Origin: Paraphysomonas bandaiensis
Lineage: Eukaryota; Protista; Chrysophyceae
Length of the DNA: 64,000 bases
Assembly: GCA_965644295.1 (NCBI GenBank)
Contig: CBFFRP010000139.1
Coordinates: 45,281-109,280 of the forward strand
Direction: 5' to 3'
The position numbers were made by a program, and so were the translations under genes. Below the pieces are notes generated by a model. It was given only the letters and a program-made list of their open reading frames with translations, ran no database searches and was not told the origin of the DNA. Positions 1 to 64,000 of this stretch are shown piece by piece (position 1 is the stretch's first letter; each line of letters starts with the position of its first letter).

Positions 1-329
1 ACCATATTCCATTCACACTTAACACAAGAGCACTTATCTTGCGGGATAGTGCTTCTACAAAGATAGTTGGAAATTCATGTGTACACCTATACTCGGTTTG
101 GCGACTTCATTTTGCAGTTTGCAGTTTACTCCGAATGGTATAACTATGATGTCAAATACGCCCCACACTCTAACGATATCTACTTCGATTCACAGATATT
201 GCTGATGAGTTACAGCAATACAGTTTTTACATGCACATTGATGCATCTCTCATGTATTAATTTTGTTTTCTCGTACTAATTATTAATAAAATAATTTTTA
301 GTGGGTCGAAGAATCATGACTGTGCTTCA

Positions 330-1460
330 GTGAGAAATATGTTTAAATCCAGAGTAATGAATCGCGTTCTGCTCTCTGTAAGGAGCTCTCGTGGTGACTA
401 CTGTGATGCCAACGACTCCGGTGTATATATCGATACCAGTAATGGTCGATCTCTCGTCACTGTTGGTGACTTCGCAGATCTTGTGGCAAGAGAGAAGCCG
501 GACGTAGTGTTATCCATAGCAGACGAAGTTCCGTACAGTTGTGGTCAGAAGCGCCTCCGCAACGCTGTTAGAAGATCCCAGCAATGGTTTAGAACATTAC
601 GTGCATCTCAAAACCTATGGGTGACAGGGGGAGAGGGTTGTGACAGGTTACTGATGGGGGTTGTAGTGGGCGGACGCAGTGCGAAAGGGCTGCCTGATGG
701 GGTCAGGGCGCAAGCTCGGTACCTCCTGGATCATGGTGCGGATGGTATGCTATGTTAAGAGTGCATGTGCTACACTTGGTGATGTGGTATGTGCCATCCA
801 GGTTTGTTATTGGGCGGAATGGGTCAGGGGGAGTCTTTTGAGGATCGGGAGCAAGTGGTGCGTGCAGTGCGAGAGGAGGTGGGACCTAAAATTACACTTG
901 TGGTACAGGGTGTACATTCGATTTCCGAGGTAATTTTGTTCCGTATCCATAACTTGTAGTCTGATAAGTGAAGTAGGTTACCCACCTCGCTTCACTTGGT
1001 GTTCAAGTGATTTGCACGGATTGCCCTACTGTTTTGTCTTCTGAGGGGCTCATCTTAATGTCACCTTCAAACCAAGATAATAGTGAGACTGATGGAGTAC
1101 CTCGAAAACGGGCTCGACGCGATAATAAAGATAATACTAATACAAGCTTAGTGAACCTGTGGGATACTCAATATGCCAAAGATGGATCTGCAATGGTGAG
1201 TTTATGATTGTACCTGTAATACTAGTCTAACGTTCCTTGTAGGTGCCAGGTTGTGGGTGCCATGGGTGTAGGTAATACAAACGTAGTTTTTTTGTTCTAT
1301 CAGTAAATGACTCTTTTGTTGCAGGAATTATTCCAAAGCGTATATCCATCATCTTTTGGTATCTCACGAACTACTGGCCGATATTATGATATATACGCAC
1401 AACCAGCGAAGTATATTAGAAATAATAGACTCCTTAGGGTACAATTATAAAAGTTTATAA
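330..1460 (+). CDS. QTRT2: Queuine tRNA-ribosyltransferase accessory subunit (QTRT2/QTRTD1-like), 5 exons
   Basis: Exons about 330-744, 802-929, 977-1195, 1243-1271 and 1325-1460 join to give PDVVLSIADEV..RRSQQW..GVVVGG..DGLLLGGMGQGE..NLWDTQYAKD..PGCGCHGCRNYSKAYIHHLL..HELLA..HN, i.e. the TGT-family zinc site CxCxxC...H. The true start may lie upstream. Confidence 0.85.
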
Positions 1461-2066
1461 TCACAAAGTGTTGTTTGTAGTAGGTGACTCACATTGATTA
1501 AGCATATAATGGACTCTTTGTATGATTGTTGTCGATCCATTCATGGGATGAATGTTAAGTTTACGCCATTGGAAAGTTAGCACCTGCCACATACCATAAC
1601 GTGATGGTATACCCCTGATGAGCATCTCTCATCAGTCATTCATTCACTAAATCTATGCCGAACTATTTCTCAGAACCTAAATAGTCACGACCTCATACAC
1701 ATTCCATATTATTCAGTTTCACTACATATTCTTTTTTCTTTTCATATCATTAGAGTCTAGGTAGAGTTATATTTAACCACGGGTAGTATGGTATATGGTG
1801 GCTATGTCGTCCCACGTTCAACATTTTGAAACCTGCAAAAATACGATTTTTAATATTTGGACAAAGGACGATACTCCTTATCCCCAGCAGGCTTTATTGT
1901 AGCTTATTGGGCTTTGGGCTTTGGGTTTTGGTCTGAGTCAGGTTCAACAGAACACTCACATTAGCGCCGGGCACTGGTCAATATAGTCATTCAACTCAAT
2001 ATTCGGTTTCAGCATAGACTACTTTTAAGAGTCCCAGGATACATCCAGGATAAAAGAGGAAAATAT

Positions 2067-2227
2067 ATAAAAAGTCAAGCAAACACGTGGCTCACTCACC
2101 AGTAACTTCGAACCAACCACAATCTTAGCCGTGGAAAGTTGATTATGAAGGTCGAAACATGAATCCATTTCATCTCTAGTCGTTGCTATTACTTTAAGCC
2201 AATTATATGTTGTGGGATGATACTACC
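2067..2227 (+). pseudogene. Decayed hAT-like transposase C-terminal (dimerisation) fragment
   Basis: Broken frames read ..KHV..TSN..SRGKLIM..RNMNPFHL*SLLLL*ANYMLWDDTT, resembling the PTSN..ERLFS.AK...R..M.P..LE.L.FL..N..LW motif. Contains stops and frameshifts. Confidence 0.5.
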
Positions 2228-2741
2228 TACCATAAAGCCTTTCAAGAAGATCCTGATGTATTAGTGGCGAGTGAGAAAAATGAAGTGGTAGTAGTTTCGA
2301 TTAGTAGGCTGTTGTTAACTTACCTAGTAATTAAGGTAGCACCATATCATCATACTATCTAATATGAGAGATATTATGTAGCTAGTCGTTGACGCTACCA
2401 TTAATGGGCCGTTAATGATAATTAATGGCGTTATAATTGTTGAGTTTTGCTGTTTGTGAGCAATTAAAAGCTGTAGTTTCCAAGATATTAGAATTATATC
2501 CGTTACTCAAAGAATACAGTAGTAGCTAGCTGTAGTATGAGAACCAATAATATGATAGCCATTGTAGTGATAAAACTGAAATATACTGACTGTACAAGAT
2601 AGTGACGATGTAAGATCGTACTAGAAATGGTTGGTGTAGTAGAGATAGAAAGAGTTGGTGAACGTCAATGAATGAAGTATGGTATCTCTTATAATTATAT
2701 AATATTCCATATAAGTGTTAACAAAGGTCTTATTACTAAAA

Positions 2742-5060
2742 ATGTCTATTTCTAACATGGTAGCAGACAGTAGTTCGGAGTGGAAACTTCTTCCTAAATT
2801 TGATCAGTTCGGTGTAGTGAATTGGTCAAAGAATCTGAAAGTGTGGTTGATGAGGAAGAACAGGAACCATCTGGGTCTAGAGGACCGTCCAGTAAGACCA
2901 GCAAATAATGCGCCAGTGACAGTCCGAAATAAGTACAAGGAGGATCTGGACAAGTGGCTGGAGAGGAAAGACACGTGCATCAGTTCGATATTTGAAGCTG
3001 TTCAACCAGTCGCTGAAGCCCTTGAGATCGTGGATCAGTACTTCCGGGAAAAGGATATGCTCCCGCAGGACCATCCTGATAAAGAGCAGTTAGCGAGTGA
3101 ACTCATCTCTAGGTTAATTGTTCGGTTTCGAGGGGAAATCCAATATGAATTAGTTGAATTGAATAAGAAGTTTGCAGGATTCAAAATTCTACCGGGGGAA
3201 CTCGTGTGCGCAAAATCAAAGATGACAAGGAAATCATTCACCGCAAAGAGAGATGACGAACTGCAAGCTACAGAGTTCCTTGAGAAGGTTTCTGTGGACA
3301 TTGCTGTATATTTCAATTGCCCATCCAGACAAGGATACAAATATGTTCTGACATTATCAGATATAGCCACCAAGGAGTTTTGGGAATATCCGTTGGAGAC
3401 ACGGTCTGCGAATGAGGTGTTGAGTTGCGTGAAGGACTGGGTTGAGCGTAAACTCCCTACATATCCCGGTTCACACCGGTTGATACAGTACCATTCGGAT
3501 GGGGGGGCTGAGTTGATCGACAAGTCCATTCAGCAATACTTAATGAGCAAGTTTGGAACTAGCATCACTTGGAGCTCCACAGACAGCCCTGAGATGAATG
3601 GTGTATCTGAGCGTAGGAATCGAACATTGGGAGAAATGACTCTGGCTCTGTTAATGGACTCAGGATTACCCGTAATTTTTTGGTGGGATGCTTATGTATA
3701 TGCATGCATGATAGTTCGACGAATGCCTACACGTACATATCGAGGTTGGATGTCTCCAATGGAATGCGTCCCAGGAGGTTCAGTCCCTGACTTATCGAGA
3801 TTTCGACGCTGGGGGTGCAAGGCTTATGTGCTTATTCCCAAAGGTGATCGTCGAAAGGACTGGCAGGAGAAGTCGCAGACTGGGTATTTCATAGGTCTAT
3901 CCAATACGAAAAAGGGATCCCGTGTGTGGCTTGGTGACAAAGAAGTCGTATCAGTACATGTTCTGTATGATGAAAGTATACCTCCAAGAGATAAGGAGTA
4001 CTATGCAGAGCTTGAAGAGGCCTTAGTCAAAACTGACCCATTAGATCGATCAGTTGAAGAGTTTAAACATCTGATTGGTTCGTATCATGTGGACGACGGG
4101 TTTCTCTTTAAGACTACGAGAGTTGTGGTGCGAAAAGGACTAATTGTGGCGTTTAGGGCGCTAGTAACTGCTGGGAAAGAGCAGATAGAAGAAAAAGTCC
4201 CTATTCACGTACGTGATATTGCCGAGTTGACTGGTGACTATAACCGCAGGCTGTACTCAAAACCTCGTTCTTGTGACGACAAGAGAGGTGGATCGTCATC
4301 TACGCCGGCTTCGGGTGACACGCCCAATAAGTCTACGGCGGATGAGATTCCAGGGAAGAGAATGTCCCTTCGTACTTTGCCGGAGAGTAGTGCGGGTGCT
4401 GTACCGAGTGGGGTCAGCGCGAATCGTGTCTTTGAGAATGTACCTTCTTGTGTGCCAAGTGAGAATAGTGGTACTGTACATGCTGAGTCAAGGGAGACCA
4501 GTGGTAAACGTACGCGAATCCGAAGGGTGTTGACTAATGTGTCCACCCTGGGTGAGGTAAACCTTCTCCATGATGAGGAGATTGTTAACTTGTGTGATGA
4601 GAGTGATTGCGCACTTATGTCTAACTCGTCTACTTATAGAGAGCCTGAGACGTATGAAGAGTCATTGACATGTCCTGAAGCTTCAAATTGGAAGGAAGCT
4701 AGACGATTAGAACGGAATGCATTATTCAAGCGGGAAGTGTTTAATGTCGTTGAGACGCCACCTGGTGTTAGACCTCTAAAGTCCAGATATGTGTTCAAAC
4801 GAAAATACAATAAAGATGGATCAATAAAAAAGCATAAAGCTCGTCTGGTCGCTCTGGGATATGGTCAAAGGACAGTATGCACATCCATCAACTTGACGTG
4901 TCGAATGCATTCTGTTATGCTAAAATCGAAGGAGACGTGTACATGGACCCTCCTCCCGATTTTCAGTTGCCACCAGGACACTGTTTCAAACTATATCGCT
5001 CACTATATGGCCTTCGGAGTTCTCCACGTTCATGGTGGAAGACCATACATGGATTTATAA
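2742..5060 (+). CDS. Copia gag fragment fused to integrase and RT N-terminus
   Basis: Gag-like N-terminus joins directly (about 3206) to CAKSK..VSVD..SDGGAE..PEMNGVSERRNRTL (DDE integrase), WGCKAYV and KARLVALGYGQ. No zinc knuckle or protease motif is visible. Confidence 0.9.
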   Translation: MSISNMVADSSSEWKLLPKFDQFGVVNWSKNLKVWLMRKNRNHLGLEDRPVRPANNAPVTVRNKYKEDLDKWLERKDTCISSIFEAVQPVAEALEIVDQYFREKDMLPQDHPDKEQLASELISRLIVRFRGEIQYELVELNKKFAGFKILPGELVCAKSKMTRKSFTAKRDDELQATEFLEKVSVDIAVYFNCPSRQGYKYVLTLSDIATKEFWEYPLETRSANEVLSCVKDWVERKLPTYPGSHRLIQYHSDGGAELIDKSIQQYLMSKFGTSITWSSTDSPEMNGVSERRNRTLGEMTLALLMDSGLPVIFWWDAYVYACMIVRRMPTRTYRGWMSPMECVPGGSVPDLSRFRRWGCKAYVLIPKGDRRKDWQEKSQTGYFIGLSNTKKGSRVWLGDKEVVSVHVLYDESIPPRDKEYYAELEEALVKTDPLDRSVEEFKHLIGSYHVDDGFLFKTTRVVVRKGLIVAFRALVTAGKEQIEEKVPIHVRDIAELTGDYNRRLYSKPRSCDDKRGGSSSTPASGDTPNKSTADEIPGKRMSLRTLPESSAGAVPSGVSANRVFENVPSCVPSENSGTVHAESRETSGKRTRIRRVLTNVSTLGEVNLLHDEEIVNLCDESDCALMSNSSTYREPETYEESLTCPEASNWKEARRLERNALFKREVFNVVETPPGVRPLKSRYVFKRKYNKDGSIKKHKARLVALGYGQRTVCTSINLTCRMHSVMLKSKETCTWTLLPIFSCHQDTVSNYIAHYMAFGVLHVHGGRPYMDL

Positions 5061-6187
5061 AGTCTTTGGGATTCAAACCCTGCATTTTAGAACCATGTCT
5101 ATATTATATGATGTACAAAGGTCATCGTGTGTACTTAACCATATACGTTGATGATATAGTAATCGCTTGTGCGGATCTGACTATTTTGACAGAAATCAAG
5201 AAACGGTTTTGTGAAAGATTTGACATGTCAGACATGGGAGAATTAGAGCATTTTCTCAACGTTCGAGTTACAAGGACCAAGAATTATATTCAACTTGACC
5301 AATCGACATACGCTGAAAAAATTCTCACCAAATATGCAGCATTCCTTGGACCTTCAAACAAAGTTCGCAAATCCCCACTACCTGTAGATGCCATGGACAG
5401 GATTAATTGCACTGATAGTGAGAACTCATCTCAGGAGGAAGAGGGAGTCGACAATTATCCCTATCGTAGCTTACTAGGTGCCATGCTATATCTATCAATG
5501 AATACGCGTCCAGATATTGCGTATGCTGTTGGCCTATTGTCACGATATGCTTCGAAACCAACAAAGGCTACATGCAAGTTGATGACTTATTTGTTACAAT
5601 ACATCAGGGGTACTGTGCGGAAAGGTATTCGGTTCAGTGGTAAGAGCTTTGACATGCATATTTTCACAGACGCTGACTGGGCAGGCGATACTGTGTCACG
5701 AAGGTCGACAACTGGATACATTGTGTTTGCAGCAGGTGGACCACTCACCTGGCAATCAATCTTACAAGTTACTGTGTCTACGTCTTCAATGCAGAGTGAG
5801 TACCAAGCTATGTACGCTGGCATGCAAGAACTGGTGTGGCTTCGGGGGGTGTTGGCCGAATTGGGACTTCGACTGTACGAACCCACTCCATTTTTTTTAG
5901 ATAGCCAGAGTGCTCGTGATCTAGCATTAAATCCAGTGTTCCACAAAAGATCAAAACACATTGAAATCAAATACCACTGGGTGCGTGAACATGTAGATCC
6001 AGAAGGACGTTTTAACACTGCGATATTGTATCACGTTGGAACTGATAACCAGACTGCAGACATATTTACGAAATCTTTGTGTGGCGTTATATACGAGAAG
6101 CATAGAAAGAGATGTCTAGGAGAAGATCAGAAGTCATCTGTGGATGTCATCAGAGAGAATTCATACAAACGAAACAGAGGCTCATAA
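4877..6187 (+). CDS. Copia reverse transcriptase/RNase H (out of frame with upstream ORF)
   Basis: QLDVSNAF, SLYGLR, IYVDDI, TRPDIAYAV, DADWAG..RRSTTG, KHIEIKYH, ADIFTK. Confidence 0.95.
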   Translation: MHIHQLDVSNAFCYAKIEGDVYMDPPPDFQLPPGHCFKLYRSLYGLRSSPRSWWKTIHGFIKSLGFKPCILEPCLYYMMYKGHRVYLTIYVDDIVIACADLTILTEIKKRFCERFDMSDMGELEHFLNVRVTRTKNYIQLDQSTYAEKILTKYAAFLGPSNKVRKSPLPVDAMDRINCTDSENSSQEEEGVDNYPYRSLLGAMLYLSMNTRPDIAYAVGLLSRYASKPTKATCKLMTYLLQYIRGTVRKGIRFSGKSFDMHIFTDADWAGDTVSRRSTTGYIVFAAGGPLTWQSILQVTVSTSSMQSEYQAMYAGMQELVWLRGVLAELGLRLYEPTPFFLDSQSARDLALNPVFHKRSKHIEIKYHWVREHVDPEGRFNTAILYHVGTDNQTADIFTKSLCGVIYEKHRKRCLGEDQKSSVDVIRENSYKRNRGS

Positions 6188-6967
6188 ACGTGTTGTCTAC
6201 GGAGAGGCTAGCTGAAACGTCGGAGCCATACGTCCACCGGTTTGTCCTATACGGTTTCGGTGGTTGCGTATCCGTCAGTTATGCCATGTGTTACAGCTTT
6301 GAATTGAGAGGGAGTGTTGAGTTTTGCTGTTTGTGAGCAATTAAAAGCTGTAGTTTCCAAGATATTAGAATTATATCCGTTACTCAAAGAATACAGTAGT
6401 AGCTAGCTGTAGTATGAGAACCAATAATATGATAGCCATTGTAGTGATAAAACTGAAATATACTGACTGTACAAGATAGTGACGATGTAAGATCGTACTA
6501 GAAATGGTTGGTGTAGTAGAGATAGAAAGAGTTGGTGAACGTCAATGAATGAAGTATGGTATCTCTTATAATTATATAATATTCCATATAAGTGTTAACA
6601 AAGGTCTTATTACTAAAAATGTCTATTTCTAACAATAATTGCAGGGAACTGGGGAGCTGGGCACCCATTCGTCACAAATAGGCCAATGGGCCATTCACGG
6701 TTACCAGTTACTGGGCCGTGAATATGTGTAGACATATTTACATTATATGTCATTTAGTGTTTACTTTAAAAAGATTTTATGATTTTAAATATATCGCGTT
6801 TTCTGAAAGAGTTAAAACGTATTATGTAACGATAGCGGGATTAGATCACACACTGAAACTATAACTATGCCAACAAACTTCCAATGAACAATCTACATTA
6901 ATATATTTTTATTTTACGTAAGGCTGCACTATTAATTCACTTAATCAGCTACACTCAAAGTATACAG

Positions 6968-7787
6968 TCAAGAAATACCTACTTTATTGCTACAGTAGGC
7001 AATGTGTTCCTTAATATTTTTGGCATTCCACATGTCTTCATGAAGGCAGTCTTCGAGTTCAAAAGGACCATGCTTCAAGCGTTCTAGAGCCGTCATATGA
7101 GCACATGATGAGCAAGCTTCAGCAATATCAGATATGAGGGCGCGAATGTAAACCCCTCCACCACATTCCACACGAATTCCGAATTTTGGTAATTGAACAC
7201 TGTTATCCAACACAATGTTATCAACAGTGACAGGTCGGGGCTCACGGGGTACTACAACTCCACTTCTCGCCAAGTCATACATTCTTACGCCATCTTTCTT
7301 CAAAGCTGAATACATTGGAGGACGCTGTAGAATATTACCGCAAAATGAGGATAGTGTGCCCTGAAGCATGCTCATATCTACATGGCTACAGTCCATGGTA
7401 GATACTGTTGTGCCCTCCGAATCTAGGGTATCAGTAGAAGTACCAAGTTGTCCAATGCCATAATACACTTTAGTTCCTAACAAGTACTCCTGCATTAGCT
7501 TTGTTCCTCCTCCAACCCCAAGGACAAGAACACCCCGTGCTAGTGGGTCTAGTGTTCCTCCATGACCGACTTTAATTTTTCGTTTCTTTTTATTCGTACC
7601 AGCTGGACTGCCGTCTCTCTCTAATATACTACGTATTTTTTGAACAACATCACTTGATGTCCAACCCTGTGGTTTGTATACTGCCATTAACCCACTACAG
7701 TCGTCCGCTTTGCTACTATAATATAAACGCCATGGTTCTCTACGAAACATGTGATTTCTGATCCCCCTGGAGACAATTGTTTTCATC
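6968..7787 (-). CDS. truB: tRNA pseudouridine-55 synthase TruB (intronless, N-terminal extension may be an organellar targeting peptide)
   Basis: KPQGWTSSDVV, KVGHGGTLDPLARGVL, QRPPMYSALK, GGVYIRALISD motifs. Confidence 0.95.
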
Positions 7788-8358
7788 TCAACCAATCACT
7801 ACAACTATCGGGCTAATTATAATACGTGGTCAGATCAATCCATCGGATGCCGCACATGTCAAACACTTCATCGATGGTATACTATTAGGAGCATACTCGA
7901 TTGTGATGCTCTGTGTTGTACTCCCTAAAAGTGTCGTAGTGTCGTAGTGCAGTATCTATAGTATGGAAATATTGAAATCCCCTCTTTTTTTGTGAAAACT
8001 GCCATTATTCTCAGCACAGTGTCCGCATTTTCGCGATTTTTCGCCCTTTGTTTACAAAACAGGGATTTATAGATTTCTGAGTTACATGAATATCGTGGTA
8101 ATTTCCAGAATCTGCATCCATGTGTTGGAACTCTCCTTGTAGGAAATTCGCAGTAGGAGTTAGTACTGTACGAGACTCTGGGAAATGCTGAGGGATCTGT
8201 TGGTTGGGGACAATCAGAGTAATGCTCGACGAAGAGTAAAATATATTTAGCATCAAGACTAAACTCTGTTTGTGATCACTCGTTCATCGATTGAATACGT
8301 GAATTTGCAACAGATAAAAAGGATCGATAGATTAAATCTTGTTGTGACTGTCTATAAC

Positions 8359-9843
8359 ATGAACGCCACTGAAACAAATGCTATGTCTGCACACCCTTTG
8401 CTAGTTCGTGTCAAACGAAAGCGCTCCACAGAGGGTAGCGAGTCCTTACTCATCACTGAAGGGGAGTACTCAAAAAAAATGAAAATGTCTACCCTTGCAA
8501 AGCGCCTTGCTGAGCTTGATGCAAGTGGAGAGCAGACAAAGGCCGACAATAGGAAAATCATGCTGCAAAGAGTTGAAACTGTGGATGCCTCGGATCCGGG
8601 AATTAAAAACATCCAACACAGTAATCAATCTCTTCTGAAGCGGCCACGTGGCTGTGTTAGCGCTGGGCACGGTGCACAATACATGTACACCATGTGTTCC
8701 ACAAGTAACAGCCACGATTCCACAACTGGGTATGTTATAGTTGACTTGGCCCATGTGCCGATCCAACAACAACACGATTCAAATGAATGTAGAGATGCAA
8801 CTAGACTAAGGAAAAAGGTGTTGGACCCGGCAACAAGAGCGCTAGACAAGGCTATTGAGACTGCTATACGCACTGGACAGGTCGATGGTATTCGTGATGC
8901 TGTCGAGCAGGGTGCAGGGGTTAATTACCAGAGGGACGAGGATGGAATGAGCGCTCTAATGGCGGCTGTTATATCAGTAAACATGAAGCTTGTTTCCTAT
9001 TTACTAAACAGAGGAGCCAGTGTTCTCCTTCGGAACGCCGATACGAAGACAGCGATCGATTTTGCAGAGTATGCCCATTCGGACGGAGCGGGCGCCGAAG
9101 TTACACAGATTTCACTTTTGCTTCGGTATGCGCTATCGGAACAGTTAGCAGCTACAGAGTCTCCTACGCCTATATCTGGAGACGAAGATATGAAAGAGGA
9201 CGAATATGTGTATGATGTATATCGTATGACTGACGATGTGTATGATAAGGAAGTCGGATCTGCTCCTGAGGTTGCCGTTCCGGGATTAAGAGTTACTGCT
9301 GAAGGAGTGCGTATCGATGAGCATTTCTGTTATGATTCTGACTGGTCAGACCTTGCGGATGATGAGGACCCCGATTCCAACGACGAGAACTTCATTGGCA
9401 ACGATTACCCGGAGGAGGAGGAGGAAAATGAGGGGCTCTATGCACACAGATCTGAGAGCTCAGATGATGATGATGGCTCTAGTATAGGTGGAGAAAACGC
9501 ACCTCGGTTTGAACGCAGTGGGGTAGGGAGAGTACTGAAACCATTTCTGTTGAACGGCGATGGTGTGAATGGAGGCCCTGTCACAGCAGAAGGTATACGT
9601 GACCTGTGGTCTCTTAGAGATACTGGGGATATGAGCAACGATCTGGAGCAACGACGCCTGGAAGATATGGCGTTTCGTACAGGAATGAGCGTTGGTGCTG
9701 CTACGCGTGAGTTTTATAGTGACGGTATGCCGAAGTATGGCAGGGACCTGAGCGATGACGACGCGAATTGGGATGTCGATATGAGTGAATTTCGAGATGG
9801 GTACTATAATGACTTCGCTTATGATTCTGAGCTGGATGATTGA
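8359..9843 (+). CDS. Iwr1/SLC7A6OS-family RNA polymerase II nuclear import factor with inserted ankyrin repeats
   Basis: N-terminal LVRVKRKR; EYVYDVY and DDEDPDSNDENFIGNDYPEEE (Iwr1 signature). Central ankyrin-like GAGVN..DGMSALMAAV..LVSYLLNRGA..TAIDFA. First ATG at 8359. Confidence 0.85.
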   Translation: MNATETNAMSAHPLLVRVKRKRSTEGSESLLITEGEYSKKMKMSTLAKRLAELDASGEQTKADNRKIMLQRVETVDASDPGIKNIQHSNQSLLKRPRGCVSAGHGAQYMYTMCSTSNSHDSTTGYVIVDLAHVPIQQQHDSNECRDATRLRKKVLDPATRALDKAIETAIRTGQVDGIRDAVEQGAGVNYQRDEDGMSALMAAVISVNMKLVSYLLNRGASVLLRNADTKTAIDFAEYAHSDGAGAEVTQISLLLRYALSEQLAATESPTPISGDEDMKEDEYVYDVYRMTDDVYDKEVGSAPEVAVPGLRVTAEGVRIDEHFCYDSDWSDLADDEDPDSNDENFIGNDYPEEEEENEGLYAHRSESSDDDDGSSIGGENAPRFERSGVGRVLKPFLLNGDGVNGGPVTAEGIRDLWSLRDTGDMSNDLEQRRLEDMAFRTGMSVGAATREFYSDGMPKYGRDLSDDDANWDVDMSEFRDGYYNDFAYDSELDD

Positions 9844-10334
9844 TAATGTTATCTTATTTAAGCCATGTTTTCGTTTACTGTTCATTGATTATATTTACAA
9901 CTAACTCAGTACTGATTGACATATATGCTTCAACGGTACGATGTTTTTGTAGTCAACAATGTTTCAAAAGTAGTGCATCTACGGTAATGACATACATCTA
10001 TACTACAACCTCCAATAGCGTATATATTAATTGTTAACTATCTTATCATTGTAAATTGTAACAGATGCATTCTTTCTCTTCCTTTTTAAGGATGGAGGGC
10101 TATGAGGTGCCAAATTGACCTGGCGTATAACATATAACATATAGCCCTGACATAAAACATACATGTTAGTTGTACACATACTAATTGACCGGCGGGCTGA
10201 TAGATTCTCTGTGCTCGTCATAAACTTTGAGAGAGATACGTGTGTGTCATTTAAGATCTAATATTTCAATCATCCTCATAGTGTTATACTGTACTAATGC
10301 GTAGAAGCAATACAACCCAAATACAAATAAGTTA

Positions 10335-11518
10335 TAGTATTGCAGTGTATCGAATTTTTTGTCTACATAATATTGTGATAGTAGTATACTACATGAGTAA
10401 TAAGCTGTTCTAAACTGTCATGTTAATTGCAGGGCTGCTTACCTAATTGAATTGCAATTAAATTGCATGGAATATACGTAGTGATTGCAATTAAACTGCT
10501 CGCTGGAAGTTTGCAATTAATTGGCAAGGTCTTTATTATATATAATATATAGTATAATGACATAATATTAGCATTATAAGTTGGAAAAAATCAAGGACGA
10601 TGGCCATTGGCCACTTATTACTTATTGCCCTCAATGGTCATCACCCTTAATGGTTATTATAATGGCTATTAATATGGTGGGAAGGTTGGCCTCTCATTTT
10701 AAACTTCTTTACATTTTGAGAGGTACTGTTTCTTCGTACGGTCGATTGAGCTGCAAGGCTAAGATCAGGTCGATCCATAGCATGCGTAACAATTCTTACT
10801 GATCTACTGATCCTGCCTTACAGGATACTGCAGGATTGAAGTTCACTACGAACTGGACGTGCAGCGGTAAGTACATAATGGTATTATCATGTGAAGCAAA
10901 AATCTACATGAGGGACCTGCGCAATTCCATGCACCTCATCGATTGGCGATTAGAGACCCTTATGTTCTTATGCTTTAATAGACTTCTGTGGAATGCAAGT
11001 ACAGTTGAAGATGCTATTCGCTATTCGTGCTTGTGGTGTAACTAATTAAATTGCAATTAATTGTTACGCATGCTATGGATCGACCTGATCTTAGCCTTGC
11101 AGCTCAATCGACCGTACGAAGAAACAGTACCTCTCAAAATGTAAAGAAGTTTAAAATGAGAGGCCAACCTTCCCACCATATTAATAGCCATTATAATAAC
11201 CATTAAGGGTGATGACCATTGAGGGCAATAAGTGATAAGTGGCCAATGGCCATCGTCCTTGATTTTTTCCAACTTATAATGCTAATATTATGTCATTATA
11301 CTATATATTATATATAATAAAGACCTTGTCAATTAATTGCAAACTTCCAGCGAGCAGTTTAATTGCAATCACTACGTATATTCCATGCAATTTAATTGCA
11401 ATTCAATTAGGTAAGCAGCCCTGCAATTAACATGATAGTTTAGAACAGCTTATTACTCATGTAGTATACTACTATCACAATATTATGTAGACAAAAAATT
11501 CGATACACTACAATACTA
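10335..11518. mobile_element. Foldback/long-TIR non-autonomous element (460-bp arms, 264-bp spacer)
   Basis: Arms 10335-10794 and 11059-11518 are reverse complements with 4 transitions counted. TA at both outer ends. AATTGCAATT sub-repeats. hAT-like remnant in the spacer. Confidence 0.85.
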
Positions 11519-11552
11519 CTTGTTTAAGTACAGCTCTACGCTAAACGTAAAT

Positions 11553-12536
11553 TTATTCTTTGCTCTTCTTTCCTTTCCGTATTTTAGATTTTGGTCTAAA
11601 CGAAGCAGTCGCCATTGGTGCAAAGCCAAGCGATCCTTGTAATGCGTACTCCCACCGGCGGTTTCCAAGTCGTACCCATACCTCACTACTCTCGGACGCA
11701 CGGTGCCATTTTCCTGCGACACATGCCGCACGTCCTATGTCTTTCGCACGCAAGTAGGAGTAAATGTTTTGAATAATCACATGAGTAATCCGCATACTAG
11801 CCGGTGCAGATTCAGTGGAGGATACCACTGGAATCGATGAACCAAACATAGCTAATGTCCGAGGATCCTCCGCCCGATCGATGGCTTTGTCGCCCTCAGT
11901 ATCTGTGATATCGGGATCTGCTCCTCTCTGCAATAGCAATCTCACCAACGCTGGCATGCCTTTCATGGCTGCGTAAAAAAGTGCAGTTTCACCGTACTTA
12001 TTCTGGGCATCAATATCTGCCCCGCAGTCTATGAGCTGTTCTACAATTATCAAGTGGCCCATATAGGCAGCCAGATGTAGGGCAGTTTCGCCTGAATCAT
12101 TGCGAGCATTGATGGGAACAGAAGCTTTAAGTATAACAAGTACCGCATCCACACGCCCTCGGTTAGATGCGTGATGAAGAGGGGTGAACCCATCCAAACC
12201 CCGACAGTGTGATATTGATACACCACTATCTATTGCTTTCTGTAGGCCTTTAGCATTTCCCTTCTCCGAAAGCAATATAATTTCATTTGTAACCTTACTT
12301 TCATCACCAGACATAATACGAAGTAAGGAATCATTAGCGAGTTCATATTCAAGCGTTGTAGAAGGATCCCGCAATAAATTAGGTCCTGAAATATCACCAC
12401 TTCCCAATCGACTTAATGACCTCGAAGAAGACGCAGTGCCAGGTCTACTCAAGTTTACATAAGAGTTAGAACTGCTGGGCCTAGTCACACCTGCAGTGCT
12501 GGGTCTATGTACTGTGTTACTAGCACTCATATTCAT
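11553..12536 (-). CDS. Ankyrin-repeat protein with C-terminal F-box
   Basis: GFTPLHHA, GETALHLAA, GETALFYAA ankyrin repeats, then HVIIQNIYSYLRAKDIGRAACVAGKWHRASESSEVW (F-box). Intronless. Confidence 0.9.
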   Translation of the reverse strand: MNMSASNTVHRPSTAGVTRPSSSNSYVNLSRPGTASSSRSLSRLGSGDISGPNLLRDPSTTLEYELANDSLLRIMSGDESKVTNEIILLSEKGNAKGLQKAIDSGVSISHCRGLDGFTPLHHASNRGRVDAVLVILKASVPINARNDSGETALHLAAYMGHLIIVEQLIDCGADIDAQNKYGETALFYAAMKGMPALVRLLLQRGADPDITDTEGDKAIDRAEDPRTLAMFGSSIPVVSSTESAPASMRITHVIIQNIYSYLRAKDIGRAACVAGKWHRASESSEVWVRLGNRRWEYALQGSLGFAPMATASFRPKSKIRKGKKSKE

Positions 12537-13097
12537 TTAAATTGAGCTGCTAAGAAAAAAAGCACCAGAATATACTCAAGTTATATGAAATACGCGCCTC
12601 AGATATCAGCTGAAGCCAATGAGAAGAAAATCATAAACTGAAATGATACTTACTGGAGAATTATCTGATTCTACTGTAAGCACAAGAAGAAATAAATCTC
12701 AATTCATCATCGATGCATCCCACAATGTATATGAATTGTTCAAACTAAATACCAACAGATACAACAGCACAACTATTGATTCCAAGAGATAAGTTCACAT
12801 ATCGAACTGCTGTGGTACTCAAGTACGCATACTCCAGCACTCTGCTGCTATAGATGGTGAGGTCTGCATGTTTTCAAAACGAAATTCTAGAAACCTGGAA
12901 TTTTGAGGTGGGAAGGGTTGAAAAATAGGGTGTGGGCAGTTGCATTGGACAGCAAAACAAACTTGCCGTTTTCAGTACACATGATTTCTATGTATATACA
13001 ACCAAGCATTTCATACACTGACAGATCCACTCTTACAGCGCATTATTATCCTTGATATACACTTTATCACCTCACCTCTGTTCATACCATTGCAGCA

Positions 13098-14111
13098 ATG
13101 GAACAAAAAGGCCCAAGCACAAAGGAGAGACTGAAAAGTATAGTCAATGACTTCGATAGTTTTGACTCGGAAATGAAAATTGGCACACGGGTTTGTGATC
13201 GATCCATGAGAATTCTATAATTTGATTGTGTATCGTATAGCAACGCCGTGAAAAGGATGAATTTAGAATTGCTGAATTAAAAATGGAAATGAAACGACTT
13301 GACAATGAGCTGACAGCTGAAATAAAGAAAAGGACTGAGATGAATAAGTCGACACAGGCGGTATGAAAATATTTATTGAACACGTGGATATGTAACCGCA
13401 TATGTCAGTGGTTTGAAGGTGAACTTCTTGCGCTGAATACGAAATTCCGCGATGTTCTCCAAGAGAAGAGTGAAGCATCGATGGACAAGTTGGAAATTCT
13501 GGACATGAGAATTACGAAGCTTGGGGAACAGTTTGATCGCGAGAAAACTGCTATACTTAATCAAATTGAGGAGAGGGGAAGAGAGTTGGCGGATATGCTC
13601 AACAAATTTAAGGTGTATGATGATCGAAGCCGTGTCCAACTGTACTTATTTTTTGCTGCACAGGACGAGTTTGATCATGACAGAGAACTACGCCTAGCAA
13701 GAGATGCGCAAATGGTTAAACAACTAACTGACCATGAGCACATAGTTGGTGAAAAGTTCGAGAAACAAATTGTGAGTAACTTGCATACATTGAGTTCGAT
13801 TTTGTCTGACCGATACATTTCAGCAAGCACGAGAAGCACGCTATTCGGCCTTGCGAATAATGTTAGAAGACAATATAAAGCTTCGAGACAAGGCTGAAGA
13901 GAGATTTCAATCATTTTTTGAGCGGGAAGTTCATAGGCTGCATAATGATGTCCGCGAAGAATCAGAGGTAAGATACATTTCACTGATGTTCGTATTGGTT
14001 ATATCTCTGAAGGTTCGCGAGAGGGAAGACGATGAAATTGTTGAAGCTCTAAATAGATACACGATAAAGTTGCAGACCAGTTTGAAATTACTCAACTCAA
14101 CAGAGACATAA
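13098..14111 (+). CDS. SF-assemblin / beta-giardin family striated-fibre protein, 6 exons
   Basis: Exons 13098-13190, 13241-13360, 13409-13612, 13664-13771, 13824-13967 and 14013-14111, all GT-AG. Coiled coil with AEIKKRTE and C-terminal EREDDEIVEALNRYTIKLQTSLKLLN. Confidence 0.85.
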
Positions 14112-14967
14112 GTGAATATTTTCGCGACTATCGTTATGGTGTCATATATTCAAGTTGTTCATATTTATACGCGGAAGTTACGAGAATACTTTGAGACACA
14201 TGTTTCTGTAGCTGCGTATCAAGTGTTACTGCTGTGACAACGAAAGTGTTTCATTTCTGTACGTATGTTGTTATCTGATTAGTAAAGTTAGTAACTTCTG
14301 AAAGTGTGTTTTCCCTATTGGTACTGAAGTATAATGAAGAGTGTTAGAATTGTTTGTATATTCCTTGCTTGTGGTGAATGTCTGATTATTAGCAATAGGC
14401 GTATAAGAGTTAGAATTAATGTAGCAAAACAATTTAACTAACTTGTATCCTACTATTTTGCGCTACGAAAGCTGTCACCGCAAGCACGAAGGTGAAATCA
14501 CTTTTGCTAACTAAGCAGTAGGTAGTCTTCGCTTGGCTAATCATGTGAACTTAATGACTGGTACTAAAAATAAAATCTACGGATGTGTTTAATTACTGCA
14601 TTATGATACTAATATATTGCAATATATTGACAATATAGTACAACAGTATTGTTGGGCCGGTTTAAAAATTTCATCAATATCACTGGTGAGACGTTATCTA
14701 ACTATCTAACAATACACAAAAGTATTGCAATATATTGTTCCCCTCAACAAGTCGGACTCGCACCTTTTCGTGGTGTTCTGAGTGGAAACTAACGTGAGTC
14801 GCAAACAAATGCAGCTATATGAGAATATGATGTTACAAAACATAAGTAGCAGGAGCAGCATGTAACGCAATAAATGATTCTAATAAGAACTATATTGTGA
14901 CTTTTTCTTTATCTAAATCCTCTCAGATACAAATTGCAGTAAAATAATAATTCAATACTTAGATATG

Positions 14968-15013
14968 AAACCTGGTGAAATCACTTTACCAGATTGAGGT
15001 ATTACATCGACTT
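14968..15013 (-). mobile_element. Degenerate solo terminus of the DNA transposon at 33666-39626
   Basis: AAACCTGGTGAAATCACTTTACCAGATTGAGGTATTACATCGACTT matches the reverse complement of that element's left end (TIR plus subterminal hairpin) with a few substitutions. Confidence 0.75.
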
Positions 15014-15998
15014 TTAGACAGTACATATTGTTTTGCCTACTCATAGCCTAATGCTTGTGTGGTACAAGGGACATTATAACTATCACTTGTGTAGACATCT
15101 TTGGGCCCTGACGAATGAACATCCATCAGGAAATGGGCCCACCTCAAGGGCATCCGGGGTATAGGGCTGCCTGCTGAAGTACGGACGTTCACAATAAGAA
15201 ATTTAATAAACCTGAAGTCGGCAGATGTCAGGTACATCAACATTTTGCTTGCTCACAGCGTTTGCTTTGAGTGATAGAGCGGAAGTGGTTGACCTTGATG
15301 CTTGCGGCGACGCATAAGCAGCTTCCGTAGTGTTAAGTAGTAGGATATCAAAGTTAAGCAGTAGTTAGCTACAGGCAGATGTCTATTTATCTTGACTAGT
15401 TTTCATTTATTAGCTAGTGCTGATTCTTAACACCACCTAATGCTAAAAATAAGACTTTAAATATAATATATTGTTTCCAGGGATATTGGATATTTTATAT
15501 ATATGATAAGCATCGAAAGTGATACTTAGAGATGAGGATCGGAGATTGTCCAGATGTCGTAAAACGTAAGAGTTTACGAGAGTTGAATAAGGTTAAGCTA
15601 GTTGAAATATCGGGATCATACATCCGCCAATTTGTACCATTATACATATACGAAGTACAAAGTGTGATACAATTACTGGGAAGAATGAAGTCGAGTGCAT
15701 TGGAGTAAAAATATTAGCTTAATATACAACAGACATGGGGATCATGTCACCACAGAACTAATGTGAATATCAAGTATCGCTTGGAATAAACTACGGGTGC
15801 TATCAGCATGTACAAGGCACTAGAGGATCACATGATACAATTGAGCAAGGCTATTCTCAAGTTCCGATTTCAGAGTATTGACGTTGCTGTGTATCCTACT
15901 AATAGCAGCGCCACTAAAATGAAAGGTTTATCAAAATGGAGGCCATCCCCAGAGCTCCCACTACGATTTGTCCCCAAACGTCTGCTCGAGCATTCTAA

Positions 15999-17535
15999 CT
16001 AAGTTTTAGCTGTCGCTGACCCCATAACTTCCGATACAATGCTGTGAGTCTGTGCAACAGCGGCAGCTTCCAAACGCCGCCTTAAGTCTCCTGTGAAGTG
16101 CCGATTATACAAAAATACTACAGCAAAATATTCTACCAATTTCACTATCCAGAAGCGCTAAGTCTCTTTGTACTGCTTCCTCTTTGACATCACCACTACT
16201 TGACATGCTAGCAGCATGCTGAGTCCGATATGGCAATGGATCATTGGTTTCATCGTAGAGAGGCTTCGAACTAACTTTTGAGCACCATGCACCAGTGATT
16301 CCAGTGTGCTCCGACAATAAATCTTTATAATCTCTACTCGAATCTACTTTCGTTTCATTCTGAAGCATATCATTAATCGCAGTTTTGTACTTGTCCCGCT
16401 CATCTTTCATTTGTTGCAACAATCCTTGCAGTTTCACCCGTTCGGTGCTCGACTGCCAGAGGAATAAGGAAACACGTGGAAATCTAGCTCATAGAACTTA
16501 CCAATTCAATTTCGGCACGTACAGTTTTAAGCTGCTGCTGAAGAAGGTCGTTGACAGCCTTTCAACATAATTGAATAAATGTAGCAACTTTCGTAATCAG
16601 CGAACCTGTAGCCGGGATGTTTCAGTTTGCGATTTTAACAGATCTGTTTTCAATCTGTATCGGTATATATCATTGGTACTAACAAAGTTAATTCATATCT
16701 CTTACGTAACAATCGCCGCCCGATATTGTGGTATTAAGGAGCTTTTCGAAGACTCAGACTTCAATGTCGCCATTTGAGCTTCAGTGGATACAGCTTCTCG
16801 ACGCAGTCTAGCATTCTCTTCCTCCAGATTCTGACAAACCTCTAGCAATGTGCAATCCAGCGTTGAAGACTTATTATTCTAAAGCTATATGATGACACTA
16901 TCCAATATTTTAAAACGAAAATACCTCATCCTTTCTAGTACTCTTGACACCATCCAAGGTTAGTGCGTCGTGCATAATTCGTGATATTGCCTGTAGACCC
17001 TCCTTGAGCTTAATAATAAGACTCATGTTAGTCTCAGTCGGCGTCATATGGCGTCCATGCATAGTATTCCTTTCAATTGCGGCTACTAAGGGTGCCAACT
17101 TTGCAGTTTCCATTTCTAAGACCTTATGTTTTTTAATGAGATTCTCATTGGATTCCTTAAAATGCTGTCTCAACTCTTGCTCAATAGCTTGTGATTTGAG
17201 TTCGAAGTATTTATTGGACTCATCAAGATTATTCTTTTGAATTTTCAACGTTTTTTTCAAGTATGTCAATTCTTCTTCTCGAGAGAGCAGCTGGGCCTCA
17301 AGTCTATTTATGTAATCTTGTTGTTTGCGATTGAGTCCACTTCTCTCATGTGCAACTTGGGATGATCCAGTCGTGGGAGAAGTTTGATTAGTATGATTTG
17401 ATAATAACGCCTTTTGTCGTGCACGTGATATTCTCTGTAACAGCATGACTCACAATATATCCAGAATACAAATATTACCATTGCCCGCTTTATGCCTGCA
17501 ACATCATCGCATGTGTCATTATCAGAATCCGTCAT
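15999..17535 (-). CDS. Multi-exon coiled-coil protein, function unknown
   Basis: ORF segments 16910-17446 and 16105-16437 are heptad-rich. Splice-compatible last exon gives ..DSEIGDLRRRLEAAAV..AKT* (TAG at 15999). Exon boundaries are approximate. Confidence 0.65.
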
Positions 17536-18734
17536 AATAATTCTTGAGTGTTAACCAGTACTTTAAATTAGAATATAAACTCTTGTGTACAACAAAGTTG
17601 ACGCTTATTGTAGTTATAGTGATATATAAGCACAATTTTAATTGCTATTTTCTGTTCAGATTTTGTGAACCTAACGAATAGAATCCTGGAAAAAGAGAAA
17701 AATCGGAAATTTTGAAAATACTCGCTGTTTCTATACGTAGAAAAAATCCTCGAACTTGATTTGTAGGAGAGCCATATGATGCATATTGTATGATGTTTCC
17801 AACCAAGCAGTGAGGGACTGCAGCTGTGGTTAATACATCTGTTCTGAGACTGGTACTGATGATGAAGATGATGAAAAGGTACACATGATGTTGCGACCTT
17901 CTCTGAGTGGGTTGGGAATGCGGTTTTTCCAAAACAGACAGCTGTATTACCTGAAAACACGAAATGTCAGGCTAATATGAAGACGTTTATATCAGGGACT
18001 GACACACTCTCTGATGGATGGAGTTCACTGTCCAGGATGCCACCAACACTACACAAGATACAAGGGCCTTGTGGGTCGCTCCAAACAAACCAGAAAGGAT
18101 CAGCGACGAAAACCTCATCCTACATCCTTGAGGATAAAGAAGAGTGTTTTATGTTTAGCTACTAAAATGGTGTAAAACGAAGATGGCTTGCAATGCCTTC
18201 GATGTCCTGTTTGCTAAACCGGCGACAAACTGCAGTAATTTCTCATTCATCTGACAATATATGCGGCTCAAGTTAGTTTCCCGGAGAACTTATTCCCCAG
18301 AACACCAATCGCAAGAATTATTGTCAACCTAAAATATGAGATTCGTGACTGTACAAGATACGTTGTTTTGTAATTGGTTCTAATGCTCCTTGCAACCATA
18401 TTTTGCTGTTATACTATTAGTCTTTATTCTTAATGAGAAGTATTTAATAATTACCCGTTGACAAATACGATGCGTATTTCTCATTGACTATTTTGCAACT
18501 AGCAATAAATCTTAATACCTACGTATTATATACCAAGTTGATGTCATTGTCGGCCTACTGTGCAATTCTAAATGCTGCAATCATGTTCTAGAGAAGATGA
18601 CATTGCAAGAGAAAAATCATATGCTTCAAATCGTAGCATACTCACTTGAAAGGAGGAACAAAAATTATTTCAGTAACCTTATTAGTGATTTAGGTGTCCT
18701 AGTAATTGCAGCAATTAAAAGCTAGCACATACAG

Positions 18735-21700
18735 TTAATAACCACAAGTTGTCAGACACTGCAGGAATCTACTAGGTGTCACTTGGTTGGTCTCAGACCG
18801 AGCCATTTCGAGAACCATCATCAATTGCTTGATTCCAATCGGTTGAGAAATAGACTTCGCAATATCATCCACCTCTCCCGGTGAAAGTGCTCCATCTTCC
18901 TGTAGCACAGCGCGGTATTCATCCTCTGACTGGAGGTTACTTACGTGAAGAGTCACGTTGAAAGCCTACACGCCAAACTCATTTTAGTGCAAGTAAGTAC
19001 GGCACTAGGGACATGGAACACAAGCACATATTTCAACAGGCTTCCTAGGGAATCAAGAGAGGTACCTCGGTTAGCTGTAAGTCTTCCAAGAGGTGTGAAA
19101 TTGAAGTTGTCGCGACAATAAATAGCCGACGTCCTACCACGGGTGGTATCTAATAAAGCACTCATTTAAACACACGGTACAACATGTTATGAAGTAACCT
19201 TTCGGAGAAGAATTAAAAGAGTCTGAAGAACTTGGTTCGAGAATCTGTAGAAGCATATAACACACGACAAAACATCATACAGCACATGTCCTTTCAAACA
19301 CTCCAACTATACAGTACACGGCAGTAATCATATTTTCTCTGATGGATAGTTCCACGTTCATACACCTATGTCCCAGTAGTGTAACGCACCTATGTCCTAT
19401 TGGGGTGTATTCAATAATTCTCTCGATATCATCAATGAAAATAACCGACAGAGGAGAGCGATAAGCGTCGTTAAACGTCTGTTCAAATGCGTTAATAATA
19501 TACATCACATCTAACAGTAGTCGTCCGCTTGGGTAGGCAATAACATTACGAGAAGTGTAGGAGAATTACACTAGAATAAAATATGCGTGAACTAAAGTAA
19601 TCCACGATAAGCCGTATACACGCTATCGAAGGATATATTGAATAACGAGTTTACCTTCATGAGAGTTTGACACTTCTGGGCATCATGCATCCCAATCATC
19701 GAATCTGCGGATATCAGACGAACAAGAGGAAAATCTGATTCAACCGCTAGTTTGGCCGCAATCGCTGTTTTCCCAGTTCCACGGCTACCCTACGGACAGC
19801 ATAGAAGGTCACTTTTTAAAAACTTTGATATTACTCGTGATACTTGCAATAATCCATATGCATTATCGCTGCCATACATCACACAAAGGTTTAATAGATA
19901 TAATTTCTACATGTAGTGCAGGTGCATAGTGCACGAACCTCTAATAGCACAGACATCAGTGGAGTTCTCTCAGATTGACGTGTCTGATTTACAAGCTGCT
20001 GCAACGTGGCATAGAGTTCTATCACTTTTGTATTACAAGATGTACACATCTAATAAGAAAAATTATTACCGGAGAAGGCTGGCCCGTAGTCGCAGATACC
20101 ATTACGATATAGGTTGGTAAGTACCTCACTGTTCTTTTGGCCAAAAGCAGGGACGACCTGAAACAAAAAAATATATAAATAACACAAAATATAATGGAAT
20201 ATGCTTCTGTGAATTACTCAGCAAATATGGTGAGAGCAATGAAATCATCATAAAATGAATATGGTGAGAGCGATGAAATCATCATACAAATGAACATGCG
20301 AGGAAACAGTATACGACATAACGCAAAAGACAACAACATACACAACCAAAGTAGAGTAATAGCATGTACCTCCAACAGCGCCCTATCAAAGTCCGCAGCG
20401 TCGACACATATGCTTTTCCAATCTGCTTTCAACTACAAGAAGATCACCAATAATAAGTAAAAATAGAGCTGATGTACCTCTTTGGCATCGATATTTTTTG
20501 CGAGAGAAAATGACGCAGCGCTCCTGACAAGCCCTGCTAATTCCGCACCTACAGACTCGATGTTAATCTTACAAGCTCACGTCATATTACCACATCAGAT
20601 GTAACACACGAAATTCCATTACAGCCAACATGTCCCGTCAAGTATAAGTACGTTATCGCAGCTCCTCACCAGTGAAGTTTTTCGTATTTTGAACTATTTC
20701 TGGAAGGTGATCAATAGCAGCTTGTGTTAAGCGATTGTGACGCCTCATATCCGACGTATGGATACGAAGAATCTAAACACGTGAACATGTTACAGCAAAC
20801 ATTAGATATAAACAAAAAGTGATTGCTTTGTCTAGCTCATTCAAAAAAGAGTACTATATATCCAACACAGAGTACGCAGTAACATCGAATGGTATCAGCA
20901 ATGACCTGATCTCTACCCTTTTCATCGGGCAATCCGATCTCAACGTGGACTTCCAAGCGACCAGGGCGTAATATTGCCTCATCGATCATATCCATCCTAC
21001 ACAAGATATTGTAGTTATATTTTATCACAATTTCAACCACAATGAGCACTGGTCAACACAATACTATATCATACGAAACATACTACCTGTTGGTCATGCC
21101 GATGATAAGTATATTGTTCAGGCTGTCTACACCATCAATTTTGGATAGGAGCTGGTTAACAATACTGTCGTTTACACCGGTATTGTCTCTGGGTGCAATA
21201 CAAAAAATCAACAAGTATAAATATACGCATCGCTATTTGTTTACCTGGTGCTTCCACGAGTTTTCATAATTGCATCTAACTCATCAAATATTATGATATG
21301 TAGCATGGAGTCGTCACCCATCTCCAACTGTCATAGAGCTCCATAAGTACATACATTGCAGAATTGATGCGTATTCTTCATAATTACAGAGTTCGGCAAC
21401 ACATACTCACTGACTGCAACATGTTATATCTACCGGTACCTGTTCCTTTTCTGCATCCGCAAACAACTCTCTGATTTTCTCTTCAGATCCACCAACATAC
21501 TTATCTAGCACCTCAGGACCGTTTACAATCTTGGGAGTGCGGGCATTTAATGCTTGTCCTATTTTCCTTGCTATTAAAGTCTATAAGATATGACAATTAC
21601 CCTCCAATATACCCAGCAATAATCAAAAGAACGAACCTTTCCACAGCCTGGAGGGCCGTATAGAAGGATACCTTTAACGTGAGAAAATCCCATTTCCTTT

Positions 21701-22565
21701 ACCAGAGATGTAGGATACATACGTGAGGCAAATGCACGACGAAATATTTTCTGGAATTCAGCTCCCAGGCCTCCGATACCCATCTGTTCAAAATCGAACC
21801 CCGAACGGAAGAGATTTTCCTGCCCTCCACTACCTGTGCTACCACCGACAATCGCAATTGGACTAGTCGAACCAGACCGCTTAGAAAATGAAACCGATGT
21901 GACATTTGATACTATGAGCCCAACATTCCCGGGTGTTTCCATTGCGGTGGAGCCCACCTCAGCGAACTCCATACCCTCCACAATAACATCTAGCTTCTGA
22001 CCCAAGCAGTTCATCGCTAGCTGTTGACCCGTACGAAATACTTGGCCTTTGTATTCTCGCATGAAATGTTCATTAAGTTCCCCAGCATCAAGTTTTACGA
22101 CAGTCGAGCTACCACCCTTACGGAGAAGGTCAACGGATACCTTCAGCACGGATACTGGGGAATCCACACCGGCTCTCGAAATACGAACACCCAAAGATTC
22201 CCCAAGCGTCACAGACATGCATTTTCGCTGTAATGCATTGAAACCGACTTCCCCATCTTTCAGCGATTCTGTGTCCTTAGATTTACTGCCAAAATGTCAA
22301 ATATTAGTAGAAAGCTAATTCTATGTAAACCTCGTTAAGAAAGTCCACTCCGTTCCATTATTCGTAGAGTACTTAACATTCAGCGCAGGGTCCTTCTCAG
22401 GCAACGAATCTTGTCCGGCAGTTAATGCCGCGAAGGTTGCAGAGTTAACATACACTCTGCAATTAGAACAGATTAATATATTGAGGTTAACCTGTTACAC
22501 AGTCCACACCTGTTCGAGTATGCAAGCTTTTGGGCAGGCAAATTTGCAACACTAAGAGTTTCCAT
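18735..22565 (-). CDS. NSF: Vesicle-fusing ATPase NSF/Sec18, many introns
   Basis: [80 protein letters not shown], second Walker [32 protein letters not shown]. Confidence 0.97.
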
Positions 22566-22991
22566 GACGAATCTTAAAATGATATAATTTGATGTGAATA
22601 TGAATGATATTGCACTATAGGTCAAAGAAGCACTGCTGAAATGTATATTGTGTATCATATCATCTACGTAGTTACACGAGTGCCTTAGGACTTTGGAGTG
22701 TTCTTGTTGTATACCATATACGCATATGGTATTACCGGCATATCATCTTTTTCCTAAAATACTGCTGCTCCTGCATACGGTAGGAAGTTTTAAACATAAA
22801 ACTGAAAGTAGCCCTTGAAGATTCTATTTTATGGGTGGTGTTTTGAGTGAACACTCTGCATATTGGGAGTCAAGTATTGTAAATGGTTAAGGCAGGATAG
22901 CAAAGTAGTAGTCTCTTGTTAATTGCATAGTTATCAGCGAAGGTGTGCATTTAAAAGTGATTTATCTCTCTTTTGATAAGTTTTTTTATAG

Positions 22992-23613
<622 letters not shown>

Positions 23614-24024
23614 TTTGAAGCATATTTCTCTGGTAAAAATAAGAGACACTTTTTGTTGAAATTTTCATGGATTTTGGGGGATGCGTAGACTTTGGCGACA
23701 GAACTGCATTATTTCCTAGATCTAGATTTTCCCACTGTATGCAGTGGTGACTGCAGTTTTTTTTTGGTATTATTACTTAGAATGTTAAGCTTGCTCGTAT
23801 TACAGATTTCGTGAGCACTCTATGCACATAGGAAACAACTACTCCTGGACTTGTGTAGCTAAAAACCAGCTATACCGTGGTATCGTACTTGACTTCTTTT
23901 ACGCACTGAATATAATAGTTACCAGAATTTCTCGTATATTCTTTTTAGTCTAGCTCCTTTCTTAGTTTGCACCAAATAAGAAACTTTGGCTTATATCTTA
24001 TAAGAAATAGTCAATTGCAGATTC

Positions 24025-27000
24025 TGTTGGAAATTGCTCACTCTTAACTATATCTCAGAGCAGGGCTAGAAAGCAAATAAGATTTAAGGTTAGTCTTGAT
24101 ATTTTTAGTAAGAATATACTTGATATTATTAGAGATAAAGATTGAACGATAAGGCCTAATAGTATAATAGCAAGACATATTTGAGCAGAGCGTTAGCACC
24201 ACACGTGTGCGTATCTTGTACAGTCGCGTATCATGTATAGTTTGGTAATTATTCAGTCTATTTGGTATTTCATTGTATACGTGTGTTGTATTCACGCGTT
24301 AAGAGATATACGTGAATCAATGACTCCTAATACTCCCCCTCAATGAAATAATCATATGACGTATACATAGATATATGGATATAGGTGTATATATTTGGAT
24401 ATAGGTGTATATATTTGGAGATAGTTCTACTGAGGGTAAAACCCACGAGTGCAATCACAGATTGTGGATTACACTGATGTCAACATACAGCATACTCGTG
24501 GGAAACTCCGTAGATCTCTAAGCCATCCATCGTGGTCTCTTGGTTGAGTTCTCTGCCGGTGGGATAGATACTTTTGTTCTTTTATTGCTAGCAGGTATGT
24601 TGATATACCTCCCCCCCCCATTAGTGAATCCCGCAATCTGTGGAACGTGTTTGATGTGAGGGGTTTAGTTAGAATGTCGGCCAGCATCTCGTTTGTAGGC
24701 ATGTAATCAACGATAATAGAGTGCGATGCGACTTGTTCTCTTATGAAGTGATATCTGATGGCGATATGTTTTGTTCGTCGGTGGTGTACGGGGTTTAGGC
24801 ATAGTTGAATTGCACCTTTGTTGTCACACCATATGGTTGTTGAGTATGGCATGTGGAAGCCCAATTCCGAGAGTAGTGACCGTAGCCAAATAGCTTCTTG
24901 ACATGCTGTTGATAGTGCCATGTACTCCGCTTCTGTAGAGGATAGAGCTACAGTGGTCTGGAGTCGTGATTGCCAGGAAATGAGACAATTTCCGATAAAG
25001 AAGCAAAACGCTGTGGTCGACCTGCGAGTTAAGTTGCAGCGTGCCCAATCACTGTCAGCGAATCCAGTTAAGGTAACAGACTTCCCGGAGTACTGTAGAC
25101 CTTGATCGATAGTGCCTTTGAGGTACCTAAGTATGTTTAATGCGGCTTTGCATGTAGTTAGATTTGGATTAGTACTGAAACGAGCAAGGGTGTTTACAGC
25201 ATATGCAATATCAGGTCTAGTGCACACAGCAATATACATAAGTGAACCTATGAGCTCCTTGTAAGGAAAATTTTGGACAAATTCTTGATTTTCTTGGGAT
25301 AGTTGTTTCTTTTCGAGAATGTCTATATGAAAATTTGTTGTCATGGGGTGACTACGTGGCTTGCAATCTTCCATGTTGAATCTGTGGAGTAGGTTCCGTT
25401 ATTGAGATTGATTTAGTGTCGTAGTTCGATTCTGTATATCCTGTTTGACGAATATGCCGAGGTAGTAATCTAGGAGGCCGAGATCATGAATGTCGAATTT
25501 TTCAGCTAACGAATTCTTGATTTGGATTATGTCAGTCCTACTTTTAGCGGCGATAATGATGTCATCGACGTAAACTGCCAGAATTATGGGTCGGCCATTG
25601 ATTGATTTCGTGAATATGCACGGGTCGGACACTAATCTGGTAAAATCACAGTCTAACAAATAATTAGTACAACATTTATACCAGTTTAACCCGGACTGTT
25701 TGAGTCCGTATATACTCTTTAGAAGTCTGAGGACTTTACCGTTTGGAACATTGAGACCAGCGGGTGGATACATGTAAATTTCCTCTTGGAGGTCTGCATT
25801 GATGTAAGCAGTGGAGAAATCTACCTGGTGAAGCTCCAACCCAAGTATAGTTGCTAGTGCTATGACTGTTCTCATTGATGTGGCCTTTGCGACTGGGCTG
25901 TAGGTTTCGTTGTAGTCTTTACCCTCGACCTGGGAGAAACTTTGAGCCACTAACCTCGCCTTGAAGGTAACCTCATCTCGCTTGACCTTTACCCTAAACA
26001 CGAATTTTCCCCTTATGATGTTGGAATTTGCTGGTGGTGTCGTTATCCTCCAACAGCCTTTGCTCTCTAGAGACTTGATTTCTTTGTTGATGGCTCTCAG
26101 CCATTGTTCCTTGTACCTGCCTGATAGTGCCTCACCAACATTGTTAGGTGTGTTAGGTACATCATTGCTACATGTGTCATTTGCATGCATAATGATGTCA
26201 ACATCATTCATGTATAATGTTCTGTAACTATCATGTTTATCAGAGGTGTTTTGTGGTTGTACAAATATCTTTTATCAACATCACAGTGGTATATATTGTC
26301 ACCGAATTTGTGTACATTCATGATTACCCTTTTTCTGGTCTGCCTCTTGCTGTGGAGACTTTTCTTTACGCAACGGCTCACCTTGTGACGGTGGGGTGTC
26401 CTTACACCCGTAATTGTGCCATCCGGGCTTTGCCGGCTCCTTTCACCCTGGGAATTCACAGTCTTGATAGCTCGTTTGACCTTACGAGCAGGGTGATCAC
26501 GCTTGTTGTCACCCCGTGCCTCCTTCGGCACTGTATTCCGCTGAGCTTCTGCTGTGCGGCGAGGCCTTGCCTCCTTTTCATTTGAGTAGGGTCCTCTCAA
26601 ATGGCTGTGACTCCCGCCCCGTGTGGCGTCATGACGGCTATCGGTTGAACTGCTCCTCCCTGGAGCTGTTCCTTCCACGGGGCATCCTGGTTCCTCTTGC
26701 GGGGGTGATACCGCGTTCTGATAACTAAAGTGCTCGGCGGTGTATCTTTCGATGTCCGCAGCGTGTATTGGGTCATTTTACTCGATGACCCGCCCTTCAT
26801 TTTCTCGTGGGGCCAATCCTCTCTGTAAGCAGCCACGTGGCCTTTGATGACTGTGATTCTTGTCGTGATGTATTGGAGGCCATCCTGTGGATCTGTGTGG
26901 GTCATTCCAACGAGGTATTGGAAGCTCTCGGTTGTTCGATTCTCTGAATTTTCTTCTCTCAGTGATGATTCGATTTCAGCGTAATAGTTTTCTTTGACGT

Positions 27001-27701
27001 CGGGGATGCACTCATTGAAAAAGACGTGACTTGAGATAACAAAGTCCTTGAGTGAAGGTACATATTTGACGTACCCTGGTCCATCCTCTCGGTATCCCAT
27101 GAAGTACCCAATATGGCTGTGTGGAGACCAATCGTTTCTTCTCTGAGACTTGTCTATGAATGTATGGCATTTGCAGCCCCAAATCCTGGCGTAAGATAAA
27201 TCGGGGGCCTCGTCGTGGATGAACTGATACGGTGATATGAATCCCTTTGCAGTGGCGCATGGCAGGCGATTTTTCATATGCGTGACGGTGGACATGGCCT
27301 GTTCCCAGAAGTTGGGTGGTAGGCCTGAGTTACAAATGGATGCAAGCGTTCTTTCCTTGGTCGTGCGCCATGGTCGTTCTTGTATGGGGTTGTCTTCAGG
27401 CGTGTATGGAGCGTTGAAGGTCCAGGTTGATCCTAATTTTCTCAGCAAGTTCAGTACACGATGTGATACTAGCTCACGGCCACCATCAGCATGATAGTGT
27501 ATTAGCCGTTTGCCTTTCGAATGCAGATAATCCACAATTTTCTGAATGCACTCAATGACAAAATCCTCGGTTCTGTGTTTTTTCCATAGAATGTCCAACT
27601 GTATCTTGAAGCTGCATCGGTAGCTCCAAAGACTACGGTGTTTCCTCTGTGACTATTGCTGGAGGTGAAAATGGTCCAGTAAAATCAACTGCTATAATTA
27701 G
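24025..27701 (-). mobile_element. Ty1/Copia element (Copia-2), 3' half only: IN-RT-RNaseH-PPT-3'LTR
   Basis: IN (VDFTGP, HADGGRE, YARIWGC), RT (KARLVA, QVDFSTAY, YVDD), RNase H (DSDWA, KHIAIRYH). PPT GAGGGGGAG then an LTR at about 24025-24332; its outer end is inferred only from TG/CA. Frameshifted; 5' part replaced by a LINE. Confidence 0.92.
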
Positions 27702-29020
27702 ATCTGATTATTACATGAGAGAACTTGTTGCATTTATCTATCTATTACTTTAGACTAATTGTAACACAAAATATGAAATGCTCAGTTATCTCGGGACTGC
27801 TTGTGCATTGCTGCAAGCACCTTGGTGCAACCATCCCTTGTTTTAAGTTTAGTCTGGTGGTCGTCCTTTGGGTAGTGTGTCTGGTGGTCCATATCCGCCT
27901 GCGAGTCGGGGTGTGGGGGGTGACGTGCCATTCTGTGGATGTATGTCAGCGGAGGCTTTGGGAGTACTCTAGTTGTGGTTGCGGTTCTGTCGGAAATGAG
28001 TGTTGTCTGCCTCCGGATCGGGTTGGCAGGCCTGCGTTGGGGGCGTGGTCTCGTGTGGGGCACGGCTCTGGGGATGGATGTTACTTTAAGTAGCTGGAGG
28101 ATCGTCGGGTTGGTGGTAGGGTATGTGTGACGTGGCTGTGAGCTAGCATGAGTCGAGGTTGGTGTCATTGTTGTCGCATCGTTACTGTGAAATCGACATC
28201 CTCTGTTTTTGAGCATGTTTATTCCTCCATTGTAGAGGGGGAGCAGGACTTTGGTGACGGATTTCTCGAGTTTATGGAACTGGTGGTCGTGTAACGTGGT
28301 GGAGATGTTGTGTCCGAAAGCATTTGCCAGTTGCGAGGCTGTTAGTTGTCCGGTCCAGTATCTCTCAACCTGGGGTGTGGTGGGATCCCAGGCAGCCCTC
28401 GCCAGTCTTTGTAGGGCGGTGTGGAGCCAGGGGATGGGTTGTCGTTGCCCGTGGAGTTTTGTAAGCTGGGTTTGCTGTGTGTGGAAGGCATGTTCACGTA
28501 GTTGGGCGATCTCAGGGTGTGGACTGTGGACAGTGGAGGAGCATGTGCGCCATGTTGTCCAGGTTGTGGTCACAGTCCGTGCATTTGGCTGCTGTTGTGA
28601 GTTCGTCTCCATAATGTTTGCCCTTGGCCCTATTTCTGCCCATCGCGTATGATTTGTCCGAGACATATGCAGTTTCGCGGATGCGGTCGTGGAATGGGAC
28701 ATAGCAGTTGGACGAATTATTGGGCTTGAGAGGATGAAGTTTGTGTGGTAGCCTGGTGCCGCTGCGTGTCCAGTACTACGAGTCTCGGCTTGCGCTTGCG
28801 GGGTACGTGCCGTCACGCGTGAGGATGTATTGGTGGAGGTCCCATTGGTGTTGGAGTTCGGTGACGTCCCCTAGCATGGGTCTGCAGTCGGTGTGGAGGA
28901 ATTTGTCGTATCTTCTCCATTGCCATTGGCCGGCAGTGAGGAATTCTTCGATGAGGTGTGTGATCTCAGTCGTGACCACGCTGTAGTTTGTGCCGCCTAG
29001 TATTTTGTCGATCGCCGACC

Positions 29021-30370
29021 TGCAATGGAACTCAGGTTGGGACCTGAGAGCCAAACTCTAAATAAGCTAAAACTCGCTTTAACAGAGAGAATGCTGCTTA
29101 TTATTAACTTATACTACTTCTGCAGTACTAAATGCTTCTCGGCACCCCAAGAAACTAAAGCACAACTCACCAGCTATGCAGTTCAGTACTAAACAGAAAA
29201 AAGTGACGAGCCACAACAACCAACAAAGAGAGAACAAGCTTAACTAAAAAGAATGACGATGCGCTTGGGCGTCGACAGCCACACAGTGACTAAATCCAAA
29301 TTTTCTGCGAAGGAGTGACGATATTTATGAATGTTCTTGGAGAATTCTTCTTCTTCATACTCTACACATTAATGTATGAACTCTGCCGTATACACTCTCA
29401 ACTGCTGCTCATCTAAACGATAATGGGCACTCGACCAATCAGAATTGAGAATAGGGAAAGCATTGGTTCAGTATTCGCTTCCTGTATTTATACAGTGTAG
29501 GGTACAGTATACTGATACTGTATACCTACGAGTGACATAGACGCACACATACGATAGAGGAATACTGCAAATACATCATATACAGTGTATACGGTATACA
29601 GTGCGGTTGCTGAGAGGAGAGATGCAGCTCGCTCAACTGCCATCTTAATGTGATTGCAGCACACATACCGAACATACTTGTAAGCGAGCAGATTATCGTG
29701 AAAATTGAACAATATGTCCAGAGATGCATTACCATTGTACTCGCTAAAGACCACTGCTTCTTCAATTGCCGATATAGAGTACGAGGCGATATAGTATATT
29801 GACTGTGCAGCATCAGTACGAGGGTCCACACAGTGTGATGATCAAATGGAAGGTACCGTAAAATCATGTAATCAGTACGTACAGTCATGACAGGTGATAT
29901 ACAGGTCCTTCTTCCAGACAGAGGCGGTCTATGGCAACCCTTAGCCACCAGTAATTGGAAATGGATATATGAACCACACAGAGGCATATAATAACGGTAA
30001 AGAAGCCGCAGACACATCCACTGATTGCAGGAAAAGCACGTATACACTGTTTACGTACTATAGGTGATTGTAGAAGCTACATATGTGCATTTACAGGCCA
30101 CTGGTTGAATATAGAGCCATGTACACATATATACCATATATTAGGGTAAGGATACAACATATATATATATTCTGTAGAAGGGTCACAACCTATACATATA
30201 TGTGTGGGTGAAAGAGAGAAACTAGGTTAGTATGTACGCATATATATATGTATACATCCAAACTGTAATAATAATAACTCTTCAAAAGAATTATATATCA
30301 CAGCCCAGCATATAGAATAGAAGATAGTGCTGATGACTATAAACCTGCTTTAAACCTGCACAGGTTTACA
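29021..30370. mobile_element. Probable solo LTR (1350 bp) inserted in the LINE
   Basis: TG...CA termini and 4-bp TSD GACC (29017-29020, 30371-30374). The empty site is visible in the second LINE copy (GAGTGGTCGGCG). No convincing ORF. Confidence 0.8.
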
Positions 30371-33300
30371 GACCACTCTCCACTGGCGGCAGCGTCAGCT
30401 ATGTAGATGCCATATAGTCGTTGTAGGTCCATTTGTTCCGATCTTGTGTTCGGCGTTCTGGATGGGAGCGGACCCATCGTATTGGTCGCTGCCGGTGATT
30501 TCCTGTGGCGAGGCATTCGTAAAAGATGCCCTGGGGCTTTGTGCCGAGGGCCAGCCGCCGACGAGAGAGAGCTTCTGTGGTTCGTGTTTGGACTGCTTGG
30601 CAGTCGGTGCACATAGGTACGGTGGGGGATACAAGTTTCGAGAACGTGAGGGCTGCTGACATTGCCAGGGTCTCGTAGGTGTATGGGGTTATCCCGGGTA
30701 AGGTATGCTCGGGGGCTGTAAGAGGCGAAGGATTTTGGTTGTTCCTGTGCTCCAGTTGGTTTTGGGTGGTAGCCAGACAATTGCTGCCCCCCCGTAGTGT
30801 GTTGCGGGCTGCACGTGAGCGTCACCGAGGAGATGAGCAGGAGAGAGGTTTGTGCGAGTGAAGGAACCATCAGTGAAGATGGCTTGAAAATCGTGTGGAT
30901 GATTGGTGTGCAGTTGGAGTTGGGATTGGACCTTGTCGATGGTGTCTTGGAATTGGGACGTGGCCGGGGATGGGGGCTGCAGTCGAATTCCGAGCTGTTG
31001 TCCCCATTGGACCAGGCTAGTGATGTACAGGTCGATGTCTGGGCGATTGTGATCGTGACGTTGTAAGATGGATATGGCGGCTCGCTTGGGTTCCCCTCCC
31101 AGGGTGATGGCCCTTTGGAGTGTGTGCCACTTTTGGGTCTGGGCCCATGTGGAGAACTTACGCAAGCCAAGTCCTTTGTATTTCGTGGGCAGATAGATGA
31201 GGGCTGTGGGGTATCCTGGGGGTAGTCGGAGGACTTTCCTGGCTGCTCGTGCAAGGAGTTTGTCTATGTCCAGGCATCTGTCGTACGTCCAGGAGGCTTT
31301 GGTGGCTTTTTTGTAGAGTAGTGTCGGGAGTACTTGTGTGTTAAGCACTAACAGTTTCCAGTCTGGGGATGCACATTTGTGGCGAAGATGTGTTGCGGAG
31401 GTGGTGACGTAGTCGACACACCAGGCGTGCGAGTCGGTATCCTTCGAGGAGAACGGGAGGTGGACTCCGAGGTATTTGGTGGGGACTGTGGTGGCTCTAA
31501 TGGGGATGGTGTGCGGGTTCCAGTTCCAGTCTCTAATGGTTATGGTGGGCTCTGTTTCTAGCATGGCCTCAACTTCAAAGGGAGAGCCTATTGCAATGCA
31601 TTCCGTTTTGGCTATGGCGAGCTGCATTCCCGTGAATGCACAGAAGAATGAGAGTCTGTCCGCCTTCATCTGCGCGATGGCAATGGAGTTGGTTATTTGG
31701 GAGAGGTCGTCCGCGTACGCTTTGTCCTGACTGTCGTCCTTAAGGTCAGACCAGCAGAGGACATGTCGAAGATGACGATCCATGCGACTGTGGACTCTGT
31801 TCCGCCCTGTGTAACGCCTCTGTTGGCGAAGAAGCCCATGTCGGGGTTCCGGAGGAAAGAACCGTCGGATTGACTTAATTCCTCTAGGGTTTTAGGATCG
31901 ATGTGGTCAGCCATGTGCGGTGTCCAGATGTAGGTGCACCCCTCGCAGTCTAGTTCGCTGAGCCATTTGATCGTGTCTTCTGGAACCCCAAGTCTCGCCC
32001 ACGCGAGTTTGAGGAGGTTAGGTGCAATGGAGTCGAAAGCTTTTTGGAAGTCCCAAAAGGTGCATATTTTCGCGTTTCCTGTGAGCTTGGCCAGTTCGGT
32101 GGCCGCTAGTACACGAAGGATGGCAGTGTCTGTTCCATGTCTCCACCTGTAACCGTGTTGCGCCGGGTGTAGGACAGCGTCGTCTTCCCAGATTTGGAGG
32201 AGTCGGTGGATAATGATGCGTGTCATCAATTTGCGGAGAACCTCTAGCAAACCGATCGGTCTCAAGTTTTTGAGGGAGGTGTTTCCCGGTTTCTTGAGTA
32301 GTGGGGTCATGACTCTGTCTTTCCACCAGTGTGGGATGTGGCGGTGAGTCCAGAGCGTTTGTAGGAGACCGAGTACTTCTATTTTGACTTGTGGGGTCCA
32401 ACTTTTTATCATGTTTGTGGTGACCATGGACGGCCCGGGTGCTTTGTCCTTGGCCATATTATCAAGTGTGGAGTGGAACTCATGTATCGAAATTTGTTGC
32501 CTGAGAGGGCTTCCTGTATCTTTGCTGAGGTGGATGAGCCGACCTTTGTTTTGCATAGTTTGCGTAGTCCGGAGTGATGTTGTATCGGGATAGCGGAGTT
32601 TGGGTGGAGGGGGTTGTGTAGGTTCTCACCGGCGGTTAGTTCGCGCCACCAGTTGTCGTCGTAGTGTAATCTGTGGGCGGTGGGGTCCATGCCTTTGGGG
32701 AATGCGTGGTGTGCCGTGAAGTGTTTGTTCAGGGCTTCCTGTATCTCCGATGGAACGGTGATCGTGGCCCCGTCCTCCAGGGTGAGACGGGTGAGTGCTG
32801 GTGTCTGCTTCCGCTTTAGTCCGATGGATTGGAGGATCTTGCGTATCTGTTGTGTTTCGAGTTGGGCTTGGAGGGCGTGTGTTCTGGTGGTCATTCTTTT
32901 CCTCATTTCAGCTCGGGCTCTCCCTTGGAGCATTCGCATGAGACTGTCACGGAGGTTGTCGAAGGCTTTGCCCGTGACGTTAGTTGTGGTCCATGTTAGC
33001 ATTTGCCTTGGGTCTGTCGCGGCCCGGATGATGGCTGTGGGCGGTCGATCGTGGTCCTCTGATGAGCGGTCAAGTGTAGCAGTGGTGCGCTCCCATCTGC
33101 AGATTCCTCTCCGGACGATGCTGTAGAAGTATGCATCGGTGACACGGGGGTGTAGGTGACCGGATCTGGTAAAGAGCTTTCGTTTGAGATATACAATCAG
33201 GTGGAGTGCCAGTTGTAGGACTCTCATTTCGGCGGAGAAGCCATACTTGAACCGGGATCGTTTTCGCTGGCATTTTGCATGATGGATGCCGGTTTTCTTG

Positions 33301-34069
33301 GTTCTGTCCGCGTGACGGGTGTCGTGGGCCGCTTCTAAGGTGATACGATGGAGGAGCGCCAGTTTTATGGCTGCGTTTTCAGCGGGGTGGGGGTGCGTGG
33401 GGAGCGTGGACAATTTGTGGTGGTGTTTGTGTAGGTGGGTCTGGAATTCTTCTACCATGTCGTGGTCAGCAGGGTTGATGTTGAGCCGTGGAGGAATCTG
33501 ACGGTGCCGTTCCTTGGGAAGGGTTGGGCCTGTACCGCTAATGTCGACCTGGATCCAGACCGGTCTGTGATCAAATGGTGCAGCAGTGATGGCATCAGAT
33601 GTGTGGCATCCATTTCTAGTGTTATGAAAGTGTGTGGGTAGGGGAGAATGTAGTATATGGTCTATAAGTCGATGTGATGCCCAAACCTGGTAAAGTGATT
33701 TTACCAGGTTTTGTTGGTGGATAGTAGATAGTAAAAGTAACGTTGTTATGTTTAAACAATTACAAGTGTGTGTTGTCAACGCAATTATTATTAACTTAAC
33801 TGCTATAAGTGTTAAATTTCTACAGAGAAGTAGATAAAAAGAGCAGTACAAACTACTATCTACCTCTCCGCATTAGAAGATTCTCGTAAATTTGAAGCCT
33901 CAGGGTTTGCTCATGAGAGTGTATTTCACGAGCTGTTCGATCCTGCATAATTTGTTGTTGCATGTACTCATCGAACACATTGTGTCTGTCCACACACGGA
34001 ATCTGCTGCAGGGGTGTCGACGTCGCGACTAGAGGAGGAGAAGCGACGACTGGAAGTTCACGTAGAATT

Positions 34070-35553
34070 TCAGCTGGTGGAAGAGATACAGGCGGATTCG
34101 GTGCAGGTGCAGGCGGATTCGGTGGGTGTAGGCGGATTCGGTGCAGGTAGCGCCGCAGATTTCATTCTCTTTATCTCCTCCTGCATAGCTAGACACATCG
34201 CCCGTGATTCCTCTAGTTGCATTTGTAGTGCACCCAGTATGGGCTCACTGGAAGCAGAAGTGACCACATCCCCAACAACAACGTCCTCATCCGCATCTTG
34301 TTTATTCTCAATCTGCACATTTTACACAAATTAAATACAATAATTATTCTTAATGTATTACATCTCTTTACCTGCTTCACAGCACGAGTTTTAATTGTGG
34401 ACTTCTTCACTGGTCGAGGCTTCTTTATGCTCTTAGGCTTCACCCTTTTCTCACGAGTAAGTCCCTTCCGCTTGCGAGTGATGTTGCGGTCATCATACAT
34501 CACAACATCCACAACTGCTGGAGTTCCAGTCTCGTCCTTATTAGGTCCCTTGGTGCTATCCCAGAAGAAGTCCTTCTCATCAAACCACCGAATCAGGCTA
34601 TCTAGAATAGTCTCGTGGTCAAATGCAACGTCTGGAAGACAGGCATAGTCTTTCTTGAATTTTGATAAACCAACAACTCTAAACCACTTGGTCAGAGTAC
34701 TATCTGAAAGAGGCAATAGCATCGCATCATATCGGGGAGATACGCATTTGGTACGTAGAATGGCACCGAAGAAGTATCTTCTGCCCGCATAGTCTTGTAC
34801 CACCTGCCGACTGTGCACTAGCAATTTAAGCTTCTTGTTGAAGTGGGCAGATAGAACTACATAGTGGTACAAGGGGGGACACTTATCACAGACCTCTAGG
34901 TCAACATATAGCTTCAGTGGTGAAGCTGCAGAATCCAACTGGAACCTCTTCTGAACGTAGCACTGCATAGTCTGTCCCACCATAACAGATACAGATTCAG
35001 AATCCGTTAGAAACGATTCAACGAATATGGAGGTTGAAACGACGGGCTCAACTTCAATGACAGGTCCACCCGCTTCAACATCCACATTCTCAGGTTCTGT
35101 TGGTGTATTAATATCGACACCATCAGCAACAACAGTCGAAGCACTTTCTTCGGCATGATTAACGAATATGGAGGTTGAAACGACGGGCTCAACTTCAATG
35201 ACAGGTCCACCCGCTTCAACATCCACATTCTCAGGTTCTGTTGGTGTATTAATATCGACACCATCAGCAACAACAGTAGAAGCACTTTCTTCGGCATGAT
35301 TAACGAATATGGAGGTTGAAACGACGGGCTCAACTTCAATGACAGGTCCACCCGCTTCAACATCCACATTCTCAGGTTCTGTTGGTGTATTAATATCGAC
35401 ACCATCACCAACACCATCAACAACACCATCAACAACACTGGTCGAAGCACTTTCTTCGGCATGGTTATCGTCATATTCCACAGCCGAAAGTTGGTTGCTG
35501 TCAAAGGCTTCTTCATCTTCTTCAAGTGCTCCCTCTGCCTTCTGCTGTGCCAC
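34070..35553 (-). CDS. Transposon accessory gene, unknown function (acidic repeats, basic NLS-like tract, coiled coil)
   Basis: 446-aa ORF plus a downstream probable exon (34070-34318), inside the TIRs and divergent from the transposase. Ends uncertain. Confidence 0.6.
35020..35460. repeat. Coding tandem repeat, 3 x 141 bp (47 aa)
   Basis: AACGAATATGG recurs at 35020, 35161 and 35302; peptide NHAEESAST..VSTSIFV occurs three times. Confidence 0.95.
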
Positions 35554-35724
35554 TGAGTTATGTTATGTTATTCTCTATATGTTATTATGTGGTCCAGTCT
35601 GTTGTTTTGAATGCGTCAACAACTCATAGTTACTATATCACAACACCACTGACAGCTTTAGTGGTCATCATTATTATTGTCTGATACAGAGAGTAAGTTC
35701 CGCCGCTCTGACTGTATTGCGGAT

Positions 35725-36498
35725 TTGTTGCATGTCGTGCTACGTTGTTATGTTATGGAGAAGCTTTCTTTGTCCTGGCACATTCGGTGCCCACAGTGGG
35801 TGGCGATTCACTGTGGTGTCACACTTGTGCAGTTGTGTAGACATTGATATGCCTATTCATTGTACCCGTATATAAAAGCTGTGTTTGGTCCTGGCACATT
35901 TGGTACCCATAGTGAGTGGCGATTCACTATGTCGTACACTTGTGCAGTTGTGTAGACCTTCATAGTTTGTATATGTATGCCATATATTGTTGCATGTCGT
36001 GCTACGTTATGTTATGGAGAAGCTTTCTTTGTCCTGGCACATTCGGTGCCCACAGTGGGTGGCGATTCACTGTGGTGTCACACTTGTGCAGTTGTGTAGA
36101 CATTGATATGCCTATTCATTGTACCCGTATATAAAAGCTGTGTTTGGTCCTGGCACATTCGGTACCTATAGTGAGTGGCGATTCACTATGTCGTACACTT
36201 GTGCAGTTGTGTAGACCTTCATAGTTTGTATATGTATGCCATATATTGTTGCATGTCGTGCTACGTTATGTTATGGAGAAGCTCTCTTTGTCCTGGCACA
36301 TTCGGTGCCCACAGTGGGTGGCGATTCACTGTGGTGTCACACTTGTGCAGTTGTGTAGACATTGATATGCCTATCCATTGTACCCGTATATAAAAGCTGT
36401 GTTTGGTCCTGGCACATTCGGTACCCATAGTGAGTTGCGATTCACTATGTCGTACACTTGTGCAGTTGTGTAGACCTTCATAGTTTGTATATGTATGT
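35725..36498. repeat. Tandem repeat, 3 x ~259 bp with internal sub-duplication, between the transposon genes
   Basis: Near-identical units (ORF-track duplicates at 35916 and 36175). Each unit holds two copies of GTCCTGGCACATT..CACTTGTGCAGTTGTGTAGAC. Confidence 0.95.
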
Positions 36499-36582
36499 CA
36501 TATTATATATACTTATGTTACATCATGATGATAGCATACTATAATCATTTTAATAAGGTTTTTGTAGGTTACTGTCGGCATC

Positions 36583-39408
36583 ATGAAAGACCCGCTTGCT
36601 ATGCTCAACACCTTCTCGTCAGTTTGTTGCTGCATTGTATGCATGATGACGTGTGCATGTGGTGGCTGTTATTTGTATAGAATTAGTGATGCTGGTGCGA
36701 TTACCACAGCCCACAGAATTCGAAATGCCTGTCTAGTGGAATGTCTTCGCCTTAATAGAGGAGAAAAGAAACAGTATTTACTCGAGAAGTTCAGAACGTT
36801 TCAGGTCCATATAACAAAATATAAAAGGTATAAGTTTCGAATAGTCATTGGAGAGGGCGATAACATGCATCTCGTTTGCCGGAAAGGATTTTGTCAGGCT
36901 TATGCAGTCTCGCACTGGTATTTGGAGGATATTATTAGTCGTGTGAAACATAAGGATGTGAACTCTCTAACAGAGTTGAAAACATCTTCCACTGCAGTGC
37001 TTTCCGACATTTCAGATCGCAAGATTATAAAATTTGCTGAACAGTTTGGGATTAATCTGAGTGTTGAACAACTTGGTTCTATGCGTTTGGCGGAGTCTGA
37101 GGGATCCATGGCGTGTTCAGCGTGGATGAAGTATTACTTTTCCCTTGTCGGAGATCAAGTTCCGGATTCAGATAGTGAGATTCATCTGGAACCTATTCCG
37201 AAAAAGTGTGTGCACGAGGAGTACAAATTCGACATGGAGCAGTTAGGAGAACCTGCTTTGGAACTACAATCGTTTCTGAAGTTGTGGAAGGCTGTGTTTC
37301 CATATGTGAAAGTCCGAAAGTACAAGCAAAGCTGCGGTCACTGCAATCTATGCTCACTGTTGGCGGATACGCGTCGGAAGTACAGAGACAAAGCAGGCAG
37401 AGAGGAAGTTACAAACCTATTTGCACTCCATCGACTGTCTACTATGCAGGAGCGACGACTATACTACAGCAGGCGGCTTGAAGGTATGCATTCTGCGCCC
37501 CATGTTTTGTCTACGATATCTGATGGGATGGCACAAAACCATTGCATGCTACCATGGTTCAGCAACAATAAAATGCCGTCATATCACATCACAAACAACA
37601 CCTTCAAGGTGTGCTTGTCCATGGAAAGAATATGACGATATATCGAACTTTTGCCAATGTGGGCGGGGGAGCAAATCTTGCTATTCATACTTGGTTGTGT
37701 ACCTTGGAGGAGTTCTACAAGAATGGAAACCTTCCCAAAACCTTATACCATCAGATTGATGGTGGTTCCGAAAATGCAAATGCTGAAATGTATGCTGTAT
37801 GCGCCTTGCTTGTTTCAACTGGTGTTGTCAACAAGGTTGTGTTGACAAGGTTACCTGTGGGGCATACGCATGAAGATATCGACGGTATCTTTGCGTTGAT
37901 TTGGAGAAAATTGAGGGATGCTTACAGTTTGACCCCATCCGACTTCGCAAGCCTACTGCTCAAGGCACTGAAAAAGAAAGTTGAAGTAAATGTAGCAGAA
38001 TTGTTTGTGATTCCGGATTACGTCAATATATTTAAGGGGTGTATTGATCCGAACTTTGGTCACTATGTTAAGGAGGAGTGGACCCAGCTGCAATTTGTTT
38101 TCGAGCGCGTTGAGTCGGAAGCGGATCTCCAGTTGTATCCAATGGGAGTGAAAACTACATATCGAGCCTATGCATCAAATGAGTACATCGAAATTGTTGA
38201 AGATACTGGAAGGCAATCAATCTGTGGGCTTGTGGCTCAAGTGTGCCAGGCTGACACAAGACCCTTGCCAAATGAGCCCCCCCTGAACATTTTGACATCT
38301 CTACCCGAAGGGGATTTTGCCCCGGCTCCATTTATCAGGGGCTCTCGGGAGCTTCTATAATGAAAGTAGTAAATAAGATGAAGGAGAAATATAACAGGAG
38401 TGACCCAGCAGTTGCTCGAGAATGGCTCGAGTGGGCAGAGTTGTGTCCTCAGAGTGATAATGCCCAAGACTACGTGACTCAAACCGGTGGTTTATTCGTG
38501 CCAATGCGTGATGCTTTGTTCAGTGGCACTGGTGTTTCTCAATATGAGGTACTTTCCAGAGAGCGCGGCCAGAGAGTTGGAAGTTTTGGGCCTCGTGCAG
38601 TGGGACTAAGAAAAGTCCGTTCTACATCATGCGTGTTACATTCTGGTAATCATAGTAGCAATGCAAGGAAAACCCATTCAAGGATAATAGTTGAAGAAGC
38701 GGACGGAACTGTGGTTGACGTACCCATCGGATGCCTGAACAGCGTGTATCCTGGACGAGATGAGCAGCGTCAAGCACGAAAGGAGAAACTTAGTGTTGAA
38801 AAGAAGGCAGCACGGGATAAGAAGGCGAGGCTTGATGCCAGGAGGAGGGAGGAGGGTTGGGATTGTGGTGATATAGTTACCAATAACTCAGACAATAGTA
38901 ATCAATCTGGTATGTTGTGTTGTATATTATATATATATACTATAATGCCTTGTTTATTTCTATACAATCAGAACAAGAGGTGGAGTCATCGTCTGATGAT
39001 GGTAGCCCCTCTATCATGTATACTCCTGGTGACGAAATTATTACTGTCACTAGAATGCGTGGTACTGTCCACGCTGTCAATGATGATGGCACCTATCATC
39101 TTGTTTACAAAAGCAGGAAGAGATGTGGGGCCATCAGAGAGGATAAGGCAGTGCGCTCCAAATACTTCTCGCTTGCATCTGGTATACTTTATATATATGC
39201 TTGTTTGTGTAATATGTTCCTGATATTGGATATAGCCCACCAGGATAAGCCTCATAATACCCCCTCCAGTAAAAGAGACAGCATACCGAGGTGGAGTTAT
39301 ATTGAGGAACCTACTAAGGAGTGGGTAGATACAGGTGCAGTTGATTCTACTTCTATTATTACTGGTAAACGTGCCAGAAGTTCAGTTGATTATCGTTTGC
39401 AAGTATAG
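36583..39408 (+). pseudogene. Frameshifted DDD/E-type transposase (GHTHEDID family) with C-terminal Tudor-like segment
   Basis: CGHCNLC, ISDGMAQ, YHQIDGGSEN, RLPVGHTHEDIDGIF. Frameshifts near 37590 (ATCAC duplication) and 38360. Introns 38910-38971 and about 39182-39235. Confidence 0.8.
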
Positions 39409-40033
39409 ATAGCACTACTATGTATAATGTAACCGTTGCATTCTCACTTTTTTGACCTGTAACTAATATAAAATTTATTAAATGTCTCTAAAAACATGTA
39501 TGTTCTCTTTACAACTACTACATTATTAATTGCAAAACGCAACAAAACTTCAACTAAAATCAACATTTTCAAAATTTCACCAGGTTTCGACCGCTTATTT
39601 ACCAGGTTTGGGCATCACATCGACTTTATTCTGGAGATGCCGCGGTCTTTCCAGTAAAAGGTGTGGTATGGTGCCTCCTGGTCAAGGGTTTGTATGAGAG
39701 GGGCTGTTAGCTGCAGGGATCTTGCGAAACCTCTGAGGTCCCTTTTACCTGTTTGTCCCTCTAGGGTGGCGTTGAAATCTCCGCCAACTACTAGTACTGT
39801 GTGGTTGTTTGCCCTGGCTTTGGTGATCCATTTGGATAGGATGTTCGTGAGGATGTCGTAGGGTCCCGTGGCGCCATTCCTGTGAGCATTCTTGCCGAAG
39901 GCTTTTAGTGATGCCCACAGTGTGCAGGGTCCATCGGTCGCAGGCTTGGGGGGGAGGTACACTCCTATGGTAGTGAATCTTTCTTCTCTGTTAGGTCTGC
40001 CGGTGTGAAATTCGATTCGAGAGATGAGCCCTA

Positions 40034-40394
40034 TATATTAATACCGGTCAGTGTAGTTGTTGTGCTTGGTGTAAGTTTTTAAATGTTTTTTACTTATATT
40101 GTCGCTGTATTACTTAGTTAATATTGTACATGTTTTATATTGATGAGGCTATTTCGATACTTACAGACGCAGTAATAACAATTTCGTTGTGCTGAGCACT
40201 GTCCTGAAATCATTCTTGGAATATTGTTATTTTTTTAATAAAATAACAATAAGAATAGTATTGTATAGCTACTATAATATTATTACACAGTTTTAATAAT
40301 ATTAGATTAATGAAAACGATAAGTATAGGATAGGGTACAAAGGGGTCCAAAACGTGGGAAAAATTTTTTCCCACGTTTGTCTTAAGGTTGCTTC
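40034..40394. mobile_element. Small AT-rich insertion in the LINE APE domain, with right-end hairpin
   Basis: Removal restores GSDCTGL-GLISRIEF. Flanked by TA/TA. Hairpin AAACGTGGGAAAAATTTTTTCCCACGTTTG lies 11 nt before the terminal CTTC. Confidence 0.8.
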
Positions 40395-40506
40395 TAATCC
40401 AGTGCAGTCGGAGCCTGTGTGGCGGACTCTTCCTTTCCACGCTTCGCTGATCACTGCAATAGTTCCTCCCATGTGCGGATCGTTGGGGCCCTGTTTCCGC
40501 GTTGAG

Positions 40507-41180
40507 TTAAGGAAGTTGCAGACAAGAACCCCTGGAATCTGACTGGTCCTGGATGTAGTCAGCAAGGTATAGTGCCTGGTTTTGTGACAGGCGGACGTCG
40601 AGCAGGTAAAGACAGTCTATTTGGTGTGTGCGTATGTAGTGTAGGATAGCTTCGATTTTTCCAGGGTTGTTGGAGGGGTTACCGTTTACGTTCCATGTGG
40701 AGAATATGAAGGTCGTGGTACATGACACCAGGCTGTAGTTCGGCTCTGGGGATTTGGGTGTCGCCTGTGTATGTGATTGCTTACTGGCGATGAGATCTTG
40801 CCACTCCCGCGTGCAGAATTCAACGTCGTCAGCGTATGCCTCTCTCGCTTGTAGTAGGATCTCAAGCGGCCACTTGGGGTCTTGCCAGTATCTGTACCCG
40901 TAGTGTACAAGTAGTTCCTCGTGAGTTGCAATGTTCCGTGTGGTTCTGATGTAGATTTTGTCTTTTTTCGTGTGGAATTCTACATTAGCAGCCCTGGCCT
41001 GTAATGGATCATTGATGTACCCCGCTGCGCATAGTATGCTTTTGCTTCGTTTATCCCTTGCGTCTATCGCAAATGTACCTTTCGCGTCTTGCACAAGGTA
41101 GTCGGAAATGTAACCGGTGGACCTGGCTTCTGTGATGGGTAGGCGGTGTCCAATGTACTCAGAAATAATGGTGCACCGAG
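40507..41180 (-). CDS. SET domain core fused in frame to APE N-terminus (LINE ORF)
   Basis: TIISEYIG..DYLV..IDA..GYINDPL..ANVEF..IYIRTTRNIATHEELLVHYGYRYW, continuing without a stop into FSTWNVNG. Confidence 0.9.
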
Positions 41181-41769
41181 AGATAGTGTATATGACGTGT
41201 ATTGGTTGTGTGATGGGTATATGTTGTATATTGGTATGCTACACTTATATTCTCTCTTTGAGCCGAGTGCATGCAAGAGGCTCATGTGTACTGAGAGACA
41301 ATAGTGTATCACGTGTATTGTTTGTGTGATGGCAATGGGGGGAACTACAGTTCAATTGAGTAGTGAGAAAGTGATAAATATTCATGGACTTAGTGTGTGT
41401 TGTTCATACAGTGAAAGGAAAGTTTTATGATGTAATGTATTCATGATTGTACGTAAGTTGTATATTTAAATCACAAGTGGCTAGAAACAATATAGCTACG
41501 AGTAGGGCAATGACTGCTGGCATCATGATGATCAATGGGTTGAAAGTGGTAGTATGAGGGTAGATAACGTGGTTGCTGGTAAGCAAAAAGGCGCTTCTGT
41601 TACATCCTATATGAGACTTAAAATTATAATAAAATTAATATTTTTTGTTGTCTCTAACCCTAATACCACAAATAGAATTGTTTCTTTAACATTTCTACTT
41701 AAATACTGTAAATACTCCTAAATTTCCCAAAATATCGTAAAATTCCCACGTTTGCATAATGTTTACTTC
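41181..41769. mobile_element. Small AT-rich insertion in the LINE SET domain, related to 40034-40394
   Basis: Removal with an AG duplication restores GNALYAGEPIP-RCTIISEY. Same TTCCCACGTTTG-N11-CTTC right end. Confidence 0.75.
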
Positions 41770-41914
41770 AGGGATTGGCTCTCCCGCATACAGGGCGTTC
41801 CCCTTGGTAACTGTGTCTGCCGTGTCCATTAGTACCTTGTATCGAAGCGTTGTGTCCCAGGTGAGCGGGAGGGGTGGGTGGGCCGTTTGGAGTAGTGTGT
41901 TGAAAGGAGCCCGT

Positions 41915-43529
41915 AATGGAGTGTGTCCCAGGAGGTTCAGTCCCTGACTTATCGAGATTTCGACGCTGGGGGTGCAAGGCTTATGTGCTTATTCCCAAAG
42001 GTGATCGTCGAAAGGACTGGCAGGAGAAGTCGCAGACTGGGTATTTCATAGGTCTATCCAATACGAAAAGGAATCCCGTGTATGGCTTGGTGACAAAGAA
42101 GTCGTATCAGTACATGTTCTGTTTGATGAAAGTATACGTCCAAGAGATAAGGAGTACTATGCAGAGCTTGAAGAGGCCTTAGTCAAAACTGACCCAATCG
42201 ACATACGCTGAAAAAATTCTCACCAAATATGCAGCATTCCTTGGACCTTCAAACAAAGTTCGCAAATCTCCACTACCTGTAGATGCCATGGACAGGATTA
42301 ATTGCACTGATAGTGAGAACTCATCTCAGGAGGAAGAGGGAGTCGACAATTATCCCTATCGTAGCTTACTAGGTGCCATGCTATATCTATCAATGAATAC
42401 GCGTCCAGATATTGCGTATGCTGTTGGCCTATTGTCGCGATATGCTTTGAAACCTACAAAGGCTACATGCAAGTTGATGACTTATTTGTTACAATACATC
42501 AGGGGTACTGTGCGGAAAGATATTCGGTTCAGTGGTAAGAGCTTTGACATGCATATTTTCACAGATGCTGACTGGGCAGGCGATACTGTGTCACGAAGGT
42601 CGACAACTGGATACATTGTGTTTGCAGCAGGTGGACCACTCACCTGCCAATCAATCTTACAAGTTACTGTGTCTACGTCTTCAATGCAGAGTGAGTACCA
42701 AGCTATGTACGCTGGCATGCAAGAACTGGTGTGGCTTCGGGGGGTGTTGGCCGAATTGGGACTTCGACTGTACGAACCCACTCCATTCTTTCTAGATAGC
42801 CAGAGTGCTCGTGATCTAGCATTAAATCCAGTGTTCCACAAAAGATCAAAACACATTGAAATCAAATACCACTGGGTGCGTGAACATGTAGATCCAGAAG
42901 GACGTTTTAACACTGCGATATTGTATCACGTTGGAACTGATAACCAGACTGCAGACATATTTACGAAATCTTTGTGTGGTGTTATATATGAGAAGCATAG
43001 AAAGAGATGTCTAGGAGAAGATCAGAAGTCATCTGTGGACGTCATCAGAGAGAATTCATACAAACGAAACAGAGGCTCATAAACGTGTTGTCTACGGAGA
43101 GGCTAGCTGAAACGTCGGAGCCATACGTCCACCTGTTTGTCCTATATGGTTTCGGTGGTTGCGTATCCGTCAGTTATGCCATGTTTTACAGCTTTGAATT
43201 GAGAGGGAGTGTTGAGTTTTGCTGTTTGTGAGCAATTAAAAGCTGTAGTTTCCAAGATATTAGAATTATATCCGTTACCCAAAGAATACAGTAGTAGCTA
43301 GCTGTAGTATGAGAACCAATAATATGATAGCCATTGTAGTGATGAAACTGAAATATACTGACTGTACAAGATAGTGACGATGTAAGATCGTACTAGAAAT
43401 GGTTGGTGTAGCAGAGATAAAAAGAGTTGGTGAATGTCAATGAATGAAGTATGGTAACTCTCATAATTATATAATATTCTATGTAAGTGTTAAAGAAGGT
43501 CTTATTACAAAAAATGTCACTTTCTAACA
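41915..43529 (+). mobile_element. Copia-1 family second copy (Copia-1b), 3' part only with a further internal deletion
   Basis: Near-identical to 3758-4040 joined to about 5300-6634 at a TGACC microhomology. 3' LTR 43210-43529 has scattered substitutions relative to Copia-1a. Confidence 0.95.
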
Positions 43530-44128
43530 TATATTAAGAGAATTACTGTACATACATGTGTAGAGGTGTAGAGTACTGTTTGAGCTGGCGATGCAAAAAA
43601 ACTAAAATAAAACTTCAAAAATAGGTTTTTTCTTATTTTCGGATATTTATATACTATACACATCCTATATTCTGCACCCTACTTTAAGTAGCTTGACTTT
43701 GTGCATATGGCGATCATGATATTGATCGTCTGAAAAAAATAGTAGGCTTAGCTGCCATTTTTAATTTAATAGGGACGTCCGCAAAAATTAGTAGAAACCA
43801 ATGGCACTTAGTTAAGTAGGAACGTTGGTTTTATTTAGGAGGGAGAAATAAATTACCGTCTTTAATTGCAACGTCATATATTTTACTGCAATATATATCG
43901 TGGGACTAACCTTGAAATACATGTAATTTATATACGAATGTGCAGCTTCTCGAGCCGCAAAATCAGCATTATCAAGTATATATTATCTTACAGAACATGC
44001 TATGAAGTTACAAGTCACCACCAACGAAATAGACCGTAGAGAAGCATGGCGAGTGTAGACAAACTACAAAGTATATCAAACGCAATATATTCGCAACTAT
44101 AACATTGACGAATGGATGGACACGATTA

Positions 44129-44748
44129 CTATGACATCACACAACATCCCCGTGGACCATCCATTGCCCCACTCATGCTCGAAGGGGAGTAATGCAGGTG
44201 ATCTACAAAGTGATCCTATCCAACAAACGTGACCTAATTGTAAGACAAGTAATTACACTACCTCTGAAAGCACTTCACCATGATCATCAGCAAAAGTTAA
44301 TTTCTTATCTTGGTCATTCCTGGCAAAATAAAACACAGATTTAGAGCAATTGTATACTGTTCAAAGTGCAATTACCTCGGCGGAGACGCGTAACCAACCT
44401 TATAGCTACTCTGCAACTTTAATATGCTAACAGGCACTTTATCGCTATTTACAGGAATATTTTTATTATTAGTCTCTATGGTATCTGAACTATGCGGGTC
44501 TGGGGACGATTCAATGGGGATGACTAAATAGGAGGCGATATATTAACTACCGAAGAGCAGAAACTCTTAAAGGAGAAGCGAATCAAGCACAGATTAGAAC
44601 CCAACAACTTGACGCCCGTAGAGCTAAAAGTAGCAACAGTCACAGGGTCTGTGGTCAATGATATATGATTCTGGGTGGTGTCCTGATGCTCCTGTGAAGG
44701 GGTTCAACACAATTACGCACACAAAAAACTTGAACGAACCTGTTTCAT
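44129..44748 (-). CDS. Small multi-exon protein with RVxF-like motif and C-terminal CCaaX
   Basis: Not in the ORF track. Exons 44376-44523, 44262-44319 and 44129-44215 splice via GT-AG to ..KKLTFADDHGEVLSEDHFVDHLHYS..GCCVMS*. 5' exons are less certain. Confidence 0.7.
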
Positions 44749-45211
44749 TATATAAACTGAAAAATCGTGAAAATCTTCAGTAGACGTGAACTATTTCAGT
44801 TGGAATTTGACAAGCCGTTTGCACTTGATATCTGAAATCTACTACGTACGACACACGTACGAAGCTGGGCCTTTTTGCTTTTTTTTCGAAGAGCTCCGTA
44901 TATATTTCCGTTTTTCTCATCAGTGCATTGTGTACATATACCGGTATACTCTGTAGAGTATGTGTCCTGTTCTGCTGTATAACATACGCATAGTATACAG
45001 TTATGTGTACGAGCAGGAGATTGAGAACAGGCAGCGATATCTCGCTCCATCATATTCCTTCTCGATATTGCATAGTTTGAACACTGTGTGTCATCATGTT
45101 GTTACTTCGGATATATTACATTGACTGTAGCATAAATTACTTATGAATTCACCTATTCACTGATCAATAGGTTTAATACCATGGGACGGGTGTGGTAGGA
45201 GATTATATATA

Positions 45212-48200
45212 ATGGAATCAAAGTCTAATAACGAAGAGCGTAGCTCGTTTCATGATGATAATACGATAAAGAAAGTTTCGAAGTTGAATTCTTTTGAGCC
45301 TACAATTGGCAGTTTGACTAATAAAAAGCGCTACTGGGGATGTTTAACATGCAAAGCTCTCAAAAATGATAATCGTTCAAAGAAGTGCTCTTTCTGTGGA
45401 TGCGCCCGCGAAAATGATAGGTTTGCAATTACAATGAATGGTGGCTTGTATATGTGCCGTGTAGACACTTCGAAAACGTTTCCTGTAGTTGCGATAGCCC
45501 AAGTGTCTCAACAGCGTGAACGCTTCATGAGACTGAGACTTCCCATGGTTGCCGACACTCTGCTGGACTGTGTAAAGGCCGCTATCTCCCAGAGCGTGAG
45601 CGAGTCGGAGTATGTAATCGCGCCTGCAGTTTCTACTGATTCAGTGGAGAAAAAGACAACAGCACGGTGCGACGATCCGTCTTTAGATTTGTTTGACAGG
45701 GTCATGAAAGCGGGACAAGATTATGCGTATGATGCCAACATCGGTCAGTTTGTACATGTTGATACTCTGAAAGATCGTAGTGATGAGAATAGCGGATTAA
45801 TTCTAAAAGACTTGCAGTATTTGAAGTTCATGAAGCGTGAGAAGGTGGAAATGGGCAAAATCGTGCAGGAGACAATCAGCCGACGCAACGTGGAGCGGGT
45901 GGGCAATGCGCTCGACACCACCGTCGATAGGTTGCAGGAATGGAAGCAGAAGGTTCCATGCGCTTTGTGTGAGTATATGTTCCCTCCTGCGCAACTGCTG
46001 GGCACAATATCGTTCAAAACTGTTGCGAAATGGAAGGAAGACCACAACGTACCGCCGTGCAGTGACGCAAAGGCCCAAGCGGCGAATGTATATGATAGCG
46101 CACGCCTGTGCCTCTTTTGTACACAGTTTTTTCATGCTGATTACACGGACACCTTTGATGTGGAGATTGCCGCTAATGAAGACCTCAAGAAACAGCGACT
46201 GGAGTACGTAAGGAACGAGGTCAATTCAGAAAGTCCACTGATGCAGATCCATATAGGACTCACACTCGCAGAGTTACGACATAAGAAGCGGGCGGCCAGC
46301 GTTCGACAAAGAGTTCTTGAGGTGAGTGTATCGTTCCTGTGTAGATATACTTTTATAATCGGATAAATTTAGAGTCCTGCTGATGCAGAGGTTAAGAAAC
46401 TTGAAGCCGAGCGCAGAAAACTCAAGTATCTATTGGCGAAAAAAGCATTTCGCCGACATAAGAAAGAAATGGCAGCGGCCTCGGTATCGTCCCCAGCAAC
46501 GGGAAGGTCAGATGTATCTATTAGCAGTGCATTTGATGCAAGCAGTGGAAGCCCAGTGCGTAATTCTATTCGTCGTGGCAGCAGTAGCGATAGCGTGCTC
46601 CAGTCGCCTCCGAAGAGAGCCAACAGCAACAATAGCTCCGGCGTGGAGTCCCTTCCAGCTATTTCCAGAAGAAGTCAGAGTAGTGAAGGAATACAGTCCA
46701 AAAGTGGGTCTTATCTACCAAGTATAAGCCAGACTTCTTCGCTCCGGTACATGGCGGCCATAGGTGCGAAGTCGACTACGGGGAACTCTCTGTCATCTGT
46801 TCCTGAGGAGACTGGACAAAAGTCAAATCAGCCGAGAAAGGGTAAAGCCCGGACTACCACAAGAGGAGCTAAATGTGATAAACGAGAATGCAATGATAAC
46901 CGCAAGAAGACATCTAATTTGTCTGTTGAGCATGTGGAGGCCGGAGTGATGTGCCAACAGGACGGTGGAAGCAATGCGCATAGCTTGAGTGCCACGAATT
47001 ACCGGAAAAGAGATATGACCAAGGAGAGCAGTAAGCCGAAGAAGCCAGAATGGGTGGACGTTCGCTCTGGTATGGGGGCGGAGGTAGAGGAGAGTCGAGG
47101 ACGCAAGTCCAAGCTTGGTGCGAAATCGGTAGAAGATGTGGTGGTGCCAGTGACCGCAATAAAGCTTGTAGAATCTGCGACTAAAGTGTATGCCACACCT
47201 GTCGAAGAATCAGATAAAGGAGCAGCACTGGGACCCAAGCCGAGAAAAAGGCGTCAATCCGTTGATACAAGCTTCACACGGCGGCGACGTAACAGAAACG
47301 ACCCTCGCAACTTCATCGAACAAGACCGGCAGCGAAAGAATAGGAAGAGGAGGGGGCGCTGCAGATCGGGTGCCACTGAACCCACGCCAGAGGAGGGTAT
47401 CCCACAGCAACACGATGCCCATCAGACACTATCGGATCTTGACCGTCCCAGAGGCCCTTCTCCGGAGAGGAGAATGCACATTATTGCTAAGCACAAGGCT
47501 CCTAATCTGACCACCGCGAAGAAAGTGCGTTTACGACCGCGATTAAAAGTGGAATCACCTGAAATGCCCTCGAAAGAACTTGGTAGTGAGGCAGATGGCG
47601 CCACCATAGTGTCATGCGATAGCTTATCGAGAAATGTCGTACACAGTGCTGGCAATGGGATGATGCGTACAGAAGTACAGTCATCCACGTCGAGTCATAC
47701 TGCGCATGTGAACCACTGTAATCCGAATTCAGGAGGCCGCAGTCGAGAAGTCAGTGACGATGTATTTACTTCAGACGAGTTTTTTAATGAACAAAACATG
47801 TCAAATGAAGCTGAGCCTAGGACTATTTGTGTATCTCCAGTGACACAACAAGCTTGTGAGCATAAAAATCGTGATTTTAATACGACGCATGATGCACCAT
47901 GTGATAACACTGACAATGTAGATAAGGATGAAGTTTTGTATCGCCAGGATGAATTTCCAATGGAGAATACCTTGGAGAATAATATTGTTATGAAAAACGT
48001 AATGTGTGACTCCCCTGCTGTGTCCATGTCAGCGAGCATTGGCGAATCGTCCAGTTGTGGATATGCAGATGAGGATTTTGAGTCCGAAATAGAAGATGAA
48101 TTAGATGAAGATGTGCCAGATGCAGCTGTTAAGGATAGTACAAACACGGAAAAGTCCTACCACTCGGATGAGTTTTTCGATGAAGGAAGTGTGTCTGGCG

Positions 48201-49153
48201 AAGTGCCAGAAGTTATTGCGCCTCCATCGGCAAGCAAAGAGCGGTCTGGGAGTCGACAGGAATCGTCTGGAGACCGGTGTGGTGAAGGTAGTCGCAGCAA
48301 TTCGGGGAGACATTTGAGCGTGTCAATAGATCCCGATGATAATGAAGATATGTATCAATCAGATAAAAACAATACAATTCTAAGCAGCGGAATGAACTGT
48401 ACGCATAACCCCGACAGAATTACTGATGAGAACACATGGGCTCCTGGTATCGAACTACTGTCTGGACGCCCCATCTCATCTCGCCACAGTAACCGGCGGC
48501 CTTCGTCTTCTACCCTTCTTCCACCATATGAGAACACAGATCCTCGTATCATTGGTACCGGTGCCCCTCAATCCCCAACTTTTATGCGTCTCCGGAGACC
48601 ATCTCCAGTGTCAGCAGGAAAGAGTGTGTCGTCATCTGTGCTGGGTATGACTCCACCGGGATCCGCTACTCGCCGTCGAATCATTGGCCCTTCTTCTCCA
48701 ACAAAAATTAATATGCTTCAACAGATCAACTCTGTGGAGCAATCTGTAAATGGTGGAGGTGTGTCTTCTAAAAGAAATGATTCTGTCACTGAGACTAAAC
48801 TTAAGACGCGACGTATGAGCATGCCGAAGAACCTCACTGTTGTGAAGAGAAAGGATGATAATTCAGGAAGGAGCACATATGAAGAGAAAGACGGAGACAA
48901 TATTGACAGTAAACGACACCAAAAAGCCATGGAGTCTGAGAATACTGCAGTCCGAAGTATGAGGAAGATGTCTGCCGTGGACAGTAATGCTGTTGTGAAG
49001 GATATTGAAGGTGCACCTACTCAATTGGACTTAAATATCATGAAAGCCGGTGAAATGGTAAAGCGCTCAGCTGTTAAGCGGGAAGATTCCTTTGATCGAT
49101 TCACGCGAGTAGTAATCAACAGGAAAAATAAGGGGAAATCAAGTATTTTATAG
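45212..49153 (+). CDS. Large protein: N-terminal RanBP2-like zinc finger, second CxxC...CxxC motif, long disordered tail
   Basis: WGCLTCKALKNDNRSKKCSFCG; VPCALCE...RLCLFCTQFF. An intron at about 46322-46372 joins the 384-aa and 906-aa ORFs. Confidence 0.75.
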
Positions 49154-49699
49154 TGATCGCATGATGTTGGTAAGGGTATCAGCAGTGTATATATATTATG
49201 TATTCGTTTACTCTGGATGGTCCAGTTTCGTGTAGTGTTATCGCATCGTGTATACTTCTTGTTCTATAATTGTTCATGTAATAACCAGTTTACTTGTTAT
49301 TTTATCCTATATGACCTAACTATTGTATCTACAATATGCTTGTACAGATTTAGTGTATGAATATTCTTGGGCCTACGAACCAAAGATCTAGAGCATATTA
49401 TGATAATGATAAGATGAGCCTGCTACTGATAAATGAATTGATTTAAACTAGAAAAGAAAACCAGTAACAATGAAGGAAATGATGTTCATGGAACTTTAAG
49501 AGGAACAGGGCAGAAGAAGTCATTATTAATTTCGACTAAATCCTACAGTGTTTAGTTATATGTTTAATGTCGTACTGGTTTCAATGACTGCGAAACACCC
49601 TCCTGATATCGTGTTCTTTCTTCCTCGCCTTCATAGCTAATGAAGTTTAGGATCAACACGGTATGCAAGAATAGTGGGCACTGTGTACTGATTAAAAAT

Positions 49700-52600
49700 T
49701 ATTAGGATTCAGCTTAATACATGATTGTATCTGTGAGTTAAATGAAATATGTCATGAACCATGAACTGAATTAGAGAGAGTATCTGTCGAAGATACATGA
49801 TCGTCATCCTAACGTCGTCATTATCAGTTACGCTTCTAACTATTCCGTTGTGCATGATAGTTATGTTCTATACTGTTATTCGTAATTTTCACCCTATCGT
49901 GTTCATTACCTTACACTCTAATAATCACAACATTGTTTTAGTATTATAAAGATCAATTCTTTATTTGGTAGCGAGATGTCAGATAAAGTTACAAGTTACG
50001 ACTCAACCGACTCGGATTCGACAACCGACAAGCGAAAGGACTCAATGCCGAAATTCGATGCAAAGAACTTCTCCAGGTGGCAGAAGAAGTGCCGTGCATG
50101 GTTCTATCGCAAGCCTAAGATCGTTTATACTCTACAGAACGATCACCCTATTGAGCCTGAAGCAGGAGAAAACTCAGATGACGAGGACTGCCAGTATCGA
50201 CTCGAACAGTATCACGATGCGAAACGATATTATGATGAAGGTAATAACTACCTATGGTGAGTCATTGCAAGCTCTATCATTGGTCAGAATGAAGAGGCTG
50301 AAGGGATTTTGGAGAACGTCCCCGATTGAGATGGTAAAACCGCCTGGACCGACTTGTTGAACCACTTCAAGAAAAAAACGACTAATGACGTAATCACTGA
50401 TCTGATTGGACAATTCCAGAGCATAAAAATCAAAAAAGGTCAGTCGATAATCAACTTTCTTGACGCTGTCGAAAAGCTCACTGTTGAAACAAGCTGATTA
50501 ATTATGGTCATCGGATAAGTGACCAAGATTTAATATGACGCATTCGCCAAGGCCTGGTATCCAAAGAAAATATGACGTATCGTGAACTGGCAATCGACCT
50601 CCAAATGCACCCTATCGATGCCTACAAAACACTGATACGCAGACTACGCGGATTAGGAAGCTCGTCTGTTGGAATGCTCTTGTCAAGCAACGAAGAAACA
50701 AAAACCGACAGTATTCAGCTTGCAGCCTCAAAACCCCCATTTTCCCGAAATAAAGGGGACATCTTTCAGAAACCGTTCCAATAAACTGAAACATGACAAG
50801 AGAGCTGATAAAGACATTAAGTGTTTCCGATGCGATGGAAAAGGACACATCATCGCTGCTGAATGCAAGCACTCATGGGAAAGGATCCAACAGATGAAGA
50901 ATTCCTCTGGAACCAAATCAACTAGTAGGAAATTCAAGAAAGTTAGATTCCAGACCCACCAAAGCACTGAAAACGACGACTCCGACCAATTTGCAGATTA
51001 TGAAGACAGTGGCCCATTACTACAGAAAGGACGAGACTTCGGAGGAGTCAGCTATCCAATAAACGAATGTGATCAAGAAGCCGGAATGGGAACCCTTGAT
51101 TCTGGCTGCACAGTCTCAATCACACCTGAAGCCGGATACATCACTAATTATGTGGAATGCCTCACTGATATTCAAACAGCTATTAAGTCAGGATCGACTA
51201 TGACCTCTTCAGGTCATGGAAGACTTGGTATTATCCCTAAGTGCAAGCACGTGGACCATGCTTCAAGGACACTCGTGTTCATCAGCAAATTAGATGACCT
51301 ATGATATAAAATCTTGTTCGGAAACCAATCAGTTGAGGTATATAAAGATGAAAAAATACTGCTATCAAAGGGAAAGAGAGTTGGAGGCCTACGATACGAA
51401 ATTCCGTTAACAGACCTCGGTACCCCTATTGACGAATCCCACCTTGCTTCAACTGCTGCAGGCCCACTCGCAACCCTAGCACATAAGAGATTGGCACATT
51501 CTTCAATTAGACTCATATATACAGAAAGCTATACAGTCAAAATTAGTAACGGGTATTAAGTTAACGAAGTCGGAGATGAATGCTACTTCTTTACCGGGCG
51601 GTTTATGTGATGGATGTGCGACAGGAAAATCCCATAGTAGACCTGCCACCTGCCAAATGTTGCTGAAAAGAATGAGAAAAGCGAAGGAGCTGGGGGAGCT
51701 CATAGTAGCAGATTTCTCAGGGCCGCATGCACCCCATGCAACTGGAAACCGATACGTACTCGGGATTGCTGATGTAGCATCAAGGCACCAGTGGGACTCA
51801 TACGGACCAACGAGAGATGAAGATTTTGTCATCCAATCCATCCAGAAAGTTGTTGTTTATCTACTACATAGTATAAGGGCAAAACGGCTACAACATTATC
51901 ATGCAGACGGCGGGAAGGAACTGGTATCAAGATCCAGAGGGGCCACACGTGGACTTTCAACTCCCCATATACCTCCGAGGATAACCCATTCCAGGAACGC
52001 CCATGGAGGACTATTAAAGAACGAGCACTCAGCAGCTTGATGGATTCCGACCTTCCAGCAAATTTCTGGGAACAAGCTATGAAGACGTCCACACACATGA
52101 AGAACAGGCTACCATATATGTCAGACAGCAAAAGAATTTATGTCTCCGCTCTTTCACACGCACTAACCTCTCTCCTGCTCATCTACTAGGTGACTCACAC
52201 ACACAGCCCGCAACGCACAACGGGGGGGCAGCAATCGTCTGGCTTCCGCCCAAAACCAAATGGAGCACAGGAATAACCAAAATCCTACGACTTACAGCCC
52301 CCGAGCATACCCTACCCGGGCTAATCCCATACACCTACGAGACCCTGGCAATGTCAGCAGCCCTCACGTTCTCGAAACTCGTATCCCCCACCGTACCTAT
52401 GTGCACCGACTGCCAAGCAGTACAAACACGAACCACAGAAGCTCTCTATCGTCGGCGGCGAGCTCTCGGCACAAAGCTCCAGGGCATCTTTTACGAATGC
52501 CTCGCCACAGGAAATCACCGGCAGCGGCCAATCCGATGGGTCCGCTCCCATCCAGAACGCCGAACGCAAGATCGGAACAAATGGACCTACAATGACTATG

Positions 52601-55600
52601 GCATTTACATAGCTGACGCTGCCGCCAGTGGAGAGTGGTCGGCGATCGACAAAATACTAGGCGGCACAAACTACAGCGTGGTCACGACTGAGATCACACA
52701 TCTCATCGACGAATTACTCACTGCCGGCCAATGGCAATGGAGAAGATACGACAAATTCCTCCACACCGACTGCAGACCCATGCTAGGGGACGTCACCGAA
52801 CTCCAACACCAATGGGACCTCCACCAATACATCCTCACGCGGGACGGCACGTACCCCACAAGTGCAAGCCGAGACTCGCAGTACTGGACACGCAGCGGCA
52901 CCAGACTTCCACACAAACTTCATCCCCTCAAGACCAATAATTCTTCCAAATGCTATGTCCCATTCCACGACCGCATCCGCGAAACCGCATATGTCTGGGA
53001 TAAATCCTACGCGATGGGCAGAAATAGAGCCAAGGGCAAACATGGAGACGAACTCACAACAGCAGCCAAATGTACAGACTGTGACCACAATTTGGACAAC
53101 ATGGCGCACATGCTCCTCCACTGTCCACAGTCCACACCCTGAGATCGCCTAAATACGTGAACATGCCTCCCACACACAACAAACCCAGCTTACCAAACTC
53201 CATGGGCAACGACAACCCATCCCCTGACTCCACAATGCCCTACGTAGACTAGTACGGGCTGCTTGGGATCCCACCACACCCCAAGTTGAGAGATACTGGA
53301 CCGGACAACTAATTAACAGCCTCGCAACTGGCAAATGCTTTCGGACGCAACATTTCCACCTCGCTACACGACCACCAGTTCCATAAGCTCGAAAAATCCG
53401 TCACCAAAGTCCTGCTCCCTCTCTACAATGGAGGAACAAACATGCTCAAAAACAGAGGCTGCAGATTTCACAGTATCGATGCGACAACAATGACACCACC
53501 CTCGACTCATGCTAGCTCACAACCACGTCGCATACACCCTACCACCAACCCGAAAATCCTCCAGCTACTTAAAGTAACATCCACCCCCAGAGCCGTGCCC
53601 CCCATGAGACCTCGGCCCCAACGCAGGCCTGCCAACCCGATCCGGAGGCAGACGACACTCATTTCCGACAGAACCACACCCACAACTAGTAATCCCAAAA
53701 CCCCCGCTGACACACATTCACAGAATGCCACGTCACCCCTCACACCCCGGCTCGCATGCGGATCTGGACCACCAGACACATTACCCAAAGGAAGACCACC
53801 AGTCTAAACTTAAAACAAGGGATGGTTGCACCAAGGTGCTTGCAGCAATGCACAAGCAGTCCCGAGACAACTGAGCATTCCATAATCTGTGTTACCACTA
53901 ATCTAGAGTAATTGATAGATAAATGCAACAAGTTCTCTCATGTAATAATCAGATATTCTGTGTATGTCTCCGCTCCAATTTATCGAAAATGAGGTGCCAG
54001 ACTTGAGTTATGCCAGAATATGGGGATGTAACTGCTTTGTGAATATCGATTCCAGTCTCCGAAAGAACAACTGGGACAGACATAGCTGGCCTGGGTATCT
54101 TATGGGCTATCGAGAGGATGGTCCCGGATATATAGTCTTTGTTCCCGCATTGAGAGATTTTGTTATTTCTGGACATGTATTTTTCAACGAATGTGTTCCA
54201 CCAGCGGATAAGAGATATTTTAAGGAGATAAATGAGATCTTCAGAGAGAATGTGACCTCCAGGACAGTAGGAAGTTTCAAATATCTCATAGGCCTTGCAC
54301 ATGTAGATCCAGAAGATATGTAACGACTCAAATAAAGCTCATAAAAGGACTAATCGCAGCGTACTATGGTCTAGTGGACAACAGCGGTGACACTACACGC
54401 CTCATTCAGCTCGACGACCCCATTCACGCTGCAGACGTCGAAAAGTACACTGAAGAATACATAGAACTCAAAGCAGTTGGTCCCAAACGTAGTAATTCTC
54501 GATCGAAAACCCCAATAAATAAATCCAGCAAATTAGATCGAGACCCCGATACAGTTAAAATGGATCTCCAGCGCCAGCCGCTACTTCCAGGGGGAGTGGC
54601 GTGAACCTAAGACATCATGATGCCGCGCAGGAGAGAATCAGCAGCCATCGGGATGAACCTACGCACTCCGATGCAAAGATAGCAAAGACTCGCCCTTCGA
54701 TACAATTCAATGGGAATCTAGTGCCGAATCCGGCACCACACAGTCAAGTGGACCGTGTGTGTGTGTCAGCGTGTGTGGCCAAACGCTGTTACAAGCCTGC
54801 TGATTCATCGGGAGATTGGGGAAATCAGGGTACACCTGAAAAGGGCCAAAAGTAAGATCCATGCTACAGTGCTGTACAAATTTTATGCTAGATATGGGTT
54901 TTACCAGCAGACTAATATCTGACCCGTGTATATTCAAAAAGCAGATTAATGGCAGGATTATGCTAATAGCCATGTGTATGTGGATGATATTATTATAGCA
55001 TCTACAACCGACACTGATATCCAACAATTCAAAGACCATTTATCCAAAAAGTTCGAAATTACGGATCTCGGACTCTTAGATTATTACTTTTGGGCATTTC
55101 CATCCATCAAGACTTTGATAAGAATATCACGACTCTCAGTCAGGAGCAGTATGTCAACAAACTACTGGATAAATTCAATATGTCCACCTGTAAACCCATG
55201 TCAACACCTATGTTACTGTCCTTTAACTATGATTTACATGAATATACAATCATCTTTCAGAGTCAAATCAAAGTTATGTTCAGAATTTCCCCTACAAGGA
55301 GCTCATAGGTTCCCTGATGTATGGCTACGCTCTTTATTATCAGAAATTTGTTTCAAACATCCATTCTCAACAACTATTTGGTGCGATAATAAAGGTGCAG
55401 TCCAATTATGTTACAATAATCCTACTCATCATCGACGTACAAAACATATCGCAATTCGATATCACTTCATCCGTGAGCATATTGCCGAGAACATTTTGAC
55501 GGTTGATCACATATCCACAAAAAGTCAATGTTAGCCGACCTCCTTACAAAACCACTAGGAGCAAATCACTTCAGCACATTGTGAACTACATTGATGGGGA

Positions 55601-56174
55601 GAGCTGAGTTCGACATCCCATCCAGCAGCAACAGAAAGCGATCAACAACCTCAGAGACACCTAAATCACAATTACCAAGCCACAAGCGACCTAGGTGGCT
55701 AGTTTGAGTTACACGGAGTTTTTAACATTTGTTTTTACTTTTATTCAATACATGATGCTGGACTAGAAGGATGGTCTCACAATATGGCATCTCTGCAGTT
55801 CGCTTATTATTGATTAGTGACTGCTACTCTGGTTTTTACTCTCAGTGTGTATAAGTTCATATTCTCTCTATTATATACGGTTCACTGATTATTTCATTGA
55901 GGAGGCGTATTAGGATTCAGCTTAATACATGATTGTATCTGTGAGTTATAATGTTCAATGAAATACACCATGAACTGAATTAGAGAGAGTATCTGTCGAA
56001 GATACATGATCGTCATCATAACGTCGTCACTATTAGTTACACTTCTAACTATTCCGTTGTGCATGATAGTTATGTTCTATATTGTTATTCATAATTTTCA
56101 CCCTATCGTGTTCATTACCTTACACTCTAATAATCACAACATTGTTTTACTATTATAAAGATCAATTCTTTATT
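49700..56174 (+). mobile_element. Decayed Ty1/Copia element (Copia-3) with both LTRs
   Basis: LTRs 49700-49965 and 55908-56174 (diverged, with indels). TSD AAAAT. PBS TGGTAGCG at 49966, PPT GAGGAGGCG. Gag CFRCDGKGH, protease LDSGCT, IN, and partial RT/RNase H with deletions. Confidence 0.93.
52152..53962 (+). mobile_element. 5'-truncated copy of the SET-LINE inserted in Copia-3 integrase
   Basis: 13-bp TSD TATGTCTCCGCTC (52139-52151, 53963-53975). Starts inside RNase H. CTDCDHNLDNMAHMLLHC knuckle. 3' end ..CATGTAATAATCAGAT shared with copy 1; no poly(A). Confidence 0.95.
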
Positions 56175-56236
56175 AAAATGATTTGAGCAGCATGATAAGC
56201 CTGTCTGATAAAATGACCAATAGTCAATAACTATAT

Positions 56237-57718
56237 ATGTTGTAAGGCAATAACGAGCCACAAGTTGATAGTAATGATAGTGTTATTAACTTGTTTTATC
56301 AGAGGTTATCTGTGATAATAATGACTAGCATTCTAATCTATCTTCTATCACAGACTACACCTACAGCTCACTGCTTGGGCACATATATATGCCCTTACTC
56401 TATACCAATCCACTGTACATATTGGACTGTACATATCCTACACCGTATTGTCATCATACACCGTATAATGGTATAATACCGTTACCCTACTGTAGCTGGC
56501 TGTCTACACTGTATATATCCTGTATACTATACATCCACAGTATAGTGCAATATACAGCAGTATACTATCAAACCAAGCTTTCACTCCAATGACAGCCAAC
56601 CTCCTATACGGGGATGACAACACACCCTCCTATGTTCAGTCCAACGCCTGATCTCCTTATCGTCCATAAAATATGAACCTATAAATAAATATTAAATAGC
56701 GTGACCTCAATCGGCTATTGCTCGACTAAGTCACAACCGCCCCCCCATAATGCTCTGTGTCATAGGCTTAAACCCAAATGATACGCAGGCCTTTGCCTAT
56801 AGACAACAAAAAGTGCTCTGTGTCATAGGCTAAAACCCAAATGATACGCAGGCAATTGTCTATAGACAGAATAAAAGAATGCTCTGTGTCATAGGCTTAA
56901 ACCCAAATGATACGCAGGCCTTTGCCTATAGACAACAAAAAGTGCTCTGTGTCATAGGCTAAAACCCAAATGATACGCAGGCAATTGTCTATAGACAGAA
57001 TAAAAGAATGCTCTGTGTCATAGGCTTAAACCCAAATGATACGCAGGCCTTTGCCTATAGACAACAAAAAGTGCTCTGTGTCATAGGCTAAAACCCAAAT
57101 GATACGCAGGCAATTGTCTATAGACAGAATAAAAGAATGCTCTGTGTCATAGGCTTAAACCAAATGATACGCAGGCCTTTGCCTATAGACAACAAAAAGT
57201 GCTCTGTGTCATAGGCTAAAACCCAAATGATACGCAGGCAATTGTCTATAGACAGAATAAAAGAATGCTCTGTGTCATAGGCTTAAACCCAAATGATACG
57301 CAGGCCTTTGCCTATAGACAACAAAAAGTGCTCTGTGTGTTGTCATCCCCGTATAGGAGGTTGGCTGTCATTGGAGTGAAAGCTTGGTTTGATAGTATAC
57401 TGCTGTATATTGCACTATACTGTGGATGTATAGTATACAGGATATATAGTGTAGACAGCCAGCTACAGTAGGGTAACGGTATACCATTATACGGTGTATG
57501 ATGACAATACGGTGTAGGATATGTGCAGTCCAATATGTACAGTGGATTGGTATAGAGTAAGGGCATATATATGTGCCCAAGCAGTGAGCTGTAGGTGTAG
57601 TCTGTGATAGAAGATAGATTAGAATGCTAGTCATTATTATCACAGATAACCTCTGATAAAACAAGTTAATAACACTATCATTACTATCAACTTGTGGCTT
57701 GTTATTGCCTTACAACAT
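56237..57718. repeat. Inverted repeat (~385-bp arms) enclosing a satellite array
   Basis: 56237-56624 is reverse-complementary to about 57334-57718. Termini TGTTGTAAGG...CCTTACAACA. Confidence 0.9.
56749..57337 (+). repeat. 129-bp higher-order tandem repeat (63+66-bp subunits), ~4.5 copies
   Basis: GCTCTGTGTCATAGGCT(T/A)AAACCCAAATGATACGCAGGC core with two alternating tails. Confidence 0.97.
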
Positions 57719-60700
57719 TAACTTGTTCTCGAGAGTATGTTATCTGAAGCATGTCGCTCCAGCAGTTGGTTACGATGACCGGAAGAGCAGAGAGAGTGTA
57801 TGTATGTATATGGAGTGAAGGAGTGCTGTTTTTGAGTTTGAGGAGACTGTGGAAGAGGAATTGAAAAAGGCTAATTTCACGGGTATTTTGGAGAACACAG
57901 ATCACCAGCCGTTTGCTCCTGTTGTGGCCTTTTGGAGTGTTTATCAAATAAGGAGGCCCTTGTGTACAAAATAATGACTATTCGAGTGGTTCAACGGCAT
58001 AATAGAGGAGTGTAACTAGTGCAAGTAATTCTTTGTTGGGGATTTGATTGACTTTTATGGTTTCTTCTGGGTTGATTGGTTTATAATGTACCAAGGTGGC
58101 ATCAATATTCCTCCTGCTCTGGCTTTTCCTGAAACATTAGCCTCACCTTCATTGAGCGTTGAGAAGTCAATGACAGAGATTGGAATGCGTGGAAAGTGGT
58201 GATCTTCGAAACAGGATCTTACGTATCATGATTTTTGCGAATGTCCGGTTGTTGTCTGTGATCGTCAAACATAGCGTACGATCAAGAGGGCGATGTTATA
58301 ACTAGTGAAGAATATGAGTTAGATCCAGTGGAGTATCGACAGAGTGTATGCAGCGGTTTGTTGGGGTGAATAAGGGTCAGAATCAATGGGAGGATGCATG
58401 CATGATGGCCCTTGTGGATTCCGGAGCAAACAGAAGTTGCTGCTGTGTTGAGGTTGAGAGTATATTTGAGTGTGGGATCGGCATGGAAATTTGGTTGTAC
58501 GACAGCCGTATATATTATTACGTAAGGCATATACATCAGTTGGATTATGTTGATATCAGAGCCTTAGTTGAGTGTGAATATAATGTTCAGGAGGGTTCAG
58601 TAGATGACTCGAGATATGTATCAGGTGTTGGCAATTTAGAAAATGGTGCTTGTTGCCAGGAGCTACTGTTAATCCGTCAGTGATAGAGGAGGTGTATTTA
58701 CATCAGATGTTTCGCATGTTTGCTACTAGCTAAGGGCAACCTAATCTGTTGCATCGAACAGTTGTTTCCGGGATTCATATTGTGATAGTTGGACATATGA
58801 TTGGATTGGATTATATATATATAATATATGTGTGTGGACGTGTCAAGAAGATATAAATGGGCGTCGTTGGTAAGAGAACACGAGGAGTCGGAAGATCTAT
58901 ATTGGCTGCAGTTGTGTCAACTCGTGCGTTTCTATAAATAGATGGTCATGAGGTTAAGGTACTTAGTCTCGTTGCGAGAATTGTTGTAGAGCCGGCAGCT
59001 CCTGAAGCATAGTTTTAAAAGCTTGCGGTATGGTCGATGCCAACAGTGGATAAAGGAGTACCGGTTGTTCTTGCGCATCAGTTTCATAAAAGCTTTTAGT
59101 GGAGAATATACTCCGTATTATTGGGTAGCGGCCGGTGGTGTCAGTGGTATTGCATCACAGTAGCAGTTAAAATTTTGTGTTTGTACCGCATGCAGAGTTT
59201 GAATTTGGGTATAGGCTCAACTTGTGGTACAAAAATGGAGCTACACTTGTTTATATATACCGGGTCGAAAGGAAGTGGAAAGTTCTATGTGCGTGGAGAT
59301 GTGCGGGTGGTGAAGTTAGGAGTTGAAGATTATGTTAAATGAATGAAAGATTCAGGAGATGGTTCCTACGATTGATGAGAAATGGACCACAGAGTTATAA
59401 ATCAGTTCAAGGACTTCTGTGGGAACTGTTGAGTTGTGTGCGGCATCATGGTACTCTAACCATAAATAGATATGTTTGGTCAAGAGTTCAGGAGGGTGTA
59501 TAGGCAATGGAAACAGTACACATGATCAGGAGGGTGTGCTACAGGAGAGCATCATATATGTTACAGGGGTCTGGTTTGGTTGTGTCGTGTATGTGGCTAT
59601 ACAAGAGTTTATTTAGAGATCGACAACCTATTCAAAGGTATATACACCCGCCGAGTGACAGCAACACGAGGGAAACCCGAGAGTTAAAATTACGGTTATT
59701 TTTATTCAAGGACCTAGTAGGTATACAAAGCAGCAGTGCGTTTATTTCGTTTGGTTGGTTTCTGGGATTTGTACTGTTATTATTCGACTGTGTGAAGTTA
59801 CGATTTCTTTTGAAAGAAAGAGTTATTATGTTGCGAATGAGGTGTCAGCGTATCAAAGTTTTTTTTTTGGGAGAGACTGAATGATCAGGGTAAAAGTTTT
59901 GTCAGTGTGATCAGTTATAGTTCTTCGTCGTTCTTCACTGTTTCAATGAATGCAAAAGAAGAGTTAATTCGGAATAAGTTGAAAAGTGTCTCAAACATAT
60001 AATAGGGTATATGTTACATGGTGAAGTAAAGTACATATATTTTGTTCTGCAATTTGTATGGATTTAGTTGATGATCTTAATAGATTGTGTGAGAATCTTT
60101 GAGACAAAGTAATTCGGATGTTCAGTTGTTCGTTATGAGTTATGTTCAAATATTGTGCTACAATTATAAAGGAAAGGAGTGATTGGTATTTCGACAATGC
60201 CGGTTCAGTGTTCGACAGCTTGTGAATTCAATGACCATGCAACATTATTTAATTCGTGCAGTGGTACAGTGTGTGTGTTTTCTTTTTTCCTCGAATGACC
60301 CGTTGTTATTTATATTCCAATGGTTCTTAAAGTTACGCATTCGTGATGGTTGTGTGTGATGTTACGAAGAATATGTGGTCAACAGTATCATATTATCAGG
60401 AGTGTTATTGTAGCGACGACATTATTTGATCATAAATTTATTGGAGATTTTCCTGACAGCAAGTTTCAATTTCGATGATGGTTATCGGCAGCAGTTGAAT
60501 GAATGACAAATAATTGCATCTGCATTCTCCATGTGAGTTTATAATGTTGACATTGTTGGGAGGAGTGTGATACTACTGTATACTCTTTCGAGAGTGTTAT
60601 TTTCAAACAAATCCATCATTACTGCGAAGGATATAATGTCGAAAGAGTTCAATGCATTGGTCGATAGTTTATTTCAGTATGAGTTGGTGATATTATGAAG

Positions 60701-61064
60701 GAGAACTTGGTCCTTAGGCACGAACAAGGATCAGAGCTGGTTATATATGGCAGTTCAGAAGGTCGACTACATGGTGATCATTTGTGTGAGTTAAAGTCCA
60801 ATACTGAGAGATATTTGGTTTCGAAAATTGCTTGCGGGCTAGGCCTACTTGTGTGCAGTTGGAACCTACTCTAATATTTGCAGATAAAATGCGTTGTTGA
60901 TTATTATGGAGGAGTTTTTTTTAGTGGAAATCATAAGAAGGTCCTGCGGAGGATAAAAGAGAAAACAGGGAAGGATGATCTGGTTTGTATTTTGATATAC
61001 GATGACTAATATATTGTTTTCAGATTATAAATCAACAATTATGATCGATATCATCTTGTCTTCG
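57719..61064 (+). pseudogene. Highly decayed Gypsy-like pol remnant
   Basis: MMALVDSGANRSC (retropepsin-like) at about 58402, then DGS..MDHRVINQ (RT-like) at about 59360, in Gypsy order. Otherwise unreadable. Confidence 0.4.
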
Positions 61065-62658
61065 GACAATTGCCTGCGTATCATTTGGGTTTAAGCCTAT
61101 GACACAGAGCATTCTTTTATTCTGTCTATAGACAATTGCCTGCGTATCATTTGGGTTTTAGCCTATGACACAGAGCACTTTTTGTTGTCTATAGGCAAAG
61201 GCCTGCGTATCATTTGGGTTTAAGCCTATGACACAGAGCATTCTTTTATTCTGTCTATAGACAATTGCCTGCGTATCATTTGGGTTTTAGCCTATGACAC
61301 AGAGCACTTTTTGTTGTCTATAGGCAAAGGCCTGCGTATCATTTGGGTTTAAGCCTATGACACAGAGCATTCTTTTATTCTGTCTATAGACAATTGCCTG
61401 CGTATCATTTGGGTTTTAGCCTATGACACAGAGCACTTTTTGTTGTCTATAGGCAAAGGCCTGCGTATCATTTGGGTTTAAGCCTATGACACAGAGCATT
61501 CTTTTATTCTGTCTATAGACAATTGCCTGCGTATCATTTGGGTTTTAGCCTATGACACAGAGCACTTTTTGTTGTCTATAGGCAAAGGCCTGCGTATCAT
61601 TTGGGTTTAAGCCTATGACACAGAGCATTCTTTTATTCTGTCTATAGACAATTGCCTGCGTATCATTTGGGTTTTAGCCTATGACACAGAGCACTTTTTG
61701 TTGTCTATAGGCAAAGGCCTGCGTATCATTTGGGTTTAAGCCTATGACACAGAGCATTCTTTTATTCTGTCTATAGACAATTGCCTGCGTATCATTTGGG
61801 TTTTAGCCTATGACACAGAGCACTTTTTGTTGTCTATAGGCAAAGGCCTGCGTATCATTTGGGTTTAAGCCTATGACACAGAGCATTCTTTTATTCTGTC
61901 TATAGACAATTGCCTGCGTATCATTTGGGTTTTAGCCTATGACACAGAGCACTTTTTGTTGTCTATAGGCAAAGGCCTGCGTATCATTTGGGTTTAAGCC
62001 TATGACACAGAGCACTTTTTGTTGTCTATAGGCAAAGGCCTGCGTATCATTTGGGTTTTAGCCTATGACACAGAGCACTTTTTGTTGTCTATAGGCAAAG
62101 GCCTGCGTATCATTTGGGTTTAAGCCTATGACACAGATCATTCTTTTATTCTGTCTATAGACAATTGCCTGCGTATCATTTGGGTTTTAGCCTATGACAC
62201 AGAGCACTTTTTGTTGTCTATAGGCAAAGGCCTGCGTATCATTTGGGTTTAAGCCTATGACACAGAGCATTCTTTTATTCTGTCTATAGACAATTGCCTG
62301 CGTATCATTTGGGTTTTAGCCTATGACACAGAGCACTTTTTGTTGTCTATAGGCAAAGGCCTGCGTATCATTTGGGTTTAAGCCTATGACACAGAGCATT
62401 CTTTTATTCTGTCTATAGACAATTGCCTGCGTATCATTTGGGTTTTAGCCTATGACACAGAGCACTTTTTGTTGTCTATAGGCAAAGGCCTGCGTATCAT
62501 TTGGGTTTAAGCCTATGACACAGAGCATTCTTTTATTCTGTCTATAGACAATTGCCTGCGTATCATTTGGGTTTTAGCCTATGACACAGAGCACTTTTTG
62601 TTGTCTATAGGCAAAGGCCTGCGTATCATTTGGGTTTAAGCCTATGACACAGAGCATT
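61065..62658 (-). repeat. 129-bp higher-order tandem repeat, ~12 copies, reverse orientation
   Basis: Reverse complement of the 56749 array, near-perfect. One break in the alternation near 62010-62100. Confidence 0.97.
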
Positions 62659-63084
62659 ATGGGGGGGCGGTTGTGACTTAGTCGAGCAATAGCCGATTGA
62701 GGTCACGGTATTTAATATTTATTTATAGGTTCATATTTTATGGACGATAAGGAGATCAGGCGTTGGACTGAACATAGGAGGGTGTGTTGTCATCCCCGTA
62801 TAGGAGGTTGGCTGTCATTGGAGTGAAAGCTTGGTTTGATAGTATACTGCTGTATATTGCACTATACTGTGGATGTATAGTATACAGGATATATACAGTG
62901 TAGACAGCCAGCTACAGTAGGGTAACGGTATACCATTATACGGTGTATGATGACAATACGGTGTAGGATATGTACAGTCCAATATGTACAGTGGATTGGT
63001 ATAGAGTAAGGGCATATATATGTGCCCAAGCAGTGAGCTGTAGGTGTAGTCTGTGATAGAAGATAGATTAGAATGCTAGTCATT
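62659..63084 (-). repeat. Reverse copy of the array-flanking sequence 56320-56748
   Basis: Direct reverse-complement match. Confidence 0.9.
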
Positions 63085-63102
63085 CATTAATCTATCTGTC
63101 GA

Positions 63103-64000
63103 GATCACAGACTCACTACCTACAGCTCACTGCTTGGGCACATATAGGTGCCCTTACTCTATACCAATCCACTGTACATATTGGACTGCACATATCCTAC
63201 ACCGTGATGTGTGCATCATACACCGTATAATGGTGTACCGTTACCCTACTGTAGCTGGCTGTCTACACTGTATATATCCTGTATACTATACATCCACAGT
63301 ATAGTGCAATATACAGCAGTATACTATCAAACCAAGCTTTCACTCCAATGACAGCCAACCTCTATACGGGGATGACAACACACCCTCCTATGTTCAGTCC
63401 AACGCCTGATCTCCTTATCGTCCATAAAATATGAACCTATAAATAAATATTAAATACCGTGACCTCAATCGGCTATTGCTCGACTGGGATACCGCCTTCC
63501 CCTTCTCTGTATCATAGGCTTAAACAAATGATACGCAGGCTAGGCTTGCAAAAAGTGCTCGTTGACAAATGATACGCAGGCAATTGTCTATAGACAGAAT
63601 AAAGAATGCAAACGGAACGTCATAGGCTAAACTGATGATGCACTTGGCGCTAAGACCAGCAAAAAGATAGCGTGTCATAGGTAAAACCCAAATTACGCAG
63701 GCAGTCTATAGACAGAATAAAAGAATGCTCTGTGTCATAGGCTTAAACCCAAATGATACGCAAGCCTTTGCCTATAGACAACAAAAAGTGCTCTGTGTCA
63801 TAGGCTAAAACCCAAATGATACGCAGGCAATTGTCTATAGACAGAATAAAAGAATGCTCTGTGTCATAGGCTTAAACCCAAATGATAATGCAGGCCTTTG
63901 CCTATAGACAACAAAAAGTGCTCTGATGTCATAGGCTAAAACCCAAATGATACGCAGGCAATTGTCTATAGACAGAATAAAAGAATGATCTGTGTCATAG
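63103..64000 (+). repeat. Error-rich forward copy of flank plus satellite (fold-back)
   Basis: Mirrors about 62200-63060 with many small indels, especially at 63480-63720. Confidence 0.8.

Follow-up and report, generated by a model that had tools for sequence, protein, structure and literature searches.

A LINE retrotransposon family of Paraphysomonas bandaiensis with a SET domain encoded in frame ahead of its endonuclease and reverse transcriptase

Mobile elements joined to a chromatin-related domain are already known. Chromoviruses are Ty3/gypsy elements with a chromodomain in the integrase, which reads marks and does not write them, and primate SETMAR arose when a SET gene of the host took up a mariner transposase, and is a single domesticated locus and not a mobile family. 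A minimal SET domain of a genetic parasite is found in vSET of Chlorella virus PBCV-1 (PDB 1n3j), a free-standing viral protein of 119 aa. The nearest precedent for a transposon carrying a SET domain is the proto-Helentron of Phytophthora infestans, which has a Clr4-like SET ORF with a strong SMART match (Thomas, Vadnagara, Pritham 2014, PMC4067079). Additionally, Helentrons of P. infestans and animals carry OTU-like proteases and an APE-type endonuclease (PMC4067079). Among non-LTR retrotransposons, the known accessory domains include a Ulp1-like protease (NeSL, Utopia) and RNase H, the latter in the I group, plant L1, Proto1 and Dualen (PMC4640811).

The element described here lies in a stretch of 64,000 nt from Paraphysomonas bandaiensis (GCA_965644295.1, contig CBFFRP010000139.1, positions 45,281–109,280 of the forward strand), the whole of which we call the window. 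At 41914..27693 on the minus strand stands a dead member of a family of APE-type non-LTR retrotransposons (LINEs). As in other elements of this type, APE and RT share one ORF, a CCHC knuckle stands at the C-terminus, extra enzymatic domains are fused to the protein, and 5′-truncated copies have a common 3′ end and a target-site duplication. In contrast to the described non-LTR clades, which lack SET in the literature searched, this LINE has a SET domain, an unusually long ORF and no poly(A). In the full-text papers that we searched, SET or histone-methyltransferase domains were described for no LINE, and within that literature the architecture appears to be without a prior report.

The proto-Helentron is likewise a SET-carrying transposon of a stramenopile. 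However, Helentrons are rolling-circle DNA transposons with Rep/helicase and a separate SET ORF, whereas the domain studied here is encoded in frame within the polyprotein of a retrotransposon and falls into a divergent Y-I-N-D-P subgroup rather than being Clr4-like. In SETMAR, the direction of the fusion is opposite to that in the SET-bearing LINE. The C-terminal motif region of vSET matches our SET profile (E 4e-6), but vSET stands alone and is not part of a polyprotein.

Across the family, ORFs are ~2800–3700 aa long, with ~1000–1850 residues ahead of APE. The best explanation, which we hold with high confidence, is a single giant ORF that reads N-terminal modules, SET with a helical extension, linker, APE, RT, RNase H-like region and CCHC. 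To describe the window copy, we used as a reference an intact relative on contig C644 of the same genome. With blastn, C644 7546–13464 aligns to window 41914..27693 in five blocks of 94.5–97.3% identity. The pieces of the window copy were searched one by one. The resulting features are as follows.

27693..41914, minus strand: whole degenerate, 5′-truncated LINE copy of subfamily A with four nested inserts (blastn against the intact C644 copy)
41770..41914, minus strand: start of the truncated copy, comprising 36 codons ahead of SET and the first SET strand, with KGNALYAGEPIP at 41805..41770 (translation, blastn)
41173..41768, plus strand: insert 1, a 596-bp non-coding repeat splitting the SET domain, not in intact copies
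40885..41172, minus strand: SET core, C-terminal two thirds, with GYINDPL at 41022..41002 and, at 40920..40885, EELLVHYGYRYW with the catalytic-type Tyr (Pfam SET and PRDM2_PR above cut-off)
40705..40884, minus strand: conserved post-SET helical extension, then a variable linker to APE (invariant columns, model helices)
40394..40704, minus strand: APE N-terminal part, in frame with SET, with FSTWNVNG at 40704..40681 (translation, Pfam)
40034..40393, plus strand: insert 2, a 358–360-bp non-coding repeat, not in intact copies
39627..40033, minus strand: APE middle part, with GGDFNA at 39785..39768 (weak Exo_endo_phos match, alignment to C644)
33666..39626, plus strand: insert 3, a DNA transposon of 5961 bp that has a TAT duplication and a transposase-like ORF (DUF7869), not in intact copies
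30371..33665, minus strand: APE C-terminal end, RT and, at 30883..30456, a region of RNase H-like motifs, frameshifted at several places (Pfam, motifs, C644 alignment)
29021..30370, strand not given: insert 4, 1350 bp, not in the intact copy
27693..29020, minus strand: C-terminal region with the CCHC knuckle (28583..28530), ORF end and a short 3′ UTR without poly(A) (C644 alignment, motifs)
52139..53973, plus strand: second, shorter 5′-truncated copy of the same LINE family (3′ 1.8 kb), flanks included (blastn, 91.5% identity to C644 11663–13455)

The window copy begins 36–38 codons ahead of SET and is without the first 5.4 kb of an element of ~11.3 kb, and in the intact element ~1800 more residues stand upstream of SET. 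The 5′ end of the element is itself provisional, given that the 3731-aa ORF of C644 is preceded in the same frame by a 703-codon open stretch (L031:2-2110), with one stop between them. Part of this stretch recurs on contig C363 at 99% identity, and no Pfam domain was found in it.

Past insert 1, the SET reading resumes with TIISEY, followed by GYINDPL and the segment with the catalytic-type Tyr, and it reaches the APE start FSTWNVNG without a stop, just as the earlier note had read it. That note had also proposed that an insert at 41181–41769 splits the SET domain. The insert is there, but comparison with C644 moves its bounds to those listed above; at the joint, the window copy reads RC where C644 has AH, a few bases being altered. 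All four inserts which the note counted were recovered by the same comparison. The APE N-terminal part carries a 4-nt frameshifting insertion near 40545, and the window copy as a whole has at least 7 frameshifting indels, which mark it as dead. Thus, with its first 5.4 kb absent, its SET domain split and its ORF frameshifted, it cannot perform the role that we propose below for SET.

Insert 1 has 78 genomic matches, many of which are 5′-truncated and end at the same 3′ position, as retroposons do. Elsewhere in the genome, the first 160 bp of this insert form tandem arrays (C95:21214-23423 and C355:8441-10039 are examples). For insert 2, there are five further copies at 100% identity and several 5′-truncated ones, and the identical copies indicate very recent movement. 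Close to the plus-strand 3′ end of insert 2 lies a palindrome of 29 bases (~40350–40378). Insert 3 has perfect 29-bp terminal inverted repeats starting AAGTCGATG, its DUF7869 ORF lies at 37611–38360 (90 bits), and a second ORF with internal repeats is found on the other strand. An Rfam scan of 27000–43000 gave no RNA family at E<=0.1; by that test, the small inserts are not recognisable ribozymes or tRNA-derived SINEs.

Fragments of Copia integrase and RNase H stand on both sides of the LINE and on opposite strands (41916–43082, plus; 26600–27652, minus), with the 5′ end of the window copy abutting the integrase fragment that starts at 41916. The LINE thus sits in a nest of transposons that has been rearranged, and its 5′ junction may not be the original one. 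No target-site duplication is visible around the 41914..27693 copy. Further along the window, a Ser/Pro/Arg-rich open frame of 906 codons (46433–49153, plus) is adjoined by a 384-codon ORF (45212–46366) with no Pfam domain.

The second LINE copy, at 52150–53962, is flanked by an 11-bp target-site duplication, TATGTCTCCGC (52139–52149 and 53963–53973). Both truncated window copies share the 3′ end sequence of full copies, which end in ...ATCAGATCTATTTATA with no A run or simple-repeat tail seen. A poly(A) tail is absent in several LINE clades, so its absence here does not exclude LINE membership. Taken together, the 5′ truncations, the single shared 3′ end and the target-site duplication show that the family inserts by target-primed reverse transcription.

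On the window alone, one might suspect a chance mosaic, as the SET domain is split by AT-rich inserts and adjoins other transposons. SET-APE could then reflect the one-off capture of a host SET gene, an error of assembly, or an intron-bearing host gene. The wider genome speaks against all three. When a 223-aa piece across the SET-APE junction was used as a query against the 62.5-Mb genome, we obtained ~95 matches, of which ~40 cross SET and APE without a stop. They form several diverged subfamilies at ~96, 76, 67 and 44% identity, and the open frames that bear the junction reach 3731 aa and read SET-APE-RT. Weaker matches to SET only were seen at C661:12617, C476:5041 and C654:17875.

In an intact ORF, Pfam finds SET (55.3 bits, full model 1–105), Exo_endo_phos (46.3) and RVT_1 (68.8) in one frame, and SET, APE and RT are likewise found in the 44%-identity subfamily. 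The claim of the earlier note, namely that of a LINE with an in-frame SET directly ahead of APE-RT, thus holds family-wide, and SET is present in the other copies, where the note had suggested to look for it. Additionally, four independent public runs each yielded contigs that extend across SET and APE and have no joint at the boundary. None of the runs listed is recorded as RNA; these contigs are up to 53 kb long and probably derive from DNA, and show presence and continuity only. The element was seen in runs from 14 studies, mostly of marine metagenomes.

The family is also mobile on a recent time scale. Among 16 loci of the 44%-identity subfamily (subfamily E), the median pairwise identity is 99.7% over at least 2 kb, which indicates recent amplification. 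The comparison of dN/dS across copies that the earlier note had called for gave values far below 1 (Nei-Gojobori, between subfamilies): 0.05–0.16 for SET, 0.10–0.14 for APE and 0.22–0.41 for the linker. SET is therefore as constrained as the endonuclease. Thus, this is a young LINE family of many copies and without introns, in all of which SET is read in frame and kept by purifying selection at family level. The inserts, being dispersed repeats that intact copies lack, are rejected as introns. The junction count, the Pfam matches in intact ORFs, the absence of the inserts and the dN/dS values together refute a one-off capture, an artefact or an intron-bearing gene, to which we leave next to no probability.

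The window copy itself yields recognisable SET sequence: the segment window:40510-41178:- scores 26.3 bits for SET (cut-off 22.4) and 30.7 for PRDM2_PR (cut-off 27), with a weak Exo_endo_phos match in frame behind it. Across subfamilies, the conserved columns are C-A-A-G-Y-I-N-D-P-L, A-N-V-x-F and E-E-L/I-L-x-x-Y-G. They are followed by a conserved post-SET extension of ~35 residues with invariant W, E, I, L, Q, A, R and Y columns, predicted as helices 125–159 of the model at high pLDDT; a cysteine-rich post-SET is not present. A scan of 1.84 billion representative proteins gave 230 hits, and 56 SET regions were aligned.

AlphaFold2 run on this alignment of 56 sequences returned a model with pLDDT 91. 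Foldseek matched it at probability 1.0 to MLL5 (the top structural match), LegAS4, MLL3, SETD8, G9a, SET7/9 and PRDM2, and VIA-align to solved SET domains gave Z 11–13 over 100–116 residues. The structural matches also include Set1, MLL1, PRDM3/5 and EZH2, and no single family stands out. The profile and structure matches which the earlier note had wished to see are thus in place, and by the predicted model the domain has a genuine SET fold.

Whether this fold is catalytic is a separate question, which the earlier note rightly left open because of the N-D-P variant. In all copies the His of NHxC is Asp (Y-I-N-D-P), and the first Gly-x-Gly cofactor motif reads G-x-A in the copies of this genome. 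Mutating the NHxC His of SUV39H1 (H324) abolishes activity, so catalysis by an N-D-P SET domain cannot be assumed. Yet Asn76 and Tyr113 are invariant in the 56 aligned sequences, where the subgroup consensus is A-G-Y-I-N-D-P-L-D, and these two residues (NHxC and ELxxxY motifs) align to the Asn and Tyr of Set1, MLL3 and LegAS4. In sequence terms, N-D-P in the place of NHS is thus a hallmark by which this SET subgroup is recognised.

The best PDB sequence-profile match is Legionella LegAS4 (E 7e-9), in which Y-I-N is likewise not followed by His and the Tyr is kept. LegAS4 (RomA-type, PDB 5czy, 8swi) further has N-x-E-F and L-L-I-N-Y in common with the SET domain studied here, and according to its PDB entry title it was crystallised with a histone H3 peptide. 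However, it is a secreted bacterial effector that is flanked by different domains and unconnected with reverse transcription, and identity is ~30%. Since LegAS4 also lacks the His, the concern about N-D-P is real but not disqualifying. On balance, we predict, with odds only slightly better than even, that the SET domain is an active S-adenosylmethionine-dependent lysine methyltransferase.

The same features bear on a rather unlikely alternative, in which SET is a non-catalytic module that binds histone tails or chromatin, tethers the RNP and guides target choice, like the chromodomains of chromoviral Ty3/gypsy elements. The change of His to Asp in all members and of G-x-G to G-x-A would fit such a module, and so would the finding that PR-domain models score as well as SET, as some PR/SET domains have no demonstrated activity. 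MLL5 as the top structural match points the same way; its SET domain is reported to be without methyltransferase activity. Pure binding, however, would not need the catalytic-type Tyr, which together with the Asn is invariant across the alignment, and LegAS4, the closest solved sequence relative, is reported to be an active histone methyltransferase and is likewise without the His.

A second, divergent SET-like domain was detected ~1300 residues upstream of the main SET, in subfamily A only (L031:3665-4036, C644). It scores 20.9 bits in Pfam, hhalign against the SET alignment gives it a probability of 88% (E 3e-6), and it carries the motifs C-C-N-T and E-E-I-L-L-D-Y-G. The window copy has lost the part that holds this domain.

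Relatives of the element occur among metagenome proteins. At 25–40% identity, P0002, P0003, P0009, P0008 and P0116 read SET then APE, and P0016, P0051 and P0163 have the order SET-APE-RT; in more distant relatives, the SET scores are near or under the Pfam cut-off. A permuted order, RNase H, APE-RT, OTU, SET and Ulp1, is found in two giant LINE-like polyproteins (L049:3001-13599), P0011 (3532 aa) and P0012 (3923 aa). In P0011 and P0012 all of these domains have significant Pfam matches except APE, which was shown by BLAST. P0012 belongs to a cluster of 11 members, whose contigs measure 2–16 kb; 7 of these members are near full length (3918–3923 aa). In P0053, Ulp1 is joined to SET. The presence of both the same and the permuted orders makes the SET subgroup a recurrent passenger of LINE-like elements, in which, judging by these protein sequences, it often travels with ubiquitin-type proteases. 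A protein search with the OTU-like-SET-APE stretch gave nothing at E<=0.001, but such a search depends on shared words and length, and a blank means little.

The coupling of the SET subgroup with OTU and Ulp1 in P0011, P0012 and P0053 suggests a protein-modification toolkit that is not purely chromatin-directed. It would fit a SET domain active on non-histone targets, such as the polyprotein or RNP of the element or host proteins of restriction, repair or ubiquitin pathways. SET7/9 and SETD8, which also methylate non-histone proteins, are among the structural neighbours. On the other hand, no sequence feature points to a specific substrate, and the best solved relatives act on histone H3 or H4; we regard this reading as unlikely.

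The remaining modules of the polyprotein are resolved to different degrees. RT, which the earlier note had named, scores 53 bits for RVT_1 in the window (Pfam 32295..31747) against 69 bits in the intact copy, has YADD at 31717..31706 and matches R2 and human L1 ORF2p RT in PDB. The CCHC knuckle of that note also stands, as C-x2-C-x8-H-x4-C at 28583..28530. Its RNase H holds only in part. The conserved motifs are present (FTDGS, Y-x-Y-E, TDC-x-AV in the form TDCQAV, WVRSHPE and IADA), but neither Pfam at E up to 10 nor the PDB profile search gave an RNase H match, and hhalign aligned the TDGS motif only. The region is thus RNase H-like by its motifs.

The part of intact copies that precedes SET holds as many as three paralogous modules with G-Y/F-C and H-Y/F-Y/F motifs, including a conserved pair of I-P-x-x-G-Y-C-A-Y and A-H-Y-Y/F. 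They have no match to OTU (PF02338) in Pfam at E up to 10. Compared with the Pfam-verified OTU regions of P0011 and P0012, their hhalign probability is 1.3%, and BLAST and hhalign align the Cys motif only. AlphaFold2 on a 5-sequence alignment of the modules gave pLDDT 40, which is too low for a fold search, and ESM Atlas offered no more than weak leads (0.87), to hypothetical proteins associated with PIF1. The short motif (Y/F)-S-S-D-x-S-G-D-G-P recurs 1–3 times per ORF where the N-terminal modules meet their neighbours (L031, L034, L043, L044, L045) and is conserved across subfamilies (intact ORFs of five). This motif may serve for processing or for docking; a 2A-like NPGP motif was found in no ORF.

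The most far-reaching reading of what SET does, at a probability of roughly 0.4, is an old and widespread LINE lineage of marine protists with its own active lysine methyltransferase, which would write a histone mark or modify a host or RNP protein at integration. Made in cis on one polyprotein with APE and RT, the SET domain would reach the nicked target with the RNP. There it would methylate a histone tail or another chromatin protein, or else its substrates might be the element's own proteins or host proteins. From their sequences, some branches of this lineage appear also to carry OTU or Ulp1 proteases and, in subfamily A, the putative second SET-like domain.

The Y-I-N-D-P subgroup, which is common to the environmental relatives and closest to LegAS4, is an uncharacterised branch of SET enzymes. 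Transposons are usually viewed as targets of host chromatin marks. A LINE with a conserved SET domain in cis would, if our reading is true, be a parasite able to write lysine methylation or to dock onto it, and if the domain is active, it would be a retrotransposon-encoded chromatin writer. With such an element, it can be tested directly whether a transposon determines the chromatin state around itself or guides its own integration, and these tests are practical, as the family is young, multi-copy and intronless and resides in a culturable bacterivorous flagellate.
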